Shown: positions 1 to 64,000 of the stretch, one piece after another
Position numbering within the stretch: the stretch's first letter is position 1
How the letters are laid out: every line of letters begins with the position of its first letter
IMG/VR virus record: IMGVR_UViG_3300017917_000952
Coordinates: 62,001 to 126,000 of that record
Direction: 5' to 3' (one strand)
Length of the DNA stretch: 64,000 nt
Notes under the pieces: generated by a model
What the model was told of the DNA's origin: nothing
The model's input: only the letters and a program-made list of their open reading frames with translations
Database searches by the model: none
Translations under genes and position numbers: made by a program

Positions 1-330
1 AATATCAAAATCTACAATCTTATGAGGAATATTGTAGGCCTTACAAAATTCTCTAGCATAAACTATGTCGTGTTCATTAGTTCCAGCATTATGTCTGAGA
101 GTTAATGCTGTAAATTCTATACCTGCTTTAATAAAACTTCTAGCAGCAACTTCACCGTCTATCCCGCCGCTTAGACATAGGAATAAAGGCTTGTCAGTAA
201 GAGCTCTAATATTTTTTGCTGTTTGAATTAATTCACTTTTCCAATCTAACAGCGGGCGGCTTATGGGATTGAAATTTATCTTAAAGGTGCCGTCCTGGTT
301 AAGTAGATAAGTAAAGTTTACATTATTCAT
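1..330 (-). CDS. PP-loop (adenine nucleotide alpha-hydrolase) ATP pyrophosphatase-like protein, truncated at window edge
   Basis: Not in ORF track. Hand translation from CAT at 328-330 gives MNNVNFTYLLNQDGTFKINF...LFLCLSGGIDGEVAARSF...HDIVYAREFCKAYNIPHKIVDFDI, open to base 1. SGGxD PP-loop motif plus the typical downstream 'A..FC...IPH.IVD' segment. Confidence 0.7.
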   Translation of the reverse strand, partial: MNNVNFTYLLNQDGTFKINFNPISRPLLDWKSELIQTAKNIRALTDKPLFLCLSGGIDGEVAARSFIKAGIEFTALTLRHNAGTNEHDIVYAREFCKAYNIPHKIVDFDI

Positions 331-339
331 GGGTAGAGG

Positions 340-346
340 TATTTAT
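340..346 (-). promoter_or_regulatory. T4-late-like promoter motif ATAAATA
   Basis: 10 nt upstream of minus-strand CDS 1-330. Confidence 0.45.
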
Positions 347-716
347 GTTAAATTTAATGGTTAAATCAAAAATTCACAGGGCAACAGTTACAGATGGAAA
401 TCTTGCATACAAGGGAAGTATAACAGTAGATAGGAAGTTAATGAAGGCAGCAAATTTGCGACCTTTTGAATTCGTTCATGTTAACAATCTAAGCAATGCC
501 CAACACTGGGAAACTTATGTAATTCCTGGAAACGACGGAGAGATTATCCTAAACGGGCCACCTGCAAGATTATTTCAAAAGGGCGACAAAGTTGTTATAT
601 TAGGGTTCAGTTATCTATCAAACGACGAATTATCTACATTTGAGCACGTAGATGTAATGGTTACAGAAACTAACGAAATCACTAACGTGATCGTTTCAAA
701 AAGCGATTTTGAATAA
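345..716 (+). CDS. panD: Aspartate 1-decarboxylase (pyruvoyl-dependent)
   Basis: KSKIHRATVT, Gly-Ser autocleavage site (YKG/SITVD), ETYVI (Tyr58), NG..ARL, GDKVVI; SD-like AGAGGT upstream. Confidence 0.93.
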   Translation: MLNLMVKSKIHRATVTDGNLAYKGSITVDRKLMKAANLRPFEFVHVNNLSNAQHWETYVIPGNDGEIILNGPPARLFQKGDKVVILGFSYLSNDELSTFEHVDVMVTETNEITNVIVSKSDFE

Positions 717-719
717 ATA
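713..719 (+). promoter_or_regulatory. T4-late-like promoter motif ATAAATA
   Basis: Upstream of holin-like gene. Confidence 0.5.
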
Positions 720-736
720 AATTAACACTACACAAA

Positions 737-1270
737 ATGGAGCAACACATGTCCGAAGAAAAAATGAGCGAAAGCCAAAAGAAAAAAGAAGATTGGATGA
801 ACGCTAAATGGCGTCCTATGATGGGATGGATGTACATGGTCGTCTGTATGATGGACATGGTAATCTTTCCTGTTCTTTGGAGTCTATTGCAAACATTCGC
901 AAAAGTACCTCTAACCCAGTGGAACCCATTAACTCTACAGGGTGCTGGACTATTCCATATCGCTATGGGTGCAGTTCTAGGTATTGCAGCATTTGGAAGA
1001 ACACAAGAAAAATTAAACGGAGCAAACAATGGCGGCGCACAATTACCATCAAGCGGGTTTGCAGCATCTAGCGTACCTGCGTCAGGCGGTTTCGGAACAC
1101 CAGTTGCAGCAAGCGGCTTTGGGGCAGTCGGTAGCACAGTACCCGCGTATGGCGGAGGTGGCTTTGGAAGCGTATCTAGTACACCAACAGCGGACACAGG
1201 CTTCGGACAAGTTACCACAGGTTTCGGAGGAAAGCCTGCACCAATCCAACCTCCACAACCGTTAATTTAA
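737..1270 (+). CDS. 3-TM holin-like membrane protein (GTA_holin_3TM-like) with Gly/Phe-rich C-terminal tail
   Basis: KWRPMMGWMYMVVC...QWNPLTLQGAGLFHIAMGAVLGIAAFGRTQEK; hydrophobic segments then low-complexity tail. Confidence 0.6.
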   Translation: MEQHMSEEKMSESQKKKEDWMNAKWRPMMGWMYMVVCMMDMVIFPVLWSLLQTFAKVPLTQWNPLTLQGAGLFHIAMGAVLGIAAFGRTQEKLNGANNGGAQLPSSGFAASSVPASGGFGTPVAASGFGAVGSTVPAYGGGGFGSVSSTPTADTGFGQVTTGFGGKPAPIQPPQPLI

Positions 1271-1280
1271 GGAAACACTT

Positions 1281-1508
1281 ATGAAGAAAATTATTTTTGT
1301 TGCAGGTCTTGCCCTAAGCCTAGCATTCCCAACATTTGCAGCAGACGAAGGTCCGGGCAAAGGTGAAATGAAAACTGTTTGCCATCCAAAAAAAGATAAG
1401 GCCGGCAAAGAGGTAAAAGGTAAAGACGGAAAAGTTGTAGAAGAATGCAAGCAGATCAAGGTTCGCAAGAAACTAGAAGGAACAGAAATTCCTCCTGCTA
1501 AGAAGTAA
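1281..1508 (+). CDS. Small secreted Lys-rich protein with signal peptide and two Cys
   Basis: MKKIIFVAGLALSLAFPTFA-ADE signal peptide; AAGGA SD upstream. Confidence 0.7.
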   Translation: MKKIIFVAGLALSLAFPTFAADEGPGKGEMKTVCHPKKDKAGKEVKGKDGKVVEECKQIKVRKKLEGTEIPPAKK

Positions 1509-1512
1509 CTAC

Positions 1513-1541
1513 TTGACAAATCCAAAAAGGTATAGTAAAAT
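1513..1541 (+). promoter_or_regulatory. sigma70-like promoter for dnaJ-def-clpA
   Basis: TTGACA-N17-TAAAAT. Confidence 0.7.
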
Positions 1542-1556
1542 TTACTATACCTTTTT
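1524..1556. terminator. Perfect 16-bp inverted repeat (terminator and/or operator)
   Basis: AAAAAGGTATAGTAAA-A-TTTACTATACCTTTTT; A/T tracts on both sides. Confidence 0.55.
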
Positions 1557-1561
1557 CTATT

Positions 1562-2398
1562 ATGGCTGACCATTATCAAACACTCGGCGTAGACCGAACT
1601 GCCTCACAAGATGATATCAAAAAAGCGTTCCGCAAACTTGCGGCACAGCATCATCCTGACCGCGGCGGGGACACGGCCAAATTTCAAGAAATACAGGCTG
1701 CGTATGCTACACTTAGCGATCCAGAAAAACGGGCGCAGTACGACAACCCTACTCCACAATTTGAAGGCTTCCGACAATATGGCGGTATGCCTCCCGGGTT
1801 TGAAGATGTTATAAATCAAATGTTTGGAGGTAATCATCCGTTTAATGATATTTTTGGAAGACCGCATCCGACTCAACCTAAAAACAGAATATTAAACATC
1901 CAGACTACAATTACATTGGAAGAAGCATTCTCTGGTAAGGAGATGGTGGCGAACATCACTCTGCCCAGCGGCCGTGATCAAATTTTACAAATTAAAATTC
2001 CTGCCGGTATACAAGACGGTACCGTTCTACGTCTATCAGGTATGGGGGATGACAGTGTTAAGAATGCCCCACGAGGTGACATACATCTAACTGTTAGCAT
2101 ACAGCCTCATAAAATATTTCATAGAACAGGCGATGATCTAAATTGCACAATGAACTTAAACTGCATCGATGCAATGACTGGTAAAACTATCCAGATAGAA
2201 ACTGTAGATAAGAAAACACTCGAAGTTGCTGTTAAGGCCGGAACACAACACGGACAAATAATGAGTGCTGCCGGCTATGGTATGCCTAAGATGTCGGACA
2301 ATAGATTTCGGGGACGATTACTAATTCATATCAATATCGTAATCCCAGACAATCTGTCAGACGCACAAAAGCAGATACTCAAAGAACATTTTCAGTAA
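1562..2398 (+). CDS. dnaJ: DnaJ/CbpA-type co-chaperone (J domain plus C-terminal domain, no Zn finger)
   Basis: DHYQTLGV...AFRKLAAQHHPDRGG; G/F-rich linker; GDIHL and GRLLIHINIVIP C-terminal motifs. Confidence 0.92.
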   Translation: MADHYQTLGVDRTASQDDIKKAFRKLAAQHHPDRGGDTAKFQEIQAAYATLSDPEKRAQYDNPTPQFEGFRQYGGMPPGFEDVINQMFGGNHPFNDIFGRPHPTQPKNRILNIQTTITLEEAFSGKEMVANITLPSGRDQILQIKIPAGIQDGTVLRLSGMGDDSVKNAPRGDIHLTVSIQPHKIFHRTGDDLNCTMNLNCIDAMTGKTIQIETVDKKTLEVAVKAGTQHGQIMSAAGYGMPKMSDNRFRGRLLIHINIVIPDNLSDAQKQILKEHFQ

Positions 2399-2401
2399 AT
2401 A
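2395..2401 (+). promoter_or_regulatory. T4-late-like promoter motif GTAAATA
   Basis: Upstream of def, overlapping dnaJ stop. Confidence 0.4.
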
Positions 2402-2406
2402 CTTTT

Positions 2407-2901
2407 ATGAAGCAAGTTTTAAAATTTCCAAATGAATTACTTAGGGTTCAGGCTCCAGAATGGGATTTTGGTAATCCTCCTGTCGATCCTGCGACCTTAG
2501 AAAAAGAACTAATTGAAACCATGTTAGCCCACGACGGTATCGGGTTGGCAGCAACGCAGGTAGGATTGCTATATCGTGTATTTGTTATGGGATGGAGAGG
2601 CGCACCTGAAGAAGCAAAAGCATTTTTTAACCCCATAGTTGTTGCAACCGTAGACGAGGTTGAAGACCTCGAAGAAGGATGTTTGAGTTTTCCTGGAATA
2701 TATGTTAACATTAAACGTCCTAAAAAAATTCTTGCTAGATGGCAAAACTCAAAAGGAGAATGGGAAGAATCTGAATTCGAAGGATATAACTGTAAGTGCT
2801 TTCTACATGAACTAGATCATCTAGAAGGAATCGTTTTTCAAGACCGCGTAAGTTCCCTAAAGTGGGCCTTGGGCGTTAAAAAATCAAAAAAGAGGAAATA
2901 A
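2407..2901 (+). CDS. def: Peptide deformylase
   Basis: GIGLAATQVG, EGCLSFPG, HELDHLEG. Confidence 0.95.
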   Translation: MKQVLKFPNELLRVQAPEWDFGNPPVDPATLEKELIETMLAHDGIGLAATQVGLLYRVFVMGWRGAPEEAKAFFNPIVVATVDEVEDLEEGCLSFPGIYVNIKRPKKILARWQNSKGEWEESEFEGYNCKCFLHELDHLEGIVFQDRVSSLKWALGVKKSKKRK

Positions 2902-2907
2902 AACCAA

Positions 2908-5178
2908 ATGTTGGAACCGGATAAAGACTTAGAGAAAATTTTTGAACATGCTGTTCAACTAGCAAGTATGAACAAACACGAATACGTTACGCTAGAACAT
3001 TTTCTTTTTAGCATGTTAAGTAACGAACCGTTCGTGAAAGTATTAGAGGCATTTGGTACAGATGTAAAAACCTTTAGAGAAGACATCGAAAACTACATTG
3101 TCAACGAACTAAAAGACATTGCTAGTGAAACTGTTACTCGCCCTAAGAAAACAGTAAGTGTAGATCGAATGTTGAATCGTGCATTTACGCAGGTTCTGTT
3201 TAGCGGTCGTCAAATTATTAGCCCTGTTGACTGCTTTATTAGCCTATTCGGCGAAAAGAAAAGCCAGGCAAACTATTTCATAAGGAAAGCCAATATTGAT
3301 AAAGATATTTTCATCGACTTTATCAAGAAAGAAGTCTCTAAGAACGAAGAGGTAGAAGAAACCAAAGGTAGCAATCCTCAGATCGAAAGAATGTTGCTAC
3401 AGTTCTGCACTAACTTGAGCGCAAAGGCTAAGAGTAAAAAAATTGATCCGGTTATCGGTCGTGATAAAGAAATTGAAGAAATTCAATTAGTGCTTGCACG
3501 CCGTACAAAATCAAATGCTATTATGATCGGAGATCCCGGAGTAGGTAAGACCGCTATTGCAGAAGGTCTTGCTCGTAAGATCTACGAAGGCAATGTTCCT
3601 AAGTTTATTCAAGAGCACACAGTTTATAGTCTAGATATCAGCGGTATGCTAGCCGGTAGTAAATACCGCGGTGATTTTGAAGAACGCCTCAAGGCCGTTA
3701 TTAGTGCATTAGAGAAAAAAGGCAAGTGCATCTTGTTTATCGACGAAGCACATATGATGAATGGTGCAGGCGCTGCCGGTAACAGTAGCAATGATATGGC
3801 TAATATGCTCAAGAGCACACTAGGCAAAGGCACAATTAAGGTAATTGCTTCAACTACTTGGGACGAATATCGTAAACACTTCGAAAAAGATCGTGCGCTA
3901 ATGCGCCGATTCCAGCGTGTGGTAATTGACGAGCCCGATGAAGTAACTGCTATTAAGATTATTAAAGGTCTTAAGAAGTATTACGAAAAACATCACAGCG
4001 TTAAGATTACAAATCAAGCAGTTATTGATAGTGTCAAGTATAGTGTTAAGTATCTCAGTGATAAGAAATTACCTGACAAGGCTATCGACCTAATTGATTG
4101 TGCAAGTGCTCGCTTTAAACTTCGCAATGAAGAAGGCGGTATTGTTGACCACGATGAAATTCTATTCGAAGTTAGTCGTATTGCTAACATTCCGATTGAA
4201 GCCATTAACAGCAAAGAAACAAGTAACTTGCCTAATCTTGAAAAGAACATGAAGGCCAAGGTGTTTGGTCAAGAAACTGCTATTGATAATCTGTTAGACA
4301 AAGTGTTTATTGCACAGGCTGGCCTAAAAAATCCCAATAAGCCTGTAGGTAACTTCTTGTTTGTTGGCCCAACTGGTGTCGGTAAAACAGAAGCGGCAAA
4401 ACAACTAGCACAGAACCTAGGTATCAAATTAGTTCGCTTTGATATGAGTGAATATCAAGAACAGCATAGTGTTGCTAAATTCATCGGTGCGCCTCCAGGC
4501 TATGTAGGCTACGAGGATAACGCAGGATTGCTGATCACAAGTCTACAAGAAACACCAAACTGTGTGCTGTTGTTAGACGAAGTTGAAAAAGCACACCCAA
4601 GTGTGTTAACCGTTCTCCTACAAGTTATGGATAACGGCTTTGTTACAGGCAGCAATGGTAAGAAAGCAGATGCTCGCAATGCAATTATCATTATGACTTC
4701 TAACCTTGGTGCTGCCGATGCTGAAAAGAATGCAGTCGGTTTTGGTAGCCTAGAACGTGATAGCGATCCTAAAGATGCAATCAATAGGTTCTTTGCACCG
4801 GAATTCCGAAATCGTTTAGACGGTATCATTAGATTTGGCAAACTCGATCAGCAGACAATGATCAAGGTGGTGAAGAAATTTGTTGATGAACTTAATGCTC
4901 AGATTAAGGACAAAAATATTCATGTCAAACCAACTGTTGAAGCAGTTGAGTACTTGATCGAAAAAGGCTTTGATAGTAAAATGGGAGCTCGTCCGCTACA
5001 GAGATGCATTGATGAGATGATCAAGCGTCCCCTAAGTAAAGAGATTCTGTTTGGTAAACTATCAAATGGAGGCATTGTAGAAATCACAGTTGAAGATAAA
5101 TCTCTTAAACTCAATGTAGTAGACATTATGCCTATTAAAAAGAGCGAAGATGAAATTCAGGAAACTGACAACGCATAA
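2908..5178 (+). CDS. clpA: ClpA-type Clp protease ATP-binding subunit
   Basis: Clp N-domain (TLEHFL), two AAA+ modules (GDPGVGKT/FIDEAH; GPTGVGKT/LLDEVEKAH), no coiled-coil M domain, VGF ClpP-docking loop, MGARPL. Confidence 0.93.
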   Translation: MLEPDKDLEKIFEHAVQLASMNKHEYVTLEHFLFSMLSNEPFVKVLEAFGTDVKTFREDIENYIVNELKDIASETVTRPKKTVSVDRMLNRAFTQVLFSGRQIISPVDCFISLFGEKKSQANYFIRKANIDKDIFIDFIKKEVSKNEEVEETKGSNPQIERMLLQFCTNLSAKAKSKKIDPVIGRDKEIEEIQLVLARRTKSNAIMIGDPGVGKTAIAEGLARKIYEGNVPKFIQEHTVYSLDISGMLAGSKYRGDFEERLKAVISALEKKGKCILFIDEAHMMNGAGAAGNSSNDMANMLKSTLGKGTIKVIASTTWDEYRKHFEKDRALMRRFQRVVIDEPDEVTAIKIIKGLKKYYEKHHSVKITNQAVIDSVKYSVKYLSDKKLPDKAIDLIDCASARFKLRNEEGGIVDHDEILFEVSRIANIPIEAINSKETSNLPNLEKNMKAKVFGQETAIDNLLDKVFIAQAGLKNPNKPVGNFLFVGPTGVGKTEAAKQLAQNLGIKLVRFDMSEYQEQHSVAKFIGAPPGYVGYEDNAGLLITSLQETPNCVLLLDEVEKAHPSVLTVLLQVMDNGFVTGSNGKKADARNAIIIMTSNLGAADAEKNAVGFGSLERDSDPKDAINRFFAPEFRNRLDGIIRFGKLDQQTMIKVVKKFVDELNAQIKDKNIHVKPTVEAVEYLIEKGFDSKMGARPLQRCIDEMIKRPLSKEILFGKLSNGGIVEITVEDKSLKLNVVDIMPIKKSEDEIQETDNA

Positions 5179-5845
5179 GTTATTCTACGGAAAGTGGACA
5201 TATAAGATTCGATGCTACTGCAAAGGATCTTATATGATCGCACGCCTAGGCATTCCTTATGCTTTAAACGAGTGCATGACGAAAAAAGCAGGCGGAATAT
5301 TTCGTAGAGACTTCGAGCCAGATAAACTTATAGAGTTTATCCAAGACGTAGACCAATTCTTAGATAAAGATATTAAGGTACGAACTGAAGGTGGTATTTT
5401 TACAATCTATTGTAACGACGAAAAGTTGTTTGACAAAATGACTAAGCGTTTAGAACGCTGGATCACTGAAGTACATGTACCCGGAAATGCCGCAGAGCAG
5501 GCATTTATCGAAGAAAACGGTCGTAGAAAGATGATCTGCAATCGACTACCGTTCGAACGCTATCAATACAAAGTCTACATCAAAGAACGACTCGATATTC
5601 AAACTAGAGAACGTCTTTGGTCATGGATGGCAAAGTATGACGGAAAGTTTAGAACTCCGGTTAGGGTAGCCACTTGGCTAATGGGCCAAAAACAATGGGT
5701 AACTTGTCCTAGTATCTACGTAGAAGACGGTCCTAGTTTAAGTATGATGCTGTTATTTTTAGGCGATAGGGTATCTAAAGTAGAAGAATTTGTACCAAGG
5801 TCTGTGATAAATATCATATCAGAGGAACAGCCATGCCCAGTTTAG
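5150..5845 (+). CDS. Hypothetical protein
   Basis: 231-aa ORF in operon context, overlapping clpA end. Confidence 0.7.
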   Translation: MKFRKLTTHKLFYGKWTYKIRCYCKGSYMIARLGIPYALNECMTKKAGGIFRRDFEPDKLIEFIQDVDQFLDKDIKVRTEGGIFTIYCNDEKLFDKMTKRLERWITEVHVPGNAAEQAFIEENGRRKMICNRLPFERYQYKVYIKERLDIQTRERLWSWMAKYDGKFRTPVRVATWLMGQKQWVTCPSIYVEDGPSLSMMLLFLGDRVSKVEEFVPRSVINIISEEQPCPV

Positions 5846-6249
5846 CCCAAGGATTAGAATTCGTTACTTATACCAATACAGCAAGTGTACAGGTAACTTA
5901 CCCGCTTTTTACAAGTACCAATGAAACATTGGTCTATAAAAGCATTCCTGCTAAGGGCGATGGCTATTTCGGTAACAGCGACGGCTTGCATACTGTAATG
6001 TACACCTATGATAGCAATTTCATCGGCACTATTACAATGCAGGCTAGCCTGGCAACTAATCCCGTTGAAGCAGATTGGTTTGATGTTGCCGGAACTACCG
6101 AGGAACAAACAGAAACTAGTCCCTTTTATAACGGACTTACTGTTGCAACACAGTCAAAATACTATAACTTTACTGGCAACTTCGTCTGGGTACGAGGTGT
6201 TGTTTCCATCGAAGCAGGCCAAGTAGATAGTATTCTCTACAATCACTAA
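5833..6249 (+). CDS. Hypothetical beta-rich protein, possibly virion-associated
   Basis: 138-aa ORF preceded by ATAAATA late-type motif (5807-5813) and AGAGGA SD. Confidence 0.65.
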   Translation: MPSLAQGLEFVTYTNTASVQVTYPLFTSTNETLVYKSIPAKGDGYFGNSDGLHTVMYTYDSNFIGTITMQASLATNPVEADWFDVAGTTEEQTETSPFYNGLTVATQSKYYNFTGNFVWVRGVVSIEAGQVDSILYNH

Positions 6250-6275
6250 TTTTCCAAAAGAATAAAATATAATAA

Positions 6276-6295
6276 ATACTCTATACTTAGAGTAT
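6276..6295 (+). promoter_or_regulatory. 8-bp hairpin overlapping late-promoter motif ATAAATA (6272-6278)
   Basis: ATACTCTA-TACT-TAGAGTAT. Confidence 0.45.
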
Positions 6296-6318
6296 ATGTG
6301 TATACTTTTGGAACAATT

Positions 6319-6687
6319 ATGCTACTTAACGAATTCTTCGGAAAAAATATAGACCCTATCAAGAATATGAACAAAGGTCGCGATGATAAAAACATCAGCG
6401 ACGACCTTTTTAACTATATTATTGATCACGATAAACTGCACAAAGATTATTTCTTCCCTATTGCTGCAAAAATTAGTAAGAAAAAGGGAGATGTAGACCG
6501 TAAAGAAATGTGCAAAGAATTCCTGCCTATGGTCTTAAAAGGCTGCAAAGAATATTACGAGCACAAAAAGATGAAGGGCAAATTAGGAACAGTGTTTTCT
6601 AAAGAATTGCGTAGCGATATGTGCGAGCGACTACTAGATCATTATAAAGATGATATTGTTAGAGGCAAATATAAGGTAGGTGCATAA
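6319..6687 (+). CDS. Hypothetical protein with MxxxEF leader
   Basis: ORF track 6298-6687; likely start MLLNEFFG at 6319. Confidence 0.7.
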   Translation: MLLNEFFGKNIDPIKNMNKGRDDKNISDDLFNYIIDHDKLHKDYFFPIAAKISKKKGDVDRKEMCKEFLPMVLKGCKEYYEHKKMKGKLGTVFSKELRSDMCERLLDHYKDDIVRGKYKVGA

Positions 6688-6688
6688 T

Positions 6689-9600
6689 ATGATCCTGAGA
6701 GAATTTTTTAAACGTACACTGTTAGAAGGTGGTAACTTAGAGATCGATGGCGCACAAGCACAACAGATCGAACTCAAGGTACATAATAGAGCATACATTG
6801 TACCTATCCTAAACACATTGTTAAATGCAATCAACGACGGCTTTCAACAAAGCCAGGGCGGGCCTCTATGGAGTGCAAAGGTATTAAAGAGTCGCAAGTA
6901 TCTTAGCGGGTCTAGCCTACACTTCTTCAATACAGATATCCCTGATGCAGAATTTGAGCGTGTAAAACCTAAAGTAGGTGACATCGACACGCAGATTAAT
7001 AAAGATGCAGAACCTCAATTAGCACAATGGTTGAATAGTGTTAAGGGGCAAGTTGTAGGAAATGCTACATTCCTAGGCTATAGTAGAGGCAACGAGCAAT
7101 ATAGCAGTCTATGGGAACTAACAGATCCTCCTATTAAAGTACAAATCGACTTTGAATTCGTTGACTATACAGAAAAAGATGAACCATCTGACTGGGCAGG
7201 CTTCAGTCACAGCAGTAGTTGGGACGACCTAAGCCAGGGTATCAAGGGTGTATTCCATAAGTTCTTAATTCAGGCATTTACAAAACTAACAACTCAAGAA
7301 TTCTTACTACGTAAAATGGTAGGTCGAGGAAAGGCTCGTGCCGAACAAGATGTTCCTACTACCGATAACATGTTCTCCTTTGCTGTTAGCAGTAAAGAGG
7401 GCGGTGGTCTACGTCCAAAATATGAGCCAGTAACAGACGAAAAAGGAAGGCCCCTTGTAGTTGACGGGCTTCCGGTCATGCGAGCACTTCCTGCAAGTGG
7501 ATACGAAAAAGATATTGGAAAAATTTTCCAAAGCGTATTTGGTAATAAAGTAAACGGCGCTGCACTAAAGAAGGTTCTTCCGAAGACATGGAGTTTCACC
7601 GGGCTATTAGATATCATGAACATGGTATTATCTCCCGAAGAGAAAGAACAAGTGTTCGACGGATTTATCGATAAACTGTTTGCTCCAGGCGCCCAGGGCC
7701 TATACAAAGGCGACCCTCAAAGAGATATGACTGAAAAGAATGCCGCAGTCAACTATGCACTTAAGGTATTAGGTATAACTCCTCCTAAGAACCTTGAGCA
7801 GATGCGTCAAGAGTATCTTAAAAATTATAAAGTAGCATCTGAAGGTGCTATGGGATTAGACCGCCCAGTTACAGAAGCAGACGAACCAGCAGTCAAGGCG
7901 CAACTGCGTAAAGGTATGCCTCACCTTCGTGATCTTAAACCTGCAGACTTCTTAGATTTAGTAGACGAACTACGTTCAGAAGGCGGTCGCTTTAAGTTAC
8001 AGAACATCCCTCTTAATGTTAAAGTCGACGGCTTTGGTGGAAGATTTGGTAAGGATTCGCAGGGTAGACCTTTTATGGGAACCAGCAGAACTGAACCAAA
8101 ATACAAAGCAGGGTTCTTAGATTATCATAAAGAAAAGGGAACTACTGATCCCGAAATCTTAGGTCGTGCGGCTAATTTCGACAAGTTATTTGAAGAAATG
8201 ATGAATGCGATTAAGATCGTAGACAGTAAATTAGGCCCAGACTTTTTGACAGACAAACAAGTAACCTGTGAAGTGTTGTTCTTGCCGTTCGCTACCCAAA
8301 CTGAAGAAGGCAAATTAAAATTTGTAGGTATCGAATACGATCAATTACCACAGGGTGTTGATCTTGTGCTAGTACCATATCGTATTGTAGAAGCAAGCAC
8401 TGGTAAAGATTTACCCGACGAGGCTGCACAACAACTTGCCAATCTTGGACAGCACGGTAGTGTTATGTTCATGAGCAATAGACTTATTCAGAAAGACGGG
8501 TTAGATGTTACTGAAATTATCAACCCGTTAGACAATTTAGAAGAACTAAAGAAAATTGTTAGCGACACTGCCGGCAAGAGAGACCGAGCTAGTTTAGAAC
8601 TTCGTAGGGAAGTTGAAGCAAAATTAAAACCAGTGCAGATCGCTCTAGAAAAAGCAATCGATGAAGATCCTAACATCATTGGCAAGGACAAACTAGGACA
8701 AGATTACGAAGGCATTGTTATTAACAGTCGACTAGGTCCTATCAAGGTCACCAGTCAACGACAAAAAGATATTATTGCACAGAAAAATGCTGCCAAGGCC
8801 GCAGCTCGTGCAGACGCCGGAAGAACTAACACCAACAAAACTGCTGTGGTTGCCATTGGAAGTTTCGTAGGCCACAAAGGTCACGAAGAACTCTGGGATT
8901 ATACTGTAAAGAAAGCGGCCGAATTGGGCGGAGATCCATATTTGTTTATGGGCAATGCTGTCGGCAAAGATGATCCTATTCCAGTTGATGTTAAACTACA
9001 GACCTGGCATAAGATGTATCCCAAGTATGCTAAAAACATTAGTGGCACAATGGCAGGTGGTACACTGATGCAAAAGATCAAACACGAGTTGATCAATCCG
9101 TTACCAGGTAAGCCTCCTCGCTATGATAATATTGTTATCATGGTTGGCGAGGATCAGGCCGGTATGAATATTGCACAAGCACTGATGAAGGCCGTTAATA
9201 AGTTTCCGGGCTATGAGCATGTTAAAGTTAGCCTAGAGCCAACACCTCGTGGTACAGGTATGAGCTTTACCAAACTACGCAACGTGTTAAAAGATCCAAA
9301 CGCTACGCCAGAACAGCAATATGCCTTATGGAGCCAAGGGTTCGACGAAGCAAAATTAGGCAAAGACTGGATTTTACACTTAATGGACATTACGAGAAAA
9401 GGTATGGGTATTACACAAAAACCAACACAGCCAGCGGCGCCTGTTCCGGTAGCAGAAACAAGACTATTCAATGCACTAGTTCGACCTTCGTTGAATGAAG
9501 ACCACAGTACAGTCGGTGGATGGGGTAAGGGTGCATACGATACCTACTCGGGCACCAGACACGGTAGGGGTGTAGCAGAAATGGACAAGAGTCAACCCAG

Positions 9601-10630
9601 CCACGGTCGTGATGGCAAGATTAGCCACAGCACCTACGGTTCAAGAGACAAAGGCGGTTCTACAGGACCTGATCGAACCGCTAAAGCAACTACGGCTGAC
9701 AAGATGATGAAACACGCTCATGACGTTATGATGAAGTCGATGAGCGATGCTGACAAGGTGAAAAAGGGATGGCGCAATCCTAACATGAAAGAGCAAGGTA
9801 TCGAAGAATACGGTGATACTGCCAAGGGTCAGAAGATGTTGACTAAAGTCCAGAAACGTGCTGTAGATAGAGTAGTATCTAAGAAAGCAGATACTGATCC
9901 AGCATACGCAAAAAAGAATAAAGCCACTGCTGACCGTGCTTGGGATAGAATGAAAGACAAGGATCTGGCAGAAGGCTGGAAAGAAAAAGTCGGAGCCGCC
10001 GCATTAGCAGGAGCAGTGGCTACAGGTGCCGGTGCTAATACTCCAAAGGTTCCACTCGACAAGGCAATTCAACAGGCAACTGCGGTATATAACATAAACA
10101 AGGCTGTTAAAAAACATAAAGAAAAAGAAGCCGAGAAGCGTAAGGCGGGCGAGAAAGAAGTTAAAGAGTCCGATAGTCCAGCAATGGCACAAACTGCTCG
10201 TCGCTTAACAGATCCTAAAGACGGTGCTGTTGCAAAACTACGTGCTGCTGGAGATAAGCGTAGAGAAGATCAATTAAAGAGTAGAGATATTGCCAAGAAG
10301 AACGAAGCAATGCTACCTAAGAGTGCTTTTTCTGGCAGCGACAAAAACAAATTAGGTTCAGCAGGACAATGGAAGAACACAGGCCCTAGTAAGAACCGCC
10401 CAGCAAGAGCAGGCGACCTAGTAGGTGGTGCTGAAGAAAGTATTGAGAAAGAAGAAAAGCAACGCCTAGATCCTAAGTGCTGGAAAGGCTATCGTAAAGC
10501 AGGCACTAAGATGAAGGGCGGTGTTCGAGTAAACAACTGCGTTCCAGTTAGCGAAGATGTTGAAAACATTTTTGCCGCTCTTATCGATAAGATTATCGTA
10601 AATGAAGCAATACAAAATAACAAGCGCTGA
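6689..10630 (+). CDS. Large multidomain protein: Pol-beta-type NTase + ligase-like adenylation domain + HxGH cytidylyltransferase-like domain + modular C-terminal tail
   Basis: SGSS...GDID...QID; KVDG...CEVL...EGIVI...IKV; GHKGH...MVGED...MSFTKLR; start MILREFF at 6689 after SD AAGGTAGG. Confidence 0.7.
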   Translation: MILREFFKRTLLEGGNLEIDGAQAQQIELKVHNRAYIVPILNTLLNAINDGFQQSQGGPLWSAKVLKSRKYLSGSSLHFFNTDIPDAEFERVKPKVGDIDTQINKDAEPQLAQWLNSVKGQVVGNATFLGYSRGNEQYSSLWELTDPPIKVQIDFEFVDYTEKDEPSDWAGFSHSSSWDDLSQGIKGVFHKFLIQAFTKLTTQEFLLRKMVGRGKARAEQDVPTTDNMFSFAVSSKEGGGLRPKYEPVTDEKGRPLVVDGLPVMRALPASGYEKDIGKIFQSVFGNKVNGAALKKVLPKTWSFTGLLDIMNMVLSPEEKEQVFDGFIDKLFAPGAQGLYKGDPQRDMTEKNAAVNYALKVLGITPPKNLEQMRQEYLKNYKVASEGAMGLDRPVTEADEPAVKAQLRKGMPHLRDLKPADFLDLVDELRSEGGRFKLQNIPLNVKVDGFGGRFGKDSQGRPFMGTSRTEPKYKAGFLDYHKEKGTTDPEILGRAANFDKLFEEMMNAIKIVDSKLGPDFLTDKQVTCEVLFLPFATQTEEGKLKFVGIEYDQLPQGVDLVLVPYRIVEASTGKDLPDEAAQQLANLGQHGSVMFMSNRLIQKDGLDVTEIINPLDNLEELKKIVSDTAGKRDRASLELRREVEAKLKPVQIALEKAIDEDPNIIGKDKLGQDYEGIVINSRLGPIKVTSQRQKDIIAQKNAAKAAARADAGRTNTNKTAVVAIGSFVGHKGHEELWDYTVKKAAELGGDPYLFMGNAVGKDDPIPVDVKLQTWHKMYPKYAKNISGTMAGGTLMQKIKHELINPLPGKPPRYDNIVIMVGEDQAGMNIAQALMKAVNKFPGYEHVKVSLEPTPRGTGMSFTKLRNVLKDPNATPEQQYALWSQGFDEAKLGKDWILHLMDITRKGMGITQKPTQPAAPVPVAETRLFNALVRPSLNEDHSTVGGWGKGAYDTYSGTRHGRGVAEMDKSQPSHGRDGKISHSTYGSRDKGGSTGPDRTAKATTADKMMKHAHDVMMKSMSDADKVKKGWRNPNMKEQGIEEYGDTAKGQKMLTKVQKRAVDRVVSKKADTDPAYAKKNKATADRAWDRMKDKDLAEGWKEKVGAAALAGAVATGAGANTPKVPLDKAIQQATAVYNINKAVKKHKEKEAEKRKAGEKEVKESDSPAMAQTARRLTDPKDGAVAKLRAAGDKRREDQLKSRDIAKKNEAMLPKSAFSGSDKNKLGSAGQWKNTGPSKNRPARAGDLVGGAEESIEKEEKQRLDPKCWKGYRKAGTKMKGGVRVNNCVPVSEDVENIFAALIDKIIVNEAIQNNKR

Positions 10631-10865
10631 TCTAAATCCAAAGCAAGATGACGATTGTTATCTTGCACCGGATGACCCTATACACGATCTAATGCCTGCT
10701 AGTATGATGGGCGGGCTAGGCAGTATGGAAGCACTTGCTAATTATAAAGCAACTATGCGACAGCCTAATTTAGGTAGCAACAAGGGACAAATACAGCGAG
10801 AACAGGGCATAAAGCCCGGAACCGAAGCGTGGTTTAAACTTTGGTTTGGAAAAGATAATAAATAA
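10602..10865 (+). CDS. Hypothetical protein
   Basis: 87-aa ORF, ends GIKPGTEAWFKLWF. Confidence 0.65.
   Translation: MKQYKITSADLNPKQDDDCYLAPDDPIHDLMPASMMGGLGSMEALANYKATMRQPNLGSNKGQIQREQGIKPGTEAWFKLWFGKDNK
10858..10864 (+). promoter_or_regulatory. T4-late-like promoter motif ATAAATA
   Basis: Upstream of dps. Confidence 0.45.
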
Positions 10866-10871
10866 CGTATC

Positions 10872-11318
10872 ATGGAACAGTTACAACAACTTGCTAAGAT
10901 TGCATTTGCTAGTGAATTTAGTTTTGCACTAAAGGCACAGAATTTTCATTGGAACGTAGAAGGTAGCGATTTCTTCGAGTACCACGCACTATTTGAAAAA
11001 ATTTATGACGAAGTTTATGGAGTTATCGACGACTTTGCAGAAAACATTCGTAAATTAAAGACCTATACACCCGCAAGTCTAAGTCGATTCAGTATGCTAT
11101 CAAGGATTGACGATGAAACTGAAATCATTCCACTTGAAGCGATGGTAAAAGAATTACTTGTAGATAACGAGCGTATGATTGTTATCTTAAAGAAAACCTA
11201 CGATGCTGCTGAGGCTGCTGGCAAGCACGGATTTAGCAATTTCTTAGCAGAGCGCATGGATGCACACGAAAAACACGGTTGGATGTTACGTGCAAGTAGC
11301 AAGGGCGGAATACAATGA
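10872..11318 (+). CDS. dps: Dps/ferritin-like DNA-protecting protein
   Basis: NFHWNVEG..F.EYHALFEKIY...IDDFAENIR; C-terminal HEKHGWML. Confidence 0.88.
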   Translation: MEQLQQLAKIAFASEFSFALKAQNFHWNVEGSDFFEYHALFEKIYDEVYGVIDDFAENIRKLKTYTPASLSRFSMLSRIDDETEIIPLEAMVKELLVDNERMIVILKKTYDAAEAAGKHGFSNFLAERMDAHEKHGWMLRASSKGGIQ

Positions 11319-11692
11319 GAGCAACTGAGTTTGTTACAGAATCACATCGTGTAATCGGCGGCGTCAAAAAACGTCAAGCGGCCGTTCAGAAAAGTGTTCA
11401 AAAGTCAAGAGATAAAGGCGGTTATGATAGAACTGCACATATGAATAGACTATGGATGGCTACTGCCATGGCCGACGGCAAGAGTCAAAAACCCGTAGAC
11501 ATGGACGCCTACAGTTGGATCGAAAAATATAATACGCAACATCCGTATACCGAAGAAGAATACAATATGTTCCGTCAGGCAGAAGCAACAGTTCCTACAG
11601 ATAGCAAAAATGTTATTTCTTGGAGTAAAAGCGAAGAGCCAAAAGATACTTATACAACAAGTCCTGTAAGTAATTGGATGAACAAAAAATGA
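11315..11692 (+). CDS. Hypothetical protein with MRATEF leader (probable head-internal protein)
   Basis: 125-aa ORF, MRATEFVTES start. Confidence 0.65.
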   Translation: MRATEFVTESHRVIGGVKKRQAAVQKSVQKSRDKGGYDRTAHMNRLWMATAMADGKSQKPVDMDAYSWIEKYNTQHPYTEEEYNMFRQAEATVPTDSKNVISWSKSEEPKDTYTTSPVSNWMNKK

Positions 11693-13119
11693 CAAACGAA
11701 TTCAAAGTAAAAAAATATAAAGACGCAACTGTCTATACTTTAGAAAGTGCATCTGCTGGTGCTACTGGTGCAGGCGCAATTGCAACAGCATCGAGCAGTA
11801 TCGGAGGCGTTCGTCGTAGAGATAATCTAATTGCCCAAGAGAGCGATACTATTAAAGTACCAGTTACACAAAAGCCTCGCCAAGGACCTTTGCGTCCTCA
11901 AACTGGTGCTGGACAACATCGTGACAAAAAGAAAGAACAAAAGCAAGGCAAAGAAAAGCATCGTAAACCATACATGGAAGAATTAAAAACTCGCCTAGCC
12001 GCTTTAAAAAATAAACTAGGCGAAAACAGCGAGCTTGCACAACAGATGATGGCTCTTGCAAGGTCTAGAGGAATGAATCCTCGAATTGCCGGTACTCCGG
12101 AACAAGAGCGCGAACGCACACAACAAATGATGGCGCAACGTGCAAAAGATAGAGAAGAAAAAGATCGACAATCTGCAAGCGATGATGCTGCTAAATTACC
12201 AGAACTAAAAGCAGAATACGATGCACTGTTTAAAAAGTATAATAGTCTAGGTGGCAGAAACTGGCAGTATGCCGACCGTGAGCAGAATTTGTCAGATAGC
12301 GAACGTGAAGCACGTAGCATAGAGCCAAAATTAAATCAATTGGCTGGTAGAATTGCTCGTGCAGAAAAATCACAAGGTGTAGCAGAAGGCGCAGAGTTCG
12401 GTGCTTACTATAGCGAACAAGTTGCACAACAAATTTTTAACAAGCGTCAGGATATCACATCTGAAGACGAAGTATTGAATCAAGCATACCACATTGTGGC
12501 CGACGAGCAAGGACAAAGACGTGCTCGTTATATGTTTAACTACGATGAAGACTTCCCAAGTGATGTTGTATCTAATTACTTCCATTTACAGAAGCAAGGT
12601 GTAGCAGAAGGTGATGCATATTTTACACATTTAGAAAACATGCTCAACGAAGATTGGCAAAAAGTTAATCGTCGAGATAAGACAGATGGCATGAGCCGAA
12701 AGGCAGTTAAGGCCTACCGTCGAGAGAATCCCGGTAGCAAATTAAAGACCGCTGTAACTACAAAGCCTAGCAAACTAAAGAAAGGAGGCAAGGCTGCAAA
12801 GCGCCGCAAGAGTTTCTGTGCTCGCATGAAGGGCATGAAGAAAGCCCATGCCAGTGCTAAGACTAAGCGCAACCCGGATAGTCCAATTAATAAGGCCTTA
12901 CGCCGTTGGAACTGCGAGGAAGATGCATACATGAACAGTCTAAACCAACAGGTCCTTGAGAAATTAAATCCTCAAGCAGATGTAGACGTATGGGTGCAGG
13001 ATTTTCAAAAAGCAGATCCTAACAAGTACAAACAATTTAAAAATAAAACTCCTCAGAAAAAAGCGCAGATGGCGGTAGCAGCACACTATGCCGCTAACGA
13101 ACCAAGTAAGAAAAAATGA
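11689..13119 (+). CDS. Modular protein with QGVAEG repeats and a basic RRKSFCARM...ALRRWNC module
   Basis: ORF track 11674-13119; probable start MTNEFK at 11689; repeated QGVAEG. Confidence 0.7.
   Translation: MTNEFKVKKYKDATVYTLESASAGATGAGAIATASSSIGGVRRRDNLIAQESDTIKVPVTQKPRQGPLRPQTGAGQHRDKKKEQKQGKEKHRKPYMEELKTRLAALKNKLGENSELAQQMMALARSRGMNPRIAGTPEQERERTQQMMAQRAKDREEKDRQSASDDAAKLPELKAEYDALFKKYNSLGGRNWQYADREQNLSDSEREARSIEPKLNQLAGRIARAEKSQGVAEGAEFGAYYSEQVAQQIFNKRQDITSEDEVLNQAYHIVADEQGQRRARYMFNYDEDFPSDVVSNYFHLQKQGVAEGDAYFTHLENMLNEDWQKVNRRDKTDGMSRKAVKAYRRENPGSKLKTAVTTKPSKLKKGGKAAKRRKSFCARMKGMKKAHASAKTKRNPDSPINKALRRWNCEEDAYMNSLNQQVLEKLNPQADVDVWVQDFQKADPNKYKQFKNKTPQKKAQMAVAAHYAANEPSKKK
12373..12611 (+). 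repeat. 17-nt direct repeat CAAGGTGTAGCAGAAGG flanking an in-frame 222-nt module
   Basis: Copies at 12373-12389 and 12595-12611; 12-nt core GGTGTAGCAGAA also at 9569-9580. Confidence 0.8.
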
Positions 13120-13622
13120 GATTCGTTGAGTTCAAAGCAAGCGATTATGAAATACATGATCGTCCGAAACTGGATAAGATCTTGCTAGAACTCTGTCACC
13201 ATATTTTGGAAGGTCAGCGTATTGATTCAAACAAATACGGGATGGTTGCGGCCTGTGTCTTAGACCCCGAAAACCGCAAAGTCTACGGTGTTAACGAGGC
13301 GGCCGGAGACAATAAAAGACGCCACGCAGAACGTGTGGCCATAGATAGATATGAGGAAAACTATGGCCAAGTACCAAAAGGCAGTATTATCATTACAACC
13401 CTAAGTCCTTGTAATGAAGACCATACTGAAATGGCCGATGGTAGATACGGTGAGAGTTGTACAGATCTAGTAAACTCGTCAAACTGTCGCAAGGTCTATT
13501 GCGGATATATAGATCCAACGCAGCACAACGACCACGAAGAATATACCTTAGAAGAAACACAAGAAGGTAAAATCAAAGAACTCTGCAAACGATTCGCAGA
13601 CACTTTTCTGAACGCAAAATAA
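13116..13622 (+). CDS. Zn-dependent cytidine/dCMP deaminase-fold protein
   Basis: HAE...TLSPC-x15-C...VYCG; 'GMVAACVLD' first strand. Confidence 0.8.
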   Translation: MRFVEFKASDYEIHDRPKLDKILLELCHHILEGQRIDSNKYGMVAACVLDPENRKVYGVNEAAGDNKRRHAERVAIDRYEENYGQVPKGSIIITTLSPCNEDHTEMADGRYGESCTDLVNSSNCRKVYCGYIDPTQHNDHEEYTLEETQEGKIKELCKRFADTFLNAK

Positions 13623-13623
13623 T

Positions 13624-13652
13624 TTGACTTCAACACTTGCGTACTATATACT
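13624..13652 (+). promoter_or_regulatory. sigma70-like promoter
   Basis: TTGACT-N17-TATACT, then AAGGAGA SD. Confidence 0.75.
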
Positions 13653-13672
13653 ATAGGACAAGGAGAATTACT

Positions 13673-13942
13673 ATGGGTAAAGCATTTGGTGCTCCAGAGC
13701 AAGCCAAAATTAAACAAATCGTAGCCGAAGGCTGCACAGTTATGCAAGAGATTCAAGATCTAACAGAAGGTCTAAATGAAACTATCAAAGCCGTGGCAGA
13801 AGAACTAGAAGTAAAACCTAGTATCATCAAAAAAGCAATTCGTATTGCAATGAAAGATCAATGGGATCAAGTGTTCCGTGAGTTCGACGATCTTGAAACT
13901 ATCGTTGACATCAGTGGTCATGCAAATCGTCGTGAAGACTAA
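13673..13942 (+). CDS. Small helical dsDNA-binding protein (T4 DsbA-like)
   Basis: Start MGKAFG at 13673 after AGGAG; size and pattern (AEELEVKPSIIKKAIRIAMK) resemble T4 DsbA. Confidence 0.5.
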   Translation: MGKAFGAPEQAKIKQIVAEGCTVMQEIQDLTEGLNETIKAVAEELEVKPSIIKKAIRIAMKDQWDQVFREFDDLETIVDISGHANRRED

Positions 13943-14241
13943 TGGACCAAATTACTAATACAATCTCTAACATTTATAATTGGGCAAAAGGCGATTATAA
14001 AGAGTGGCCTGCTCGATTTGTGTTAGAGATTACAGCGTGGTTGATGAGCCTAGGCTGCTCAATAGTTTTAGCAACTAGTGCCACCGATCCGCTGTTCTAT
14101 TGGTTGTATCCTATTTTTATTACCCAATGCGCTATCTTCGGGTGGGCGTCTTGGACTCGTAAAAGTACGGGCATGGTAGCAAATTATATTTTGTTAGTCA
14201 CAATAGATCTTGTTGGTTATATTAGACTACTAAGTAGTTAA
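13942..14241 (+). CDS. Small membrane protein
   Basis: Three hydrophobic segments. Confidence 0.65.
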   Translation: MDQITNTISNIYNWAKGDYKEWPARFVLEITAWLMSLGCSIVLATSATDPLFYWLYPIFITQCAIFGWASWTRKSTGMVANYILLVTIDLVGYIRLLSS

Positions 14242-14252
14242 GAGTAAGGTTA

Positions 14253-14299
14253 GATCAGCCACAAATGATCATGTTGGTATGTGTCAGCCTCAAATGACA
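14253..14299 (+). promoter_or_regulatory. Twin 5-bp-stem/8-nt-loop hairpins upstream of DNA polymerase SD (putative translational operator)
   Basis: GATCA-GCCACAAA-TGATC (14253-14270) and TGTCA-GCCTCAAA-TGACA (14282-14299), then AGGAG (14301-14305). Confidence 0.6.
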
Positions 14300-14312
14300 T
14301 AGGAGAAAATTA

Positions 14313-16985
14313 ATGAGTTACGTTGATGCCATATGGGATCGCGAGAAAGACATCATTCATGCTGTCGAGCGAGATCTTAAAAAGGGTAGACTTTATCAAA
14401 CATTCCCAGCCCGCTATCTGTTTTACTATCCAGATGCTAAGGGCAAATATAAATCAATCCACGGCGAAAGCCTATCAAAAGTTACTGCAAAGAATTGGAA
14501 AGAGTTCATTAAAGAACAAAAGATCCATAGCGGTTACAAACTATACGAAAGCGACATCAACCCTGTATTTCGCTGTCTCGAAGAAAACTATCTAGGTAAG
14601 GAACCTCCAAAACTGAATGTAGCGTTTTGGGATATTGAGGTGGACTTCGATCCAGAGCGCGGCTATGCATCGCCCGATGATGCATTTATGCCAATCACTG
14701 CGATTGCCGTTCACCTACAATGGTTAGATACATTAGTCTGTCTTGCTATTCCTCCAAAGACTCTAACAATGGAGCAGGCACAAGAACAGGTTAAAGACTT
14801 TCCTAACACGTTTCTGTTCGAAACAGAATACGAAATGTTAGACACTTTTCTTAACCTAATTGAGGATGCCGACATTCTAAGCGGCTGGAACAGTGAAGGT
14901 TTCGATATGCCGTACACGGTAAATAGAATTATAAAGGTTCTAAGTAAAGAAGATACACGCAGACTGTGCCTTTGGAACCAAATGCCCAAGAAGCGGGAGT
15001 ACGAAAAATATGGAAAAGCGGCTGTTACTTATGACCTGGTTGGTCGTGTTCATTTGGACAGTCTCGAGCTGTACCGCAAATACACATATGAAGAGCGTCA
15101 CACCTACAGACTGGACGCAATTGGGGAAATGGAGATAGGTGAATCAAAGACTGTCTATGAAGGCACACTTGATCAACTATACAATAATGATTTCCGCAAG
15201 TTTATTGAATACAACAGGCAAGACTGTGCGCTGTTAAACAAACTTGATAAGAAATTAAAATTCATTGACCTTGCAAACACCATTGCACATGAAAACACTG
15301 TGTTGCTACAGACTACAATGGGCGCTGTTGCTGTTACGGAACAGGCTATTGTAAATGAAGCACATCACAGAGGACTAATCGTTCCAAGTCGTCCACGTAG
15401 AGATGATACAGTTAATAGTGCGGCTGCTGGTGCGTATGTTGCATATCCTAAAAAAGGACTTCACGACTGGATTGGCTCTATGGACATTAACAGTCTGTAT
15501 CCATCTGTCATTCGTGCATTGAACATGGGTCCAGAAACTATTGTCGGACAGTTAAGGCCAGATTATACTAAAGCAGAAATTGAAGAAAAAACAACTGCTA
15601 AGGGATTAAGTTTTGCCGGCTCATGGGAAGGCAAGTTCGGTAGTAACGAATATGAATTTGTTATGGCACAGGACAAAGCCCACGATATTATCATTGACTG
15701 GGAGAATGGTAGCACTGATGTAATGAGTGGTGCCGAAATTTATAAACTAATATTCGAAAGCGGCAAGCCTTGGATGATAAGTGCGAACGGCACAATCTTT
15801 ACACATGAGCACGAAGGAGTTATTCCCGGATTGCTAAAGCGTTGGTACGCTGAACGTAAAGAAATGCAGGCCAAACTTAAAGAGGCAATTAAGGCCGAAA
15901 ATAAAATCGAAGAAGAATATTGGGACAAGCGTCAGTTGGTTAAAAAGATTAACTTAAACAGTCTGTACGGCGCTATTCTTAATGTGGGCTGTAGATTCTT
16001 TGATGATAGAATCGGACAATCAACTACATTAACAGGACGACAAATTGCACGTCATATGGCTGCAAAAATTAATGAAGTTGTAACAGGCGAGTATGATCAC
16101 GTAGGTAAAGCAATTATCTACGGTGATACAGACTCTGCTTATTTCAGCGCCTATAGCAGTCTTAAAAATGAAATTGCAAAAGGACAAATCCCTTGGGACA
16201 AAGATACCGTTATACAACTATATGACACTGTAGCCAACGAAGTTAACAGCACATTCCCGCAGTTCATGCTCGATGCTTTCCACTGCCCAAAGAGCCGTGG
16301 CGAAGTTATCAAAGCAGGTCGAGAAATTGTTGCTATCAAGGGTCTGTTTATTACTAAGAAACGTTATGCAGTTCTTGTATATGACAAAGAAGGTAAGCGT
16401 AAAGATAAAGACGGCAAGCCGGGAGAAATCAAGGCTATGGGTCTAGATCTGAAGCGTAGCGACACACCTGAATTTATGCAGGAATTCCTAACTGAGATCC
16501 TAACAAAGGTCCTAAATGGCAGCGAAGAAAAAGAAATTCTAGATAGAATTGTCGAGTTCAGAACCGAATTTAAGGCTCGACCTGGTTGGGAGAAAGGTAG
16601 TCCAAAACGTGCAAACAATATTACAGACTACGAGGAAAAAGAAAAGAAAGCAGGCAAGGCAAATATGCCCGGTCATGTCCGAGCAAGTATTAATTGGAAT
16701 ACTCTCCGCAGAATGAACGGTGACAAATACAGTATGCAAATTGTCGACGGTATGAAGGTTATCGTCTGCAAGTTAAAGTCCAATCCTCTAGGATTTACCA
16801 GTGTTGCATATCCTGTAGATGAACTACGTTTACCTAAGTGGTTTATGGAACTGCCGTTTGATCACGGAGAAATGGAAGCCACCATTATTAACAACAAGGT
16901 TGAAAACCTTATTGGTGTACTGGAATGGGATTTGAACAGTACACAAGAAACAAACACATTTGGTAGTTTATTCAGTTTTGAATAA
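14313..16985 (+). CDS. gp43: Family B DNA polymerase (T4 gp43-like)
   Basis: Exo DIEVD, WNSEGFD, YNRQD; Pol DINSLYPS, KKINLNSLYG, YGDTDS, KKRYA. Confidence 0.96.
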   Translation: MSYVDAIWDREKDIIHAVERDLKKGRLYQTFPARYLFYYPDAKGKYKSIHGESLSKVTAKNWKEFIKEQKIHSGYKLYESDINPVFRCLEENYLGKEPPKLNVAFWDIEVDFDPERGYASPDDAFMPITAIAVHLQWLDTLVCLAIPPKTLTMEQAQEQVKDFPNTFLFETEYEMLDTFLNLIEDADILSGWNSEGFDMPYTVNRIIKVLSKEDTRRLCLWNQMPKKREYEKYGKAAVTYDLVGRVHLDSLELYRKYTYEERHTYRLDAIGEMEIGESKTVYEGTLDQLYNNDFRKFIEYNRQDCALLNKLDKKLKFIDLANTIAHENTVLLQTTMGAVAVTEQAIVNEAHHRGLIVPSRPRRDDTVNSAAAGAYVAYPKKGLHDWIGSMDINSLYPSVIRALNMGPETIVGQLRPDYTKAEIEEKTTAKGLSFAGSWEGKFGSNEYEFVMAQDKAHDIIIDWENGSTDVMSGAEIYKLIFESGKPWMISANGTIFTHEHEGVIPGLLKRWYAERKEMQAKLKEAIKAENKIEEEYWDKRQLVKKINLNSLYGAILNVGCRFFDDRIGQSTTLTGRQIARHMAAKINEVVTGEYDHVGKAIIYGDTDSAYFSAYSSLKNEIAKGQIPWDKDTVIQLYDTVANEVNSTFPQFMLDAFHCPKSRGEVIKAGREIVAIKGLFITKKRYAVLVYDKEGKRKDKDGKPGEIKAMGLDLKRSDTPEFMQEFLTEILTKVLNGSEEKEILDRIVEFRTEFKARPGWEKGSPKRANNITDYEEKEKKAGKANMPGHVRASINWNTLRRMNGDKYSMQIVDGMKVIVCKLKSNPLGFTSVAYPVDELRLPKWFMELPFDHGEMEATIINNKVENLIGVLEWDLNSTQETNTFGSLFSFE

Positions 16986-16993
16986 AAAATCTG

Positions 16994-17022
16994 TTGACTT
17001 TTTACTACCGCCTAAATAAAAT
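16994..17022 (+). promoter_or_regulatory. sigma70-like promoter with overlapping CTAAATA late-type motif
   Basis: TTGACT-N17-TAAAAT; CTAAATA 17012-17018. Confidence 0.65.
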
Positions 17023-17041
17023 TAACAAAAGGATTATAATC

Positions 17042-17776
17042 ATGAAAGCAATCTTACAAGACATCGTCGCACATACAAACAAACTAGGGTTTTTAAATAT
17101 CGTTAAAGTAACAGGTACTAAAGATAAAACTCTAGTCGACAGTATGGCTGATGACCGTAGCGTTATTATGTACGCAGAAACAAAGGACCCACAGCCAAGT
17201 ATGCAGGGTGTGTTCGGTATGCCTCAACTCGAAAAACTTCGTTATCTTGTTGACGGTAAAGAATACCAAGACGATGCCAAGATCGAAGTTGTTACAGCAG
17301 ATCGAAACGGTGAGACTATTCCTGTAGGCTTACACTTTGAAAACAAAGACGGTGACTTCAAGAACGACTATCGTTTTATGAACACTGAGATTATTAACGA
17401 GAAACTTAAGACTGTTAAGTTCCGTGGTGTTAACTGGCATGTTGAAGTTGAACCTACGGTTAGTGCTATCCAGCGTTTCCAATTCCAAGCAGGTGCAAAT
17501 ACAGAACATACAACGTTCCTTGCAAAGACTGACGGAGATAAACTTGTGTTTGTTTTTGGTGATCAAAGCACTCACGGTGGCGAGTTTGTTTTTGCATCTG
17601 GCATTACTGGAAAGATCACAAAGGCATGGACATGGCCTGTTAACAGCGTTCTAAGTATTCTTAAGATCGCAGACGGTAACAATACTAAAATGAGTTTTAG
17701 TAACGACGGTGCTATGCAGATCGAATTAGACAGTGGCATTGCTACTTACAAATATATCATTCCTGCACAAGCATGA
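17042..17776 (+). CDS. Probable sliding clamp (gp45-like)
   Basis: 244 aa, alternating alpha/beta two-domain pattern, directly after polB; start MKAIL at 17042. Confidence 0.6.
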   Translation: MKAILQDIVAHTNKLGFLNIVKVTGTKDKTLVDSMADDRSVIMYAETKDPQPSMQGVFGMPQLEKLRYLVDGKEYQDDAKIEVVTADRNGETIPVGLHFENKDGDFKNDYRFMNTEIINEKLKTVKFRGVNWHVEVEPTVSAIQRFQFQAGANTEHTTFLAKTDGDKLVFVFGDQSTHGGEFVFASGITGKITKAWTWPVNSVLSILKIADGNNTKMSFSNDGAMQIELDSGIATYKYIIPAQA

Positions 17777-18126
17777 TCAATAACATATCAGGCATGAATA
17801 ATGTTGTCGTTATGAACGGCAACTCGTTCATGCCGTATGTAAACATGTCAAACCCTAGTGCTGGCATAGTCCGATACAATGGTAGTAACCAAAGTATGGA
17901 AGTGTATGACGGAAATAGTTGGTTGACTATGAATAATAATCATGTTAATATCGATCTGTCTGGTGCTGCTAATGCCGCCATTGCTTGGGCTATGAATAAG
18001 ATGGCAGAAGAAGCACAGTTAGAAAAGATGGCGGCAGAGCACCCTGCTGTAAAGGCAGCATATGAAAATATGAAACGTGCCGCAGAACAATTAAAAGCAA
18101 CAATAATATTGAGTAAAGATGAGTAA
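17773..18126 (+). CDS. Hypothetical protein
   Basis: 117-aa ORF with overlapping start/stop coupling. Confidence 0.65.
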   Translation: MINNISGMNNVVVMNGNSFMPYVNMSNPSAGIVRYNGSNQSMEVYDGNSWLTMNNNHVNIDLSGAANAAIAWAMNKMAEEAQLEKMAAEHPAVKAAYENMKRAAEQLKATIILSKDE

Positions 18127-19675
18127 CCCACCACGCAACCTAACACCGTTGCAGAAAGATTATGCTGTATATCTTCCTGCCATTAGTAGTTTCTACAGCA
18201 CCTATGTCGCAAAACAACGTCTAGAAGAATTTGTACCCAAGGATCGTATCCCTGCAGGATTTGATCGAGGAATTGAGGGTATGAACTTTCTTAACCCCGA
18301 ACAGGGCTACTTTACCTACAAGTATGCTCTATATTCTGCAGGTCACGCACAGTTAGATATTGTTAAGGCACAAACGCAAGAGTCAATGATCCAACAACGC
18401 GATAGAGGTAACTCTTTAATCTTAGGTGACTCCGGTGGGTATCAGATCGGTAAAGGCGTTCTTAAATTTGACTGGCTTAACTTTGAAGGCAAGGAAGCAA
18501 ACAAAACACGTCAACAGATTTTAGAATGGCTAGAAGCAACCGCCGATTGGTCAATGATGCTCGACGTTCCTACATGGGCCTGCGATCACATCCATAGTCC
18601 AAAGACTGGACTAAAAACATTTGACGATTGTCTAGACAAGACACGCTTCAATAACGATTACTTCCTTAAGAACCGCCTAGGTGCTACTAAGTGGCTTAAT
18701 GTTCTACAAGGCAGTGATTGGGATACTGCCGAAAAATGGTATAACGGTGTAAAAGAATTCAGCGATCCTAAAGGCAAGTATGCCGGTAAGGAAGCCGAAG
18801 GGTGGGCCTTCGGTGGTGCTAACATGTGTAAAATGGATATTACACTCAAGCGTCTAATGACCTTGCGTGAAGATGGTTTGCTGAAAGGCAAAAACTGGAT
18901 CCACTTCCTGGGTACAGCACAGTTAGATTGGTCGTGCTATCTAACGCAAATTCAACGTCAAATTAGGAAACACATCAATGAAGAAATTACCATATCTTTT
19001 GACTGCGCCTCACCGTTCATCGCAACAGCACACGGACTCGTCTACACAAACGCAGTCCACACGCCCAAAAGGTGGAGTGTTATTATGGACAAAGCCCCAG
19101 ATAACAAAGCACTTTCAGGAAGCGACATCCCGTTCCCATTCGAAAGCGAATTCGGTCGCAGGTTAACATTAGGTGATATCTGTTACTATGCTCCAGGTAT
19201 GCTTAACAAGATTGGCAAAGAAGGTAAAACTTCTTGGGATAGTTTTGCTTATGCACTTATGATGGGTCATAATGTCGAGTGTCATATTATTGCTGTACAA
19301 CGAGCACAGCAGTTAATGGACATTGAAGTTGCAAAGACCAAGGGTAAGATCAACTGGAAACACTGGAAGAAAGTAAAGTCCGGAGACATGAGTGACGAAT
19401 ACAGTGATTGGGTTCCTCGCAATATCCTATACTTCTCGAACTTTATCGAAGACCTGTTCAACACCAAAACAAAAGCAGAAGCATTTGAAATGATCGAGCA
19501 AGCAGGTCCTTTCTTACGCAGTCTAGAAGGTGCCCGACTGCAAGGTGGTCCTGCACAGAATACATTCGGTAACTTGTTTGAAATTGAAACGGTTACAGAT
19601 CAAAACGAAATCGATCTTGCTAACCCAGACGACGACGATCTAAGAGCGCTTGAAGAAGGTATTACAGGAGAATAA
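18119..19675 (+). CDS. dpdA: tRNA-guanine transglycosylase-fold protein, probable DNA 7-deazaguanine inserting enzyme (DpdA-like)
   Basis: TGT core motifs in order: GDSGGYQ, MLDVP, VLQG, AFGG, HFLG, SFDCASP, late HN; queE in same neighbourhood. Confidence 0.75.
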   Translation: MSNPPRNLTPLQKDYAVYLPAISSFYSTYVAKQRLEEFVPKDRIPAGFDRGIEGMNFLNPEQGYFTYKYALYSAGHAQLDIVKAQTQESMIQQRDRGNSLILGDSGGYQIGKGVLKFDWLNFEGKEANKTRQQILEWLEATADWSMMLDVPTWACDHIHSPKTGLKTFDDCLDKTRFNNDYFLKNRLGATKWLNVLQGSDWDTAEKWYNGVKEFSDPKGKYAGKEAEGWAFGGANMCKMDITLKRLMTLREDGLLKGKNWIHFLGTAQLDWSCYLTQIQRQIRKHINEEITISFDCASPFIATAHGLVYTNAVHTPKRWSVIMDKAPDNKALSGSDIPFPFESEFGRRLTLGDICYYAPGMLNKIGKEGKTSWDSFAYALMMGHNVECHIIAVQRAQQLMDIEVAKTKGKINWKHWKKVKSGDMSDEYSDWVPRNILYFSNFIEDLFNTKTKAEAFEMIEQAGPFLRSLEGARLQGGPAQNTFGNLFEIETVTDQNEIDLANPDDDDLRALEEGITGE

Positions 19676-19676
19676 C

Positions 19677-20087
19677 ATGGCAACGTGGAAAATTTCTAAT
19701 AGAGACAAAAAGAATTGTGAAGAAAGACAATTCTGGGTCAAGGACGGACAGACTATTACTAGAATTGAAGGATTCCGTTGGGGATCATTTACTGTAGAAA
19801 CGTCCGACGATGAACCGCCTGAGGGAATTACTGAAGAAAACGAAGACGGTATCGACATGTACAGTTATTTCGGCGACAACGCAGAAGACGGTGCTGAACT
19901 AGATATGATGGATGACGGCTGCTACGGCGACTGGGAGTTTCCGGAGGGCATGGACGAGGAAGAACAAGAACGTATCATCGAAGGATGGGACGAAGATAGT
20001 TATGAATTTATGGAAGGCGACGGTTGGGTCAATGACGAAACCGAGGCGTGGTTATTTGGACCCCTTAATATTGAAAAGGTAAACTAA
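19677..20087 (+). CDS. Highly acidic hypothetical protein
   Basis: Start MATWK at 19677 after AGGAG; about 41 D/E vs about 10 K/R in 136 aa by hand count. Confidence 0.7.
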   Translation: MATWKISNRDKKNCEERQFWVKDGQTITRIEGFRWGSFTVETSDDEPPEGITEENEDGIDMYSYFGDNAEDGAELDMMDDGCYGDWEFPEGMDEEEQERIIEGWDEDSYEFMEGDGWVNDETEAWLFGPLNIEKVN

Positions 20088-20088
20088 A

Positions 20089-20385
20089 ATGGCACGGAAA
20101 AAGAAAACTGAAGAGCAAGTTATTGCCGAAGTATCTAAACTAATTGCAGAAGAAACACTTCAGGCTACTGAACCAAAAAAGAAGAAAGTAAAAGAAGTAT
20201 GGCCAAAAGTGATCCAAGGCAGTCATAGCACTAGAACCGAATACGAAGATGGTCGCGTAGACTTTGTTACAGATTGGGATGCTCTGCAAAGAGATGTAAG
20301 AGAAGCACTAGCCGCATACGAACTTAGCCAAAAGAAGCCTGCGGTGAAAGCCAAAATGGTTCGTAAAAAGAAAGTTTCTGAGTAA
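20089..20385 (+). CDS. Hypothetical basic protein
   Basis: 98-aa ORF in operon. Confidence 0.65.
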   Translation: MARKKKTEEQVIAEVSKLIAEETLQATEPKKKKVKEVWPKVIQGSHSTRTEYEDGRVDFVTDWDALQRDVREALAAYELSQKKPAVKAKMVRKKKVSE

Positions 20386-20402
20386 TTTGGTAAAATTAGT
20401 AG

Positions 20403-20431
20403 TTGACTATTATCCAAAGTTTTGCTATATT
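20403..20431 (+). promoter_or_regulatory. sigma70-like promoter (extended -10)
   Basis: TTGACT-N17-TATATT with TGc. Confidence 0.65.
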
Positions 20432-20437
20432 AATAAT

Positions 20438-20962
20438 ATGAAACGTGATTACACTGATGGTAATTTAGATGATGTAAACTTCTTCTTTGGAGAAGAAGTT
20501 GAACACACACCGGCATATGGTATGGACACTCTATTCGTAGTCGGCGTCCAACCAATTGAAACTATTGAACATTACCTATCAGGTACTACATACCAAACAA
20601 AGCATATTTTCTTCGGGGCCAATCATAGTTTTAATCCAAAAGATAATCTCGATTGGCAACGTTGGGAATCTATGATTCAGCACTTTTTAGATAAAGATTA
20701 TCTATGCAGTCTCGACATTCCGATGAGTGCTGTTGAAGAATTTCACGAAGGTGGCCTTTGTGAATCGGATAACTTTATTCCCCAAATTCGTGTTCCTATT
20801 CCGTACATTCGTCTCTGGAATTATAACACAATGATTAAAATCGACGACAAAGACTTCAAAGCCACTAATCCCGGTGTATGGAGTCATAGTCTGCATAAAT
20901 TAATGGACCGAGAGTGCTTTACTGACTGGTCTAAATATAAAAACGATAAGGTAATGAAATGA
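20438..20962 (+). CDS. Hypothetical protein in deazaguanine neighbourhood
   Basis: Start MKRDY at 20438; EVEHTPA.G..TLFV, HIFFGANHSF, alpha/beta pattern. Confidence 0.7.
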   Translation: MKRDYTDGNLDDVNFFFGEEVEHTPAYGMDTLFVVGVQPIETIEHYLSGTTYQTKHIFFGANHSFNPKDNLDWQRWESMIQHFLDKDYLCSLDIPMSAVEEFHEGGLCESDNFIPQIRVPIPYIRLWNYNTMIKIDDKDFKATNPGVWSHSLHKLMDRECFTDWSKYKNDKVMK

Positions 20963-21135
20963 TTAATTCAAAAATTGTCAAGGGTGTTCCTAAAGAAGAT
21001 GCCCAAGAAAAACTGTTTAAGTTGCTCGAAAGTATTGACTGGAAGTTGTGGGAAATGTATAATATGATGAAAGACAATCTTCCTGCAAAAAACGAAACTG
21101 CTTCTAAAACAAAAAAGAAGGCCGAAAATGAGTGA
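20959..21135 (+). CDS. Small hypothetical protein (58 aa, not in ORF track)
   Basis: Hand translation MINSKIVKGVPKEDAQEKLFKLLESIDWKLWEMYNMMKDNLPAKNETASKTKKKAENE*; fills the gap exactly and overlaps both neighbours. Confidence 0.6.
   Translation: MINSKIVKGVPKEDAQEKLFKLLESIDWKLWEMYNMMKDNLPAKNETASKTKKKAENE
21035..21063 (+). promoter_or_regulatory. sigma70-like promoter internal to small ORF
   Basis: TTGACT-N17-TATAAT. Confidence 0.55.
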
Positions 21136-21511
21136 ACGCAATATGATCTGGGTTACTTTTCGCAAGGAAGGTATTCACATGTACCCAGCGGCTGCAACAG
21201 ATCCTAATCTTAAAACAGGTGACGAATATGACGTTAGTTTCCTCGGTACTCCACATCGTCATATCTTCCATTTCAAAGTCTATATTCAAGTATTTCACGA
21301 TGATCGTGATATTGAGTTTATTCAGTTTAAGCGTTGGCTAGAGAAGTGCTATAGCGACGGCACACTCGAGCTCAACCACAAATCCTGCGAGATGATTGCA
21401 CGAGAACTTCATGCAACTATCAAGGCAAGATATCCAGGTCGTAAGATTTGGATTGACGTAAGTGAAGACGGCGAAAATGGCTGCTTCATTAAATTTCCAT
21501 CAACCCTTTAA
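21128..21511 (+). CDS. T-fold QueD-like protein with LxxxHRHxF motif (DpdL-like candidate)
   Basis: EGIH..., FLGTPHRHIFHF, DIEFI, SCEMIA, VSED; His-rich metal site typical of PTPS/QueD fold. Confidence 0.65.
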   Translation: MSERNMIWVTFRKEGIHMYPAAATDPNLKTGDEYDVSFLGTPHRHIFHFKVYIQVFHDDRDIEFIQFKRWLEKCYSDGTLELNHKSCEMIARELHATIKARYPGRKIWIDVSEDGENGCFIKFPSTL

Positions 21512-21525
21512 TTAGGAAACACAAC

Positions 21526-21777
21526 ATGTCGATTCCGGCATACATTCAAAAAACTCTCGTTATGAAGCCCGAAGTTACCAAGATCTTTGATGACCTCGAA
21601 AAATGGCACGATCACTGCCGCTTTGAATTGATCAACTTTGATCCTAAGGACCTGTACCGGTCCAAGGAATATAAGGATTGGTCTCGAGGCTTTGAAAAGA
21701 AGCCATGGAATGGCGAGCGTAAGCCATACCAAGGTAAGAATCCGAGATATTCGAATGGCGAACGTTTTTCTCGTTGA
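21526..21777 (+). CDS. Hypothetical protein
   Basis: 83-aa ORF with AGGA SD. Confidence 0.6.
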   Translation: MSIPAYIQKTLVMKPEVTKIFDDLEKWHDHCRFELINFDPKDLYRSKEYKDWSRGFEKKPWNGERKPYQGKNPRYSNGERFSR

Positions 21778-22819
21778 TCTAGAAAGCGTAGAAACAAGGT
21801 ACACGGGTCAATGGAAGGCCCATGTACCTTCCTTACTACGAAAGGCAGGACATAATGTTCAAGTTATTTCGGGACCTACTGATATTCCTGCATCAACTAC
21901 CCCAGGCGCTTTTCTTAACTTTGGCGGAACGAATATCTACAAAGCATCCCAAGTGGAGCAGATGGGTCGTTTATTCTGCGCCGGAACTGTCAGCCCTGGC
22001 GATCATTTTCTTTTTACTGATGCTTGGCATCCTGGTATCATTAATCTTCGATATATGAGCGAGCTTCTTAACATTCCTGTTAAGATTCACGCATTATGGC
22101 ATGCTGGTAGTTACGACCCCCAAGACTTCTTAGGACGTCTTATCGGAGATGCTCCGTGGGTTAGACACGCTGAGAAAAGTTTTTATCATGCGATTGACCA
22201 TAACTATTTTGCTACGCAGTTTCATATAAAACTATTCTGCGAAACTCTATTAGGTTTTACTCCTGCTGAAAAACTGTACGACACTAAAATTGTACGCACA
22301 GGCTGGCCAATGGAATATATGGTTGATACTCTTACTCCATATAAAGGTATGGACAAGAGAAATCTTATTTTGTTTCCGCATAGACTGGCTCCAGAGAAGC
22401 AGGTGGAAATTTTTAGAGATTTGAAAGAACACTTACCTCAATATGAATTTGTTATTTGTCAAGAACAAGAATTGACAAAGAATGAATATCATAATTTGCT
22501 AGGAGAAGCAAAGATGGTGTTTAGCGCCAACTTACAAGAGACACTTGGTATTAGTTGGTATGAAGGCGCTATCGTTGATGCTATTCCTATGATGCCAGAC
22601 AGACTAAGTTACAGTGAAATGGCCTATGCTACATTTAAGTATCCTAGTGAATGGACTGAGTCATACACAGCGTACACAGAGCACCGTCAAGAGTTATGTG
22701 CTAAAATAATTCAATACATGGACAATTACGAAAAGTTCTTGCCTACGTTGAGAAAACAGACACAAGACTTAACAACAAACTTTTTTAGTGCAAATGGTTT
22801 ACTGGAGAACATTAAATGA
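21755..22819 (+). CDS. GT-B (family 4/Glycos_transf_1-like) glycosyltransferase
   Basis: Start MANVF at 21755; FPHRLAPEK and E-x7-E motif ETLGISWYE; PDRLSYSEM. Confidence 0.8.
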   Translation: MANVFLVDLESVETRYTGQWKAHVPSLLRKAGHNVQVISGPTDIPASTTPGAFLNFGGTNIYKASQVEQMGRLFCAGTVSPGDHFLFTDAWHPGIINLRYMSELLNIPVKIHALWHAGSYDPQDFLGRLIGDAPWVRHAEKSFYHAIDHNYFATQFHIKLFCETLLGFTPAEKLYDTKIVRTGWPMEYMVDTLTPYKGMDKRNLILFPHRLAPEKQVEIFRDLKEHLPQYEFVICQEQELTKNEYHNLLGEAKMVFSANLQETLGISWYEGAIVDAIPMMPDRLSYSEMAYATFKYPSEWTESYTAYTEHRQELCAKIIQYMDNYEKFLPTLRKQTQDLTTNFFSANGLLENIK

Positions 22820-23280
22820 AATGGTTTCTTAAAATTCTAGAACGACTAGGTCGTAAACGTATTGTAATGGACAGGATTAACAATGAGCCTTATCTCGAAC
22901 GCTACTACCTCTTTCTTAAAGATAGAAAGCATTTCCCCTTCAATGTGTTTCTTCACCGTTTCCTTAAATCAGATCCCGATGATGTGCATGATCATCCATG
23001 GGGTTACGCAACGCTTATCTTAAAAGGCGGCTACTATGAATGGGTGGGCAAGTTTAACTCCAACGGCGAAAAGATTGGTGAAGTTAGAATGTGGCGTGGC
23101 CCTGGCCATTTCCGTGTATGTAGTGCTACTTCTTACCATCGTATTGAACTTGACCCAGGGGTAGACTGCTGGACTTTGTTCATGCCCGGTCCTCAGAAGA
23201 GAGAATGGGGATTCTGGTATAAGGGTGCTTGGATGCACAATGACCAATACCTTAAAGGTCGGTCAGAGGGAACTTTGTAA
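22816..23280 (+). CDS. Cupin-fold protein
   Basis: HDHPW...GGYYE...YHRIEL...WTLFMPG metal-binding cupin pattern. Confidence 0.7.
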   Translation: MKWFLKILERLGRKRIVMDRINNEPYLERYYLFLKDRKHFPFNVFLHRFLKSDPDDVHDHPWGYATLILKGGYYEWVGKFNSNGEKIGEVRMWRGPGHFRVCSATSYHRIELDPGVDCWTLFMPGPQKREWGFWYKGAWMHNDQYLKGRSEGTL

Positions 23281-24289
23281 TTTTTTGATCGTCCTCATCA
23301 ATGCAAGACCTCATTCCGCACTTTTGAGGTCCTTGCGGAGGCATCCACCCGGGGTGCCAAATATTGCCTAGTGCAATGTTGTTACAGTTACTTCCGCTTA
23401 CCCATCCCTGAGCACCTATAACTAGTTTCTCAACTCCTGCGTTACACAACTGCCCGGTGAAACTAGGATGCTTGTTATACGTTTCCTCATATCGTTCTTG
23501 CCATGTAGTCTCTTGAAAATATATTTTTTCTTCGACTAGAGGACTTTTTTCAATTATAGGCGGTGGAGGGGGCGGGGGTGGCGGAGCAACTACTGGAGGT
23601 GCTTCAGCAAGGCGGCGGCGCATTTCTTCTTCTCTGCGTTTCTGTTCTTCTAAGCGTCTTGCTCTTTCTATTAAAACTTGTTCCCTATGCTCTTTGGTAA
23701 GATTAAAAAAATCAATCTTTTGCAGTTCTTCAAAAGAATACTTTAACATTCCTGCGGACGGATCTGCATTAAAATATAATTGTGTTTTAGTTATAACTAT
23801 ACCAAGTTCTTCTTCTAGTTCAAGAACTCTATTAATATCTTCTTCAACGTGTGTGTTTCTTATCGGTGCAGTAATTGAAATCTTTTTGTTTTTTGATTTA
23901 AAAGTATCAAATATATATTTGATTAAAGAGGGGCTTTGCCAAAAATGAAATGTTAGAATTAGATTATCAACATGAGGTTCTATAGCCCACCAATCCATCC
24001 ATAATCTGCCGCCGCTAGTATGTAAGGTAATGCTATCACTATTTGCTCTGCATAGTTTGAGTAATTGGGGCATATAGTCCATATCCAGTGGCTCGCCTCC
24101 ATTAAATATCCAATCAATGCTTCTGTTTTGCTTTATCTTGTAAGAATCGATTAGCAGTTGGGCAATTCTAAGATACTCGTTTATGTCTTGAGGAACTGGA
24201 CCCCCTCGAGAGCTCGTTGGACAATATTCACATTGGGCCTTACAATAGTCGTTTAAGGTCCAGGAAATAATGGTTTTTAAATTATCCAT
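23252..24289 (-). CDS. Radical SAM protein with C-terminal Cys-containing (twitch/SPASM-like) domain
   Basis: YCKAQCEYC (CxxxCxxC), NGGEP, TSG, C-terminal CNAG...C...CGMRSC; internal coiled coil and poly-Pro. Confidence 0.8.
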   Translation of the reverse strand: MDNLKTIISWTLNDYCKAQCEYCPTSSRGGPVPQDINEYLRIAQLLIDSYKIKQNRSIDWIFNGGEPLDMDYMPQLLKLCRANSDSITLHTSGGRLWMDWWAIEPHVDNLILTFHFWQSPSLIKYIFDTFKSKNKKISITAPIRNTHVEEDINRVLELEEELGIVITKTQLYFNADPSAGMLKYSFEELQKIDFFNLTKEHREQVLIERARRLEEQKRREEEMRRRLAEAPPVVAPPPPPPPPPIIEKSPLVEEKIYFQETTWQERYEETYNKHPSFTGQLCNAGVEKLVIGAQGWVSGSNCNNIALGNIWHPGWMPPQGPQKCGMRSCIDEDDQKITKFPLTDL

Positions 24290-24296
24290 AATATAG

Positions 24297-24325
24297 TTGA
24301 CAGGTCTAAATACACTCTGTATAAT
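24297..24325 (+). promoter_or_regulatory. Consensus sigma70-like promoter
   Basis: TTGACA-N17-TATAAT. Confidence 0.8.
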
Positions 24326-24350
24326 GTACTTATCTTATCAAGGCTATAAA

Positions 24351-24638
24351 ATGCAGGCTAACCCAAATAGATACCAAGAAGCATTAGACATTCTGCAGGA
24401 AGAATGCGGAGAAGTAATTGTAGAAGTTAGCAAGTGTCGCAGGTTTGGTCTAAATACAACACATTACAAAACAGGCCTAGAGCATAACAAAATGCTCGAA
24501 ATTGAAATAGGTGATGTGTTAGCAATGATTGATATCTTAGAAGAACAGGGTATCATAGACCACACTGCGTTAATGCACGCCAAGTCAAAGAAAAAAGAAA
24601 AACTTAAACAATGGTCAAAAATATATGAGCAAAATTAA
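24351..24638 (+). CDS. MazG-like all-alpha NTP pyrophosphohydrolase
   Basis: LQEECGEV...EIEIGDVLAMI (EExxE...ExxD); start at 24351. Confidence 0.7.
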   Translation: MQANPNRYQEALDILQEECGEVIVEVSKCRRFGLNTTHYKTGLEHNKMLEIEIGDVLAMIDILEEQGIIDHTALMHAKSKKKEKLKQWSKIYEQN

Positions 24639-25479
24639 AGTCGCAGAATTATTCTATTCTATTCAAGGCGAAGGACGCTATATGGGTGTTCCTTCTGTCT
24701 TTCTTCGCACCTTTGGGTGTAATTTTAAATGCCAAGGGTTTGGCATGCCACGAGGAGAACTAAGCAATGAGGCAGAAAATATTGACGCTACTAAGTACAC
24801 CGAGTACAAATCGCTTCCTTTGGTTTCTACAGGTTGTGACAGTTACGCTAGTTGGGATCCTCGCTTTAAGCATCTATCCCCTCTTCTGGATACTTCTGCG
24901 ATTGCCGACGCTATTGTGGATACGTTACCGCACAAGGAATGGCGGGACGAACATCTCGTAATTACAGGTGGTGAGCCTTTGCTAGGTTGGCAGAAGCAGT
25001 ATCCTGATTTACTCGATCATCCTAAGATGCGTAGTTTGAGAGAAATTACATTTGAGACAAACGGTACAATGCGCCTAACGCCTGCATTCACAGAATATCT
25101 AAAAAACTGGCAATGGAGTCACGAAAAGAACCTTACAAGAGAAATTACATTTAGTGTCAGTGCTAAACTTCCTGTAAGTGGCGAACCGTGGAAGGATGCT
25201 ATCAAACCGGCCGTGGTTAAATCTTATCAAGACATTGGTGCCAACGTCTATCTTAAGTTTGTGATTACCAACGAAGAAGATTTAAAGGACGCTGAACGAG
25301 CAGTCGAAGAATTTAGGGCAGGTGGGTTTACTGGACACGTATACCTTATGCCTGTTGGCGGTGTAGAGTCTGTGTATGCACTAAACAATAGGAACGTAGC
25401 AGACATTGCCATGCGTAAAGGTTGGAGATATTCAGATCGACTTCAAGTGCCACTGTTTAAAAACGAGTGGGGCACCTAA
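24625..25479 (+). CDS. queE: 7-carboxy-7-deazaguanine synthase (radical SAM)
   Basis: ELFYSIQGEG...GVPSVFLRTFGCNFKC...CDS, ITGGEP, ETNGT, SVSAK, LKFV, RLQV. Confidence 0.85.
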   Translation: MSKIKVAELFYSIQGEGRYMGVPSVFLRTFGCNFKCQGFGMPRGELSNEAENIDATKYTEYKSLPLVSTGCDSYASWDPRFKHLSPLLDTSAIADAIVDTLPHKEWRDEHLVITGGEPLLGWQKQYPDLLDHPKMRSLREITFETNGTMRLTPAFTEYLKNWQWSHEKNLTREITFSVSAKLPVSGEPWKDAIKPAVVKSYQDIGANVYLKFVITNEEDLKDAERAVEEFRAGGFTGHVYLMPVGGVESVYALNNRNVADIAMRKGWRYSDRLQVPLFKNEWGT

Positions 25480-25694
25480 TGGAAACTCGAACTCGAACAA
25501 TAGCAAGGATGGTAAGTTATAGAATAACTGCCTGGCTGTTCACTATTCTTTGGACGTATCTCTTTACAGGCGACATTGGAAGTGCAACAGGATTTGCTAC
25601 TGCATTACATATTCTTTTGAGTATTGATTACTACATACACGAAAGACTATGGCTTAAAATTAAATGGGGTAGGATTGATGAAAAAAATAGTTGA
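25479..25694 (+). CDS. Small membrane protein (DUF2061-like)
   Basis: R..A..SYR...YYIHERLWLKIKWG. Confidence 0.6.
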   Translation: METRTRTIARMVSYRITAWLFTILWTYLFTGDIGSATGFATALHILLSIDYYIHERLWLKIKWGRIDEKNS

Positions 25695-26124
25695 GAAAAT
25701 TTTCGGTATTGATAAAATAAAGGCACAGACCGAAGCAAGTATTAAGGCAGCAGAAGAAGCCAAACGTATTGCAGAAGAAGCCACTGCGGCTGCTGAACGT
25801 GCTAAAGAAGCAGAACGTTTGGCAAAATTAAGTCCAAAAGAATTGGCTACAGAAAAGAAAGAGCCGTGGATCGCTGTTTTGGAAACTCATGTAAACAAAG
25901 AAAATGTTCGTAATGGTTTTTTCGAACTTGACTGGAATGAGTATTTTGTGTTACAATTACGTAGTGCTGGATATACTGGCGCTACAGATGAAGAAATTGT
26001 TGATCAATGGTTCAATGAACTTTGTCGTAACGTTGGTGCCGACGAGGGCATTGATATGAGCCGACGCGGCGCAGGCTATGTAAATCGCGCCCTACGTGAT
26101 GATGGACGAACTGAGGTCAGTTAA
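25678..26124 (+). CDS. Hypothetical protein
   Basis: Start MKKIV at 25678; coiled coil then EPWIAV...FFELDWN. Confidence 0.65.
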   Translation: MKKIVEKIFGIDKIKAQTEASIKAAEEAKRIAEEATAAAERAKEAERLAKLSPKELATEKKEPWIAVLETHVNKENVRNGFFELDWNEYFVLQLRSAGYTGATDEEIVDQWFNELCRNVGADEGIDMSRRGAGYVNRALRDDGRTEVS

Positions 26125-27116
26125 TGAACAAAACTTATATTCTGGTAGATACCGCTAATACTTTTTTCCGTGCTCGACACGTTATCCGTGGTTCACTAGA
26201 AGATAAAGTTGGTATGAGCATTCATACCACTTTGGGCAGTATTCGCAAGGCATGGCGTGACTTTAACGGCGATCACATTGTATTCTGCCTCGAAGGTCGC
26301 AGTTGGCGCAAGGATCATTACGCTCCGTACAAGCGCAACCGCTCCGACGCTCGGGCCGCGCTCAGCCCTCGCGAGGCTGAAGAAGATCGTGTGTTTTGGG
26401 AAACATTCGATCAGTTTAAAGACTTCATAATCAATAAGACAAACTGCACAGTTCTGCATCATCAACAACTAGAAGCAGACGACCTTATTGCAGGGTTTAT
26501 TCAAAGTCATCCTAATGATAATCATGTCATCATTAGTACAGATGGAGACTTTGCACAACTGATTGCACCCAATGTCAAACAGTACAACGGTGTAATGGAA
26601 GTCACAACTACTCACGAAGGATACTTTGATGCCAAAGGTAAACCTGTTGTTGATAAGAAAACTGGTGAAGCAAAAGGCGCACCGGACCCAAAATGGCTAC
26701 TCTTTGAGAAGTGTATGCGTGGCGACACCTCCGACAACATCTTTAGTGCATATCCGGGAGTACGTGAGAAAGGCACAAAGAATAAGGTTGGTCTCCGTGA
26801 AGCGTTTGCAGATCGCGATAGTAAAGGTTGGGCGTGGAACAATCTGATGCTTCAGCGTTGGATGGATCACGAAGGTGTCGAACATCGTGTGCTTGACGAT
26901 TATAACCGTAATGTTACTCTTTGTGACCTGACTGCACAACCCGAAGAGATTAAATACATTATTAAAGAAACAATTGAAAAAGCAACAACAGCAGAAAAGA
27001 ATATTCCGCAAGTTGGAATCAGACTTATGAAATTCTGCGCGGAATACGATCTGCAGAAAATTAGCGAACAGGTACAGAGCTATGCAGAACCACTCAATGC
27101 AAGGTACACGGCATAA
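26124..27116 (+). CDS. rnh: T4 RNase H / 5'-3' exonuclease (FEN1 fold)
   Basis: LVDTAN, EADDLIA, ISTDGDFAQL, GDTSDNI. Confidence 0.88.
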   Translation: MNKTYILVDTANTFFRARHVIRGSLEDKVGMSIHTTLGSIRKAWRDFNGDHIVFCLEGRSWRKDHYAPYKRNRSDARAALSPREAEEDRVFWETFDQFKDFIINKTNCTVLHHQQLEADDLIAGFIQSHPNDNHVIISTDGDFAQLIAPNVKQYNGVMEVTTTHEGYFDAKGKPVVDKKTGEAKGAPDPKWLLFEKCMRGDTSDNIFSAYPGVREKGTKNKVGLREAFADRDSKGWAWNNLMLQRWMDHEGVEHRVLDDYNRNVTLCDLTAQPEEIKYIIKETIEKATTAEKNIPQVGIRLMKFCAEYDLQKISEQVQSYAEPLNARYTA

Positions 27117-27174
27117 AATATGTCCGTATGAAACTTCTTGCCAACATAAAACAGACAGATGCAGGGTTGACCAA

Positions 27175-27654
27175 ATGAATACAGCAAAAGTTCTTATTCC
27201 AAATAAAGAATGGGTAGTTACTGAAGATCATAAAAAGATCGGCGCAATTACTAAGGACAAAAAAGGCTATCAGTTTATCCACAAGGGCAAGACTGTTGGA
27301 TTTAAAAATCTAGCAGAACTTAAAGCTCAATTGGGTATTGAACTTTTTGAAGAAAGCATTAAAAAGAAATCGCAAGAAACAGATAGCAAGAATTATGTTA
27401 TCTATGACTTCCCTTGCAGTTCTAAGCCCTACGAATCTGTTTACAGTGTAAAAGAAAAACTTCCGTTATTTGCCAAAAGTGCAAAGAGCAAGAGTAGGTA
27501 CTGTGCTGGTTATTATGTAATTAAATTCCGTAAAGGTTGGGTTAAAAGTTTTTGTCCAAAACTAATCACACTACAGCGATATCCATATTACGGTCCGTTC
27601 AAAACTGAAGCAGAAATGAAACTGACTCTAAATAGTGTAAATAGATCAGTATGA
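27175..27654 (+). CDS. Hypothetical protein
   Basis: Likely start MNTAK at 27175. Confidence 0.65.
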   Translation: MNTAKVLIPNKEWVVTEDHKKIGAITKDKKGYQFIHKGKTVGFKNLAELKAQLGIELFEESIKKKSQETDSKNYVIYDFPCSSKPYESVYSVKEKLPLFAKSAKSKSRYCAGYYVIKFRKGWVKSFCPKLITLQRYPYYGPFKTEAEMKLTLNSVNRSV

Positions 27655-27857
27655 GCGACCTTAACACATTCCCTATTGAAGACTTCCTAAATAAGGCTCG
27701 ATTGGCTATCAAAACCAATCAAAAGAGCCTTACTCTGACTATAAAAGAAGCAACTGATCTTCAAAATAGTCTTAGTGTTGTTATGACTCGTCTTGCAGGT
27801 GAAGCACAGTCTAAACAAGAAGACATTACCATTAAACTCAACGGCGGAACTTTTTAA
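27651..27857 (+). CDS. Small hypothetical protein
   Basis: 68-aa ORF, ATGA coupling. Confidence 0.6.
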   Translation: MSDLNTFPIEDFLNKARLAIKTNQKSLTLTIKEATDLQNSLSVVMTRLAGEAQSKQEDITIKLNGGTF

Positions 27858-27864
27858 ATTTTTG

Positions 27865-27899
27865 GTAAATATATACGCACTTATCGGAGCAAGCGTATA
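27865..27899 (+). promoter_or_regulatory. Late-type motif GTAAATA followed by hairpin enclosing the RBS
   Basis: GTAAATA 27865-27871; TATACGC (27872-27878) pairs with GCGTATA (27893-27899) around GGAG. Confidence 0.5.
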
Positions 27900-27901
27900 C
27901 T

Positions 27902-28201
27902 ATGAGCAGACCAAAACCGACCGTTTTATTAGAGATAACTAATAAAAAGACATATAAAACAGAGCAAGTTTTAGATGCCGAGGCCATTTGGGCTGTTTTT
28001 TACAAAGACAAGCCCATCAATTTAAAAACTAACAGTATTATAGCACAACAGGTTGGGCCAAAATACAAGAAGGTTAGTTTTTCAAATAGTGGCCACGCAT
28101 TTAATCTAGCCGAAAAATTGAACAAAATGTTCAATAGTCAGGACTTCTCTGTTTATAAACTAACCACAGGCGAGAAGTTCCTTGAAGAACCAAAAGATTG
28201 A
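27902..28201 (+). CDS. Hypothetical protein
   Basis: MSRPKPTVLLE...YKKVSFSNSGHAFNLAEKLN. Confidence 0.7.
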   Translation: MSRPKPTVLLEITNKKTYKTEQVLDAEAIWAVFYKDKPINLKTNSIIAQQVGPKYKKVSFSNSGHAFNLAEKLNKMFNSQDFSVYKLTTGEKFLEEPKD

Positions 28202-28574
28202 AATAACAAACTATCTGGCTACAGCAGAAGGACTTTCCCTTGAAGATCCGTATCCAAGGAAGTGGTTGTCTGCATGGTGGCAGAATCCTCGTCTAAAAGA
28301 AAACGGTGGGCTTAGATTAACCGAATCTGGTTTCGAAGTGATGTCCAAACACTTCACACCACACATGGTCAAATTTGAAGATGCGCTAAAAATGAAATTT
28401 AGCAATCAATTAATTCTGCGTTTGGATAACTTCATTACCTGCCCATGGTATATTACTCATAGAGCCGTTTGGGTTTTTGATGATAAAATGGCTGTCCAAT
28501 TAGTGTTGTTTTCTGGCAACATTGAAAAATTTACCACTGCAAAAGCAAGATCTATTGACAAAACACTTAATTAA
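28182..28574 (+). CDS. Hypothetical protein
   Basis: 130-aa ORF; exact start uncertain. Confidence 0.6.
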   Translation: MKNQKIEITNYLATAEGLSLEDPYPRKWLSAWWQNPRLKENGGLRLTESGFEVMSKHFTPHMVKFEDALKMKFSNQLILRLDNFITCPWYITHRAVWVFDDKMAVQLVLFSGNIEKFTTAKARSIDKTLN

Positions 28575-28583
28575 GCGTATAAT
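28555..28583 (+). promoter_or_regulatory. Consensus sigma70-like promoter
   Basis: TTGACA-N17-TATAAT. Confidence 0.8.
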
Positions 28584-28647
28584 AGTGACATACTGATGCA
28601 AAAGGCACAGTACTTTCACCCAAACTTAATTTTTTTGAAAGTGTAAA

Positions 28648-29730
28648 ATGGCAGAGCAAATTTCCACCAGCCGAACTGTTACTCCTAACGAAGCAAAGCG
28701 AGCTCTTCGTAAGTGTATCAAAATTCAACGCCCTGTGTTTATGTGGGGTCCTCCGGGTATTGGTAAGTCCGATATCGTCAAGCAAATCGGCGAAGAATAC
28801 GAACGCGAAGTTGTCGACGTTCGACTCAGTCTTTGGGAACCTACTGATATCAAAGGTATCCCTTATTACAACGGCCAGGCCAATACTATGAGCTGGGCTC
28901 CTCCTGCAGAACTGCCTACCGACGAAGACAGCACTGCTATTCTGTTCCTTGACGAACTGAATTCTGCGGCTCCTGCTACTCAAGCGGCTGCTTATCAACT
29001 TATCCTGAATCGCCGTGTTGGTACTTATGTACTGCCCAAAGGTGTTTCAATTGTTGCCGCCGGTAACCGTGAAACTGACAAGGGTGTTACTTATCGTATG
29101 CCTGCTCCGCTGGCTAACCGTTTTGTTCACATTGAACTTAAAACGGATTACGAAGACTGGCTCCAATGGGCTACTATCAATCGTGTTCACGAACAAGTGG
29201 TTGGTTACGTTGGCTTTGCCAAGCAAGACCTTTACGACTTCGATCCTAAGTCTGCAAGCCGGGCATTCGCTACTCCTCGTTCTTGGTCCTTTGTTAGCGA
29301 ACTTCTGCAAGACGACGACCTGCCCGAGAACACTCTGACTGATCTAGTCGCTGGTGCTATCGGCGAAGGTCTTGCTGTTAAGTTCATGGCTCACCGTAAG
29401 GTTGCCAAGCAGATGCCTAAGCCCGAAGACATTCTGGCAGGCAAGGTCAAGAAGTGTGACATCAAAGAAATCTCTGCGATGTATTCGCTAACTGTTTCTA
29501 TGTGCTACGAACTCCAAACTGCACATGAGAAGAAAGTAAAAGACTGGGATTCGATGGCAGACAACTTCTTCGGCTTCATGATGGATAACTTCCCGACTGA
29601 ATTGGTTGTTATGGGTGCAAAGGTTGCGTTGACTAACTATCAACTGCCGTTTGATGCTTCCAAACTGACAAACTTCGATCGCTTCCACGACAAGTACGGT
29701 AAGTTCATTATCACTGCAATGGAAGGTTAA
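28648..29730 (+). CDS. MoxR-like AAA+ ATPase
   Basis: GPPGIGKS, LFLDELN, AAGN, ANRF, TPRSW. Confidence 0.88.
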   Translation: MAEQISTSRTVTPNEAKRALRKCIKIQRPVFMWGPPGIGKSDIVKQIGEEYEREVVDVRLSLWEPTDIKGIPYYNGQANTMSWAPPAELPTDEDSTAILFLDELNSAAPATQAAAYQLILNRRVGTYVLPKGVSIVAAGNRETDKGVTYRMPAPLANRFVHIELKTDYEDWLQWATINRVHEQVVGYVGFAKQDLYDFDPKSASRAFATPRSWSFVSELLQDDDLPENTLTDLVAGAIGEGLAVKFMAHRKVAKQMPKPEDILAGKVKKCDIKEISAMYSLTVSMCYELQTAHEKKVKDWDSMADNFFGFMMDNFPTELVVMGAKVALTNYQLPFDASKLTNFDRFHDKYGKFIITAMEG

Positions 29731-29734
29731 AATT

Positions 29735-29756
29735 GGGCCCTCCGGGGCCCTTTTTT
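29735..29756 (+). terminator. Rho-independent terminator
   Basis: GGGCCC-TCCG-GGGCCC followed by TTTTTT. Confidence 0.8.
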
Positions 29757-29758
29757 AC

Positions 29759-29787
29759 TTGCATTTTTTCTTTTTTGAGTGTATAAT
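29759..29787 (+). promoter_or_regulatory. sigma70-like promoter
   Basis: TTGCAT-N17-TATAAT; AGGAG SD downstream. Confidence 0.7.
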
Positions 29788-29818
29788 AGATATATACAGT
29801 TAAACACAGGAGCACTTA

Positions 29819-31087
29819 ATGTCTGCAAAAAACTCCACTGCCAGCAAACAAAAGCCTATCCAAAAGCAAGAATTTACACAGGATCAAAAAAACAAAATTG
29901 TTGAAAAACTGATCACTGCTCGTATCGGTCTTCTGCTTCGTCATCCGTTTTTCGGTAACTTGGCTACACGACTCAAACTTGTAGATGCTACCGATTGGTG
30001 TGGTACTTTGGCTACCGACGGTCGCCATTTCTATTACAATAATGACTTCGTTAACGCACTGACTCCAAAAGAATGTGAGTTTGGTTTTGCACACGAAGTT
30101 CTACATAATGTGTTCGATCACATGGGTCGGCGCGAAAGTCGAGATCCTCAATTGAGTAACATTGCCGCTGACTATGCGGCTAACCAAATCCTCAAAGATG
30201 AACGCATTGGTGAGGTTCCTAGTTTCATTAAGATCTTCCAAGATAACAAATATCGCGGTTGGTCTTATGAACAGATCTACGAAGAAATTGAAAAGAACGC
30301 AATCAAAATTGATCTTAGCCAACTCGGCGAACTGCTTGACGAACACCTCGACGGCGATGAAGGCGAAGGTGACGGTGACGGTGACGAGGACGGTAAAGAA
30401 GGTAAGGGCAAGCGTCCTAAGTTGACTCCCGAAGAGAAGAAACAGATTCGCGACGAGATTAAGGAAGCGATGGTTGCGGCGGCCCAAAGTGCTGGTGCAG
30501 GTAAGGTGCCTGCAGGTATTCAACGTATGATCCAATCCTTTACTGAGCCTAAAATGGATTGGCGCCAAATGTTGCGTATGAACATCCAAAGTATCTTCAA
30601 GAGCAACTTTAGTTTCAGTCGTCCTAACCGTAAGAGCCAACACTGCGGCGCTATTCTTCCTGGTATGATGAACGAAGAAACTATCGATGTTAGTGTTTGT
30701 ATTGACATGAGCGGTTCTATCAGCGACACAATGGCCCGTGACTTCTTGAGCGAAGTTAAAGGTATCATGGAAGAATACAAAGACTTTAAACTAGATCTGT
30801 GGTGCTTTGATACTGACATCTATAACTATCAGAAGTTCACTGGCGACACTGCCGACGACATTAATCAATATGAGTGCCAAGGCGGTGGCGGAACTGACTT
30901 CGATGTTAACTTCCAGTTCATGAAAGACAACGATATTCAGCCCAAGAAGTTTATCATGTTTACAGACGGCTACCCTTGCGGTAGTTGGGGTGACGAAGAT
31001 TACTGCGACACGCTGTTCATCGTCCACGGCAACAAAGAAATCGTTGCACCGTTTGGTCAGACAGCATACTACGAACTCGGAAAATGA
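29819..31087 (+). CDS. HExxH metallopeptidase-like + VWA domain protein (DUF2201-like)
   Basis: HEVLH; acidic linker; MIDAS DMSGS; GGGTDF; FTDG. Confidence 0.85.
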   Translation: MSAKNSTASKQKPIQKQEFTQDQKNKIVEKLITARIGLLLRHPFFGNLATRLKLVDATDWCGTLATDGRHFYYNNDFVNALTPKECEFGFAHEVLHNVFDHMGRRESRDPQLSNIAADYAANQILKDERIGEVPSFIKIFQDNKYRGWSYEQIYEEIEKNAIKIDLSQLGELLDEHLDGDEGEGDGDGDEDGKEGKGKRPKLTPEEKKQIRDEIKEAMVAAAQSAGAGKVPAGIQRMIQSFTEPKMDWRQMLRMNIQSIFKSNFSFSRPNRKSQHCGAILPGMMNEETIDVSVCIDMSGSISDTMARDFLSEVKGIMEEYKDFKLDLWCFDTDIYNYQKFTGDTADDINQYECQGGGGTDFDVNFQFMKDNDIQPKKFIMFTDGYPCGSWGDEDYCDTLFIVHGNKEIVAPFGQTAYYELGK

Positions 31088-31365
31088 GCCTAAGTAGAAA
31101 CGAAGTCAATCCGTTAAGTGTATTGGGGGTAAGGAAACTTTCCTTTATCCCTAATCACTTTACCAAAATATCGATAGCCAGCCAGGGCGATATCAGAAAT
31201 TTAGACCACTGGATCAACTACAACTTAAATAGTAGGTATGCGATCCGCAAAACTTTATCCCTAGACCAAAATAATAAAATGGTAGAGATGATAGAGGTAG
31301 GCTTAGAAGATCCAAGAGAGATTACTATGCTTACATTGGGTTGCCCTTATGTACATAAAAAATAA
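31084..31365 (+). CDS. Hypothetical protein
   Basis: 93-aa ORF, ATGA coupling. Confidence 0.6.
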   Translation: MSLSRNEVNPLSVLGVRKLSFIPNHFTKISIASQGDIRNLDHWINYNLNSRYAIRKTLSLDQNNKMVEMIEVGLEDPREITMLTLGCPYVHKK

Positions 31366-31379
31366 AAAGGATATCAAAC

Positions 31380-31634
31380 ATGGAAAACCAAGAACAAGCT
31401 CAAACTGTTAGCCAAGACGTTGGCGCACAGAACGAGGCTGCACAGGCTCCCCAACCAGAACTAAACATTGTTGACTTACAAAACATTCGTGCTATTATTG
31501 ACACGGCTGCTCGTAGGGGTGCATTCAGCGCTCAAGAAATGAGTAGCGTGGGAGGAGTCTTTGACAAACTAAATGCATTCGTTAATGCTGTTACACCACC
31601 ACCTGCTCCTCAAGAACCAGAAACCCAAGAATAA
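31380..31634 (+). CDS. Hypothetical protein
   Basis: 84-aa ORF, AAGGA SD. Confidence 0.65.
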   Translation: MENQEQAQTVSQDVGAQNEAAQAPQPELNIVDLQNIRAIIDTAARRGAFSAQEMSSVGGVFDKLNAFVNAVTPPPAPQEPETQE

Positions 31635-31643
31635 GGAGGGGAT

Positions 31644-32297
31644 ATGAAACACGTTGGTAAAATGAAAAATAACGGCGCAAGAGTTGCCGTTGCATATCGC
31701 ACGTTGCCCGGCGATTCAGGTAGTGCCCTGGTTATCGGCACAGGCAACTTGCCAGATGCTTGGCACGATACTCTAATGAGTGTTATTCAAGATCCGAGCG
31801 GTCAACAGGCTAACGAACTTGCAGACATTTTAAGTGTTCGTAAGTTCCCTGATGGACGTAACATTCTAGAAGCACTACACGTAGGTGGCTTCTTGAAAAA
31901 AGTACCAACTAGTTTAGTTCTTATGACTCCTACTGGTAACCCAAATGTTACTGTACCATTGAGCGAACTGAATCAACTTATTGCCGAACAAAAGGGCATT
32001 AGTGTTGATGACTTGGCTGTCAAGGACGGCAACCTAAATGCGTCTCCAAAGACCAACAAGCAAGTTGAAGAAGCATTAGAATCAAAAGATCCTGTAGTTT
32101 CTACAAGAGACGATGCAACCAGAACAACTTCGAGTTCGGTTAACTATGAAGAGCCAGTTAGCCAGGCCAACTTGAGTCCTGCAGAACTTCGTAGTAAAGC
32201 AGATGCACTATATAAAGAGGCTGCACGCCTTCGTAAAGAAGCCGATGCAATGGATCCTCCTAAAAGCAAGAAGAAAGATACTGTTGCAGTAGAATGA
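31644..32297 (+). CDS. Hypothetical protein
   Basis: 217-aa ORF, GGAGG SD. Confidence 0.7.
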   Translation: MKHVGKMKNNGARVAVAYRTLPGDSGSALVIGTGNLPDAWHDTLMSVIQDPSGQQANELADILSVRKFPDGRNILEALHVGGFLKKVPTSLVLMTPTGNPNVTVPLSELNQLIAEQKGISVDDLAVKDGNLNASPKTNKQVEEALESKDPVVSTRDDATRTTSSSVNYEEPVSQANLSPAELRSKADALYKEAARLRKEADAMDPPKSKKKDTVAVE

Positions 32298-32770
32298 TCA
32301 ACTGTATTGTTGCAGTAGAAAAGAACCAGGGCATTGGATTTGAAGGTCAGATGCCCTGGCCTCACCTTAAAGGTGATATGTCTTGGTTCAAAAGGATGAC
32401 GACTGGACAGGTTGTTATAATGGGTGCAACAACTTTTGATAGTTTAGGGAAACCCCTACCTAACAGAATAAATGTAGTCATTAGTAGAAAACGCCTATTA
32501 GGGGATCATACATTTGATGATTGTGGTGCGGCATTAGATTATTGTTCTGTAGAATATCCTGATAAAGAAATTTTTATTATCGGCGGAAGTGCCATTTATC
32601 AACATTACTTACATATTGTTGATAGATTTTACGTAACCGAAATAGATGCAGATTTTAAATGCGATAAATTCTTTGATCTAGATTACGTTCGAGAAAACTT
32701 TACAAAAGTTACAGAACATGCTAAATTTACAGACCCGATACCCTATGTAATAAAGGAATATAATATATGA
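32294..32770 (+). CDS. folA: Dihydrofolate reductase
   Basis: GIG..GQMPWPHLKGD..WFK, IMGATT, PLPNRINVVIS, IIGGS. Confidence 0.93.
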   Translation: MINCIVAVEKNQGIGFEGQMPWPHLKGDMSWFKRMTTGQVVIMGATTFDSLGKPLPNRINVVISRKRLLGDHTFDDCGAALDYCSVEYPDKEIFIIGGSAIYQHYLHIVDRFYVTEIDADFKCDKFFDLDYVRENFTKVTEHAKFTDPIPYVIKEYNI

Positions 32771-33651
32771 CACACCCAGATAGAGTTTACCTAGATGCTC
32801 TACAAAATATTTTAGACAACGGCGAAGACCGGCCAGACAGAACAGGAGTAGGGACTAAAGGAATCTTTGGTATGCAAATGCGATTCAATTTGCAAGACGG
32901 GTTCCCTGCTCTTACAACTAAAAAATTAGCATGGAAGGCTGTGGTCAGTGAACTGCTTTGGTTTATTGAAGGCAGCGGTGACGAACGTAGACTAGCAGAA
33001 ATTTTACACGGCTCAAGGACTACTGATAAGACAACCATATGGACTGCGAATGCCAGTGCTGACTATTGGGCAAACAAAAGGTTGCGTAGACATCCTGCAG
33101 ACCTCGGTAGAGTATACGGTGTACAATGGAGGCGTTGGCGTAAACCTTTAATTCGAATTAACAAAGTTGTTCTACAAAATCACGATCAGTTAATGGAATT
33201 AATCAGCGGTATCAAAGCAGATCCATATAGCCGTAGACATATTATTACTGCATGGAATCCCGGAGAACTAGAGCTCATGGCCTTGCCTCCTTGCCATATG
33301 ATGGCACAGTTCTATGTTAATAATGGAAAGTTAAGTTGCCAGATGTATCAGCGTAGTGCCGATATGTTCTTAGGAGTACCATTTAATATTGCATCGTATG
33401 CCTTGTTTACACATATGATTGCACAGGTCTGTGATCTAGATGTGGGCGAATTAATTATCACTATTGGTGATGCTCACATTTACCAAAATCACTTTGATCA
33501 AGTACGTGAGCAATTAGGAAGGGAGCCATTACAGTTGCCTACACTTAAACTAAATCCCTCTATTAAGGACATTACAAAGTTCACAATGGAAGATATCGAG
33601 CTAGTCGGTTATACAAGCCACGATGCAATTAAAGCACCGATGGCTGTTTAA
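32767..33651 (+). CDS. thyA: Thymidylate synthase
   Basis: DRTGVGT, ELLWF, YGVQWR, SRRHI, MALPPCH, YQRSADMFLGVPFNIASY, GDAHIY. Confidence 0.97.
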   Translation: MTHPDRVYLDALQNILDNGEDRPDRTGVGTKGIFGMQMRFNLQDGFPALTTKKLAWKAVVSELLWFIEGSGDERRLAEILHGSRTTDKTTIWTANASADYWANKRLRRHPADLGRVYGVQWRRWRKPLIRINKVVLQNHDQLMELISGIKADPYSRRHIITAWNPGELELMALPPCHMMAQFYVNNGKLSCQMYQRSADMFLGVPFNIASYALFTHMIAQVCDLDVGELIITIGDAHIYQNHFDQVREQLGREPLQLPTLKLNPSIKDITKFTMEDIELVGYTSHDAIKAPMAV

Positions 33652-34847
33652 ACTTTAACTTCGATTATACCAAAAGGCCCTGCAAAATCTTGTAGGGCTT
33701 TTCCTATTACGGCATTAGGACTGTCATCATCTTGCATCTTAGATGCGTAGCCGGGCTTATAACCACTCGACACCAATAGATCGCCCTTTTTAATAACACC
33801 GCAAACCTTGCAAGGAACTCGACCTTTTAAGGCAATATAGGGGTGAGTTTCGTCGGTTCCTGCCTCAGAATTTAACATATATGCCGGTTTTGTACTCACT
33901 ATGCCTGCAACAGACGTAGTAGCACGGAAACGGGCTAATGTAACCTCTTTTTCTCCGCCCAACATAAGAACAGTCCCCGGTTCATATACGGCATCTGCTT
34001 CGTATCTTTCTGCAATGTCAGCGTAAAGGGCGCTGGCTGCTGTAACGTTTAATACATCGTCAACAGGGTTGTAACTTAAATTTGTTTTGGTATGAACTGT
34101 TTGTGTTCCGGATGCAGAAGTTACCAATGAAAGATAATGCGTTGCAGTCGACGTCGAAACAGATACATCTACCTTTTGTGCTTTTAGGGCATCAGAACTA
34201 GTACCCCATAGCAGGTGTCCAGATGTAGTGTTTACTGCACTTACTCCAGTAACTGGGTTCGTTCCGGGTAAATTAATTCCCTTCTTTACAATTGGAAACT
34301 GACTAAAATTAGGAACTGAACTATCAGGAGTAAAGTTTGTATTCGAAATTGTTAAAGTGGCTGTTCCAAGAAACACAGCCTTAATTGTATTCTGTTCAAC
34401 TAGGTTAGTATCTAATATTCTGCCAAAGTCCCAAGCACTACCAGAACCACCGTTTGGAGAACTAGCCGTCCATGTATCTAACACACTATTATAAACTTTT
34501 AATTGACTATTAATGCTGTCCCACCATAGATCTCCAGTAGTTGCATTTTTCGGTGCGGTATTAGAATAAGGGACATTTACTACATCTCTAAAATTTGTAC
34601 CGTCATAAGAAACTAACAGTCTTCTAGAGTTAGGTGTGTTATTAAACCATAGTTGTCCTTGTACAGGTTTCAAAGGTGCAGTGGTATTTGCAAAATTTTC
34701 AAGCAGTCTTACAAGGTTTTCTTCAATAGGTTGGCCATAACCAGAATAATTTCTACCAACAAATGTCAAACTTGTTGATTTATCTATGCTGGCGTCTTGT
34801 ACAGTTGTCAGCGTTGTTCCGTTTGTTCTCTTTAAAATGTATGGCAT
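33648..34847 (-). CDS. Tail fibre-like protein with C-terminal autoproteolytic chaperone-like domain
   Basis: Start MPYIL at 34847; ADIAERY...PGTV...GIVST.P...ALKGRVPCKV...KGDLLV...IGKAL. Confidence 0.65.
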   Translation of the reverse strand: MPYILKRTNGTTLTTVQDASIDKSTSLTFVGRNYSGYGQPIEENLVRLLENFANTTAPLKPVQGQLWFNNTPNSRRLLVSYDGTNFRDVVNVPYSNTAPKNATTGDLWWDSINSQLKVYNSVLDTWTASSPNGGSGSAWDFGRILDTNLVEQNTIKAVFLGTATLTISNTNFTPDSSVPNFSQFPIVKKGINLPGTNPVTGVSAVNTTSGHLLWGTSSDALKAQKVDVSVSTSTATHYLSLVTSASGTQTVHTKTNLSYNPVDDVLNVTAASALYADIAERYEADAVYEPGTVLMLGGEKEVTLARFRATTSVAGIVSTKPAYMLNSEAGTDETHPYIALKGRVPCKVCGVIKKGDLLVSSGYKPGYASKMQDDDSPNAVIGKALQDFAGPFGIIEVKV

Positions 34848-34860
34848 GGTTCTCGATTCT

Positions 34861-35598
34861 TTATAAAGCAGCAATCCTTGTTTGGAAATCTGCAAAACTT
34901 GTACTTGCGGCTACAACCGACTTCAGAGTATCCAACGAAACTAACGAACTTGTGTTTTCGTAGACAGTTCCTGTTACTTTCACATCGCCGATAATTGTTA
35001 GACCGCTAACTACTTCAAAGGCTGTTTCGCCGGCCCTAGAAAATGCGCCAGTGCTATCTTCAAAACTTGCAACAAAGGAGGCAGTAGTTAGAGCACCAAC
35101 AACACTTCCCTTGCTCTTTAATAGAGTAACCTGTACTGTATTTGTATTTTGATCTAAAATTTCAAAGTGCGGATTTGACCAACCGCTAAGTTCGTTCTTA
35201 GGGAACATAAACGAACTTACATACTGTCCGTTTGCATCTAAAAAATTAATACTTTCTTCCGTAGGGTCGTACCAAAACTCTCCCGGAACTTGGCCAACTG
35301 GTTGTACATCAGAAATCACTGCTGCATTTACAAGATTAAAACCGGCTGCATCGTCATAAACTTTTAACTTTCCTACCGTAGTATCATACCATAGTTGTCC
35401 TTCGATCGGATGCTGAGGTGGTAAGTATGCAGGACTTGCAAAACTTGTTAATAGATCTACAAAATTTTGATTAAAAAACTGTCCGTAGTTGTTAACATTT
35501 CGCCCAACTAAGGTAAGACTAACGGTGTTAGTGTTTAATTTTCCTGTCGGTACTGTAGTAAGTACCGTTCCGCTGTTAGTATAGATTATGTATGACAT
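34861..35598 (-). CDS. Tail fibre-associated protein, paralogous N-terminus to 33648-34847
   Basis: YII...GTVLTTV...SLTLVGRN...YGQ...N...LL..FA...P..GQLWY. Confidence 0.65.
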   Translation of the reverse strand: MSYIIYTNSGTVLTTVPTGKLNTNTVSLTLVGRNVNNYGQFFNQNFVDLLTSFASPAYLPPQHPIEGQLWYDTTVGKLKVYDDAAGFNLVNAAVISDVQPVGQVPGEFWYDPTEESINFLDANGQYVSSFMFPKNELSGWSNPHFEILDQNTNTVQVTLLKSKGSVVGALTTASFVASFEDSTGAFSRAGETAFEVVSGLTIIGDVKVTGTVYENTSSLVSLDTLKSVVAASTSFADFQTRIAAL

Positions 35599-35609
35599 TC
35601 TCTATTCCC

Positions 35610-36242
35610 TTAACTAGTTAAACTCTGTACTCGAACAGTATAATCAATTTGAATTAATCTATTCAAACTCTTTTGAACAGGATGGAATATTACGTGAGTT
35701 AGTAATAAGCCTTCACCCGGACCATCTGGGCTGTATCCTCTAAGACCAATTTCATCAAATACGTAAGATCCATTAGAGTTTGCTGCGGTATCAAATGCAT
35801 CTTGCCCTGCTGGTTCTCCAAGATCAAGTAAACAACTTACTAAAATATCAGTGTAGAAAGATCCTGCAACGTGGCGGATTTCCATATAATTTCTAGAAGG
35901 ACTTAATGCACCGGGTCTGTTTGCATCGACACTTTTAATGTATGTTTGATTATATAAACTTGCAGAACTATCAATTACGTTAGGAGTTAGGTATGTAATA
36001 ATACCCGTATCATCGATTCGTGTACCGCCATTTCCGAAACACATTTCGGAAATCATGCTATGTCCTTGATTACTAACGCTTGATGCTAGTGCAATGCTAA
36101 AATTTTCATAGTGAATAGCATTTGGCTTGTCTCTAAAGACTTCACCGGTCAGGGGGTCATATATTTTAATATGGCCTTTTACTGAAAAAGTACCATGATC
36201 TTTAGGTTCTGTAAAACTTTGACTCATTTTTTTATGTTCCAA
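35610..36242 (-). CDS. Virion structural protein (baseplate/tail-fibre attachment-like)
   Basis: FGNGG...FDEIGL...THVIFHPVQKS pattern; late-type motif at 36248-36254. Confidence 0.55.
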   Translation of the reverse strand: MEHKKMSQSFTEPKDHGTFSVKGHIKIYDPLTGEVFRDKPNAIHYENFSIALASSVSNQGHSMISEMCFGNGGTRIDDTGIITYLTPNVIDSSASLYNQTYIKSVDANRPGALSPSRNYMEIRHVAGSFYTDILVSCLLDLGEPAGQDAFDTAANSNGSYVFDEIGLRGYSPDGPGEGLLLTHVIFHPVQKSLNRLIQIDYTVRVQSLTS

Positions 36243-36247
36243 TATGC

Positions 36248-36254
36248 TATTTAT
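36248..36254 (-). promoter_or_regulatory. T4-late-like promoter motif ATAAATA
   Basis: Upstream of structural gene 35610-36242. Confidence 0.5.
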
Positions 36255-36258
36255 GCCA

Positions 36259-37491
36259 TTAAAAATCTGCTGCTAGAATCCGTTTCCAGGTATTTGGAGC
36301 AACACAGATGTAGAAATAAGTGGCATCAAACGCCATTTGTCCGGTTACACCAGTTGATGTAGAGCTCGGAGGAACGGAGGTGAACCCTTGATATGCTGTA
36401 GTTTGCACAGTACTATCCACAAAAGATATTCTGCCATTACTAATTGTTACAGGGTTTGCAAAATTAGAATCGTTGAATATGTGAACATCACTAGAATATC
36501 TGCTAAACTCGGGGCTAGATACAAAGGATCTAATAGGAATTGCATCTGTTGCAGTCGAACAGGTTCTTACATAGAACATAGAACCGTGAACTGGAGGGGT
36601 ATAATCCGATGTTGCGTCAAAGCCCATTCCACCAACTTCTTCACCGAAGTTAATAGTGTTAGGTGCAGTTGTGGCTCTTACTGTGAATACTGCGATATCG
36701 TCGCCGTTTTTAAGAGGTTGACGGAGACCCGGTGCGGGGCTATACCTAGAAGTAATGAACATAAAAGCATTAGTTCCAGTTACAGTACTGTTTATAGGAG
36801 CGGTGTCTTTACTAGTTATACCAGGTTGGTGCAATCTAGTAGTCGAGAAAAACAAGTCTGCTCTGCCAGGGCCAACAAAGGATGCTAAACCATTGGTGCT
36901 TGTGGTAACTACAAGAGGATTAGAGTTTGCTGCTCCTAACCTAATTACAGTAACTGCCTGAGATGACGAAGATGTAGCAGTACTTAAAACTGTAAAAGCA
37001 TTAATTCTTGTAGAATTTGATAATTGTGTGTTGATAGGTTGATGGAATATAGTAACACCAGCGCCTGCGGCTGTAGTTCTATTTCCACTAAACTTCCAAT
37101 CTTCATTAGCAATAGCAGTAATACCAACAGAAGCAAGACCGTTTCCAATTAAGGTATTGTTGTTACCGTCATACCCGCCAAATCTAACAGACCCAATAAA
37201 ATCGCCCGAACGGATCGCTCCGCCGTCAGTATTTCGGTAATTACTTTGCAGGCCATGAAGTGGTTCAGTATCTCCCGTACTTGAAGCGCTGTCTTGCAGA
37301 GTTACGCTTTGAAATGTAACATTGGAATAACTATACAGATCTTGATTAGTTCTGCCAAAATTTGATTTTTTAAGTTGTTCTACAAGATCATTGTATTGAA
37401 ATCTACGTGCGAGACCATTATCAGTCATGATAAAGTATCCATTAGTCTCGCTAGATGTTGTAATTGTCTGCAATAAATTTATATTTGGCAT
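36259..37491 (-). CDS. Tail fibre/adhesin-like protein
   Basis: Thr/Ser/Gly-rich beta protein ending P.SST..G..GQMAFDATYFYICVAPNTWKR. Confidence 0.6.
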   Translation of the reverse strand: MPNINLLQTITTSSETNGYFIMTDNGLARRFQYNDLVEQLKKSNFGRTNQDLYSYSNVTFQSVTLQDSASSTGDTEPLHGLQSNYRNTDGGAIRSGDFIGSVRFGGYDGNNNTLIGNGLASVGITAIANEDWKFSGNRTTAAGAGVTIFHQPINTQLSNSTRINAFTVLSTATSSSSQAVTVIRLGAANSNPLVVTTSTNGLASFVGPGRADLFFSTTRLHQPGITSKDTAPINSTVTGTNAFMFITSRYSPAPGLRQPLKNGDDIAVFTVRATTAPNTINFGEEVGGMGFDATSDYTPPVHGSMFYVRTCSTATDAIPIRSFVSSPEFSRYSSDVHIFNDSNFANPVTISNGRISFVDSTVQTTAYQGFTSVPPSSTSTGVTGQMAFDATYFYICVAPNTWKRILAADF

Positions 37492-40400
37492 TATGTATTT
37501 CCTGTCAATGTTACGCCGTTTTCATCAGTTAAAGGTCGAGCTCTTTCATCTAATAGAACTTCTTCGTTATTAGCATAAAGTTCAACAGGAAGTACAGTCT
37601 TCGATTCTTTTAAGAAATTAGAAATCGCTGTTGTACTATCCCACAGCGATAGTGTAGTTCCTGTTCCCACAACTGTATTAAAGTCATCACTTCTGCTAAA
37701 CTTTTTAACGATCGTAAGTTCTATATTGTCTTCAACTTCTATATTTAAGTAAATTTTCTGTATAGAACCATCAATAACAATAGAATAATCAGGTACAAGT
37801 CTAGTTAATCCGGAGTAAACCCAACCAGGTACTGTTAAATTATCGGTTCTAGTTCTCGTAAATGTCCATACTTTGCCAGAAGAATTATCTATATACGAGT
37901 CTCCTTTACTTGCATTGATGCTGTTTAGATCCGATATTTGCTCTACTGTGCCTTTTATCGAATCAATTGAAACTTGATCTAACATCACTGAAGTGTCATG
38001 ACTAAATTGAAGAGCCTTTCTTAACTGATGTCCACCTAGGTATACTTCGACTTGGTCGTTTAGACTAATAGATTCATCAAGTACTATTCCCTGAGAACTA
38101 ACTGTTGCGGTAGTATTTGGAATAGAAACATCGTGGTCAAACTTCTTAATTTCGTAGAAGACAGAACCGTCTGTATAATTTAATTGTATATCAGTTCTTT
38201 CGGAAGTTTCAAACTCTTGTTCATACCCTTGATCTATTACTTTAACACCGGCATCTAACGCAGGGTTAATGCCTGTTCCCAAAGTTCCCCTTGTAAGTTG
38301 TCCTAATGTGTTTCCGTTCATTTGGTAGAACTCAATTCTTTCGTAATTAATTAAAATTACGCCCGGTTTGTTCTCGTCCACAATAGGTGCTGTTAATACA
38401 GATGCATCGTTGACATGAATCTCTGTATCAGTCGGTAATAGAGGTTGTGTAAGGTATGTTGAATGTTCTTCACTTATTCTAGTAAAGGTAGTATTTCCTA
38501 ATATATCCTTAAACATTCTATATCCAAGAACATTGCCCGAGTACATAGGATCTGTAAAACTAATAACTTCAATTGTATCAGTAGTATTAATTGTCCATTC
38601 GTCACTAATTTGTATTGTTAGATTATCTTCTAAGATGATAAAGTCTTGTCCGTTAGTCAATGTCTTAGTAGTTCCGTCTGGGCCAATAATAGAGACCCAC
38701 ATGTAATTGACATTGCTTACTGGTTGTGTCATTACAAAACGTCTATCGGGGTTGCCCGTAAACTCTTCTTCTGTAACTCCAAGAGATCCGGTATTATCAA
38801 CAAAGGTAATTACACGAACTGCGTCGCCTACGTTTAAAATACCAGGATTGATAGTTACTGTGGTTCCGATAATTGTATATTGACCGTCAATAAGGCGCTC
38901 AGTTCTACCACCTTGTAGCAATTCAACAATATGAACTCCTACTGCATTTAACGTAAAGGTTGATGTTGTACTGATCTGTTCTACAATTTTATTAAAATTA
39001 GAACTAGGTTCTGTGAAGAACCATACCTGAATTGTGTTAAACTGATTCTCATCTAGATCAGTAACGGTAACTAGTGCATAACCAGATGCGCCTGCTGACA
39101 CATCGAGGCTAATATTATCTGTATACTCGCCGTTAACTGTTACATAAACATCTTGCACAACGCCGGCAAGAATTTCACTCTGAATAGTTGCACTGGTACA
39201 ACTGTTAACTACGTTTACTACATGATCAATTGCACCAACATCTGCAGATCCCCCACCGACTCCTATTAGACTATATTCTAATAATCCAGATTCAGTTTGT
39301 GGAGGAATCAACAACTTAGAGTTAATCCAGTCTATACCAAACTCGTATTCGAATAATTCTAATGTAGAGGTGGTATACTGTAGTATGTTATTGTTTAAAA
39401 TAACAGATATGCTATCGTTTGACGCCGGCAGCATTGGTAAACTATATGCTTGAACTGCACTTGATGTCGATACTTCAAAATTACCATTGATAATTGTAGG
39501 AGATAACGATGGTCCTACAGTGTAGACATTTACACCTAGTGCATCAATAATAAATCCAGGTAACATTTCTGAAGGAGCATGGCCCGAGAAGGTATTAATA
39601 AATCCTACCTCACCAGTAATAATGATGTCTTCTGGGTTTAGTCCTAGTGCTGTATTCTTTTCTCCGTTTAACCATGTGCCGCCAGACAGATATGTGTCAG
39701 GAGTTAGACCACCATACGGATTAGAGAATCCGGGTCCTTCGTATGCTCCGCCAACGGTTAGGCCAGGGAACTCAATCCCTTCGACTAATGCATTTAGATC
39801 TAGTCCTACTACACCGTAAGTAGATGTATAGTATGCAAGAACTCTTTCGGTGCCATTAAGAACATTAGCATTCTTTCTATACTTGACGGTTACGACATTG
39901 CCTGCGGGCATCGGCTCTTGATCAAAGAAGTTTAATGTAGCAAACTTTTTATGGAATCCGTTGTATATTCTTTCTGTATATTCAACATTCCACTCACTGC
40001 CCAAGGCAATAATTCCGTTTACTTTTACAACAATGCCTGTTTTATCAAACGCAGGAACCCAACTTAGGTCAAAAGTTCGCTCGATACCGTCTGTTACAAA
40101 AGTATCTAACACTTCAAAGTCTCCTACCTGATTGTTGAAACTTGTTCTATCAAATTTTAATTCAATAGATGCAGTTCTATCAAGTTCAGACACATCACTG
40201 TTAGAATAACTCATTACGCCCGAATCAACGCTAAAGGAGTTAAACAACGGAGTAGGAACCGGAGTAACTGGTTGTTGTTCGATTTCGGTAACGGTATACT
40301 TTGTAATAAAGTTTCTAATTTGCGTGTGATAAGGCTTGACTTCCTTTACATAGTCTTCGTAGTAAGAACTGTCCTGCATCTTATAAACAGGCGGCTGATC

Positions 40401-43400
40401 TAGTTCACCTAATGTATGTGTTAGGCTAATAAACGATGTCTTGAATGCCCAGTCTAGGATCTTTTGCTCAGACATTGCATATTTGACTGCCTTGAAGAAC
40501 ATTAGATTCCAGTTTGACTTTAGTTCATAGATGAATAAGTCATTTTTTAGTGCAGCAAATATGTACTCTAGTTCAATATCAGGACGCTGATCCCACAATG
40601 TTTGATCCCATGTGTTCTTAAAGTCCCAGTTTAGAGGGTTGTCTTTAATTCTCCATAGACTATCCTTGAATTGAATAGTACCGTTTTGTTTGTAAACAAG
40701 GTCATACCCATCACCGTATGTACCGTACACGCCAGGGGCAGTCTTCTTTAATACAATAAAGTTTCCATCACCACCGTTGTTAACTTTTACATATTGATCC
40801 TGTTGTAACTCAAGGCCTTCTAATTCATAAGGACTTCCTACAACGGACGAATAGATCTGGAATTGATTATACTCGGAACTTGCATAGTCAACATAATCCC
40901 AGTACAGAGATGTGTTAAAGCTCTGTGTCTTTGCCCTGTTCCAGATACCTAAGACATAATCCCATTCGTAACGAGTCCATTTTCCATTATAGGTATCGTC
41001 ACTTTGTACAATAACAGTCTGTGGTCTTGCAATTAATCTAAAGTTTGCGCCGAATCTCTTACCAGCATTTACAATAGTTGCTTGAACAATGCTTCCAGTT
41101 TCATCAACACGGGTTGTAATTTTTAATCCTTCTGCAAAGGTATTAGGCTCATCTCGTGTAATAAATCTAGTTCTGTTGCCGTCAAAGGTAGTTGCGTTAC
41201 TATCAAAAGTTGTAATGTATTTTGCATCATCAACAGTGAAGGTAGGCCCTTCGTAGCCGATAACAGTACCTGTAGAGTTGTATACTGGGTTTAATTTTCC
41301 GTAACCAAATCCAGGATTAGCAATAACGATGTTATCAACTTCGCCATTATTGTTAATTGAGCAATTTAAAATTGCTCTTTCAAATCCAGTTGTATCAATA
41401 GATTCTAATGTAGTGTTATCTTCAACTAGGAAGTCGTATGTATTTTCGAACTGGCTAGGAATTTCTTCTTGAGCGTTCAAGTTCTTGAAACTATAATACC
41501 CGTTAACTGGTTGAGAAATTAATACTTCATTTGCAAATTCGATAATATTTCTAAGTGCAGAGAACCTATCAGCAAACATTGTCTGTTGAGGTCTTACTCC
41601 AATACCGTAACGAGTCCTTAACGACAGGCTAGGATCAGGAACTAGATTACCTAGTTTATCTCTACCTAACAGGCTGTCAATCATCTTTTTCTCTAACTGT
41701 GCAGGAGGCATCTTAGTAGAACTGCCCTCTTCTAAGATGTACCATTGGGTATGACGAGGTGTCTGTACTACTTCAGTAGAATTATTTTGTGCAATATTGA
41801 TACTAATCTTGCTATCAACTGGTAGGTTGCCTAGATTGCTCAACATTACTGCATGAGAATCAATTATTGCAGCAAAAGAAAGTCCATATGCTTTTGGATC
41901 AGCAATAACAGTTGCAATATCATAACTACTTAATCTTCTATTTTTTGTATTTGGCTTAACTGTTTTGTTCTTAACCCAGTAGTAATAGATATTTGTGAAA
42001 CTGTTTGTCACAGGATCATATACCTGTTTAACACTGATAACACTGTTATCAACAAATCTAGGTTGACCGCTAATGCCCTTTGCAAGGCCTGCGGCTGTAT
42101 CGGCTTCAATCGCCCACTCGCTTGGTAGTAAAGGTGTGCTTACCCATTCGTAAACATCAATAGTTGCGCCCGGGAATAGTTTACCCCAATTGTTCTTCCT
42201 ATATTCTAATTCGCCTTGTTCATACCATTGGTACTTAGCGGTGCTTAGATCCCACCATAGTTCGCCAACATGCTCGTCTAACCAGTTCTTATTGGTGTCA
42301 ACGTTCACACCTTGAACACCGATGCTATAGATAGCAGGATCGCTCATTAATTTGTAAGATAATTCCTGCTCTGCAATTCCTGGAATTCTACCCTTCAAAG
42401 GATCAAAAATATCAAGATAGTTGATAACCTGATCTTTTTCGGTGTCAATTAATGCAATTCTGTTAATTGTGCTAATGTCAACAAAGGTATCTTGTTTAAC
42501 AATTTGTTTAAGACTATTAACAGTTTCATCTTTCTTCTTGAATTCAATAAATCCAGGCTTTAGTGAAACGTTGTCTTCGCAAGGAACGCCGACAAAGATC
42601 GACGGTCCGTCGATCAACGCCACTTTACCAAAGTTGTTTCCAGGATTTCTTGCAACAAAGGTGTTAAGTAGTTCTTGTGTGAACACAAATCTCGATGTCT
42701 TTCTAAAGTAGACATAGACTGCACCAGTGCCCGCTTCAGTACTCTTAATAGTTGTAATGCCGCCGTCTAAAGTAAACAGACCTTTATCAAATGTGGTTGC
42801 TAAAGTAGAGTTAATACCTGTTGCAGAAATTACTACTGTCTTATTGTCAGTGTCAATATCGACAGAAGTTCCGAACTTTAGTACAGATCCAGGAACTGGG
42901 TTTTCAACTATTTGATCCATTACGAATGAACCATTTAGATTCCTGTATACTATAACTTTTCCGAAAGATCCGTTTTCATTTTCAATCTGAGAATTTGAAA
43001 CAAGAATATAGTTGCCGTCGGCACTGACCTTAACAGAAGTATTTTCAAGACGCAACGTCTGTGTTTTTACAAGAGACTTGTTGTAGATCTCTACTACATT
43101 ACCTGCACCGATAGCAATAACTGAAGCGTCATCGGAACCAGAAATGCCTGTTATAGTATTAGCAGAAGTAACTTTAATCTTAAAGGCTGTTGCAATATTG
43201 CCAGCATTTTCTTTAACTTCGTATGCATATACCGCAGTATCGGCACCGATTAAAGTTAATTTATTTGTTGCATTTCTTTCAACAAATAAATGCTTACCGA
43301 AGTTAGTTACTGTACCGATATCCGGATTTGTAATAAATGTCGATACTCCCTCAATTAGATATTGAGAATTAATCGAACTTACTTTTACTACACCAACATT

Positions 43401-46400
43401 AGGAGCGCCAGCAAATACTAAACCAAACTTAGATTCAGCAAAGGGCTTATCATCATAGAAAACTGCTGCGCCAAAGTTAGCGCCAACTTGGTTATAACTT
43501 CCGCCGATTCTCCATCTTAATAAGTTCTTGTAGACACCGTCTTGATCTTTTTCATAGAAAGAAACGCCACCTGTTTGGAAGAATCCGTTCGGTAAGCCAA
43601 CAACTAATACATTAGAATTCTTTGGCTTACTAATCGACGATCCTAATTTAACATTAGGGAATAAGGAAAAATATGTCTTAGATGAATAGTTGTCAATCTT
43701 TTCATAAACTTCCCATCCTTCTGCTTCAGTATTGTCGATCCAATACTTTGAACCGTAAGGAGCTCTGTACAAAATTTCATCAGAAGGTAATGCATCAAAC
43801 GAACTAGTTCTTACACTCTTAAACACATATAATTGTCCAGGAGTCGGTAACGGTGCGTTTTCAATAGACGCTAGCTCACTAGCAACAGTGAATTGTTTAG
43901 AATTGTTTATTGCAGTAACTTTATAGATACCGTTAACTTGATCATTTAGTTGGTTGATACCGATTAGTTGTCCAACTGATAGACCGTGTGGGAATTTAGT
44001 AGTAAATGTAATAGCAGACAGTGGAGAGCTTACAAATACTCCGACTACTTCTGCCGGAACATATGAATACTTGTAGACGTCCCAATCACCGTCTGGTTTA
44101 AATCCTAACCAAATTGTATCACCGTCTTTCAACTGACCCGAGTTCGCAATATCAAGTAGACTATTTTCATTGTATGCTGTTGCAGTAACATCGCCTAACC
44201 TGACATAACCGGAATGTTGTAAAAGAAGTGCGTCAGTAGATGTGGTAGATTTAAATGTACTACCTGGAATATAATTTTCAGGCGATACTGTTAAATCCGC
44301 AGGAGTGACATAGTGAACTAAGTCTTTTGAATTCTGCGGTGGGACTTGATCTACAAAACTAAAAATTTGAGGATTTTCTAAGAAGGTTCCTTCAACTAGA
44401 GGTGTCTCTAATTCGTCGTATGTTCTAAATGAACCAAAGTTACCTACCCTAAACGCCCATTCTTCTTTATAGTCAAGCGCACCTTTGTTAGTTAACTCAC
44501 TAACCTTTGCAAGTTTGTTAACTGCGTTCTTTGTTCCTTTTTCTCTTATAAATCCTTGATAGAATTTATATTGAGCAATAGGATCGGGGAATATATTGTT
44601 TAGATATACTCTAGGTGTGTAACCGATTAAATGTTGGGCCAACGTTTGTTGGTCTTCATCAAAGTTGTCACTATCTAAACTATAAAAATCCTCAAATTGA
44701 CTAATCTTATAATCAAAGTTAGGTAGTAATGCAGGAACTGGCTTCTCTCTTAGCGCATCCCATTTAGAAAATTCAAATGTCTGAGAGCGTTCTACATTTT
44801 GATTTGCAGAATAATATTTTCCATTAAATCTAACAGTATCGCCAATAGTGTACGGAGTATTAGGTGCCCAGTCACTGCTCTCTGCTTTATCGTAGACAAA
44901 GCCGGGGCTAGTTAGGCCGCCATCCCAGTTTGCTGTTTTGAATCCGACTAACTTAACTCGACGCTGTCTATTGCCGGTCTCGATATCGTAGATAACGTCA
45001 TTAAAGATTGTCGAGTTATCAAAAATAATTGCATGTTCTTTTTGTACTAGATTCAATCTTGCAAAATAAATGCCGTCTGTATTTGGCGCTGTTTCAATAA
45101 AACAGGTTCCGTCTACTCTAGATACAGATAGATCGCTCTTTGGATAGGCCGTACCGTCAGCGCCTAAAATGCTGTATTCATAGAAACTATCAAACAGGTT
45201 ATTCACAACAGTCTGATTAGATACATGTGTTAGACTGTCTGCAAACGGACTCAATGTAATAATGCTGCCAACATCCCAATTTTGTGTTGACCAGAATAAG
45301 AACTCTTCGGCTGTTAGGTTCCAGTCAAGAGTCTTATTAAGTTCTTCGCTGAATGTATCGAACTTAAACCCTTGGCTTTCTAGCCAACGGCCGTAGCCAA
45401 TGATGATGTCGTATACTTCCTGGATGTTAGTACAGAAAACGCCGTACGGAACTCGAGTGATAGTCTGCTCAAAAGTAGAAGCAACTTGAACTGCTGCGCC
45501 GCCCTTTGTAGGAAGTTGACCCACCCTTTGGAAGTATTCTTGATTAAATGTACCAGTGGCACGATGTGCTACAATAGTTCTGTAATAGGCGCCGTTGTGC
45601 TGAACATATTGACCTTTCTGGTAGAAAGATCCAGTAGGTGCAGGCGATGCACTAGTTGTATCAGCAGCCGATAATCCTGTGCCGCCGCCTGTACCAGAAG
45701 GTTGCCATACTACATATTTTTCAGAGACGCCGCCAACATTAATAGATGGAGTTCCTAGATTACGAATCGGTTTGAATACGTTGAAGAATGCATCTTGCTT
45801 GTCGTATCCTCTTATAGAATATCCGCCAACAACCTTTTGAACAATCATGCCCGAAATAGCAAGGCTAATTAAAGGATTACTGGTATTGAACCATAGTTTG
45901 TAGTTTTGTGCAGGTAGTATTGACCCAGGAGCAGAGCTTGTAGGATCATACGCATCAACTACTATTCTTAAAGTGTCTTGGTCTGCGTATCCGTTAAGTT
46001 TGCAGAAGAGTCTGTAGGTCGCATAACTTAGATCTTGTCTTAGTTTTTCAATATAATTTTTATCGCGAGCCTTACCAATCTCAGAAATGAATGCGCTGAA
46101 GCCGCTGGTCAACGTATTGTTTTCTCCGTAGATTGCAAGATCTTTTAAAGTAAAGAAATAGTTGTTATTGGTGTAGACCCATTGCCCAGAAATATTCTTT
46201 TCTACTCTACTAACATCATAGAAGTGTGTCAAATATTCAGTAGGCTTTGTCAGCGCCAGTAATCGTTGAACTGCAAAAGGATAATAACTACTTCTTCTCC
46301 AAGCGTGTTCTGCTGGGCCCAAGTCGCCGACTGTCCAAGATTTCTTCTTATTAGATTCTGCAACATCTGGTATAATCGTTGTAGGGACTACAAGATTTCC

Positions 46401-49352
46401 TAATTCATCAACTGGCAGAATACCCAATAAGCCGGGGCGAGTATACAGAGTGTTTACTACTCCGTTGATTCGTCCAGCCTCAATGTCGTCCCATAGAATT
46501 AAGTTACCGCTTGTGTATGGAGCAGGGCCGTAAGCATTTTCCCACCAGATAGGCTTTTGAGACAGGCCTAACATTTCCCAAGGATGGATATGCGGACGGT
46601 CTGTTCCATATAACCAGAATAGTAAGGCTTTGTACGATCCGGAAAACTCCTGATCTAATTCAGCGATATAGGTTTCGCTAAAGTTCCAAGTCTTAGAATT
46701 AGAAGGATCAAATGTGCTGTTAGAGACATAGTCAATGCCAAACCTAGTTGCCCATCTTACAAAGTCACCTTCGAGTATCTGCGACACTTCTTCTTTAGAA
46801 TAGTCAGTATCTCTAAATGCTCCCGGCATTAAAGAATTAATGTCAAGCAATTCAGAATTGTAAGTCGACTTTATGTTGTTATAAATTCTTTTCTCAAATT
46901 CTAAAATAATTGCATCTCTGTAATCGCCATAGGCGATTGTGATACTTCCGTCGTGTCCTTGAATTACCTGTTGAGGTGTTGTGTAACTTGTATCTTCAAA
47001 GATAGATGGAGCAAACTTTGGATAAAGACCTAACTTACTTGGTGTTAATGGAATATAACTAGCAGTAGTGTCTTTGTAATCGTTAATAACGATAACGTCA
47101 CCGACTTCTAATTCAGAATGAATGTCTACTGTAGTAGTATCAGTGTTGAATGTATAATCAACTCCGTGAACTAATTGTTCGCCGTTTCTATAAACATATA
47201 CTGCTCGTAGACTTAACTTGTCAAGGTTAAAATCTTCTTGTAGTGGGAATGACGGGTTATTAATTGTTAGATTGTTAACGGTCCAAGAACGTGTAACTTC
47301 GGGTACGCCGAAGCCGACCATATCAGATAGATAGTAGTCGTTTTCATAAACTTTACTTTCATTTAGTGCGGTAAGAACAGCATCAACAGCCTCAACTGGT
47401 GTTAGTTGTTCAGTTACGGAAAGTAATTTATTTAAAAATGCTAACTTAAAGTTTCCGTAGTTTTCTGCAGACTTCTGAAGTGCATTAATTACATCGTGCT
47501 CCTTTTGTCCTAAGAACATCTGTGCAAAGGCAATAGGATTGTCACTAGAAATTAATCTAGTTCCAAGGTGTGTTACATCAGGAAGGTCTCTTAATTCTAA
47601 TCCAGGAACAGTTACAATTCGTTCAACCATCGATGTTACATGTTGTCCTAACTCACTAATTGTAAATTGAGAAATGTTTCCGTTCAACGGATTGTTGGTT
47701 AAACTTAGCGGCTCTTCGTAATAACTTAAAATACCAGTAGCAGGAGAAGATAATAACGGAATAGGATATTCCTCTCCGTCAGTCCATGCGTTTTTAAATT
47801 CGGTTCCTATTCTAATATAAGTAGCATTGGTTGAAATTTCTTTTGTTGGTTCACCCAATTGGCTTATTACGAGTGTTTCAGAACATAGATTGTTATCAAA
47901 CAGAATGCTACCAATAGTATTAACATTTCTGTAGGCTAAAGAAAATCCTAGGTAAGGATCTACTGGGTTATTGCCAGTAGCATAACTAAAAATCTTGTTA
48001 CCTGTAAAGTCGCTTAGATAGAAATTCTTGTCGGAATAACTATTTCCTTCTTGGTCAAAAAGATCAAACAAAGGTGCTTGGTTTAGTGTTTCTTTCTGCT
48101 GTGCAAATACCCAAACTTCACCGTTATACCACCATTCAGTGGCATTGTTTTCTTCGCCTAGCATAATTGTTATAGAATCTTCTAGGCTAGGTTCATAGGT
48201 CTGTTGTAGTGTAAGTGTAGGAACCCCCTGCTGAATAATGTAGACAACTTCGTAGACTTTACCACGAATGCCTGGTAATTCGGCGGCATTAAAAATAACA
48301 CGATGGCCGTTTTCTAATAGGACGCCGTCGATATAAACTGGGGTTGTAGAACCTTCGACAGTACTAAAAGGATCTGTGTTTACGTTGTCTACAAGATCAA
48401 CAGGCAAAATACCCTTCGAACCAAAATTGAATAATTTAATGTCCGGTTTGAATTCAATAATAGGTCGTTGTGCTCTGCCAGTAGCAAGATCCGGAGTAAC
48501 TCCGTTGATCATAGCACTTAGTTTTATAACATCTTTATGAACCCAACGATTGTATCTGCTCCATGGGTTTAAGTCAGAGCTTGCTCTGTTAATAGTAACA
48601 TATTCTACTTTTAAGTTAGGTAGTTCACGATCATTGTCATAAGGAATATCGTCAAACTTGTTAGAATCAAATCCGTCAGGATAAGGAGATAGGAAACTTT
48701 CAGAAACAATTAAACTATCGTAAGGAACTAATTTAATAGATGTGCCTACTCCTTCAACAAAGAAATACTTGTTATGATATTTTTGAGGAATTTCTAATCC
48801 GCCAAATGATATCAACATGCCGTTAGACAAGTTAATAGTTTCAGTTTCTCCAGTTGATGTTAAAACTTCAATGGTAGCAGTTGCCTTACCTACGATTTCA
48901 TAATCAATATCTAGGTTAGAAGTAGGTACTTCTAACACTTCTGGGCCGAACGGCATCCAGAAATAATTTTGATAGTTTACAAGTTTATCCCAATCTACAT
49001 GAGGATTGTAAGAATAGTATTTTGTTCTTAGCAGTCTGTCAAGGTTGTTTGTGAACCCGCCCTTGATAGCAACTTCATTCACAAAATCATCGTATCCTTG
49101 TGTATCAACTACATTACCTAACTTGTCTTGGATAATTAGCGCAGGGTCGAGTTGATAAGGATTACCATTAGAAATATAGACATCCGTGGCTTTATAAGTA
49201 GGTGTTCGTTCGCTACCTACATAACCGTCAATACTTTCTAACTGAGGTTTTTGTATTAGTTGGTCAATAGTACTGCTAAGAAATTTTGTATTCTTAACAG
49301 TTTTAAAATACTCAGGTAAAAAATTAACCGAACTAACTTTTTTATTTGCCAT
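37491..49352 (-). CDS. Giant (3,953 aa) virion/baseplate structural protein with beta-propeller (FG-GAP-like) and CBM-like segments
   Basis: Uninterrupted ORF in baseplate block; NFGAAV/KFGTSV/GAVYVY repeats; WAPNTPYTIGDTVRFNGKYY. Confidence 0.75.
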   Translation of the reverse strand: MANKKVSSVNFLPEYFKTVKNTKFLSSTIDQLIQKPQLESIDGYVGSERTPTYKATDVYISNGNPYQLDPALIIQDKLGNVVDTQGYDDFVNEVAIKGGFTNNLDRLLRTKYYSYNPHVDWDKLVNYQNYFWMPFGPEVLEVPTSNLDIDYEIVGKATATIEVLTSTGETETINLSNGMLISFGGLEIPQKYHNKYFFVEGVGTSIKLVPYDSLIVSESFLSPYPDGFDSNKFDDIPYDNDRELPNLKVEYVTINRASSDLNPWSRYNRWVHKDVIKLSAMINGVTPDLATGRAQRPIIEFKPDIKLFNFGSKGILPVDLVDNVNTDPFSTVEGSTTPVYIDGVLLENGHRVIFNAAELPGIRGKVYEVVYIIQQGVPTLTLQQTYEPSLEDSITIMLGEENNATEWWYNGEVWVFAQQKETLNQAPLFDLFDQEGNSYSDKNFYLSDFTGNKIFSYATGNNPVDPYLGFSLAYRNVNTIGSILFDNNLCSETLVISQLGEPTKEISTNATYIRIGTEFKNAWTDGEEYPIPLLSSPATGILSYYEEPLSLTNNPLNGNISQFTISELGQHVTSMVERIVTVPGLELRDLPDVTHLGTRLISSDNPIAFAQMFLGQKEHDVINALQKSAENYGNFKLAFLNKLLSVTEQLTPVEAVDAVLTALNESKVYENDYYLSDMVGFGVPEVTRSWTVNNLTINNPSFPLQEDFNLDKLSLRAVYVYRNGEQLVHGVDYTFNTDTTTVDIHSELEVGDVIVINDYKDTTASYIPLTPSKLGLYPKFAPSIFEDTSYTTPQQVIQGHDGSITIAYGDYRDAIILEFEKRIYNNIKSTYNSELLDINSLMPGAFRDTDYSKEEVSQILEGDFVRWATRFGIDYVSNSTFDPSNSKTWNFSETYIAELDQEFSGSYKALLFWLYGTDRPHIHPWEMLGLSQKPIWWENAYGPAPYTSGNLILWDDIEAGRINGVVNTLYTRPGLLGILPVDELGNLVVPTTIIPDVAESNKKKSWTVGDLGPAEHAWRRSSYYPFAVQRLLALTKPTEYLTHFYDVSRVEKNISGQWVYTNNNYFFTLKDLAIYGENNTLTSGFSAFISEIGKARDKNYIEKLRQDLSYATYRLFCKLNGYADQDTLRIVVDAYDPTSSAPGSILPAQNYKLWFNTSNPLISLAISGMIVQKVVGGYSIRGYDKQDAFFNVFKPIRNLGTPSINVGGVSEKYVVWQPSGTGGGTGLSAADTTSASPAPTGSFYQKGQYVQHNGAYYRTIVAHRATGTFNQEYFQRVGQLPTKGGAAVQVASTFEQTITRVPYGVFCTNIQEVYDIIIGYGRWLESQGFKFDTFSEELNKTLDWNLTAEEFLFWSTQNWDVGSIITLSPFADSLTHVSNQTVVNNLFDSFYEYSILGADGTAYPKSDLSVSRVDGTCFIETAPNTDGIYFARLNLVQKEHAIIFDNSTIFNDVIYDIETGNRQRRVKLVGFKTANWDGGLTSPGFVYDKAESSDWAPNTPYTIGDTVRFNGKYYSANQNVERSQTFEFSKWDALREKPVPALLPNFDYKISQFEDFYSLDSDNFDEDQQTLAQHLIGYTPRVYLNNIFPDPIAQYKFYQGFIREKGTKNAVNKLAKVSELTNKGALDYKEEWAFRVGNFGSFRTYDELETPLVEGTFLENPQIFSFVDQVPPQNSKDLVHYVTPADLTVSPENYIPGSTFKSTTSTDALLLQHSGYVRLGDVTATAYNENSLLDIANSGQLKDGDTIWLGFKPDGDWDVYKYSYVPAEVVGVFVSSPLSAITFTTKFPHGLSVGQLIGINQLNDQVNGIYKVTAINNSKQFTVASELASIENAPLPTPGQLYVFKSVRTSSFDALPSDEILYRAPYGSKYWIDNTEAEGWEVYEKIDNYSSKTYFSLFPNVKLGSSISKPKNSNVLVVGLPNGFFQTGGVSFYEKDQDGVYKNLLRWRIGGSYNQVGANFGAAVFYDDKPFAESKFGLVFAGAPNVGVVKVSSINSQYLIEGVSTFITNPDIGTVTNFGKHLFVERNATNKLTLIGADTAVYAYEVKENAGNIATAFKIKVTSANTITGISGSDDASVIAIGAGNVVEIYNKSLVKTQTLRLENTSVKVSADGNYILVSNSQIENENGSFGKVIVYRNLNGSFVMDQIVENPVPGSVLKFGTSVDIDTDNKTVVISATGINSTLATTFDKGLFTLDGGITTIKSTEAGTGAVYVYFRKTSRFVFTQELLNTFVARNPGNNFGKVALIDGPSIFVGVPCEDNVSLKPGFIEFKKKDETVNSLKQIVKQDTFVDISTINRIALIDTEKDQVINYLDIFDPLKGRIPGIAEQELSYKLMSDPAIYSIGVQGVNVDTNKNWLDEHVGELWWDLSTAKYQWYEQGELEYRKNNWGKLFPGATIDVYEWVSTPLLPSEWAIEADTAAGLAKGISGQPRFVDNSVISVKQVYDPVTNSFTNIYYYWVKNKTVKPNTKNRRLSSYDIATVIADPKAYGLSFAAIIDSHAVMLSNLGNLPVDSKISINIAQNNSTEVVQTPRHTQWYILEEGSSTKMPPAQLEKKMIDSLLGRDKLGNLVPDPSLSLRTRYGIGVRPQQTMFADRFSALRNIIEFANEVLISQPVNGYYSFKNLNAQEEIPSQFENTYDFLVEDNTTLESIDTTGFERAILNCSINNNGEVDNIVIANPGFGYGKLNPVYNSTGTVIGYEGPTFTVDDAKYITTFDSNATTFDGNRTRFITRDEPNTFAEGLKITTRVDETGSIVQATIVNAGKRFGANFRLIARPQTVIVQSDDTYNGKWTRYEWDYVLGIWNRAKTQSFNTSLYWDYVDYASSEYNQFQIYSSVVGSPYELEGLELQQDQYVKVNNGGDGNFIVLKKTAPGVYGTYGDGYDLVYKQNGTIQFKDSLWRIKDNPLNWDFKNTWDQTLWDQRPDIELEYIFAALKNDLFIYELKSNWNLMFFKAVKYAMSEQKILDWAFKTSFISLTHTLGELDQPPVYKMQDSSYYEDYVKEVKPYHTQIRNFITKYTVTEIEQQPVTPVPTPLFNSFSVDSGVMSYSNSDVSELDRTASIELKFDRTSFNNQVGDFEVLDTFVTDGIERTFDLSWVPAFDKTGIVVKVNGIIALGSEWNVEYTERIYNGFHKKFATLNFFDQEPMPAGNVVTVKYRKNANVLNGTERVLAYYTSTYGVVGLDLNALVEGIEFPGLTVGGAYEGPGFSNPYGGLTPDTYLSGGTWLNGEKNTALGLNPEDIIITGEVGFINTFSGHAPSEMLPGFIIDALGVNVYTVGPSLSPTIINGNFEVSTSSAVQAYSLPMLPASNDSISVILNNNILQYTTSTLELFEYEFGIDWINSKLLIPPQTESGLLEYSLIGVGGGSADVGAIDHVVNVVNSCTSATIQSEILAGVVQDVYVTVNGEYTDNISLDVSAGASGYALVTVTDLDENQFNTIQVWFFTEPSSNFNKIVEQISTTSTFTLNAVGVHIVELLQGGRTERLIDGQYTIIGTTVTINPGILNVGDAVRVITFVDNTGSLGVTEEEFTGNPDRRFVMTQPVSNVNYMWVSIIGPDGTTKTLTNGQDFIILEDNLTIQISDEWTINTTDTIEVISFTDPMYSGNVLGYRMFKDILGNTTFTRISEEHSTYLTQPLLPTDTEIHVNDASVLTAPIVDENKPGVILINYERIEFYQMNGNTLGQLTRGTLGTGINPALDAGVKVIDQGYEQEFETSERTDIQLNYTDGSVFYEIKKFDHDVSIPNTTATVSSQGIVLDESISLNDQVEVYLGGHQLRKALQFSHDTSVMLDQVSIDSIKGTVEQISDLNSINASKGDSYIDNSSGKVWTFTRTRTDNLTVPGWVYSGLTRLVPDYSIVIDGSIQKIYLNIEVEDNIELTIVKKFSRSDDFNTVVGTGTTLSLWDSTTAISNFLKESKTVLPVELYANNEEVLLDERARPLTDENGVTLTGNT

Positions 49353-49355
49353 AAC

Positions 49356-52300
49356 TTATCCAGCGTTAATCAATGTTGTATTCAACTGTGTTGCAGTAAT
49401 AGCATCTATCACTGCGATGTCTGATGCTCTAGCACCACTAATAAAAATCTCGTTGCTTTGACATGCAACTTCATATAGACTACCAAAATTATTAATTGTA
49501 GGAACAATTACAAAGTTAGTTATGTCTGGAGTTAAGAGGTTCATGATATAAGTTGATAATTCACTGAAGTGAAAACTCTTACCAAAGTCCCAATTCTCTA
49601 ACGAGAAGAAATTATTAATTCCGCTTAGGATATTTGATATAATCTCATTATCACTTAATGTACTCGACGGACTCTTTACTGCTTTAAATTTTGCCTGTAG
49701 GTTAATATTTGCTGCTTCACCGAACAGAACTTTATACTTGACTGGTTGATAGATCAGCTCGTCGCTGATTGTTTTAATAGGTTCTAACACTTCAGCATAA
49801 TTGCTTTCTAGTGTGTAACTAGAAGGAGGTAGTGGCTCAGATCCTGATCCAGTTAGTAACCAATTTCTAAACTCAGTATCATATTCTTTGGTTAGCATGT
49901 AAACATCAACAAGATTACTCTTGCTAGGATCTATTCTAAATTCTTCGCCACTATTATGTTGATAGTGGAAACTAATTTCACTTCGGCCTTGATAAGCAAT
50001 GTACTCACTTTCGAATACAAACTCGTTAAACTTATTCACAGACTTAACAGTATCAGTATCAACAAAATAATATAGATACTCCGAATCTAACTCGTTGTTA
50101 AAATATTGTCTTGCAGCGTTCTCAGTTCCAAAAACCAAATAAGTCATAGGATCTACTAAATTAAAATCCATACCATCGGGTGTGAACTTGAACAATACAT
50201 ATCCGTCACTAGTTCCGTTAGTATAAGATCCAACAACATCATTAAAGATATCTGGATTAATAATTTGACCGATTCTGCCGCTGTCTTGATGATTATAGAA
50301 ACTAACTTCAACTCTTGCAGGATTAATATATCCGTCTACCTCAACAATGGGTCCGTCGATTTGCCAAACATGATCAACTCCTAAAGGAGAATTTGTTCCG
50401 GTCTTTTCATTGATAGACAATACTGTAATTTTATCTCTAACTACAGAATTATTAACATAATCGAAGTTTACATCATTCTTATCAGTATAGAATCCTGTTT
50501 GCTTATTGCTCTGGAAGATGTAACTTGTATTTCTGTATCGAACCTTGTATTGAGTGCCCGCCCATGTAAATGCAATTATCCAACTAGAGTCTTTATTTGT
50601 ATTTGTAATATCGGCTTCGTAGTCAAGGCTGAAAGGACTGACTAAGTCAAGGTTTGTATCTTCAATAATTTTCCAAATTCTGTCAACGGAGTCAAATCTT
50701 AGACCAAAGTTTCTTTGGCTTAGACATAATGTTACTAGATCATTTTCAAATGTATAATTTAGACTGTTGTCAAATGTAGGAATAATCTCTACAGGGATAG
50801 CACCTTGTCCGGGTCTGTTTCCTAAAATAATAGGACCTGTACCGTCACTTAAATTGCCGAGGCCGACGTTTGATCCGTCTCCGACAACTTGCATAACTGT
50901 ACTCCATACATAATCAACTGTCTTATTTGTTTTCTGAGAAACAATCTTTCCATTAGGTAAGAAATATTGATCTGCTCCTAGGTTTGTTTTAGGTGGAACA
51001 AACTTGATTAGAGCACCAGGAGTAATATATCTTAAAACTCCGCTAGTAAAATCTCCCACGCTTAGAGGAGCGTTGACATTTAATTGTCTGTTCTTAGAAT
51101 AAAAGAAGCCCCGTCCTTGACCTGTAACAATGTTCGAACTGTTCCATTCAATCGTTGGAACACTAATATTAGGATTTAAGGTAATAGGAGCAAGAGTTCT
51201 ATACTTGTCATGATAGAATGTTAGTAAAGAATTTGAACCTATAACAGAAGACAGTGTTGTTCTAAACACTGAAAAGATTTCATTTCTAGAGTTAAAAGAG
51301 AATACAAAATTCTTTTCGTTCTCATCTTTATATACAATACCGTCTGTTCCAAAGATATTAGCAGAGCTATACTTGGCGCTTACATCGCTTAGATCAAAAT
51401 ACTTGCTCACTCCGCTGACTGTTCTTGCCATGCTCTTAACTTTTAAGACCCCGCTGGTCAATGTTAGCGGTGCAATGTTATAGTCCTCGCCTGTTACCAT
51501 TCTGTTTTGTAGGTAGTAGGTTTGGGGAGCATTTTGTTGAATGCTTGTAGTAGACTCTGTACCTGCACTATTGCTAATAGTGTATTGTAAAGATAATGTT
51601 AGAGTTAATGTATGATTCTGTCCAGACTTGCTTAGGTAAGGAATTCTAACAATAATACCTGCCATCTGTTGTGGACGGATAGTATATGTTAGACCGTTGC
51701 TCTGTCTATAGAATAACTGGAAGGAGCCTTTTGGTAAGTTACCAAAATTACCGTCTGTAAAGTTAATATCAATCTGATCGTTATCTCTAGTAGTGATGCT
51801 ATAAAGATTTTTATTGTCAAAAGATACGCTGTTATAGATAACGTTATTTCCAACAACAGAAGGCACCTTAGTCCAGGGTGCATCAGGATAATTTCCGCTA
51901 GGTTCTAACTGCCATAGCCATACGTCAGTATCGTTAATGTCATTAACATTAATACCAATAATTTCATTAGGTACAGGATTAGAAATAGTAAAGTTACTTA
52001 AAGAAAGTGTTCCTTGCTTAAACATTGCAAAGAAACCAGAATTACTGCTGCCAGATCCTTGATTATCGTTTTGATAGAGAACGCTAAACGGTGCCGCTGG
52101 CTTAGGAGTTGCTTCGTAGATAAAAGATTTTCCGCTAAAGGATGCAGGTACAACTTCAAACGTCATACCTGTTCCGTTAATGTTTTTGCTAAAACTGAAT
52201 ACAGGAACGTCTTGGTTAGTGGTATTCAGTTGATATTGTTCTGTAAGAATGCCGTTTAAAGTAGCACGATCGTTTGGCTTGCCAAAGACTGTTTGACCTG

Positions 52301-52793
52301 GCATAGCAGAGTTAAGGATAGTTGTGAACTGCTCATACCATAAATTGTTTGTCGGATCACTCCATTCAACAGTGGTATTTGCAAGGTTAACTCCCGTGCT
52401 ATCACTAATGTTTTCAGTCGTGCTGATTGCTGTGATCTTTAGCAGCCCAGAAGCAGGTCTGTTACGTTTTGGTGCGTAACTGATTAATTGGGCTAGTCTT
52501 AAGACACTCTCGCGACGCTGTGCAGTTTCTAAAAAGTTTTCGCGAGCATTTAGGTCAATGCGGAAACTTAGATTTTGACCTAGAAAGGAAATTACATCAA
52601 TTAGTGCAATGAATTCACTGCTGTCGATATAGTCGTTGAAATCTTCAGGAAAGTTTTCTTGAAGATAGGAAATTAAAACACGACGAATAGTTTCGAAATC
52701 ATAACTTTGAAAGTCAGCATTTTTCAAAGACTGATAGATTTTTGTCCAGTCCTCTGTTACTAAAAGTTTTGTGTTTGTTGATGGAATAGTCAT
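49356..52793 (-). CDS. gp6: Baseplate wedge subunit (T4 gp6-like)
   Basis: DFQSYDFETIR...DYIDSSEF..LID...DLNARENFLETAQRRESV.RLA; RMVTGEDY. Confidence 0.78.
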   Translation of the reverse strand: MTIPSTNTKLLVTEDWTKIYQSLKNADFQSYDFETIRRVLISYLQENFPEDFNDYIDSSEFIALIDVISFLGQNLSFRIDLNARENFLETAQRRESVLRLAQLISYAPKRNRPASGLLKITAISTTENISDSTGVNLANTTVEWSDPTNNLWYEQFTTILNSAMPGQTVFGKPNDRATLNGILTEQYQLNTTNQDVPVFSFSKNINGTGMTFEVVPASFSGKSFIYEATPKPAAPFSVLYQNDNQGSGSSNSGFFAMFKQGTLSLSNFTISNPVPNEIIGINVNDINDTDVWLWQLEPSGNYPDAPWTKVPSVVGNNVIYNSVSFDNKNLYSITTRDNDQIDINFTDGNFGNLPKGSFQLFYRQSNGLTYTIRPQQMAGIIVRIPYLSKSGQNHTLTLTLSLQYTISNSAGTESTTSIQQNAPQTYYLQNRMVTGEDYNIAPLTLTSGVLKVKSMARTVSGVSKYFDLSDVSAKYSSANIFGTDGIVYKDENEKNFVFSFNSRNEIFSVFRTTLSSVIGSNSLLTFYHDKYRTLAPITLNPNISVPTIEWNSSNIVTGQGRGFFYSKNRQLNVNAPLSVGDFTSGVLRYITPGALIKFVPPKTNLGADQYFLPNGKIVSQKTNKTVDYVWSTVMQVVGDGSNVGLGNLSDGTGPIILGNRPGQGAIPVEIIPTFDNSLNYTFENDLVTLCLSQRNFGLRFDSVDRIWKIIEDTNLDLVSPFSLDYEADITNTNKDSSWIIAFTWAGTQYKVRYRNTSYIFQSNKQTGFYTDKNDVNFDYVNNSVVRDKITVLSINEKTGTNSPLGVDHVWQIDGPIVEVDGYINPARVEVSFYNHQDSGRIGQIINPDIFNDVVGSYTNGTSDGYVLFKFTPDGMDFNLVDPMTYLVFGTENAARQYFNNELDSEYLYYFVDTDTVKSVNKFNEFVFESEYIAYQGRSEISFHYQHNSGEEFRIDPSKSNLVDVYMLTKEYDTEFRNWLLTGSGSEPLPPSSYTLESNYAEVLEPIKTISDELIYQPVKYKVLFGEAANINLQAKFKAVKSPSSTLSDNEIISNILSGINNFFSLENWDFGKSFHFSELSTYIMNLLTPDITNFVIVPTINNFGSLYEVACQSNEIFISGARASDIAVIDAITATQLNTTLINAG

Positions 52794-52810
52794 AATTTCT
52801 TTCTATATCG

Positions 52811-52817
52811 TATTTAT
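52811..52817 (-). promoter_or_regulatory. T4-late-like promoter motif ATAAATA
   Basis: Upstream of gp6-like gene. Confidence 0.55.
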
Positions 52818-52837
52818 TTTTCATATAAACCGAGTAC

Positions 52838-53275
52838 TTATTGAACTGTTAATCCGATGTTCTGATCAAAGCTCAACCTCATAGCACTGGTTTGATCTGT
52901 GCCTTTTAGTTTCATTGTTACTTCGACAATGTATCCTGTAGGGTACTCAGTTAGATTCATAGAGACTGGAATTGCCCTAGGATCGCTTTCACATATTCTT
53001 TTAATGTCCTGTGTTAGTGCATCGCGGATATCAGGAGTCATTGGCTCCATTAACACATCCCAAATTATTGTTCCAAAATTAGGATTCATTACACGCTCGC
53101 CGCGCCTTGTGTTAAATGTATTAATAATGTTTTGCTTGACTAGTTCAAGATCAAAAATTTTAACAGATGCGTTAGCAGGAGTTCGACTACTGTATCCTTT
53201 ATAAAACTGAACCTTCTTTGTAGAAGGCTCAGAAACCAAGGATGCATTTGTAATTTCAAGTGATTTGTATGGCAT
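52838..53275 (-). CDS. gp25: Baseplate wedge protein (gp25/GPW-like)
   Basis: DLELVKQNI...T.RGERVMNPNFGT.IW..L.EP...DPR. Confidence 0.88.
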   Translation of the reverse strand: MPYKSLEITNASLVSEPSTKKVQFYKGYSSRTPANASVKIFDLELVKQNIINTFNTRRGERVMNPNFGTIIWDVLMEPMTPDIRDALTQDIKRICESDPRAIPVSMNLTEYPTGYIVEVTMKLKGTDQTSAMRLSFDQNIGLTVQ

Positions 53276-53282
53276 AGTCTAA

Positions 53283-53289
53283 TATTTAT
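53283..53289 (-). promoter_or_regulatory. T4-late-like promoter motif ATAAATA
   Basis: Upstream of gp25-like gene. Confidence 0.55.
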
Positions 53290-55559
53290 TTCCCTGTTTT
53301 GATAGGGTTACCTTGACTATCTGTTACAAATCCGTTAGTAGAAGTGCTGACCAATGCGCCCTGTAATTGACCTAAGAAGCACTCATAGTAGCCGCGCTTT
53401 CTTGCTTTGATATCTGGTGTATTAAACCCAACAGCAGAGCAGGCTGCTTCAAAGTATCCAGGACTATTTGGATCTGCTTTGCATCTACGTAACAGATACT
53501 TAACACTAACTTCTGCTGCGATTGCAGGATCGTTTAACAGTGTAGGTTTATTAATAAGGTCATAACCAGTTAAATCAGTATAGGCTTGATAATTTGCCCT
53601 ACCCGTAATTTGAATATAGCCACGACCGATATATTTTCCGCCATCTCCGGGCTGAGTATTACCCAGGCCTCTGCCTTTAGATGTTTGGTATCCGTATAAG
53701 AATTCAGGAAGGCTATTATTAGGATTGCCTGCATACTGCTGTGCTAGAGCTCTATCGCCCTTAAAGACACTAGGAAATACCTGCAATAATCTATCTGCAC
53801 TGTAGTTAAAGTTTTCTTCAACAGTTTTCCAACGAGTTTCACCACCAGCAATACCTAATAGCGCAGCGATAGCATAAGGACTGGTTAGCCCGTACTTGGT
53901 GCAGGCCGCCTTAATTGCAGAAATTCCTGCCTGGGAAGACGCGGCATTAATATCCTTAGCATATTGCGGATCGCAGGTACCTGGTTGAACTTCTGGTTGG
54001 TTAGCGGGTTCTTGAACTCCTTGGTTAGGACTATCAGGAACTCCTTCAGCAGCACGACTAGGTCCTAAAGTAACGTCTGTTGCTGTAGAACTAAACTTAG
54101 TAGGATTAACGTTTTCGTGCTGATCCCACGGTTCGTGTGTAGGCACACGCTGCATTATCGATCTAATATTTTCTGCTTTATATTTTTCATTAGCCCAGCC
54201 TACACCTGTCTGTCTGTTAGGCAAGGTAAAAATATTCAATAAAGGAGGAGTAGATGCTGTTTCTGCAGGTGACGGAGTTGGACCAGCAGGTCCATTTAGG
54301 TGGATGTTAGATCCTCTCATTCTAATCTCGCCATTAGAATCAACAGTTAACATACCACCGTTGCCGATTTTAAAATCGCCGCCTGCAATCAAATTAGCAT
54401 CCTTGCCCGCTGTTTGAAAAATATTGTTTCCAACGTTTAGGTGTGCATCTGTGCCTACAGTTGTTTTTAATACTTCTCCGACTGTTAAGTCGGCATTTGT
54501 TCTTACAGAAATTTTTGCATAATCGTCGATAGCAAGGTTATAGAAACCTGCAACGTTGGTTTCCATATTCTTGATAGCCCGCATGTTAATGTTTCTGCCT
54601 GCTTCGATATTAAAATCTCTGTCGGCTCTTAGATTAAAGTCTGCTTCGGTATGAATACTAACGCTGTCAGACGCAAAGACATCTAGTTTACCATTACTGG
54701 TTAATTCTATCCATGCAGTTCCTTTTGCATTTCCAATATAGATTAAATCATGACTGTTATGCAGCAAAATCTGGTGACCTGTTCTAGTCCTAATTCTAAC
54801 TAATTCATTTTCGCCATTGATGTCACCGTCGTCCATAACAAAGGTAGTACCGCCTAGTCGAGAAACAGGAACTGTTTGTTTTGAACTGTAGCCCACTTCT
54901 CCTTTTTTACCCTTAGTATCAACTGGCCCAGGGGTACTTATACCAAATACTTGACTCGGTGCTTCTCTCCTTGACGAACTTGATGTAACTCCTCTAATGG
55001 TATCTAACAATAGCCCCTGTTCTAAAAGCCTATCTGCGAACGGATGCACTGGCTTTGTAACTGCACTAGGGTTTGTTGCACCTTTAGAGTGTCCGCTCTT
55101 TAAAAACTCTGCTACTGGAAGATATTTTGTACCGTAACGTTTTATTTGTTCTGCGGTCATTGCTGTATCTTGAGACGCAGCAATACCAGGAACCATGTGA
55201 TTTTGATACAGGTCAGGAATACAGCCCATCCAGTACCCTTGGTTAGGATCACCGTCGATAAAAATAACCATAACCACTGTTCCAACATCGGGAGGAACAA
55301 ACCACATACCATAACTTTTTTGTACGTCCTGGAAATTTTGGCTGTTATTTCCTTGGTAACGAATAGATGTTACGCCATAGAATGGATTTAGATAACGTAC
55401 AATAAATGTATCTTCTTGTAGGTCGGTAGAGTTTTGTACTGTCTTTATTAAGGAAACCTCTAGGTTACCCATGTAAGTAGGATCGAGGTGGTTAGTCACT
55501 TCGGCCAGGAACGGGCCTGGGGAAGGAAGTTTACTAAGCGTTCTTTGTTCAACAGCCAT
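53286..55559 (-). CDS. gp5: Baseplate hub/spike (gp5-like OB-fold + beta-helix) fused to C-terminal GH19 lysozyme
   Basis: [18 protein letters not shown]...YWMG; beta-repeats; RVPTHEPW; GET...[21 protein letters not shown]. Confidence 0.82.
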
Positions 55560-55562
55560 GTT

Positions 55563-58500
55563 TTACCTTATCATTATTTTATCTAAAGGACTTGATTTAG
55601 AAGATTTACTTCCGAATACACTAGGTGCAGACTTACCTAAATCGCCTACAATATTAACAGGCCCTAACTGATTCTTAACTCCTATAAAGTTACCTTCTAG
55701 AGATCCAGGTATTCCTGTTGGGCCCATAAGCGACTGTCTACTACCGTATAATTTTAATCCAAGAACGGCAGCATCTTGCACTGATCTAACATTGTCAATT
55801 CCCAATCTACTCTTATATTTGTCAATAATAGTAGGACTGTTGTCGCTCACTTGTTTTGCTGCATCAGGAGGTAACTGAGATTGAGAAACTTCGTTAATTG
55901 AGTTAACTCCGAACGCTTTTGCAACTGCGGATTGGCCTCCGGCAGTTGCCAATCTGTTTAAGAAAGATTGGTCAGGAGCAGCATCAGGGGCCCTTGCAAA
56001 TGGAGGTGTTGGAGGTAATGCTCCTAATTCGTTTTGTGTTAATCCGTTTAAGTTTACACCGTTCTTAACAGCAGTATTTAAGTCAGTATCCGCAGGCACC
56101 TTTTTAGTTAGATTGCCTAACTGATTTATTAAATTGCTAGTAATGTTCGGACTTAGACCAGACAATTGTGCCTGGCTTATTCCATAGGCTGCGGCAATTG
56201 CCAGGGGATCGGCTGTATTGCCCTGTGTTGCTGCCTGTACTCGAAGCGCGGCATTGTTTGTAATTCCCGGAATCGCGGTTAAATTATTTCCTAATATACC
56301 TAGCGCAGTTCCGCTGATACCAGGAACATTAGGAACAGCAGAAGGAGGTTCTGCTAATTGCTGATTGTTAAGGTCGCTAACTGTCTGCGGTGCTGGGTTA
56401 TTTTTAAGAATATTGATAGACGCACCTATGCCGATGCCTGATCCTAGCACGGGCAAACTGTTAATTTTTCTACCAACTTGTTTTAGATACTGGCCAGCAA
56501 GTTGAGCCGCAGGGCCAGAAACTCCGAAAGATTTTAAGAGGTTCATACCTGCTTGTTCAACAAAGCCGCCCGGACTATATACACGCTGTTGTAATCCAAC
56601 GGCTGCTCTTGCAGGTAATGGCATACCAAATGCAGGTTGGTCCTGTGTTTTTAACGGACTGATCATTCTTGACACGCCTGGTAAATTCGGATCGACACCG
56701 CCGACCGGAGTAACTGGTACTGTGCTTCCGGCACCGCCAATGGCCGCAGTAAAGTTGCTAAGTTGGCCCGGAAGACCGGGGCTAGGTATAGAACGATTTA
56801 ACTGCGACAGAAGATTTAGCGTACCAGGTCTAAAGCCAGACTGCTCTGCCGTAGGAGGACCCGAGTCCTCAGTTGCAACATCTTCCGGATTTGGCTTTTG
56901 TGCCTGCGTCTTAGACGGATCTGTGATCGGTGTCTTTTGACTCTGGGGTGTCGTTTGAGGGTTATCGACAGGAACTGCCTGTCCAGGCATACGCATAATT
57001 TCTAGAGACTGCTTAAACATTCCGTCTTTAAACATACTCTTGCATTTTAGAACTTGATATACTCCACTAAAGGGAATTAGGTTCGAGTCGAATTGATAAA
57101 AACCGTCAGCACCGATGTCGACTGGATTCTTAAAGTTGATATTAATTAAAACATCTCCGTAAGTAAATTGTGCTTCACCGTCTTCTGACACCCTAGGTGA
57201 TCCTTCAACTGGTTTAGGGTTGTTATTGCCTAAGCCACCCGTTACTAAAAAGATAGGATCTCCTAAAATATCAATATTTCCGCCGATCATGCTAACCTGA
57301 GAATTAACAATAGCGTTATGCATAGCCTGAGCCATTGCATAGTAAGGGCTTTGCTGCGGTTGTCCTCCGCCTCGGGCCATTGTATTTGTTAGAGTTGCAT
57401 CAGACTGCTGGCCTGTTGCAGGTAGTCCCTTGTCTCCGGAATTACCGCTCTGTTCTGATCGTGTTGCATCTGTGCCGTCTGTTTTAGAAACTGCATCACG
57501 GCCTGGTTGACCTTGGACATTACCTAGGCCAGAAGGAATTGCTTCGAAGAATAAATTGTTAAAGTTTAACTTGAAGTTTGTAATATCCAAGTTCTTTCCT
57601 GTATAGATATAATCATACTTTCTAACACAGGACTGATATAATAACGACTGGTCAACTGTTTGATTTGCAAATCCAGGAACCTTAGTATATAAAATCTTGT
57701 AAGGAGTTACTACATAGGTGTATATGTAATAATGTTTATTTTTAAGTTTATCAATCTTAGGCTTTTCTGTAACTTCTAATTTTATCAAGAAGTAGTCAAA
57801 CATATTATCTTTTACAACTTCTTTCCAATTACTGCCCATTAATTTTTCAAGGCGGCTTCGTAGATAGTGACTGTCTCTAATGATTGCCTCAATACATTCT
57901 TGAATACTACGCCCTTCGTTAAACTGAATAACAGGATCGCGAGGTTCTAATGCAACGACTCTGCTGGCTCCGGCAGGTGCATTTGAAGCAGACGAAGGGG
58001 CAAGGTATACAACATTGCCCTGCGGGTCTCTATATTTCTGTTGAGTATTGCCAGGATCGGGCATTGTAAAAAGATTCTTATCTTCTGTAATTTCAGTTAC
58101 TTTCGATAAAGATATCTCATTAGGTGTATCAACCCATCCTTTGCTATTATCCCAAGAAGGAAACTTAACTTTGTACTCGTCATAGTCGAGCGGTTTCTCT
58201 TTAGCATCGTCTGCTTCTTTTTTAATTTGCTCAGAAACAGACCTAACTAAATCTTCCACGATGTCTTTAACAGTCGCTCCTTTAATTTTCACTGACTTTT
58301 TAATAGTGCTAGGATTACCAAAGTGTACTTCGTTAAGTGGGACGGCTTTAATTTGATACTTTGTTCCCTTTTCGTCGAGGTTAACTTCAACGTTAGTAAT
58401 TTGGATAGGAAAATATCGTGTACCAAATTGTTCTATTACAGGATCGGGCATATCACTCGTGTCGGGATAACCAATGAACTCCATTTTTAGTACAAAAGCC

Positions 58501-58973
58501 GCATTTGCATACGTTGGGTGTCCTGCGGCTTGAGCCGCTACCTGTAATGCTTCAATAAATCCATTTATGCTAAAGGGCTCGTATACGTCGAACGAAATAT
58601 TCGTAGGCTGTGTTGATGCAGAGTTTTTATCACGCTGCATGATTGTTTCGATTTCGAGATTGTCAATGAACATATCAAATCGGCCGGGACTATTTTCATT
58701 AAATCCATCTACCAGTGCCTGATTTGCCGACGTTGTTGCAGACTTCATGCCTTGAGGGCCTTTGCCGCCGGAACGTAAAATTACATAGTTTAATTCTCTA
58801 GACCTGTAAGTATTAGGATCATTTACTTCCTCGCTAGATAACGCCGCTAGAGTAAACAAATATGTAAAACTTCTATATTTGTGCAACACATTTAATTCTG
58901 GTGGTTTATTTCCAGACGGTGCTGGTGCTGCGGACGAGCCTACGTTTACGGTCTTTCTATCTACCTCACTCAT
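55563..58973 (-). CDS. Probable baseplate hub/tail protein with long low-complexity C-terminus
   Basis: NVLHKYRSFTY.FTL...; GDP...FSGVYQV...F.Q.LEI.R; location in baseplate block. Confidence 0.55.
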   Translation of the reverse strand: MSEVDRKTVNVGSSAAPAPSGNKPPELNVLHKYRSFTYLFTLAALSSEEVNDPNTYRSRELNYVILRSGGKGPQGMKSATTSANQALVDGFNENSPGRFDMFIDNLEIETIMQRDKNSASTQPTNISFDVYEPFSINGFIEALQVAAQAAGHPTYANAAFVLKMEFIGYPDTSDMPDPVIEQFGTRYFPIQITNVEVNLDEKGTKYQIKAVPLNEVHFGNPSTIKKSVKIKGATVKDIVEDLVRSVSEQIKKEADDAKEKPLDYDEYKVKFPSWDNSKGWVDTPNEISLSKVTEITEDKNLFTMPDPGNTQQKYRDPQGNVVYLAPSSASNAPAGASRVVALEPRDPVIQFNEGRSIQECIEAIIRDSHYLRSRLEKLMGSNWKEVVKDNMFDYFLIKLEVTEKPKIDKLKNKHYYIYTYVVTPYKILYTKVPGFANQTVDQSLLYQSCVRKYDYIYTGKNLDITNFKLNFNNLFFEAIPSGLGNVQGQPGRDAVSKTDGTDATRSEQSGNSGDKGLPATGQQSDATLTNTMARGGGQPQQSPYYAMAQAMHNAIVNSQVSMIGGNIDILGDPIFLVTGGLGNNNPKPVEGSPRVSEDGEAQFTYGDVLININFKNPVDIGADGFYQFDSNLIPFSGVYQVLKCKSMFKDGMFKQSLEIMRMPGQAVPVDNPQTTPQSQKTPITDPSKTQAQKPNPEDVATEDSGPPTAEQSGFRPGTLNLLSQLNRSIPSPGLPGQLSNFTAAIGGAGSTVPVTPVGGVDPNLPGVSRMISPLKTQDQPAFGMPLPARAAVGLQQRVYSPGGFVEQAGMNLLKSFGVSGPAAQLAGQYLKQVGRKINSLPVLGSGIGIGASINILKNNPAPQTVSDLNNQQLAEPPSAVPNVPGISGTALGILGNNLTAIPGITNNAALRVQAATQGNTADPLAIAAAYGISQAQLSGLSPNITSNLINQLGNLTKKVPADTDLNTAVKNGVNLNGLTQNELGALPPTPPFARAPDAAPDQSFLNRLATAGGQSAVAKAFGVNSINEVSQSQLPPDAAKQVSDNSPTIIDKYKSRLGIDNVRSVQDAAVLGLKLYGSRQSLMGPTGIPGSLEGNFIGVKNQLGPVNIVGDLGKSAPSVFGSKSSKSSPLDKIMIR

Positions 58974-58974
58974 A

Positions 58975-59274
58975 TTAAATTCCTAATGTTTGTTTCATTG
59001 AGCTTTGTTTAGGAAGAAATATTTTAACTCCCGGCTCTAGATCAAAAACAGGATCTTTAAGAACCGATGGATTTCTAGCAGCAAATACCCACCATAACTT
59101 ACTATCGCTATAAAGGTCATAGGCTAATAAATCAGGCCTATGCGTATAACTGGCTGTTACTGTGAACAAGATATCGTCGGGTTCGGCAGGAATTTGTCTC
59201 CATACCATAACATCAAGGTAACCGTTCTCCTGACCTGTGCTAGCATACGGACTAGTATTACTGTAATTTGCCAT
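58975..59274 (-). CDS. gp53: Baseplate wedge gp53-like (LysM-like) protein
   Basis: RPDLLAYDLYSDSKLWWVFAARN...PG.KI.LP. Confidence 0.75.
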   Translation of the reverse strand: MANYSNTSPYASTGQENGYLDVMVWRQIPAEPDDILFTVTASYTHRPDLLAYDLYSDSKLWWVFAARNPSVLKDPVFDLEPGVKIFLPKQSSMKQTLGI

Positions 59275-60146
59275 TATAGATATCCTTTTCCAACTAATGA
59301 GTTCTTAATATAAGAATCAACTGTTGCTACCGACATTTCTCTTCTACTGTATGTTGGCTTGCATGTGACAGTAACTGACGCCTTTGTAGGAACGCTAACA
59401 CGTTGACCTCGAACCCAGCAGGTATAAAAATCAACATCGTCGGGCAAATCGTGTCTTACACTTGTAACAACAACCGGTACATTCTTTAGTACCCATTCAC
59501 CGTAGGAAAACAATCTGCAGATAGGTGGGGGACTTCCTGCCTTGCTGTCGTTACCAAATTGCATTTTTGTTAAAGAAGATAAAATTCTAATAGCACCGAT
59601 GTAATAGTATGCATCGTCTTCGTTTTGAACTGTAAAAGTTGATGTAATAGTAATGTCGCTTACACCACTATTTTTATAAAAATTAATTGCATAGTTAGAA
59701 TGCAAAGGAGTATTCGAGCTGTATTCTGCTCTGCTTTCTAATGTAATCTGAGGTGTATATGGAAACAAGACGCCGCCAAATCTAGCGAAATCTCTTGCAA
59801 AATCTCCCTGAATATAACTGCCAGGAACTTTAATAATAGTCCTTAACTCGTCTTGGCCGCCGGCATCTACAGCGGAATTATCAGAATTAACTTTTTGAAC
59901 TGTAACCTCAGGCGCGACTTCGACGGGTTTTTCTGCACCCTGTGTTGCATTGCCAGTATCTCTAATAGGACCAGATGCTGGAGCAGGATACCTATTTGCT
60001 AGACGAGCAGTCTCATCTCCTGTATCAGTTGCAGTACCACGTCTCCTAGGGTTCCTATAAACTACAGTACCACCGGCTGAATTATTAACGCCCGTGAAGC
60101 CATTTTGTGAATAAATACCTGGTTCGCCTAAAATATTCCCTGCCAT
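59274..60146 (-). CDS. Baseplate/tail-tube initiator-like protein (gp48/gp54-like)
   Basis: VLFPYTP.I...GSPPPICRL..YG...L.NVPVVVTS. Confidence 0.55.
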   Translation of the reverse strand: MAGNILGEPGIYSQNGFTGVNNSAGGTVVYRNPRRRGTATDTGDETARLANRYPAPASGPIRDTGNATQGAEKPVEVAPEVTVQKVNSDNSAVDAGGQDELRTIIKVPGSYIQGDFARDFARFGGVLFPYTPQITLESRAEYSSNTPLHSNYAINFYKNSGVSDITITSTFTVQNEDDAYYYIGAIRILSSLTKMQFGNDSKAGSPPPICRLFSYGEWVLKNVPVVVTSVRHDLPDDVDFYTCWVRGQRVSVPTKASVTVTCKPTYSRREMSVATVDSYIKNSLVGKGYL

Positions 60147-60166
60147 AATCGTTTCCTTATAATTAC

Positions 60167-60173
60167 TATTTAA
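60167..60173 (-). promoter_or_regulatory. T4-late-like promoter motif TTAAATA
   Basis: Head of the entire minus-strand baseplate block. Confidence 0.55.
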
Positions 60174-60201
60174 CCATTAGATAAAGTGCCAATATTATTG
60201 G

Positions 60202-60229
60202 TTGACAGGTAGTAATTTTGTGCTATACT
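60202..60229 (+). promoter_or_regulatory. sigma70-like promoter (extended -10) for late sigma gene
   Basis: TTGACA-N16-TATACT with TGc. Confidence 0.65.
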
Positions 60230-60254
60230 TTCTAAAAAGGACTACAACATTACC

Positions 60255-61172
60255 ATGACTTTAGGAACTACAATAAGAAAAGCCAAATACCTAAACAACA
60301 GAGACCTGCTAGCAGAAATTCATAGGAGCAAATGCTCCTTTTCAAGTTTTACTAAGCCAGAATACAGTACATACGATATTATTCTACCAAGCACAGATAA
60401 AGTTAATCAACGCACTCTTGCCGATGCCAGAAGAAATAAAGCAAAACGTATAGGCTTGCAAGCATTTACTGAAGCAAGACTCTCAGGCGATAAAAAGGTA
60501 AAACTAGCAGACTTAACTCCGGATTATAAGTCTATACCTAAGACAGATGTTATTATCAGAATAATGACATTTGATCATATTCCCCTTGCTCCGGGCCGTA
60601 AAAAGACTACCAAGACTACAGCAGATAGTCACGAAAAGGTAAATTTTCCTCCTTTCCAACACTGGAAACTAGACGAAGAAACTGAAGAACTAGTCTGTGT
60701 AGGTAAAAGTCATTGGAAGGGCCCTGTTGATAAAGGACAGTTCAGCAAAGACCACGGACGCATTACTGAAAACTTAGGTAAGATGTTTATCAAACTAAGT
60801 GAACGCTATGCACAGAGAAGCAACTGGCGTGGATACACCTATGTAGATGAGATGAAGGGACAGGCTATTTTACAGTTAAGTCAGATCGGTCTTCAATTTG
60901 ACGAGTCTAAATCAGAGAATCCATTTGCTTATTACACAGCCGCAGTCACTAATAGTTTTACTAGGATTCTAAATCTAGAGAAGAAAAATCAAAACATTCG
61001 TGACGATTTACTCGAAGAAAACGGCCTAACTCCAAGTCTTACTAGACAAAACCAGCACGAATACGCCGAAGAAACAGCACGCCAGGCAGAACTATACAAG
61101 AACATGCGTATGCCAAAAAGCGAAGAAGTTGATATTGAAGAAGAGTTTGAGGATGAAGGAACTGAGGCTTGA
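60255..61172 (+). CDS. gp55: Late-transcription sigma factor (T4 gp55-like) with internal/N-terminal extension
   Basis: YLNNRDLL.EI; NWRGYTYVDEM..QAI...LQFDESKSENPFAYYT....NSF.RI...EKK. Confidence 0.82.
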   Translation: MTLGTTIRKAKYLNNRDLLAEIHRSKCSFSSFTKPEYSTYDIILPSTDKVNQRTLADARRNKAKRIGLQAFTEARLSGDKKVKLADLTPDYKSIPKTDVIIRIMTFDHIPLAPGRKKTTKTTADSHEKVNFPPFQHWKLDEETEELVCVGKSHWKGPVDKGQFSKDHGRITENLGKMFIKLSERYAQRSNWRGYTYVDEMKGQAILQLSQIGLQFDESKSENPFAYYTAAVTNSFTRILNLEKKNQNIRDDLLEENGLTPSLTRQNQHEYAEETARQAELYKNMRMPKSEEVDIEEEFEDEGTEA

Positions 61173-61197
61173 CTTTGCCCGTTCTGATCGCTACACT
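61169..61197 (+). promoter_or_regulatory. sigma70-like promoter
   Basis: TTGACT-N17-TACACT; AGGAG SD downstream. Confidence 0.6.
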
Positions 61198-61221
61198 GTT
61201 TAAGTTAGGAGAATTATAATA

Positions 61222-62235
61222 ATGCCTATGTTTAAAAAGGTAGCATGTTTTACAGACATACACTTTGGGCTCAAATCAAACAGTTCAACTCATCTAAGGG
61301 ACTGCGAAGAATTTGTAGATTGGTTTATTGATACAGCCAAAAAAGAAGGTTGCGAAACTGCAATCTTCTTAGGCGACTGGAGTCACAATCGAAACAGTCT
61401 CAATTTGATGACCCTTGATACTAGTATTAGGTGTCTAGAAAAGTTAGGTGCTGCATTTGATAAGTTTTACTGGTTTCCTGGAAACCACGACTTGTTCTAT
61501 AAAGACAAGCGAGATGTACACAGTTCTGCATTTGGCAGGCACATTCCCGGCGTCACTGTGGTTGAAAAAATTGAAGTCATAGACGATGTAGCCTTAGTAC
61601 CGTGGTTGGTAGGTGACGAATGGAAGAAGATGCCCGAATTAGAGTGCAAATATGTATTTGGACATTTTGAACTTCCTAAGTTCTTTATGAACGCAATGGT
61701 ACAAATGCCAGATCACGGGGAACTGAGAGCAGAAGACTTTCAGAAGCCCGACTACATCTTTTCTGGGCACTTCCACAAACGCCAGACCAATAACAAAGTT
61801 ATCTATATAGGTAACGCCTTCCCACATAACTTTGCAGATGCATGGGATGACGAACGGGGTATGATGACCTTAGAGTGGGGCGGTGAGCCTAAGTTTATTA
61901 ACTGGGAAAACTGCCCTAAGTTCCGTGTTATCAAACTGTCAGATTTAATTGACAAAGAAGACAGCATCATGAAAAGCAAGATGCATCTTAAAGTTCACCT
62001 CGATATTGATATTAGTTTCGAAGAAGCAAACTTTATTAAAGAAACGTTTACAGAAAAACACGACATTCGAGAGATTAGTCTAATCCAAGATAAAACTAAT
62101 TTAGACGGTACTGTTGACGATAACCCTGATGCTAAGTTTGAAAGTGTTGACCAGATTGTAACAGAACAACTAGTTAATATCGACAGCAAAGAATTTGATA
62201 AGAACACCCTGCTAGAAATCTATAATAATCTATGA
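61222..62235 (+). CDS. gp47: Recombination endonuclease subunit (gp47/SbcD/Mre11)
   Basis: DIHFG, LGDW, PGNHD, FGHF, SGHFH. Confidence 0.92.
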   Translation: MPMFKKVACFTDIHFGLKSNSSTHLRDCEEFVDWFIDTAKKEGCETAIFLGDWSHNRNSLNLMTLDTSIRCLEKLGAAFDKFYWFPGNHDLFYKDKRDVHSSAFGRHIPGVTVVEKIEVIDDVALVPWLVGDEWKKMPELECKYVFGHFELPKFFMNAMVQMPDHGELRAEDFQKPDYIFSGHFHKRQTNNKVIYIGNAFPHNFADAWDDERGMMTLEWGGEPKFINWENCPKFRVIKLSDLIDKEDSIMKSKMHLKVHLDIDISFEEANFIKETFTEKHDIREISLIQDKTNLDGTVDDNPDAKFESVDQIVTEQLVNIDSKEFDKNTLLEIYNNL

Positions 62236-64000
62236 GTTTTAAATTAAAAAATCTTACCGTTAAAAATTTCATGAGCGTGGGCAACCAGACCCAGGCTGTA
62301 GATTTTGATAAAGAACACCTAACTCTTGTATTAGGTGCTAACCTCGACCTCGGTGGAGACGACACAGGTAGTCGTAATGGCACGGGTAAGACTACAATTA
62401 TCAATGCATTAAGTTATGCACTCTACGGACAGGCGCTGACTAACATTCGTAAAGAAAATCTTATCAATAAAATTAACGGTAAGAACATGTTAGTCACTGT
62501 TGAGTTTGAAAAAGGCGGCAACAAATATAAGATCGAACGAGGCCGTAAGCCCAATGTACTTAAACTCTACGTCAATGATCAGGCTGTAGAAAGTAAAGAC
62601 GAAGACGAAAGTCAAGGCGACAGTAGAGAAACACAAAAATCAATTGAAGAAATGCTTGAAATGAGTCATACCATGTTCAAGCATCTTGTTGCACTTAACA
62701 CTTACACAGAACCGTTCCTGAGTATGAGGGCGGCAGATCAGCGCGAAGTAATCGAACAACTGTTAGGCATCACCTTACTGAGCGTAAAAGCAGAAGCACT
62801 CAAGCAGGCTGTTAAAGAAACTAAAGATGCTATACAAGCAGAAGAAGTTAAAATTACAGCCATTAAAACTGCAAATGAAAATGTGCAAAAGAGCATTGAC
62901 AGTCTACAACTTAAAAGCAGTGCGTGGGATAATAAACATCAACAAGAGTTAGAAAATCTCGGGCGGGCTATTCTTAATTTAGAAGCAGTAGACATCGAAG
63001 CGGAACTAACTGCTCATACAAATTTAAAAGCATGGGAAGAACTCGATACTAAACTTAGAAGTCTGAATAAACAACGGGCTACTCTAGAATCTGCTGTTAC
63101 TCAGGCCCAAAAGACACTGGATAAGTATGCTCGCGAAGTAGAAACACTGTCTAATAAGACATGCCCTGCTTGTGAACAAGAACTTCATGACCATAAACAC
63201 GAAGAAATGACTGCTGCCGCTGCATTACATCTTGCAGAAGCTCAGACTTACTTTGACAAAGTATCAGGCGATCTTAAAAAGATCTTGCTAGAAATAGGCA
63301 CAGGCGATATGCCTCGCAAGCCTACGACTTTCTATGAAACCGAAGCAGAAGCATTAGGTCATAAAAATAATCTAGATAATTTAGAAAAGTCCTTGATGGG
63401 TAAAGCAGAAGAAAAGAATCCCTATGCTGAACAGATTGAAGATTTAAAGAAAACTGCCATTCAAGAAATTGATTGGACTATTATCAATACTCTAACAAAG
63501 TATCGAGACCATCAAGAATTCTTACTGAAGTTGTTAACAAACAAAGATAGTTTTATCCGTAAGAAGATCATTGACCAAAACTTAACTTACCTAAACAAGC
63601 GACTAACTTATTATATCGATAAATTGGGTCTACCACACACTGTTGTTTTCCAAAACGATTTGTCAGTTCAAATCACTCAATTAGGACAAGACTTAGACTT
63701 TGATAACTTATCGCGTGGTGAACGTAACCGACTAATCTTGAGCATGAGCTTTGCTTTCCGCGATGTATGGGAAGGCCTATATCAAAGCATTAACCTGCTG
63801 TTCATCGATGAACTTGTAGATGCTGGTATGGATAGTGCAGGTGTTGAAGCGGCATTAGCAGTACTAAAGAAGATGGCTCGTGAACGCAACAAGAACATTT
63901 ATCTGATCAGTCACAAGGACGAACTTGTAGGCCGCGTTAACAATGTGCTACGAGTAGTCAAAGAAAACGGTTTTACCAGTTATTCAAACGATGTAGACTA
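62232..64000 (+). CDS. gp46: Recombination ATPase (gp46/SbcC/Rad50), runs off window end
   Basis: Not in ORF track (no stop). ATG 62232; Walker A NGTGKTT, Zn hook CPAC, signature LSRGE, Walker B FIDE, ISH. Confidence 0.92.
   Translation, partial: MSFKLKNLTVKNFMSVGNQTQAVDFDKEHLTLVLGANLDLGGDDTGSRNGTGKTTIINALSYALYGQALTNIRKENLINKINGKNMLVTVEFEKGGNKYKIERGRKPNVLKLYVNDQAVESKDEDESQGDSRETQKSIEEMLEMSHTMFKHLVALNTYTEPFLSMRAADQREVIEQLLGITLLSVKAEALKQAVKETKDAIQAEEVKITAIKTANENVQKSIDSLQLKSSAWDNKHQQELENLGRAILNLEAVDIEAELTAHTNLKAWEELDTKLRSLNKQRATLESAVTQAQKTLDKYAREVETLSNKTCPACEQELHDHKHEEMTAAAALHLAEAQTYFDKVSGDLKKILLEIGTGDMPRKPTTFYETEAEALGHKNNLDNLEKSLMGKAEEKNPYAEQIEDLKKTAIQEIDWTIINTLTKYRDHQEFLLKLLTNKDSFIRKKIIDQNLTYLNKRLTYYIDKLGLPHTVVFQNDLSVQITQLGQDLDFDNLSRGERNRLILSMSFAFRDVWEGLYQSINLLFIDELVDAGMDSAGVEAALAVLKKMARERNKNIYLISHKDELVGRVNNVLRVVKENGFTSYSNDVD

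What the first reader, a model, noticed from the sequence alone, without database searches (positions are those of the whole stretch)
14253..14315. Twin near-identical hairpins abutting the DNA polymerase Shine-Dalgarno: duplicated gp43-type autogenous operator
Seen: GATCA-GCCACAAA-TGATC and TGTCA-GCCTCAAA-TGACA. The stems differ but both pair perfectly, which looks like covariation. The 8-nt loops differ by one base, and the second hairpin ends 1 nt before AGGAG. Known: T4 gp43 represses its own translation by binding a 5-bp-stem/8-nt-loop hairpin just upstream of its SD. Inference: this is an analogous operator with a new loop sequence (GCCWCAAA) and tandem duplication.
Basis: partly seen in the sequence, partly recalled or inferred. 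Interest (0 to 1): 0.7.

Follow-up and report, generated by a model that had tools for sequence, protein, structure and literature searches.

The report
Conserved RNA operator before phage polymerase
The two small hairpins in front of this freshwater jumbo phage's DNA polymerase gene are a real, strongly conserved folded RNA element (each hairpin probably a tiny pseudoknot) sitting against the ribosome-binding site; it most likely lets a protein, plausibly the polymerase itself, shut off the polymerase's own translation, though no binding partner has been shown.

Summary
HP1 (14253-14270) and HP2 (14282-14299, extendable to 14280-14301) lie in the 71-nt gap before a gp43-like family B DNA polymerase (14313-16985). 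The same two-hairpin leader occurs exactly once per locus in 95 related uncultured phage loci. The core stem pairs are almost never broken, with 26-43 double substitutions per pair. Ten leader positions are invariant, while none of 102 fourfold-degenerate sites in the adjacent gene is. G·U pairs place the structure on the + strand RNA.

New here: a conserved RGY triplet 5' of each stem covaries with loop bases 1-3 (GGU·GCC, GGC·GCC, GGU·ACC, AGU·GCU; about 210 units, no mismatch), so each unit is probably a mini H-type pseudoknot. A sister clade keeps only the SD-proximal unit, so the tandem form is derived.

The element is unique to the polymerase leader in six large contigs, has no Rfam match and is not homologous to the T4 gene 43 operator. 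Best reading: a translational operator, probably autogenous. The ligand is inferred, not shown.

The parts
14231..14236 (+). TAAGTA, at the position of a TAAATA box that starts 9-10 nt upstream of the element in 66 of 84 distinct related leaders. Candidate -10-like promoter element, with one mismatch in the window.
   Evidence: position-fixed box, conserved even inside different upstream C-terminal codons; one search gives only a weak sigma-70-like match nearby. Inferred, not shown.
14239..14241 (+). TAA stop of the upstream 99-aa ORF (13942-14241, probable small membrane protein, no family match). The element begins immediately after it.
14248..14250 (+). Unit 1 5' triplet GGT, proposed to pair with loop bases GCC 14258-14260 (pseudoknot helix of unit 1)
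   Evidence: 98.4% of cells paired; pair 9-23 is GC 76 / AU 4; pair 13-21 is UG 68 / CG 9 / UA 3; no mismatching combination in 81 distinct leaders
14253..14270 (+). HP1: stem GATCA/TGATC (5 bp), loop GCCACAAA (14258-14265)
   Evidence: -3.7 kcal/mol; core pairs 0 unpaired of 82, with 33-37 double changes per pair; loop C2, A4, A6, A7 invariant
14271..14275 (+). Spacer. The core-to-core distance between the two stems is held at 12-14 nt in all 81 distinct leaders although the sequence varies.
14276..14278 (+). Unit 2 5' triplet GGT, proposed to pair with loop bases GCC 14287-14289
   Evidence: proximal-unit states are GGT.GCC, GGC.GCC, GGT.ACC, and in the sister clade AGT.GCT (39) and AGC.GCT (1); all of them pair
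14280..14301 (+). HP2: core stem TGTCA/TGACA (14282-14286 / 14295-14299), extendable to 7 bp; loop GCCTCAAA (14287-14294). The 3' strand of the extended stem includes A14301, the first base of the SD.
   Evidence: -6.4 kcal/mol; core pairs at most 1 unpaired of 82; 25 G.U at one pair; loop C2, C3, A6, A7 invariant
14301..14305 (+). Shine-Dalgarno AGGAG
   Evidence: across 81 leaders the SD core starts 0-6 nt (mode 2) after the HP2 core stem, and in 38 of 81 the extended stem touches or overlaps it
14313..16985 (+). Family B (gp43-like) DNA polymerase gene, 890 aa, the regulated gene

Best explanation
The 14246-14305 stretch is a cis-acting structured RNA in the leader of the DNA polymerase mRNA. 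It consists of two tandem units. Each unit is a 4-7 bp stem closing an 8-nt loop of form RCY-NN-AA-R, and the first three loop bases pair with an RGY triplet 1-5 nt 5' of the stem. That makes a compact H-type pseudoknot in which the invariant AA lies in the loop segment crossing the short helix. The promoter-distal unit is a clade-specific duplicate. The SD-proximal unit is the ancestral core and abuts or overlaps the Shine-Dalgarno sequence. The most likely function is a translational operator: a protein recognises the folded unit or units, and by sitting on the SD-proximal one (and stabilising its extended stem) it keeps the 30S subunit off the SD. The most likely ligand is the polymerase itself, when it is in excess over primer-template DNA, as in T4, RB69 and RB49. 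Shown: the structure, its conservation, its strand, its position and its specificity to the polymerase. Inferred: the translational mechanism (from position, weak intrinsic stability and coupling of inserted ORFs). Inferred by analogy only: the identity of the ligand. Rough partition: structured functional RNA 0.97; acts on translation initiation 0.75; needs a protein ligand 0.65; ligand is the polymerase 0.45. The confidence given for this explanation (0.45) is for the full statement, including the polymerase as ligand.
For: Structure: both stems covary. The core pairs are unbroken in 82 distinct leaders, apart from a single cell in HP2, with 26-43 double substitutions per pair, and controls collapse. 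G.U pairs (25 at one position) fit only the + strand. Selection: ten invariant leader positions, against 0 invariant among 102 fourfold-degenerate sites in the adjacent gene. Pseudoknot: all of about 210 unit instances show pairing-compatible triplet/loop states. The G-C to A-U double change appears in at least 3 places on the polymerase tree for the distal unit. It switches at least twice, including a nested reversal, for the proximal unit. Position: the SD starts 0-6 nt after the HP2 core, and the hairpin spacing is fixed at 12-14 nt. Weak stability: isolated hairpins average -4.3 and -5.1 kcal/mol, which points to recognition rather than a roadblock. Specificity: one copy per genome in the own 206-kb record and five related contigs of 106-230 kb, and no RegA homolog. 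Linkage: the element stays with the polymerase while upstream neighbours vary. In five loci from two clades, a small ORF lies between the element and the polymerase, and its stop always overlaps the polymerase ATG, which preserves control by translational coupling. Precedent: the enzyme's nearest solved relatives are RB69/T4 gp43, which repress their own translation through an 18- or 16-nt hairpin plus RBS-overlapping sequence (PMC3014915; T4 sequence).
Against: There is no binding or expression evidence of any kind. The complex predictor would not fold protein-RNA, and no RNA-seq run was listed. The element is not homologous to the T4 operator. The T4 operator is a single hairpin with a free loop and no pseudoknot, so the analogy is functional only. 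Some T4-related polymerases do not autoregulate. The element is patchy: relatives with 50-66% identical polymerases often lack it altogether, so it is dispensable. In L077 and the L200 group the polymerase has its own GGAG inside the inserted ORF, so direct occlusion of the polymerase SD is not obligatory there. The held genome is only about 58% complete, so a second copy elsewhere cannot be excluded.
Confidence: 0.45

Rival explanations
1. It is a translational operator, but the ligand is another phage or host RNA-binding protein rather than the polymerase, for example a dedicated small repressor encoded elsewhere in the jumbo genome.
For: All the structural, positional and conservation evidence fits any protein ligand equally well. 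The fixed 12-14 nt spacing of two similar units would suit a dimer or a two-domain protein better than a monomeric polymerase. About 42% of the genome is not held.
Against: The unit is found only at the polymerase gene in six large contigs. A dedicated trans-regulator with a single target is less economical than autoregulation. No RegA-family gene is present. Neither flanking small ORF nor the inserted Cys-rich ORF has a recognisable RNA-binding family, and neither is a constant neighbour.
Confidence: 0.2
2. It is a protein-independent structural element. The compact pseudoknots at or near the 5' end of the polymerase mRNA protect the transcript from 5'-end-dependent decay and/or set a fixed, moderate initiation rate at the adjacent SD.
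For: A position-fixed TAAATA box 9-10 nt upstream in clade 1, and TATAAT just upstream of the distal hairpin in the sister clade, suggest the element is 5'-terminal on the mRNA. The distal position can be filled by a quite different covarying hairpin in the sister clade, as expected for a generic 5' stem-loop. The invariant AA could be purely tertiary contacts within the pseudoknot.
Against: A generic stabiliser would not need invariant loop bases, a specific pseudoknot, fixed spacing and tight juxtaposition to the SD. It also would not be restricted to one gene per genome. The hairpins are weak.
Confidence: 0.18
3. It is a tandem small-molecule riboswitch of the small H-type pseudoknot kind (as in preQ1-I, SAM-II/V, SAM/SAH), sensing a replication-related metabolite and gating polymerase translation.
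For: The size, the pseudoknot topology, the adjacency to the SD and the tandem arrangement resemble small pseudoknot riboswitches. In many leaders the extended HP2 stem competes with the pseudoknot triplet for the same bases, which gives a possible two-state switch.
Against: No Rfam family matches even at E up to 10. Each unit has only four invariant bases, two of them unpaired (the loop AA), and the connecting loop L1 varies in length (1-5 nt) and sequence, which leaves little to build a ligand pocket. Its distribution is one gene in one phage lineage, unlike riboswitch classes. The pseudoknot helix uses the 5' flank, not the SD.
Confidence: 0.07
4. It is a DNA-level signal (a palindromic operator for a dimeric DNA-binding protein, a hairpin promoter or an origin element) rather than an RNA.
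For: Each hairpin is an inverted repeat in DNA, and a promoter-like box lies just upstream.
Against: G.U pairs are frequent (25 of 82 at one pair, plus U.G in the outer pairs and the pseudoknot helix), and they would be C.A mismatches on the other strand. The conserved bases lie in the asymmetric loop, not in the arms, and the arm sequences are free to vary provided they pair. The 5' triplet-loop covariation has no duplex-DNA interpretation.
Confidence: 0.03

Closest known systems
T4 / RB69 / RB49 gene 43 autogenous translational operator
   Same: It lies in the leader of a gp43-family family B DNA polymerase gene, next to the RBS. The hairpin geometry is the same: a 5-bp stem plus an 8-nt loop, 18 nt in all, read from T4 as AGCCU-AAUAACUC-GGGCU. 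The intrinsic stability is similarly weak. An AA dinucleotide in the 3' half of the loop is essential in T4/RB49 (PMC3014915) and invariant here. It is specific to one gene.
   Different: There is no sequence or model homology. There are two tandem units instead of one. The loop is GCCNNAAR rather than AAUAACUC. Loop bases 1-3 appear to be paired into a pseudoknot, whereas none is reported for the T4 operator. The proximal hairpin abuts the SD, whereas the T4 hairpin ends 7 nt before its SD. Binding by the polymerase is untested.
T4 gene 32 autogenous operator (5' pseudoknot plus unstructured region)
   Same: It is a phage replication-protein mRNA whose leader carries an H-type pseudoknot that serves as the recognition site for autogenous translational repression (PMC3014915).
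   Different: It controls a different gene and protein. The gene 32 pseudoknot lies far upstream and nucleates cooperative coating of an A/U-rich region. Here the pseudoknot units are tiny (a 3-bp second helix), tandem, and directly against the SD.
Ribosomal-protein leaders with two sites or pseudoknots (E. coli L20, S15)
   Same: They are gene-specific autogenous operators. In L20, two binding sites (one a pseudoknot, one a stem-loop) precede the RBS (PMC1888825, abstract). In S15, a pseudoknot alternates with a double-hairpin form (PMC3985624, abstract). This resembles the competition seen here between the extended HP2 stem and the pseudoknot triplet.
   Different: The proteins and RNAs are unrelated. 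Those operators mimic rRNA sites, and no such mimicry is known or tested here.
Small H-type pseudoknot riboswitches (preQ1-I, SAM-II/V, SAM/SAH)
   Same: They are hairpin-plus-flank pseudoknots under 40 nt, adjacent to an SD, and sometimes tandem.
   Different: There is no Rfam match. The pseudoknot helix here uses the 5' flank and does not contain the SD. There are very few invariant unpaired bases. The distribution is one gene in one lineage.

Membership tests
T4-type gp43 autogenous translational operator | Lies in the 5' leader of a gp43-family DNA polymerase gene, adjacent to or overlapping its ribosome-binding site | tested here: met
   the ORF is family B and nearest to RB69/T4 gp43. 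HP2 ends 1 nt before AGGAG, and across 81 leaders the SD starts 0-6 nt after the HP2 core.
T4-type gp43 autogenous translational operator | Single hairpin of about 16-18 nt (5-bp stem, 8-nt loop in T4) | tested here: inconclusive
   The geometry of each hairpin matches. However, there are two units here, and the loop's first three bases covary with a 5' triplet, giving a pseudoknot, which is not a feature of the T4 operator.
T4-type gp43 autogenous translational operator | Loop core -UAAC- (T4, RB69) or -UAAA- (RB49), with the 3' AC/AA critical | tested here: inconclusive
   AA at loop positions 6-7 is invariant, and HP1 loops read A-U/C-A-A-A. The register differs from T4 (positions 3-6), and the rest of the loop is unrelated.
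T4-type gp43 autogenous translational operator | Common descent or alignability with the T4/RB69 operator | tested here: not met
   the covariance model finds nothing at the T4 gene 43 leader; intermediate relatives (PA5oct, and polymerases 50-59% identical) have unrelated leaders, so the element arose within this lineage.
T4-type gp43 autogenous translational operator | Specific binding by the cognate polymerase, and polymerase-dependent translational repression | not testable with these tools
   the complex tool does not fold protein-RNA; no RNA runs were listed.
RegA-type translational regulon | Many target mRNAs with unstructured A/U-rich sites, and a RegA gene in the genome | tested here: not met
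   There is one site per genome, the site is structured, and there is no PF01818 match in the held 206 kb.
Known Rfam RNA families, including pseudoknot riboswitches | Match to a curated covariance model | tested here: not met
   no family matches the leader even at E up to 10 in 13000-15500.
Intrinsic transcription terminator | G+C-rich stem followed by a U-run | tested here: not met
   no T-run follows either hairpin. The stems are weak and often A/U-rich.

The most novel reading that the evidence does not exclude
The units are ligand-sensing aptamers: a new class of very small tandem pseudoknot riboswitch that couples translation of a phage replicative DNA polymerase to a replication-related metabolite, by toggling between the pseudoknot and an extended stem that occludes the SD.
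Probability: 0.07. Interest if true: 0.85.

Novelty: new variant of a known kind. Interest (0 to 1): 0.62.

Why it matters
Autogenous translational control of a replicative DNA polymerase is known experimentally only from T4 and its close relatives. Its comparative support is unusually clean, including natural compensatory mutants for a 3-bp pseudoknot helix.

If the polymerase is the ligand, translational self-limitation of family B polymerases would be a recurrent solution reached with different RNA folds. It would also offer a compact new protein-RNA pair for structural work, since no gp43-RNA complex structure exists. If the polymerase is not the ligand, the element is still a new RNA family for Rfam, with a defined and testable architecture.

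Tried and rejected
1. Chance or repeat family. The exact motif search in the window is not significant on its own, so relatives were needed. They settle the question.
2. Regulon. A structural regex over the own 206-kb record gave 10 loose hits against 6.9 +/- 3.3 expected. The only one that also has the 5' triplet lies inside an SDR epimerase-like coding region.
3. Model searches of five related large contigs gave one strong hit each. A weak extra hit (L088, E = 0.005) lies inside small ORFs and breaks the invariant AA.
4. RegA homolog: none.
5. Rfam: nothing.
6. Terminator or sigma-70 promoter inside the gap: nothing of note.
7. Cultured relatives: PA5oct-like phages match only within the polymerase gene, at about 64% nt identity. 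The one leader read, PA5oct itself, is an ordinary terminator plus SD.
8. Protein-RNA complex prediction: not folded by the tool, so it gives no evidence either way.
9. RNA-seq evidence for 5' ends: no RNA run was listed. Only DNA metagenomes hold the sequence.
10. Leader peptide. The window has a 10-codon ORF starting at the ATG at 14264, but GCGA-stem variants lack that ATG, so it is not conserved.
11. The Cys-rich inserted ORF as a trans-factor: no PHROG family and no copy in the held genome.
12. Petrov and Karam 2002 (PMC137073) is not held. The T4 facts come from the review and from the T4 sequence itself.
Full report
**What is in the window.** Positions 14253-14270 read GATCA-GCCACAAA-TGATC. 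Positions 14282-14299 read TGTCA-GCCTCAAA-TGACA. These are followed by T, AGGAG (14301-14305) and ATG at 14313.

HP2 can extend to 7 bp (14280-14301) and then includes the first base of the SD. The ORF 14313-16985 is a family B DNA polymerase. Its nearest solved relatives are RB69 and T4 gp43 at E about 1e-60, far ahead of archaeal PolB at about 1e-25.

The gene sits at the end of a same-strand array: a dCMP deaminase (13116-13622) and two small ORFs, the last ending at 14241. The window is part of a 206,751-base viral record judged 58% complete, so this is a jumbo phage. The sequence is held by pond, freshwater and estuary metagenomes.

**Is it more than chance?** From the window alone, no. 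The exact motif occurs twice against 0.92 expected, and 23 of 100 shuffles do as well. The 96-nt fold has z = -0.39. The evidence comes from relatives.

I fetched 80 at 81-90% amino-acid identity and about 15 more. Nearly all have both hairpins in front of the polymerase start, with different stem sequences and the same loops.

On a MAFFT alignment of 67 distinct leaders, the four core pairs of each stem are almost never broken (a single cell). They carry 26-37 double substitutions each, apart from the loop-closing A-U of HP1 and a G-C/G.U pair of HP2, which vary little. Paired cells are 91%, against 28-46% when the 3' partners are slid by 1-3 columns. None of 500 column shuffles reaches the observed covariation score. 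RNAalifold predicts the same two stems on its own.

A covariance model built from this alignment finds exactly one hit of 54-89 bits in each of 95 loci across 722 kb, and nothing else.

As a neutral yardstick, I examined 102 fourfold-degenerate sites under invariant amino acids in the adjacent polymerase gene. None is invariant across the 81 sequences, and the mean majority-base frequency is 0.56. By contrast, ten leader positions are invariant in all 82 distinct leaders, including loop C2, A4, A6, A7 of HP1 and C2, C3, A6, A7 of HP2.

G.U pairs are common (25 of 82 at one HP2 pair). The structure therefore belongs to the + strand, meaning the mRNA, and not to duplex DNA.

**A third helix: each unit is probably a pseudoknot.** Each stem is preceded, 1-5 nt upstream, by a conserved RGY triplet, and each loop begins with RCY. 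In 81 distinct clade-1 leaders the combinations are as follows:

| Unit | GGT.GCC | GGC.GCC | AGT.GCT | GGT.ACC |
|---|---|---|---|---|
| HP1 (distal) | 64 | 10 | 4 | 3 |
| HP2 (proximal) | 76 | 3 | 0 | 2 |

All of these can pair, and the mismatching combinations never occur. Counted formally on the model-fitted alignment, this helix is 98.4% paired.

On the polymerase tree the AGT.GCT double change sits in three separate places.

A sister set of 80 loci, found with a 62%-identical polymerase, gave an independent test. Of 69 distinct leaders, 46 passed the scan for a single SD-proximal unit, four more carry it displaced upstream, and two have imperfect copies. The states of the 46 are AGT.GCT 39, AGC.GCT 1, GGT.GCC 3, GGC.GCC 2 and GGT.ACC 1 (two rows corrected by eye as noted in the call discussion). 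On their tree the joint state switches at least twice, including a reversal nested inside the A.U clade.

About 210 unit instances and roughly five apparent co-switches show no broken intermediate. That is good, though not conclusive, evidence, because recombination of leader modules could reduce the number of independent events.

The geometry is that of a compact H-type pseudoknot:
- The triplet and the loop's RCY form a 3-bp helix.
- A 1-5 nt connector follows.
- The 4-7 bp stem stacks directly on the 3-bp helix.
- The remaining five loop bases (NN-AA-R, with the invariant AA) cross the short helix.

**Distribution and history.** The element does not reach the cultured relatives. PA5oct has a plain terminator and SD. 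Leaders of polymerases 50-60% identical are unrelated, or there is no gap at all. At 62% identity, L171 has one unit and L172 has a good proximal unit and a degenerate distal one.

In the sister clade the distal position holds a different covarying hairpin flanked by YCG...CATG, often just downstream of TATAAT.

The element has been lost repeatedly. In those cases the upstream membrane-protein ORF (a homolog of window 13942-14241) ends 4-12 nt before the polymerase ATG.

**Specificity.** A structural scan of the own 206-kb record gives 10 loose matches against 6.9 +/- 3.3 expected. The only one that also has the triplet lies inside a conserved coding motif. The model finds one copy in the own record and one in each of five related contigs of 106-230 kb. 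A weak extra hit lies inside small ORFs and breaks the invariant AA. There is no RegA homolog and no Rfam match.

**Mechanism.** Four features suggest a folded RNA that something reads in order to control initiation at the adjacent SD:
- The SD core starts 0-6 nt (mode 2) after the HP2 core stem.
- The extended HP2 stem touches or overlaps the SD in 38 of 81 leaders.
- The two stems are held 12-14 nt apart.
- The isolated hairpins are weak, averaging -4.3 and -5.1 kcal/mol.

In five loci from two clades (L077; L200, L202, L214, L225) a small Cys-rich ORF lies between the element and the polymerase. In every case its stop overlaps the polymerase ATG. The element stays at the head of the unit, and the polymerase stays coupled to whatever the element controls.

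The upstream neighbours vary, but the element always travels with the polymerase. This argues for a polymerase-specific translational operator.

The ligand is not shown. The polymerase is the most economical candidate because there is only one target, the enzyme belongs to the gp43 branch, and T4, RB69 and RB49 gp43 do exactly this (PMC3014915). I put this at about 0.45. Another protein gets about 0.2, a protein-independent 5' structure about 0.18, a riboswitch about 0.07 and a DNA-level signal about 0.03.

**Comparison with T4.** Read from the T4 genome, the gene 43 operator is AGCCU-AAUAACUC-GGGCU, followed 7 nt later by AAGGA. Stem length, loop length and stability are the same as here. An AA in the 3' half of the loop matters in T4 and RB49.

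Everything else differs. There is no model match, the loop sequence is unrelated, there are two units, there is a probable pseudoknot, and the proximal unit abuts the SD. It works like a gp43 operator by position and geometry, but it is not a member of that RNA family.

**Verdict.** The element is a new, very well supported structured RNA family of a known functional kind, and a concrete experiment would decide the ligand.

Noticed in passing
window 14231-14236 (TAAGTA); related loci, 9-10 nt upstream of the element: A TAAATA box sits at a fixed offset upstream of the element in 66 of 84 distinct clade-1 leaders. It is conserved at nucleotide level even where it lies in the last codons of different upstream ORFs. 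It is a candidate -10-like phage promoter element, which would put the operator at the 5' end of the polymerase mRNA. TAAATA occurs only 110 times on both strands of the 206-kb record.
   Followed up: partly
L077:2879-3004; L200, L202, L225 (about 195 nt) and L214 (about 173 nt) upstream of the polymerase start: A small Cys-rich ORF (CxxC...CxxxC, with an acidic ...IRGE-like tail; 41 aa in L077) is inserted between the operator and the polymerase in five loci from two clades. Its stop always overlaps the polymerase ATG (ATGA). There is no PHROG family and no copy in the held part of the window's genome.
   Followed up: partly
L175-L254 (sister clade), about 40-75 nt upstream of the polymerase start: The distal position is occupied by a different covarying hairpin (stems GCCC/GGGC, GCTC/GAGC, GCCG/CGGC, GTGGG/CCCAC and others, with variable loops). 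It is flanked by conserved YCG and CATG-N-AGAGT, and often sits directly downstream of TATAAT, so it may be a 5'-terminal mRNA stem-loop.
   Followed up: no
L171, L172, L173 (relatives at 60-62% polymerase identity): Polymerase genes of relatives carry inteins (PF14890 in L171 and L173) or are split into two ORFs (L172). The single or degenerate operator persists in front of the first piece in L171 and L172.
   Followed up: no
L167:300-400: A polymerase 59% identical has an unrelated single hairpin (CCACT-CTGCTAT-AGTGG) about 35 nt upstream of its start, at a T4-like distance. It could be an analogous but different operator in another lineage. This is a single sequence, so no covariation test was possible.
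   Followed up: no
L088:1501-1546 (contig of L001): An HP2-like hairpin (TAGTAG-GCCGTGAA-TTACTA) directly precedes AGGAAAATACG-ATG of a 52-aa ORF and lies inside an overlapping 71-aa ORF. The model E-value is 0.005, but the loop breaks the invariant AA. It was judged to be chance.
   Followed up: partly
window 14264-14296: The window's leader contains a 10-codon ORF (ATG in the HP1 loop/stem to TGA in the HP2 3' arm). It is absent in GCGA-stem variants, so it is not a conserved leader peptide.
   Followed up: yes
window 37491-49352 (-), 2908-5178 (+), 28648-31087 (+): The window also encodes a 3953-aa ORF on the minus strand flanked by further very large ORFs (1145, 757 and 1136 aa), a ClpB-like double AAA+ protein, and a MoxR-like AAA plus a VWA/DUF2201 metallopeptidase pair. 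No tRNA genes are present.
   Followed up: no

What the first reader, a model, noticed from the sequence alone, without database searches (positions are those of the whole stretch)
18119..25479. 7-deazaguanine DNA-modification neighbourhood with extra tailoring genes: possible new hypermodified base
Seen: a TGT-fold enzyme with the catalytic motifs, a T-fold QueD-like protein, QueE, and between them a glycosyltransferase, a cupin, a MazG-like pyrophosphatase and unknown ORFs, all downstream of polB/clamp with sigma70-like promoters. Known: phages use FolE/QueD/QueE(/QueC) plus DpdA to put 7-deazaguanine derivatives into DNA against restriction. Inference: the added glycosyltransferase and cupin suggest a decorated, possibly sugar-bearing deazaguanine, which is outside the set of phage deazaguanine bases I know (dPreQ0, dPreQ1, dG+, dADG, dCDG, dDG, methyl/formyl-PreQ1).
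Basis: partly seen in the sequence, partly recalled or inferred. Interest (0 to 1): 0.88.

Follow-up and report, generated by a model that had tools for sequence, protein, structure and literature searches.

The report
Deazaguanine DNA module with conserved glycosyltransferase
A roughly 370-kb uncultured jumbo phage carries the known gene set for replacing guanine in its DNA with 7-deazaguanine, plus a sugar-transferring enzyme that always travels with it, so the DNA base may carry a sugar, which has never been described for a deazaguanine.

Summary
The genes are there as described. The module is 18119-25479:
- 18119-19675 is a TGT/DpdA-fold transglycosylase (AF2 pLDDT 90.7; top 22 PDB fold hits are all TGT).
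- 21128-21511 is DpdL, not an ordinary QueD. It carries the published LxxxHRHxF signature of the predicted 7-carboxy-7-deazaguanine decarboxylase.
- 24625-25479 is QueE.
- 24351-24638 is MazG-like.
- 21755-22819 is a GT4-type glycosyltransferase with an EX7E motif.

The predicted scaffold is therefore 7-deazaguanine (dDG), a base already known from Cellulophaga phage phiST.

What is new is the company it keeps. DpdA, a 174-aa unknown partner (20438-20962), DpdL and the GT form an invariant core: 39/39 and 37/37 metagenomic loci, plus PA5oct, ACP17, Phosso, X1 and BCSR5. Relatives place NDP-sugar genes directly after the GT (HddA/HddC-like, or a nucleotide-sugar dehydrogenase-like ORF).

phiST, the only DpdL phage whose base was measured, lacks the GT. 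PA5oct DNA has a modified G of unknown chemistry.

The cupin belongs to a family common in phages without deazaguanine genes. Both are poor tailoring candidates.

A sugar-bearing deazaguanine is plausible (about 0.4) but unproven.

The parts
14313..16985 (+). Family B DNA polymerase (context; the module follows it)
   Evidence: Pfam DNA_pol_B 1e-37 and DNA_pol_B_exo1 9e-18. 52% identity to the PA5oct DNA polymerase.
17042..17776 (+). Putative sliding clamp (context; not verified)
   Evidence: 35% identity to PA5oct EST35_0314 at the same position. The ORF at that position in Phosso is annotated as a sliding clamp. No Pfam hit. A promoter-like site at 16994-17022 covers the TTG that the ORF listing took as the start.
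18119..19675 (+). DpdA-family (TGT-fold) transglycosylase, 518 aa; predicted to exchange guanine in DNA for the deazaguanine base
   Evidence: Invariant DSGGYQ, D149 and D295. The family profile hits almost only TGT in the PDB. AF2 pLDDT 90.7. Foldseek PDB top 22 hits are all TGT, E 1e-6 to 5e-4. BFVD hits include the phage Motura 'tRNA guanine transglycosylase' at 6e-12 and a Vibrio phage nt-1 protein at 5e-9. The profile hits the ACP17 424-aa ORF beside dpdL, presumed to be its DpdA, at 2e-10.
19650..20087 (+). Variable acidic ORF (145 aa, pI 4.1, 29% D+E); not part of the core
   Evidence: Present in 16/39 relatives. Composition. No family hit.
20089..20385 (+). Variable basic ORF (98 aa, pI 9.6); not part of the core
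   Evidence: Present in 26/39 relatives. No family hit.
20438..20962 (+). Conserved 174-aa partner of DpdA ('o191'), fold unassigned
   Evidence: Present in 39/39 and 34/37 loci. In many relatives its start overlaps the DpdA stop by 4-11 nt, and in L048 the two are fused in one 677-aa ORF. Among cultured phages, homologues occur only in the PA5oct group and ACP17. AF2 pLDDT 76.9, with no significant fold match.
20959..21135 (+). Small variable ORF (58 aa)
   Evidence: Present in 21/39 relatives.
21128..21511 (+). DpdL: QueD-like T-fold paralogue, predicted 7-carboxy-7-deazaguanine decarboxylase
   Evidence: Carries the motif L-GTP-HRH-I-F, which fits LxxxHRHxF as defined in PMC10516641 section 16. 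An iterated HMM hits phiST DpdL at 5e-32; tblastn gives 35% identity at 1e-8. 36-67% identity to DpdL proteins against 16-20% to canonical QueD.
21755..22819 (+). GT4-type (GT-B) glycosyltransferase, 354 aa; invariant companion of DpdL in this lineage
   Evidence: Invariant E262...E270 (EX7E). Pfam Glycos_transf_1 matches 6/11 family members, best 8e-12, and the L093 orthologue scores 31 bits against a cut-off of 26.4. The best PDB hit is the GT4 enzyme WlaC at 0.002. Present in 39/39 and 37/37 loci.
22816..23280 (+). CDO-like cupin candidate (154 aa); accessory, probably not specific to the pathway
   Evidence: PHROG 4786 at 1.9e-38. Invariant H58-D-H60 and H108. 108 phage records, mostly without deazaguanine genes. 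Present in 37/39 close relatives but only 17/37 DpdL-seeded loci.
23252..24289 (-). Radical SAM protein with a Cys-rich C-terminal (SPASM/twitch-like) domain; variable accessory gene on the opposite strand
   Evidence: Invariant C16-x3-C20-x2-C23 plus C282, C302, C324 and C329. Pfam Radical_SAM at 1e-4, below the cut-off. The profile hits the SkfB C-terminus at 4e-4 and QueE 5tgs at 2e-3. No homologue in 50,697 phage records. Present in 21/39 and 3/37 loci.
24297..24325 (+). Perfect sigma-70 consensus (TTGACA-17-TATAAT) in the gap between the divergent radical SAM and MazG genes
   Evidence: 12 of 12 matches.
21035..21063 (+). Promoter-like site (TTGACT-17-TATAAT) upstream of dpdL
   Evidence: 11 of 12 matches.
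24351..24638 (+). MazG-like nucleotide pyrophosphohydrolase (95 aa from the corrected start)
   Evidence: Pfam MazG at 2e-4, 21.9 bits against a cut-off of 22. The orthologue in L090 was called at 94 aa with a weak MazG hit. A MazG-like gene also lies in the phiST dDG cluster.
24625..25479 (+). QueE-like radical SAM enzyme (7-carboxy-7-deazaguanine synthase)
   Evidence: PHROG 2076 at 5e-54. NCBIfam QueE models reach 2e-16 but stay below their cut-offs. The HMM hits phiST QueE at 4e-66. Invariant C32, C36, C71 and TGGEP.

Best explanation
The region is a DpdL-type 7-deazaguanine DNA-modification module to which a glycosyltransferase has been added as a fixed component. The proposed route has six steps.
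1. GTP is converted to CPH4 by FolE and QueD. These are not in this 64-kb window, so they come from the host or from elsewhere in the roughly 370-kb genome.
2. QueE makes 7-carboxy-7-deazaguanine.
3. DpdL removes the carboxyl group to give 7-deazaguanine.
4. The large DpdA-family transglycosylase, working with its 174-aa partner, swaps guanine in phage DNA for this base after replication.
5. The GT4-type enzyme then transfers a sugar from an NDP-sugar onto the deazaguanine, either in DNA or on the free base before insertion. Virion DNA would then carry a glycosylated 7-deazaguanine rather than plain dDG, protecting it from restriction.
6. MazG-like pyrophosphatase trims the nucleotide pool.

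Shown here: fold and family of DpdA, DpdL, QueE and the GT; the invariant co-occurrence; and NDP-sugar genes beside the GT in relatives. Inferred: all enzymatic activities, DNA as the target, the sugar, and the acceptor atom. C7 or C8 of the pyrrole ring and the N2 amine are candidate acceptors.
For: Family and fold assignments: DpdA; DpdL; QueE; GT.

Invariant core. DpdA, o191, DpdL and the GT are each present in 39/39 DpdA-seeded loci that span DpdA to QueE. In DpdL-seeded loci with at least 4 kb on both sides, DpdA, DpdL and the GT are each in 37/37 and o191 in 34/37.

Cultured phages. The GT lies between or next to DpdA and DpdL in PA5oct-like phages, ACP17, X1/BUDD and BCSR5, and next to DpdL in Phosso, whose DpdA-family gene lies about 170 kb away.

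NDP-sugar genes directly after the GT. L093 has an HddA-like sugar kinase (5e-64) and an HddC-like sugar-1-P guanylyltransferase (6e-49). In 14 of the 80 DpdA-seeded loci there is a nucleotide-sugar dehydrogenase-like ORF (TIGR03026 at 6e-40).

The GT tracks DpdL, not the DpdA family. Vibrio phage 2.275.O has the same DpdA family with QueC and QueF but neither DpdL nor the GT.

phiST, where plain dDG was measured, has DpdL but no GT (PMC10516641). Expression of ACP17 dpdL plus dpdA in E. coli gave no dDG, and the authors suggested that other enzymes may be required. PA5oct DNA resists G-containing restriction sites and is targeted by a G-modification-sensing nuclease, but its chemistry is undetermined (PMC12191111).

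ThyA in the window passes its equivalog cut-offs, so no hydroxymethyl-pyrimidine acceptor pathway is evident.
Against: - No chemical data exist for this phage or any GT-carrying relative.
- 7-Deazaguanine has no hydroxyl group, and GT4 enzymes normally glycosylate oxygen nucleophiles, so the acceptor is unexplained.
- DpdL's decarboxylase activity is itself only predicted.
- The window's own GT scores below the Pfam cut-off (12 bits), and the GT-B fold was not modelled.
- The window lacks the NDP-sugar genes seen in relatives.
- The nucleotide-sugar dehydrogenase-like ORF covers only positions 73-293 of the 413-position model.
- DpdL phages without the GT exist: phiST, RHph_I1_18 and Ahp1.
- Gene linkage inside a replication module can reflect shared timing rather than a shared pathway.
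Confidence: 0.45

Rival explanations
1. Plain dDG, as in phiST. The module makes 2'-deoxy-7-deazaguanosine in DNA and nothing more. The GT, and the NDP-sugar genes of relatives, act on something else, such as host envelope glycans, a phage or host protein, or a small molecule. They sit here only because they share early or middle expression.
For: DpdL, QueE, DpdA and MazG are the phiST set that gives 100% dDG (PMC10516641). 7-Deazaguanine offers no obvious oxygen acceptor. DpdL clusters without the GT exist. HddA/HddC-type enzymes normally serve surface glycans (established knowledge of the GDP-heptose pathway).
Against: The GT is present in 39/39 and 37/37 loci and lies immediately beside DpdA or DpdL in five distant cultured lineages, despite heavy gene turnover around it. 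It is absent from a phage with the same DpdA family but a preQ1-type pathway. dpdA plus dpdL alone failed to give dDG in E. coli.
Confidence: 0.3
2. The GT is needed to make or deliver the base rather than to decorate it. It might form a transient glycosylated intermediate, or act as a structural subunit of a DpdA/o191/DpdL complex. The final DNA base is then still an unglycosylated deazaguanine.
For: Reconstitution failed without the GT and o191. Gene pairs are tightly coupled, and DpdA and o191 are fused in L048. A purine phosphoribosyltransferase-like gene sits in 16/37 related clusters, which hints at chemistry on the free base or nucleotide.
Against: phiST makes dDG without any GT. The catalytic EX7E glutamates are invariant. 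Dedicated NDP-sugar synthesis genes in relatives argue for stoichiometric sugar use.
Confidence: 0.12
3. One reading: the cupin (as an oxygenase) and/or the radical SAM enzyme tailor the base or the sugar further, giving a more elaborate hypermodification specific to this sub-lineage.
For: Both genes occupy the variable slot between the GT and QueE, where relatives carry NDP-sugar genes. The cupin is present in 37/39 close relatives. The radical SAM gene and the dehydrogenase-like/FolE pair never co-occur (0/39). Twitch/SPASM radical SAM enzymes include sugar-modifying members such as BtrN, which gave a weak hit at E 0.64.
Against: The cupin family is spread over 108 phage records that mostly lack deazaguanine genes, and it is in only 17/37 DpdL-seeded loci. 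The radical SAM gene is on the opposite strand, in 21/39 and 3/37 loci, with no homologue in cultured phages. Neither is found near the modules of PA5oct, ACP17, Phosso, X1 or BCSR5. The mutual exclusion may simply reflect two sub-clades.
Confidence: 0.1
4. The TGT-fold enzyme modifies tRNA, not DNA.
For: The closest solved structures are tRNA-guanine transglycosylases. No DNA assay exists for this family.
Against: The TGT Zn-site cysteines are not conserved. The gene sits directly after polB and the putative clamp. It groups structurally with phage DpdA-like proteins. PA5oct, which carries a 42%-identical orthologue, has restriction-resistant DNA. The phage DpdA proteins characterised so far act on DNA (PMC10516641).
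Confidence: 0.03

Closest known systems
phiST-type dDG system (DpdA3 + DpdL + FolE/QueD/QueE + MazG; Cellulophaga phage phiST; PMC10516641)
   Same: DpdL with the LxxxHRHxF signature, QueE, a MazG-like pyrophosphatase, a TGT-fold transglycosylase, no QueC, and a position next to the replicative polymerase.
   Different: The transglycosylase here is 518 aa against 259 aa, and is only marginally similar to phiST DpdA3 (E 0.04). phiST has no GT and no detected o191 homologue. Here FolE and QueD are not in the cluster or the window. The measured base in phiST is plain dDG.
Wroclawvirus (PA5oct-like) jumbo phages of Pseudomonas aeruginosa
   Same: Syntenic block: polB, clamp-like ORF, DpdA-like (42% identity), GT (45%), DpdL (53%), then QueE and a FEN/RNase H gene. 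An o191 homologue lies elsewhere in the genome. PA5oct DNA has a suspected modified G (PMC12191111).
   Different: No cupin, radical SAM or MazG-like homologue was detected near the PA5oct module. The PA5oct DpdL motif reads HFH rather than HRH. No nucleotide-level similarity. The chemistry of the PA5oct base is also unknown.
Acidovorax phage ACP17 (Busanvirus) deazaguanine cluster
   Same: Gene order o191-like, 424-aa TGT-like ORF (presumed DpdA), GT, DpdL, QueE. Its dpdL and dpdA were already studied by Hutinet/Cui et al..
   Different: ACP17 also encodes canonical QueD and FolE in the cluster. The TGT-like ORF is 424 aa and only distantly related (E 2e-10 to the family profile). The published work did not mention the GT or the o191 gene in the text examined.
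T4-type glucosylation of 5-hydroxymethylcytosine by alpha- and beta-glucosyltransferases
   Same: The same logic: a non-canonical base is made first, then decorated with a sugar from an NDP-sugar to block restriction. GT-B-type enzymes act on a base in DNA (established knowledge).
   Different: The base there is a pyrimidine with a hydroxyl acceptor, incorporated as a nucleotide during replication. Here the base is a purine analogue with no hydroxyl, presumably inserted after replication by base exchange. No sequence relationship was tested.
Glycosylated queuosine in eukaryotic tRNA (mannosyl- and galactosyl-queuosine)
   Same: A sugar added by a glycosyltransferase to a 7-deazaguanine derivative in a nucleic acid (own knowledge; a lead only).
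   Different: The substrate there is tRNA, and the acceptor is a hydroxyl of the cyclopentenediol side chain, which 7-deazaguanine lacks. No homology was tested here.

Membership tests
TGT/DpdA superfamily | TGT-type (beta/alpha)8 barrel fold | tested here: met
   AF2 pLDDT 90.7. Foldseek PDB top 22 hits are all TGT, E 1e-6 to 5e-4, probability 1.00.
TGT/DpdA superfamily | Catalytic aspartates in the DSGGxQ motif, the substrate-binding Asp, and the nucleophile Asp (xFDC) | tested here: met
   Invariant D104/S105/G107/Q109, near-invariant D149 and invariant D295 (SFDCASP). The first two align in register with TGT D102 and D156. D295 is matched by motif only.
TGT/DpdA superfamily | Zn-binding CxCxxC...H site of bacterial TGT | tested here: not met
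   No invariant or near-invariant cysteine in the 54-sequence family alignment. Whether this site is obligatory for phage DpdA subfamilies was not established here.
TGT/DpdA superfamily | Guanine-for-deazaguanine exchange in DNA | not testable with these tools
   Needs biochemistry or nucleoside mass spectrometry.
DpdA3 subfamily (phiST CGPG_00065) | Sequence relatedness to phiST or Campylobacter-phage DpdA3 | tested here: inconclusive
   The family profile against phiST DpdA3 gives E 0.04-0.4 over a partial region. Against the ACP17 TGT-like ORF it gives 2e-10, and against the X1 'queuine tRNA-ribosyltransferase' 3e-4. The size differs: 518 against 259 aa.
DpdL (predicted CDG decarboxylase) | LxxxHRHxF in place of the QueD CxxxHGH motif | tested here: met
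   The window protein has L-GTP-HRH-I-F. Canonical QueD proteins in the same alignment keep C-x3-HG(Y).
DpdL (predicted CDG decarboxylase) | Homology to phiST DpdL (CGPG_00067) | tested here: met
   tblastn 35% identity at 1e-8. Iterated HMM at 5e-32.
DpdL (predicted CDG decarboxylase) | Genomic context: DpdA and QueE present, QueC absent | tested here: met
   DpdA and QueE are in the module. No QueC was found among the window ORFs scanned. The rest of the roughly 370-kb genome was not seen.
DpdL (predicted CDG decarboxylase) | Decarboxylation of CDG to 7-deazaguanine | not testable with these tools
   This activity is only predicted in the literature as well.
QueE (7-carboxy-7-deazaguanine synthase) | Radical SAM Cys triad plus GGE-type SAM motif, and a family-level match | tested here: met
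   Invariant C32, C36, C71 and TGGEP. PHROG 2076 at 5e-54. The HMM hits phiST QueE at 4e-66.
QueE (7-carboxy-7-deazaguanine synthase) | NCBIfam equivalog cut-off | tested here: not met
   The best score is 60 bits against a cut-off of 260, so this is a divergent phage branch.
GT4 / GT-B glycosyltransferases | EX7E motif in the C-terminal domain | tested here: met
   E262 and E270 are invariant across 11 homologues, including five cultured phages.
GT4 / GT-B glycosyltransferases | Pfam Glycos_transf_1 above the gathering score | tested here: inconclusive
   The window protein scores 12 bits against a cut-off of 26.4. The L093 orthologue scores 31 bits, and the best family member reaches 8e-12. 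The best PDB hit is the GT4 enzyme WlaC at 0.002.
GT4 / GT-B glycosyltransferases | Two-Rossmann-domain GT-B fold | not tested
MazG nucleotide pyrophosphohydrolase | Pfam PF03819 above the gathering score | tested here: inconclusive
   21.9 bits against a cut-off of 22, E 2e-4.
Cupin / cysteine-dioxygenase-like | Cupin fold with a His-rich metal site | tested here: inconclusive
   PHROG 4786 at 1.9e-38. Invariant H58-x-H60 and H108. No Pfam hit and no PDB profile hit.
Radical SAM (SPASM/twitch type) | CxxxCxxC cluster motif plus a C-terminal auxiliary Cys cluster | tested here: met
   Invariant C16, C20 and C23, and C282, C302, C324 and C329. The SkfB C-terminal region is hit at 4e-4. Pfam PF04055 is below its cut-off, 22.7 against 29.5.

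The most novel reading that the evidence does not exclude
Virion DNA of this abundant jumbo-phage lineage, and of cultured PA5oct, ACP17, Phosso, X1 and BCSR5, carries a glycosylated 7-deazaguanine. It would be made by an invariant four-gene core: a large DpdA, its 174-aa partner, DpdL and a GT4 enzyme. The sugar would differ between sub-lineages according to the NDP-sugar genes inserted after the GT (heptose-type, uronic-acid-type or host-supplied). Because the base has no hydroxyl, the linkage might be a C- or N-glycoside. This would be the first sugar-bearing purine analogue in DNA.
Probability: 0.4. Interest if true: 0.88.

Novelty: new variant of a known kind. Interest (0 to 1): 0.72.

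Why it matters
All eight 7-deazaguanine bases known in DNA have small side groups, and sugars on phage DNA are so far known only on pyrimidines. A sugar on a deazapurine would be a new chemical class of DNA base. It would probably be made by unusual glycosyltransferase chemistry. It would also bear on restriction evasion, on modification-dependent defence nucleases (END-type nucleases already sense PA5oct), on sequencing and cloning of such DNA, and on enzymatic tools for labelling G positions.

The question can be tested directly, because PA5oct and ACP17 are in culture. The analysis also suggests why the published reconstitution of dDG from dpdA plus dpdL failed: two invariant partners, o191 and the GT, were left out. 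Finally, the family is very large in metagenomes (more than 7,000 clusters at 90% identity), so whatever this base is, it is common in nature.

Tried and rejected
- Single-sequence searches of DpdA, DpdL, the GT, the cupin and o191 against Pfam, NCBIfam and the PDB gave nothing useful. Family profiles and structure prediction were needed.
- Megablast of the region against 50,697 phage records found no match.
The single protein was used instead.
- The search for homologous proteins for DpdA and the GT returned only close relatives, so it added abundance but not diversity.
- The fold of o191 could not be assigned. The best Foldseek E is 0.06, to parts of TIM-barrel aldolases, and the PDB profile search found nothing. 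A weak resemblance of o191 to the LDxP region of DpdA (E 1.9) was not pursued.
- The idea that o191 is FolE was rejected, because ACP17 has a canonical FolE immediately upstream of its o191 homologue.
- The idea that the T-fold protein is QueD was rejected in favour of DpdL.
- The idea that the GT serves a hydroxymethyl-pyrimidine pathway was rejected for this window. ThyA passes its equivalog cut-offs and sits next to DHFR, and no hydroxymethylase was seen.
- The idea that the cupin is pathway-specific was rejected.
- The phiST cupin gp032 was not detectably related to the window cupin by HMM.
- Literature searches found no report of a glycosylated deazaguanine in DNA. The search on 'DpdL' alone was swamped by unrelated acronyms. 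No supplementary tables of PMC10516641 are held.

Full report
**What is in the region.** The + strand from 14313 carries these ORFs:
- a family B DNA polymerase (Pfam 1e-37);
- a clamp-like ORF;
- a 117-aa ORF;
- a 518-aa ORF (18119-19675);
- two small variable ORFs, one acidic with pI 4.1 and one basic;
- a 174-aa ORF (true start 20438);
- a 58-aa ORF;
- a 127-aa ORF (21128-21511);
- a 354-aa ORF (true start 21755);
- a 154-aa ORF (22816-23280);
- a 95-aa ORF (true start 24351);
- a 284-aa ORF (24625-25479).

A 345-aa ORF lies on the minus strand at 23252-24289.

The corrected starts come from strong promoter-like sites that overlap the TTG starts reported by the ORF listing, including a perfect TTGACA-17-TATAAT at 24297-24325. 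They also agree with the starts used by relatives. The total number of promoter-like sites is not above shuffled expectation, 45 against 36 +/- 6.

**The transglycosylase.** The 518-aa protein has no hit in Pfam, NCBIfam or PHROGs, yet it belongs to a very large family. There are more than 7,000 clusters at 90% identity and 905 representatives at 50% identity.
- A 54-sequence alignment has invariant DSGGYQ, near-invariant D149 and invariant D295 in SFDCASP.
- The profile finds almost only tRNA-guanine transglycosylases in the PDB. The match is weak but in register with TGT D102 and D156.
- The AF2 model is confident, pLDDT 90.7. Its 22 best PDB matches are all TGT, E 1e-6 to 5e-4 with probability 1.00.
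- Among viral models it matches a phage 'tRNA guanine transglycosylase' and a Vibrio phage nt-1 protein.
- The TGT zinc-site cysteines are not conserved.
- The family profile hits the ACP17 424-aa ORF beside dpdL, presumed to be its DpdA, at 2e-10. It hits phiST DpdA3 only marginally.

I call it a DpdA-family enzyme of uncertain subfamily.

**The T-fold protein is DpdL.** Hutinet, Cui and colleagues defined DpdL as a QueD paralogue in which CxxxHGH is replaced by LxxxHRHxF. They proposed it as the decarboxylase that turns 7-carboxy-7-deazaguanine into 7-deazaguanine, the base that fully replaces G in phiST DNA (PMC10516641).
- The window protein reads L-GTP-HRH-I-F.
- It is 36-67% identical to DpdL proteins and 16-20% identical to canonical QueD.
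- It hits phiST DpdL at 5e-32 with an iterated HMM.

QueE is supported by PHROG 2076 (5e-54), by three invariant cysteines and by a TGGEP motif. The MazG-like gene is borderline in Pfam, but a MazG-like gene is also part of the phiST cluster. No FolE, canonical QueD or QueC was found among the window ORFs scanned. The predicted scaffold is therefore 7-deazaguanine, a base that is already known.

**The glycosyltransferase.** The 354-aa protein has an invariant EX7E pair, E262 and E270.
- Six of eleven family members match Pfam Glycos_transf_1, the best at 8e-12.
- One orthologue passes the gathering score.
- The best PDB hit is a GT4 enzyme.
- The window's own score is below the cut-off, and the fold was not modelled.

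**Linkage of the GT to the pathway.** This is the main result.
- In 39 DpdA-seeded IMG/VR loci spanning DpdA to QueE, the 174-aa partner, DpdL and the GT are each present in 39/39. The cupin is in 37, MazG in 35 and the radical SAM gene in 21.
- In an independent set seeded with DpdL, 37 loci have at least 4 kb on both sides. DpdA and the GT are in 37/37, the partner in 34, FolE in 31, the cupin in 17 and the radical SAM gene in 3.
- In cultured phages, the GT lies between DpdA and DpdL in the PA5oct group and ACP17. It lies next to both in Xanthomonas phage X1 and Burkholderia phage BCSR5, and next to DpdL in Sinorhizobium phage Phosso.
- More distant metagenomic relatives (43-51% DpdA identity) keep the same set.
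- Vibrio phage 2.275.O has the same DpdA family with QueC, QueF and FolE but has neither DpdL nor the GT. The GT therefore tracks DpdL rather than the transglycosylase.
- DpdL clusters without the GT also exist: phiST, RHph_I1_18 and Ahp1. The GT thus behaves as an add-on to the dDG pathway.

**Sugar-donor genes.** In L093 the GT is followed directly by an HddA-like GHMP sugar kinase (NF049969 at 5e-64) and an HddC-like sugar-1-phosphate guanylyltransferase (NF049965 at 6e-49), then a HIT protein, all before QueE. In 14 of the 80 DpdA-seeded loci the GT is followed by a nucleotide-sugar dehydrogenase-like ORF and then FolE. That ORF matches TIGR03026 at 6e-40 but covers only model positions 73-293. 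Two different NDP-sugar modules inserted at the same slot argue that the GT uses an activated sugar as part of this module. The window itself has the cupin, the radical SAM gene and MazG at that slot, and no such sugar genes.

**The partner protein.** The 174-aa ORF often overlaps the DpdA stop codon by 4-11 nt, and in L048 it is fused to DpdA in a 677-aa ORF. Among cultured phages it is found only in the PA5oct group and ACP17. Its AF2 model (pLDDT 76.9) has no significant structural relative. I treat it as a probable DpdA subunit of unknown role.

**The cupin and the radical SAM gene.** The cupin rests on PHROG 4786, labelled 'cysteine dioxygenase', and on conserved histidines. Its family occurs in 108 phage records, dominated by Mycobacterium, Gordonia, Burkholderia and Xylella phages, and none of the cultured DpdL+GT phages appears among the rows listed. 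The radical SAM protein has the canonical Cys triad and a Cys-rich C-terminal domain resembling that of SkfB. It is on the other strand, is variable, and has no homologue in cultured phages. Neither is good evidence for base tailoring.

**What is known experimentally.** Three published observations bear on this.
- phiST, which has no GT, has plain dDG (PMC10516641).
- ACP17 dpdL plus dpdA in E. coli gave no dDG, and the authors suggested that other enzymes may be required.
[quoted passage not shown] The base was not identified (PMC12191111).

I found no report of a glycosylated deazaguanine in DNA.

**Verdict.**
- Identity as a DpdL-type deazaguanine module is near certain at the level of gene families.
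- That the GT belongs to the pathway is likely, about 0.55-0.6.
- That virion DNA carries a sugar-bearing deazaguanine is plausible, about 0.4-0.45. It is chemically unexplained, because 7-deazaguanine has no hydroxyl.

The main rival is plain dDG with an unrelated GT, about 0.3. The window comes from a member of an abundant uncultured lineage with genomes of about 370 kb: a 373,671-bp scaffold carries a 97%-identical DpdA in the same gene order. This lineage is distantly related to PA5oct.

Noticed in passing
L048:6975-9008 (IMG/VR relative); window 18119-19675 and 20438-20962: In one relative the DpdA-like gene and the 174-aa partner are a single 677-aa ORF. In many others the two genes overlap by 4-11 nt. 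In the window, two small variable ORFs (one acidic, one basic) are inserted between them.
   Followed up: partly
L022, L046, L055, L071 and 16 of 37 DpdL-seeded loci (e.g. L071:12768-13265): A purine phosphoribosyltransferase-like gene (Pfam Pribosyltran 6e-17; weak xanthine/HGPRT hits) sits inside many related clusters. It might salvage the guanine released by base exchange, or activate the deazaguanine base. It is absent from the window.
   Followed up: partly
39 IMG/VR loci: The minus-strand radical SAM gene and the pair 'nucleotide-sugar dehydrogenase-like ORF + FolE' never occur together (0/39; 21 loci have the radical SAM gene and 12 have the pair). This could reflect two sub-clades or alternative functions.
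   Followed up: no
window 19650-20087: A 145-aa very acidic ORF (pI 4.1, 29% Asp+Glu), variable among relatives (16/39). Its composition recalls DNA-mimic anti-restriction proteins. No homology evidence.
   Followed up: no
window 37491-49352 (-), 49356-52793 (-), 53286-55559 (-), 55563-58973 (-), 6680-10630 (+): Very large ORFs (3953, 1145, 757, 1136 and 1316 aa). The minus-strand block is presumably structural. None was analysed.
   Followed up: no
window 1562-2398, 2407-2901, 10872-11318, 737-1270: Auxiliary genes: a DnaJ-type chaperone (J domain plus C-terminal domain), peptide deformylase, a ferritin-like protein and a 3-TM holin-like protein.
   Followed up: no
window 28648-29730 and 29819-31087: A MoxR-type AAA ATPase followed by a DUF2201 metallopeptidase/VWA-like protein, a conserved gene pair. 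The first is 62% identical to a PA5oct ATPase.
   Followed up: no
window 13116-13622, 32294-32770, 32767-33651: dCMP deaminase-like, DHFR and a bona fide thymidylate synthase (above the NCBIfam cut-offs), so thymidine synthesis looks conventional. The DHFR's best NCBIfam hits include trimethoprim-resistance models, but all are far below their cut-offs.
   Followed up: partly
L004, L010, L016, L070, L076 and others (e.g. L010:11744-13771): A 665-675-aa subtilase (Peptidase_S8 at 6e-34) is inserted after the GT, or before QueE, in several relatives. Its function in this context is unknown.
   Followed up: no
L001 (PA5oct 216595-221821) versus window 14313-16985: The PA5oct DNA polymerase is split by a homing-endonuclease gene. 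The window's polB is a single 890-aa ORF that aligns to both halves.
   Followed up: no
L097:3454-3855: A relative carries a Tad6-family ORF (Pfam PF25188) between polB and the clamp-like gene, and a methyltransferase-like ORF directly after its DpdA.
   Followed up: no
window 21512-21754: A 240-bp gap between dpdL and the GT holds an 83-aa ORF (21526-21777) that relatives also call (79 aa in L090), and a weak terminator-like hairpin at 21604-21620. No family hit.
   Followed up: no

What the first reader, a model, noticed from the sequence alone, without database searches (positions are those of the whole stretch)
21128..21511. T-fold protein with LxxxHRHxF and no folE, canonical queD or queC in the window
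Seen: FLGTPHRHIFHF. As I recall, this motif was proposed as the signature of DpdL (CDG decarboxylase giving unsubstituted 7-deazaguanine). No GTP cyclohydrolase I or QueC is recognisable in 64 kb. Inference: either this protein is the QueD step and the host or another locus supplies the rest, or it is DpdL. DpdL would yield a base with no 7-substituent to glycosylate, so the two hypotheses make different predictions.
Basis: partly seen in the sequence, partly recalled or inferred. Interest (0 to 1): 0.6.

Follow-up and report, generated by a model that had tools for sequence, protein, structure and literature searches.

The report
DpdL-type deazaguanine gene, sugar-transferase linked
This small gene is a phage copy of DpdL, a QueD-like enzyme proposed but never shown to make bare 7-deazaguanine for phage DNA, and across many phages it sits next to a sugar-transferase gene that the current DpdL model does not explain.

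Summary
Window 21128-21511(+) encodes a 127-aa protein with FLGTPHRHIFHF. It folds confidently (pLDDT 95) as a T-fold, and its nearest solved structures are PTPS and E. coli QueD.

It is not the QueD step. Leu replaces the catalytic Cys, and no QueD/PTPS model matches it. The same 206.8-kb viral contig has its own FolE and a Cys-bearing QueD, 41 and 29 kb upstream of the window.

It is an orthologue of the published DpdL: 59.5% identical to the Acidovorax phage ACP17 protein and 35% to Cellulophaga phage phiST CGPG_00067.

It lies in a 7-deazaguanine cassette within the replication module:
- a distant DpdA/TGT-like transglycosylase (18119-19675)
- a MazG-like gene (24297-24638)
- QueE (24625-25479)

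No QueC was found in the 206.8 kb held, but the contig is only about 58% complete.

The most likely role is the proposed decarboxylation of 7-carboxy-7-deazaguanine (CDG). That activity has never been shown.

One point is new and unexplained. A family-1 glycosyltransferase (21755-22819) accompanies DpdL in eight lineages, including PA5oct, whose G is known to be modified. Other DpdL genes are fused to LmbE-like deacetylase domains. phiST, the only phage with measured dDG, lacks this transferase. The end product here may therefore not be bare dDG.

The parts
21128..21511 (+). DpdL orthologue: 127-aa Zn-type T-fold protein with L39-x3-H43-R-H45-x-F47. Also conserved are H17, H57, R60, E63, S86-C87-E88 and E113.
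18119..19675 (+). DpdA/TGT-like DNA transglycosylase candidate, 518 aa. It has the motifs GDSGGYQ (D104), MLD149, HFLG and SFD295CAS.
   Evidence: hhalign to the ACP17/XanX1-type DpdA gives 95.3%, E 2.2e-8. It is 41.6% identical to PA5oct EST35_0316. The Vibrio phage 2.275.O homologue lies beside QueF, a YhhQ-like transporter and a 'queuosine biosynthesis' gene. The ESM Atlas gives a TGT lead at 0.94. There is no direct Pfam TGT hit.
20438..20962 (+). 174-aa protein of unknown function (the ORF opens at 20387; homologues start at M18). It is conserved between DpdA and DpdL in this lineage and next to DpdA in ACP17.
   Evidence: It is fused to DpdL in one metagenomic protein, P0290. The model has pLDDT 78.5, and its best named matches are QueE, at noise level. 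hhalign to QueE is negative.
21755..22819 (+). Family-1 (GT-B, GT4-like) glycosyltransferase homologue, 354 aa. The listed ORF opens at a TTG at 21638; homologues align from about residue 42 of that ORF.
   Evidence: It is 52% identical to Phosso 'glycosyltransferase', 45% to PA5oct EST35_0317 and 36% to ACP17 ASD50404. The XanX1, L122 and L123 homologues hit PF00534. The profile gives weak hits to GT-B structures in the PDB. The ESM Atlas scores 1.00 to viral GT family 1 clusters. Co-occurrence with DpdL in phage records is shown.
22816..23280 (+). Cupin-like 154-aa protein, conserved inside the cassette in all four close relatives examined. Its role is unknown.
   Evidence: phrog_4786 'cysteine dioxygenase', E 1.9e-38; synteny
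24297..24638 (+). MazG-like nucleotide pyrophosphohydrolase candidate, 113 aa, overlapping the QueE start.
   Evidence: PF03819 scores 21.9 bits against a cut-off of 22, E 2e-4. It is conserved in relatives. No BLAST similarity to the phiST MazG-like protein was found.
24625..25479 (+). QueE-like radical-SAM 7-carboxy-7-deazaguanine synthase, 284 aa.
   Evidence: The five best NCBIfam hits are all QueE models (E 2e-16 to 1.5e-10), each below its equivalog cut-off. It is 34% identical over 262 aa to the PA5oct '7-carboxy-7-deazaguanine synthase'. The N-terminal QGEG motif matches ACP17 QueE.

Best explanation
The protein is the DpdL of an abundant, uncultivated PA5oct-like jumbo phage. It is a QueD-derived T-fold enzyme that keeps the three His that bind zinc in QueD (H17, H43, H45) and the Glu that anchors the pterin or purine ring (E113). 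It has lost QueD's catalytic Cys (Leu39) and gained its own conserved set (H57, R60, E63, S86-C87-E88).

The inferred pathway runs as follows. The phage's own FolE and QueD (elsewhere on the contig) and QueE (3 kb downstream) make 7-carboxy-7-deazaguanine. DpdL then removes or reworks the carboxyl group, and the published proposal is decarboxylation to 7-deazaguanine. The neighbouring DpdA-like transglycosylase exchanges the product for guanine in phage DNA, which protects it from restriction. The MazG-like gene here, and the GMP reductase placed next to FolE, fit a lowering of the normal guanine nucleotide pool.

Shown here: family membership, fold, conserved residues, gene context and co-occurrence. 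Inferred: the substrate, the chemistry, and the final base in DNA.

My odds: DpdL-family member 0.95; part of a 7-deazaguanine DNA-modification pathway 0.85; CDG (or CPH4) decarboxylase with bare dDG as the final base in this phage about 0.4.
For: Homology to the named DpdL proteins:
- tblastn gives 59.5% identity (E 1e-38) to ACP17 ASD50405 and 35% (E 1e-8) to phiST CGPG_00067.
- These are the two dpdL genes used in PMC10516641, which defines the LxxxHRHxF motif.

Motif, fold and family size:
- Motif and other conserved residues.
- Model pLDDT 95.2, with top structural matches PTPS and QueD.
- The family has 2019 representatives at 50% clustering with E<=1e-3.

Context in this genome:
- FolE and QueD are on the same contig.
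- QueE is in the window.
- A DpdA-like gene lies 1.4 kb upstream.
- No QueC was found in the 206.8 kb.

Context elsewhere:
- DpdL lies near QueE in all 10 phage neighbourhoods compared, and near FolE in 8 of them.
- PA5oct carries the same cassette. Its DNA resists G-containing restriction sites and is attacked by nucleases that sense modified G (PMC12191111).
- Fusions of DpdL to a YhhQ/Vut_1-type transporter domain (a family known, from my own knowledge, for queuosine-precursor uptake) and to dUTPase/DCD fit a role on a free deazapurine feeding DNA.
Against: - The decarboxylase activity is only a published proposal. The authors report that dpdL plus dpdA from phiST and from ACP17 gave no dDG in E. 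coli.
- No Pfam or NCBIfam model recognises the protein. hhalign to the phage QueDs reaches only 85% and covers only the C-terminal half.
- The contig is about 58% complete, so the absence of QueC is not proven. One close relative, G002, has a QueC-like gene (44.8 bits) in a region with no counterpart here.
- The tight link to a glycosyltransferase, and the LmbE-like fusions, are not predicted by a pathway that ends in an unsubstituted 7-deazaguanine.
Confidence: 0.6

Rival explanations
1. It is a DpdL-family protein, but in the glycosyltransferase-linked cassette type its job is not simply to make bare 7-deazaguanine. It would create or handle an intermediate that is then joined to a sugar or amino sugar. 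The DNA of this phage, and of PA5oct, ACP17 and Xanthomonas X1, would then carry a glycosylated 7-deazaguanine derivative.
For: - A PF00534-type GT lies next to DpdL or DpdA in ACP17, XanX1, Synechococcus BUCT-ZZ01, PA5oct, Phosso, the window lineage, and metagenome contigs L122 and L123.
- In Phosso the GT stays beside DpdL although the DpdA-like gene is 170 kb away.
- Among 50,697 phage records, 22 have a GT homologue and 17 of those are among the 28 records with DpdL.
- Seven DpdL representatives are fused to an LmbE/PIG-L-like domain. From my own knowledge, GT4 plus LmbE is the usual GlcNAc-transfer and de-N-acetylation pair (MshA/MshB, BshA/BshB).
- phiST, the only DpdL phage with dDG measured, has no such GT.
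- ThyA in the window is canonical, so no hydroxymethyl-pyrimidine acceptor is apparent.
Against: - No chemistry is known that places a sugar acceptor on 7-deazaguanine by way of a T-fold enzyme.
- The GT could act on another base, on a protein, or on the host envelope.
- The co-occurrence counts include closely related records; only about 5-8 lineages are independent.
- The LmbE-like domain could be a plain amidase, for example converting ADG to CDG.
- No mass data exist for any phage of this type.
Confidence: 0.3
2. It is the phage's QueD (CPH4 synthase) in a divergent form, and the host or another locus supplies the other steps.
For: It has the same T-fold as QueD, with E. coli QueD among the best structural matches. 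The three His that bind zinc in QueD are kept.
Against: - The catalytic Cys of CxxxHGH is Leu in at least 90% of 82 homologues. According to PMC10516641, QueD is inactive without that Cys.
- No PF01242 or TIGR03367 match exists.
- A separate QueD with Cys34, His38 and the Asp-His pair lies on the same contig, and one accompanies DpdL in ACP17, phiST, RHph_I1_18 and BUCT-ZZ01.
Confidence: 0.03
3. It is a T-fold protein that acts on host pterin, folate or tRNA-queuosine metabolism, or has no catalytic role, and has nothing to do with phage DNA.
For: T-fold enzymes are common in pterin metabolism. Some DpdL homologues sit alone among nucleotide-metabolism genes with no visible cassette (L126, L127).
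Against: It sits in the replication module between DNA polymerase/clamp and RNase H, beside a DpdA-like gene and QueE. DpdL lies near QueE in all 10 phage neighbourhoods compared. dDG was measured in phiST, and modified G was shown in PA5oct.
Confidence: 0.07

Closest known systems
DpdL of Cellulophaga phage phiST (CGPG_00067) and of Acidovorax phage ACP17 (ASD50405), proposed CDG decarboxylase (Nucleic Acids Res 2023, PMC10516641)
   Same: Same family (35% and 59.5% identity), same LxxxHRHxF motif, same length. Same partners: FolE, QueD, QueE and a DpdA, with no QueC found.
   Different: phiST has a small (259-aa) DpdA3, a dUTPase/MazG-like neighbour and no glycosyltransferase. Here the DpdA-like protein is 518 aa, a family-1 glycosyltransferase and a 174-aa unknown protein are in the cassette, and FolE and QueD lie 30-40 kb away.
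E. coli QueD (PDB 4NTK/4NTM) and PTPS (2DJ6)
   Same: T-fold with TM 0.65-0.73. The three His are at the start of strand 2 and the end of strand 1, and there is a C-terminal Glu.
   Different: About 18% identity. The catalytic Cys is replaced by Leu. No Pfam PTPS hit. It has its own conserved H57, R60, E63 and S-C-E 86-88.
PA5oct (Wroclawvirus) locus EST35_0316 to EST35_0322
   Same: Same gene set in similar order: clamp-like homologue (annotated 'structural protein' in PA5oct), DpdA-like, GT, DpdL, QueE, RNase H. Identities are 42%, 45%, 53% and 34% for DpdA-like, GT, DpdL and QueE. PA5oct DNA has a modified G.
   Different: PA5oct places the GT before DpdL and has a phosphoribosyltransferase (EST35_0321, PF00156) that this contig lacks, although two close relatives have one. 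PA5oct shows no detectable homologue of the 174-aa and cupin-like genes in the 16-kb region compared.
GT4 plus LmbE pairs of mycothiol, bacillithiol and GPI synthesis (own knowledge)
   Same: A family-1/GT4-like transferase is found together with an LmbE/PIG-L-like domain in XanX1-type DpdL cassettes and fusions.
   Different: No LmbE-like gene was detected in this window, and neither acceptor nor sugar is known.

Membership tests
DpdL (PMC10516641) | Sequence homology to phiST CGPG_00067 and ACP17 DpdL | tested here: met
   E 1e-8 (35% identity) and E 1e-38 (59.5% identity); the hits fall exactly on those CDSs
DpdL (PMC10516641) | LxxxHRHxF in place of QueD's CxxxHGH | tested here: met
   L39, H43, R44, H45 and F47 are present. 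They are conserved in 82 homologues. R44 is F in PA5oct and Aeromonas phage Ahp1.
DpdL (PMC10516641) | QueD-like T-fold | tested here: met
   pLDDT 95.2; PTPS and QueD are the top PDB matches
DpdL (PMC10516641) | Phage also encodes FolE, QueD, QueE and a DpdA | tested here: met
   FolE 129 bits and PTPS 57 bits on the same contig. QueE-like gene in the window. DpdA-like by profile comparison at 95.3%.
DpdL (PMC10516641) | No QueC in the phage | tested here: inconclusive
   None passes the cut-off in 206.8 kb, but the contig is about 58% complete and relative G002 has a QueC-like gene
DpdL (PMC10516641) | Converts CDG to 7-deazaguanine; dDG present in virion DNA | not testable with these tools
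   Not demonstrated for any DpdL; the published heterologous test was negative
QueD / CPH4 synthase | Match to PF01242 or TIGR03367 | tested here: not met
   No hit at E<=0.1
QueD / CPH4 synthase | Catalytic Cys of CxxxHGH | tested here: not met
   Leu39
DpdA / TGT superfamily (for the 518-aa neighbour) | TGT-type motifs with the two catalytic Asp (DSGGxQ and xFDC); motif identity is from my own knowledge of TGT | tested here: met
   D104 in GDSGGYQ and D295 in SFDCAS are invariant in 6 homologues and aligned to the ACP17-type DpdA
DpdA / TGT superfamily (for the 518-aa neighbour) | Direct match to Pfam TGT (PF01702) or to a solved TGT | tested here: not met
   No hit. The ACP17, XanX1 and phiST DpdA proteins also fail this test by hmmscan.
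Glycosyltransferase family 1 (PF00534) (for 21755-22819) | Match to PF00534 or homology to members that match it | tested here: met
   The protein's own six-frame hit is only 12.5 bits. Homologues XanX1 (45.5 bits), L122 and L123 pass the threshold. ESM Atlas score 1.00.

The most novel reading that the evidence does not exclude
DpdL genes come in two cassette types. In the type found here, DpdL is coupled to a family-1 glycosyltransferase, and in some lineages also to LmbE-like, PAPS-reductase-like and phosphoribosyltransferase genes. Phages of this type, including this abundant jumbo-phage lineage and the therapy candidate PA5oct, would carry a so far undescribed sugar-bearing 7-deazaguanine in their DNA. 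The true chemistry of DpdL would then differ from, or go beyond, CDG decarboxylation.
Probability: 0.3. Interest if true: 0.8.

Novelty: new variant of a known kind. Interest (0 to 1): 0.55.

Why it matters
DpdL is the one step of the phage 7-deazaguanine pathways that is named but has not been shown to work.

This window shows three things. The family is large: 2019 sequence clusters. It is carried by a very abundant uncultivated jumbo-phage lineage, with more than 8000 90%-identity protein clusters matching (at least 84% identity among the 120 listed). And it is coupled to genes that the published model does not use.

The coupling suggests why the two-gene reconstitution failed, since partners may have been missing. 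It also points to cultivable phages (PA5oct, ACP17, Xanthomonas X1) in which one mass-spectrometry run could settle whether a new glycosylated deazapurine exists.

This bears on restriction evasion, on sequencing artefacts in jumbo phages, and on the use of PA5oct-like phages in therapy.

Tried and rejected
- Pfam, NCBIfam and PDB sequence searches with the single protein, and a PDB search with a 10-sequence profile, gave nothing useful.
- hhalign of DpdL against five phage QueDs aligned only the C-terminal half, at 85%.
- megablast of the locus against phage records found no match.
- The N-terminal extension of the Chryseobacterium phage MA9V-3 CDS that contains DpdL is not MazG-like. I dropped the MazG-fusion idea.
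- The window's MazG-like ORF shows no BLAST similarity to the phiST MazG-like protein.
- 174-aa neighbour, sequence level: no Pfam, PHROG or NCBIfam hit. hhalign was negative against QueE, phiST-type DpdA3, the LmbE-like domain, PA5oct EST35_0320, the Phosso 'glycosylase', phiST CGPG_00066 and XanX1 WEM34305.
- 174-aa neighbour, structure level: Foldseek found nothing at E<=0.001. The QueE resemblance (VIA Z 6.3; Atlas TM 0.59) is within the noise range that the tool itself states.
- Complex prediction of the 174-aa protein with DpdL gave no answer, meaning no support and no evidence against.
- Neither the neighbour of the DpdA-like gene in Vibrio phage 2.275.O nor the one in Phosso is GT-like.
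- Several look-ups of diverse DpdL representatives landed on contigs too short to show context.
- A hydroxymethyl-pyrimidine route for the glycosyltransferase was considered, but the only ThyA-family gene scores as canonical thymidylate synthase.

Full report
**The observation**

Window 21128-21511(+) is an ATG-started ORF of 127 aa. Its start overlaps the stop of a 58-aa upstream ORF by 8 nt. Residues 38-49 read FLGTPHRHIFHF. The window is bases 62001-126000 of a 206,751-bp IMG/VR viral contig that CheckV rates about 58% complete.

Six-frame Pfam searches of the whole contig place the only GTP cyclohydrolase I hit at 20398-20907 (129 bits). The only PTPS/QueD hit is at 32316-32726 (57 bits). 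Both lie outside the window. No QueC hit passes the cut-off. The two weak hits are tandem 290-aa PP-loop ATPases at 60581-62330. The statement about the window is therefore correct.

**What the protein is**

Pfam and NCBIfam give nothing, and PHROGs gives only an unnamed family, phrog_17812 (E 1.6e-36). tblastn against 50,697 phage records finds 28 records. Fetching the loci shows that two hits fall exactly on ACP17 ASD50405 (59.5% identity) and phiST CGPG_00067 (35%).

These are the two genes that Cui, Hutinet and co-workers named DpdL. They proposed it as a 7-carboxy-7-deazaguanine (CDG) decarboxylase and defined LxxxHRHxF as replacing QueD's CxxxHGH (PMC10516641).

A search of 1.84 billion cluster representatives finds 2019 relatives at E<=1e-3 and 515 at E<=1e-10. 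In an alignment of 82 full-length representatives:
- H45 and E88 are invariant.
- G15, H17, L39, H43, R44, F47, R60, E63, F64, S86, C87 and E113 are at least 90% conserved.
- R44 is Phe in PA5oct and Aeromonas phage Ahp1, so the motif is better written LxxxHxHxF.

AlphaFold2 on that alignment gives pLDDT 95.2 and a beta-beta-alpha-alpha-beta-beta T-fold. Foldseek ranks PTPS 2dj6 and E. coli QueD 4ntk/4ntm first (E 3e-5 to 1e-4, TM about 0.7, 18% identity).

By position, H17, H43 and H45 correspond to the three zinc ligands of QueD. By the hhalign register, E113 corresponds to the ring-anchoring Glu. This is an inference from the alignment and from published QueD structures.

**Why it is not QueD**

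- The catalytic Cys is Leu39.
- No QueD model matches it.
- The contig has a separate 168-aa QueD with Cys34, His38 and the Asp-His pair. That QueD is 52% identical to the ACP17 QueD, and its best PDB match is QueD2 7v0f.

**The surroundings**

The gene lies in the replication module. BLAST against PA5oct, Phosso, ACP17 and four close relatives from IMG/VR shows a conserved order:

| Window coordinates | Gene |
|---|---|
| 14313-16985 | DNA polymerase |
| 16994-17776 | sliding clamp |
| 18119-19675 | 518-aa DpdA-like protein |
| 20438-20962 | 174-aa protein, unknown function |
| 21128-21511 | DpdL |
| 21755-22819 | glycosyltransferase-like protein |
| 22816-23280 | cupin-like protein |
| 24297-24638 | MazG-like protein |
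| 24625-25479 | QueE |
| 26124-27116 | RNase H |

*The 518-aa protein.* It has no Pfam TGT hit. Several lines still point to a DpdA:
- It carries GDSGGYQ and SFDCAS.
- Its family profile matches the ACP17/XanX1/BUCT-ZZ01 DpdA family at 95.3% (E 2.2e-8) with these motifs in register. The XanX1 member is annotated queuine tRNA-ribosyltransferase.
- Its homologue in Vibrio phage 2.275.O lies beside QueF, a YhhQ-like transporter and another queuosine gene.
- The ESM Atlas gives a TGT lead at 0.94.

*QueE.* The five best NCBIfam hits are all QueE models. The protein is 34% identical to PA5oct's annotated CDG synthase.

All the genes that define a DpdL phage in the paper are therefore present: FolE, QueD, QueE and a DpdA. 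Only the absence of QueC remains unproven, because the contig is incomplete and one relative (G002) has a QueC-like gene in a region with no counterpart here.

**Independent experimental support**

PA5oct carries the same cassette. [quoted passage not shown] The chemical nature of that base has not been reported in the library searched.

**What does not fit the simple model**

The 354-aa protein downstream of DpdL is a family-1 glycosyltransferase homologue:
- 52% identical to Phosso 'glycosyltransferase', 45% to PA5oct EST35_0317 and 36% to ACP17 ASD50404.
- More distant homologues in XanX1 and in metagenome contigs L122 and L123 pass PF00534.
- One PA5oct-like record annotates it as GT family 4.
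- The Atlas score is 1.00 to viral GT1 clusters.

It lies next to DpdL or DpdA in eight lineages (and those above). In Phosso it stays with DpdL while the DpdA-like gene is about 170 kb away. Of 22 phage records with a homologue at E<=1e-5, 17 are among the 28 records with DpdL.

The DpdL phages without this transferase are phiST and its relatives, Chryseobacterium MA9V-3, RHph_I1_18, Ahp1, and contigs L124 and L136. These have a small phiST-type DpdA3 and a dUTPase/DCD or MazG-like gene instead.

There are thus two cassette types. The only one with a measured product (dDG in phiST) is the type that this window does not belong to.

Several DpdL representatives are fusion proteins:
- seven carry an N-terminal LmbE/PIG-L-like domain (AHxDDE ... 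HxxH), homologous to XanX1 WEM34304
- one carries a PAPS-reductase-like domain
- one carries a YhhQ/Vut_1 transporter domain
- one carries a dUTPase/DCD domain

GT4 plus LmbE is the usual pair for adding GlcNAc and then exposing its amine (own knowledge). The ThyA in the window is canonical (365.7 bits against a cut-off of 327), so no hydroxymethyl-pyrimidine acceptor is in sight.

**Mechanism: what I commit to**

Most likely, the protein is the zinc-dependent T-fold enzyme that takes the carboxylated intermediate made by FolE, QueD and QueE, and removes or reworks the carboxyl group. The DpdA-like enzyme then puts the product into phage DNA. I rate the published activity with bare dDG as end product at about 0.4 for this phage.

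T-fold enzymes natively bind pterins, so decarboxylation of CPH4 before QueE is a variant I cannot separate from decarboxylation of CDG. I rate at about 0.3 that the glycosyltransferase-linked type ends in a sugar-bearing deazaguanine and that DpdL's chemistry differs accordingly.

The negative two-gene reconstitution in the paper is compatible with missing partners. The candidates seen here are the glycosyltransferase and the 174-aa protein.

The 174-aa protein is conserved with ACP17 ASD50402 and is fused to DpdL once, on a single short contig. Its model (pLDDT 78.5) resembles QueE only at noise level and has no Fe-S cysteines. I treat that resemblance as a lead only.

**Novelty and score**

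The gene itself is a new member of a named but biochemically unproven family. The cassette is a variant that the held literature does not describe: a large DpdA-like protein, the glycosyltransferase, the 174-aa protein, and FolE and QueD dispersed elsewhere.

The lineage is very abundant in metagenomes. More than 8000 90%-identity protein clusters matched DpdL, with at least 84% identity among the 120 listed, on contigs up to about 390 kb.

Interest is 0.55. The finding as written is largely explained, but it exposes a testable gap in the DpdL model.

Noticed in passing
window 23252-24289 (-): A 345-aa radical-SAM-like ORF with a run of about nine prolines in a linker. It is on the opposite strand inside the cassette. 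It is present in relative L025 but not in L080, L066 or L014, so it is a variable insert.
   Followed up: partly
window 22816-23280 (+): A cupin-like 154-aa protein (phrog_4786 'cysteine dioxygenase', E 1.9e-38). It is conserved in all four close relatives between the glycosyltransferase and QueE. No homologue was found in the ACP17, PA5oct or Phosso neighbourhoods.
   Followed up: partly
contig 20934-21953 (outside the window, about 40 kb upstream): A GMP reductase (555 bits) lies directly after FolE. This would drain the guanine nucleotide pool and fits replacement of G.
   Followed up: no
contig 60581-62330 (-); the second gene ends in window 1-330: Two tandem 290-aa PP-loop ATPase paralogues with weak similarity to asparagine synthase, MnmA and QueC. 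They could activate a carboxylate as QueC does.
   Followed up: partly
contig 32259-32765 and alignment A3: All five phage QueDs that accompany DpdL (this contig, ACP17, phiST, RHph_I1_18, BUCT-ZZ01) read C-x3-H-G-Y instead of C-x3-H-G-H. DpdL keeps all three His.
   Followed up: no
contig 32762-33717 (outside the window): A small cupin and a class II aldolase/adducin-like protein follow QueD directly.
   Followed up: no
L114 (G004 69304-69810) and L115 (G001 245174-245653): Two close relatives carry a phosphoribosyltransferase (PF00156) between the glycosyltransferase and QueE. PA5oct EST35_0321 and Synechococcus phage BUCT-ZZ01 UTS52039 do as well. This hints that the free deazapurine may also be turned into a nucleotide. 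The contig studied here has none.
   Followed up: partly
L116:1180-1800 (relative G002): A 206-aa QueC-like gene (PF06508, 44.8 bits) sits in a region with no counterpart in the contig studied. The lineage is therefore not uniformly QueC-free.
   Followed up: partly
proteins P0259, P0277, P0280, P0331, P0368, P0384, P0390; locus L122: These are LmbE/PIG-L-like-domain fusions to DpdL. On L122 the fusion lies between a PAPS-reductase-like gene and a PF00534 glycosyltransferase, with FolE and an ACP17-type DpdA upstream.
   Followed up: yes
window 32767-33651 (+): Canonical thymidylate synthase ThyA, 365.7 bits, above the equivalog cut-off.
   Followed up: yes
window 37491-49352 (-), 49356-52793 (-), 53286-58973 (-): Very long minus-strand ORFs (3953, 1145, 757 and 1136 aa), presumably virion or injected proteins. 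They were not examined.
   Followed up: no
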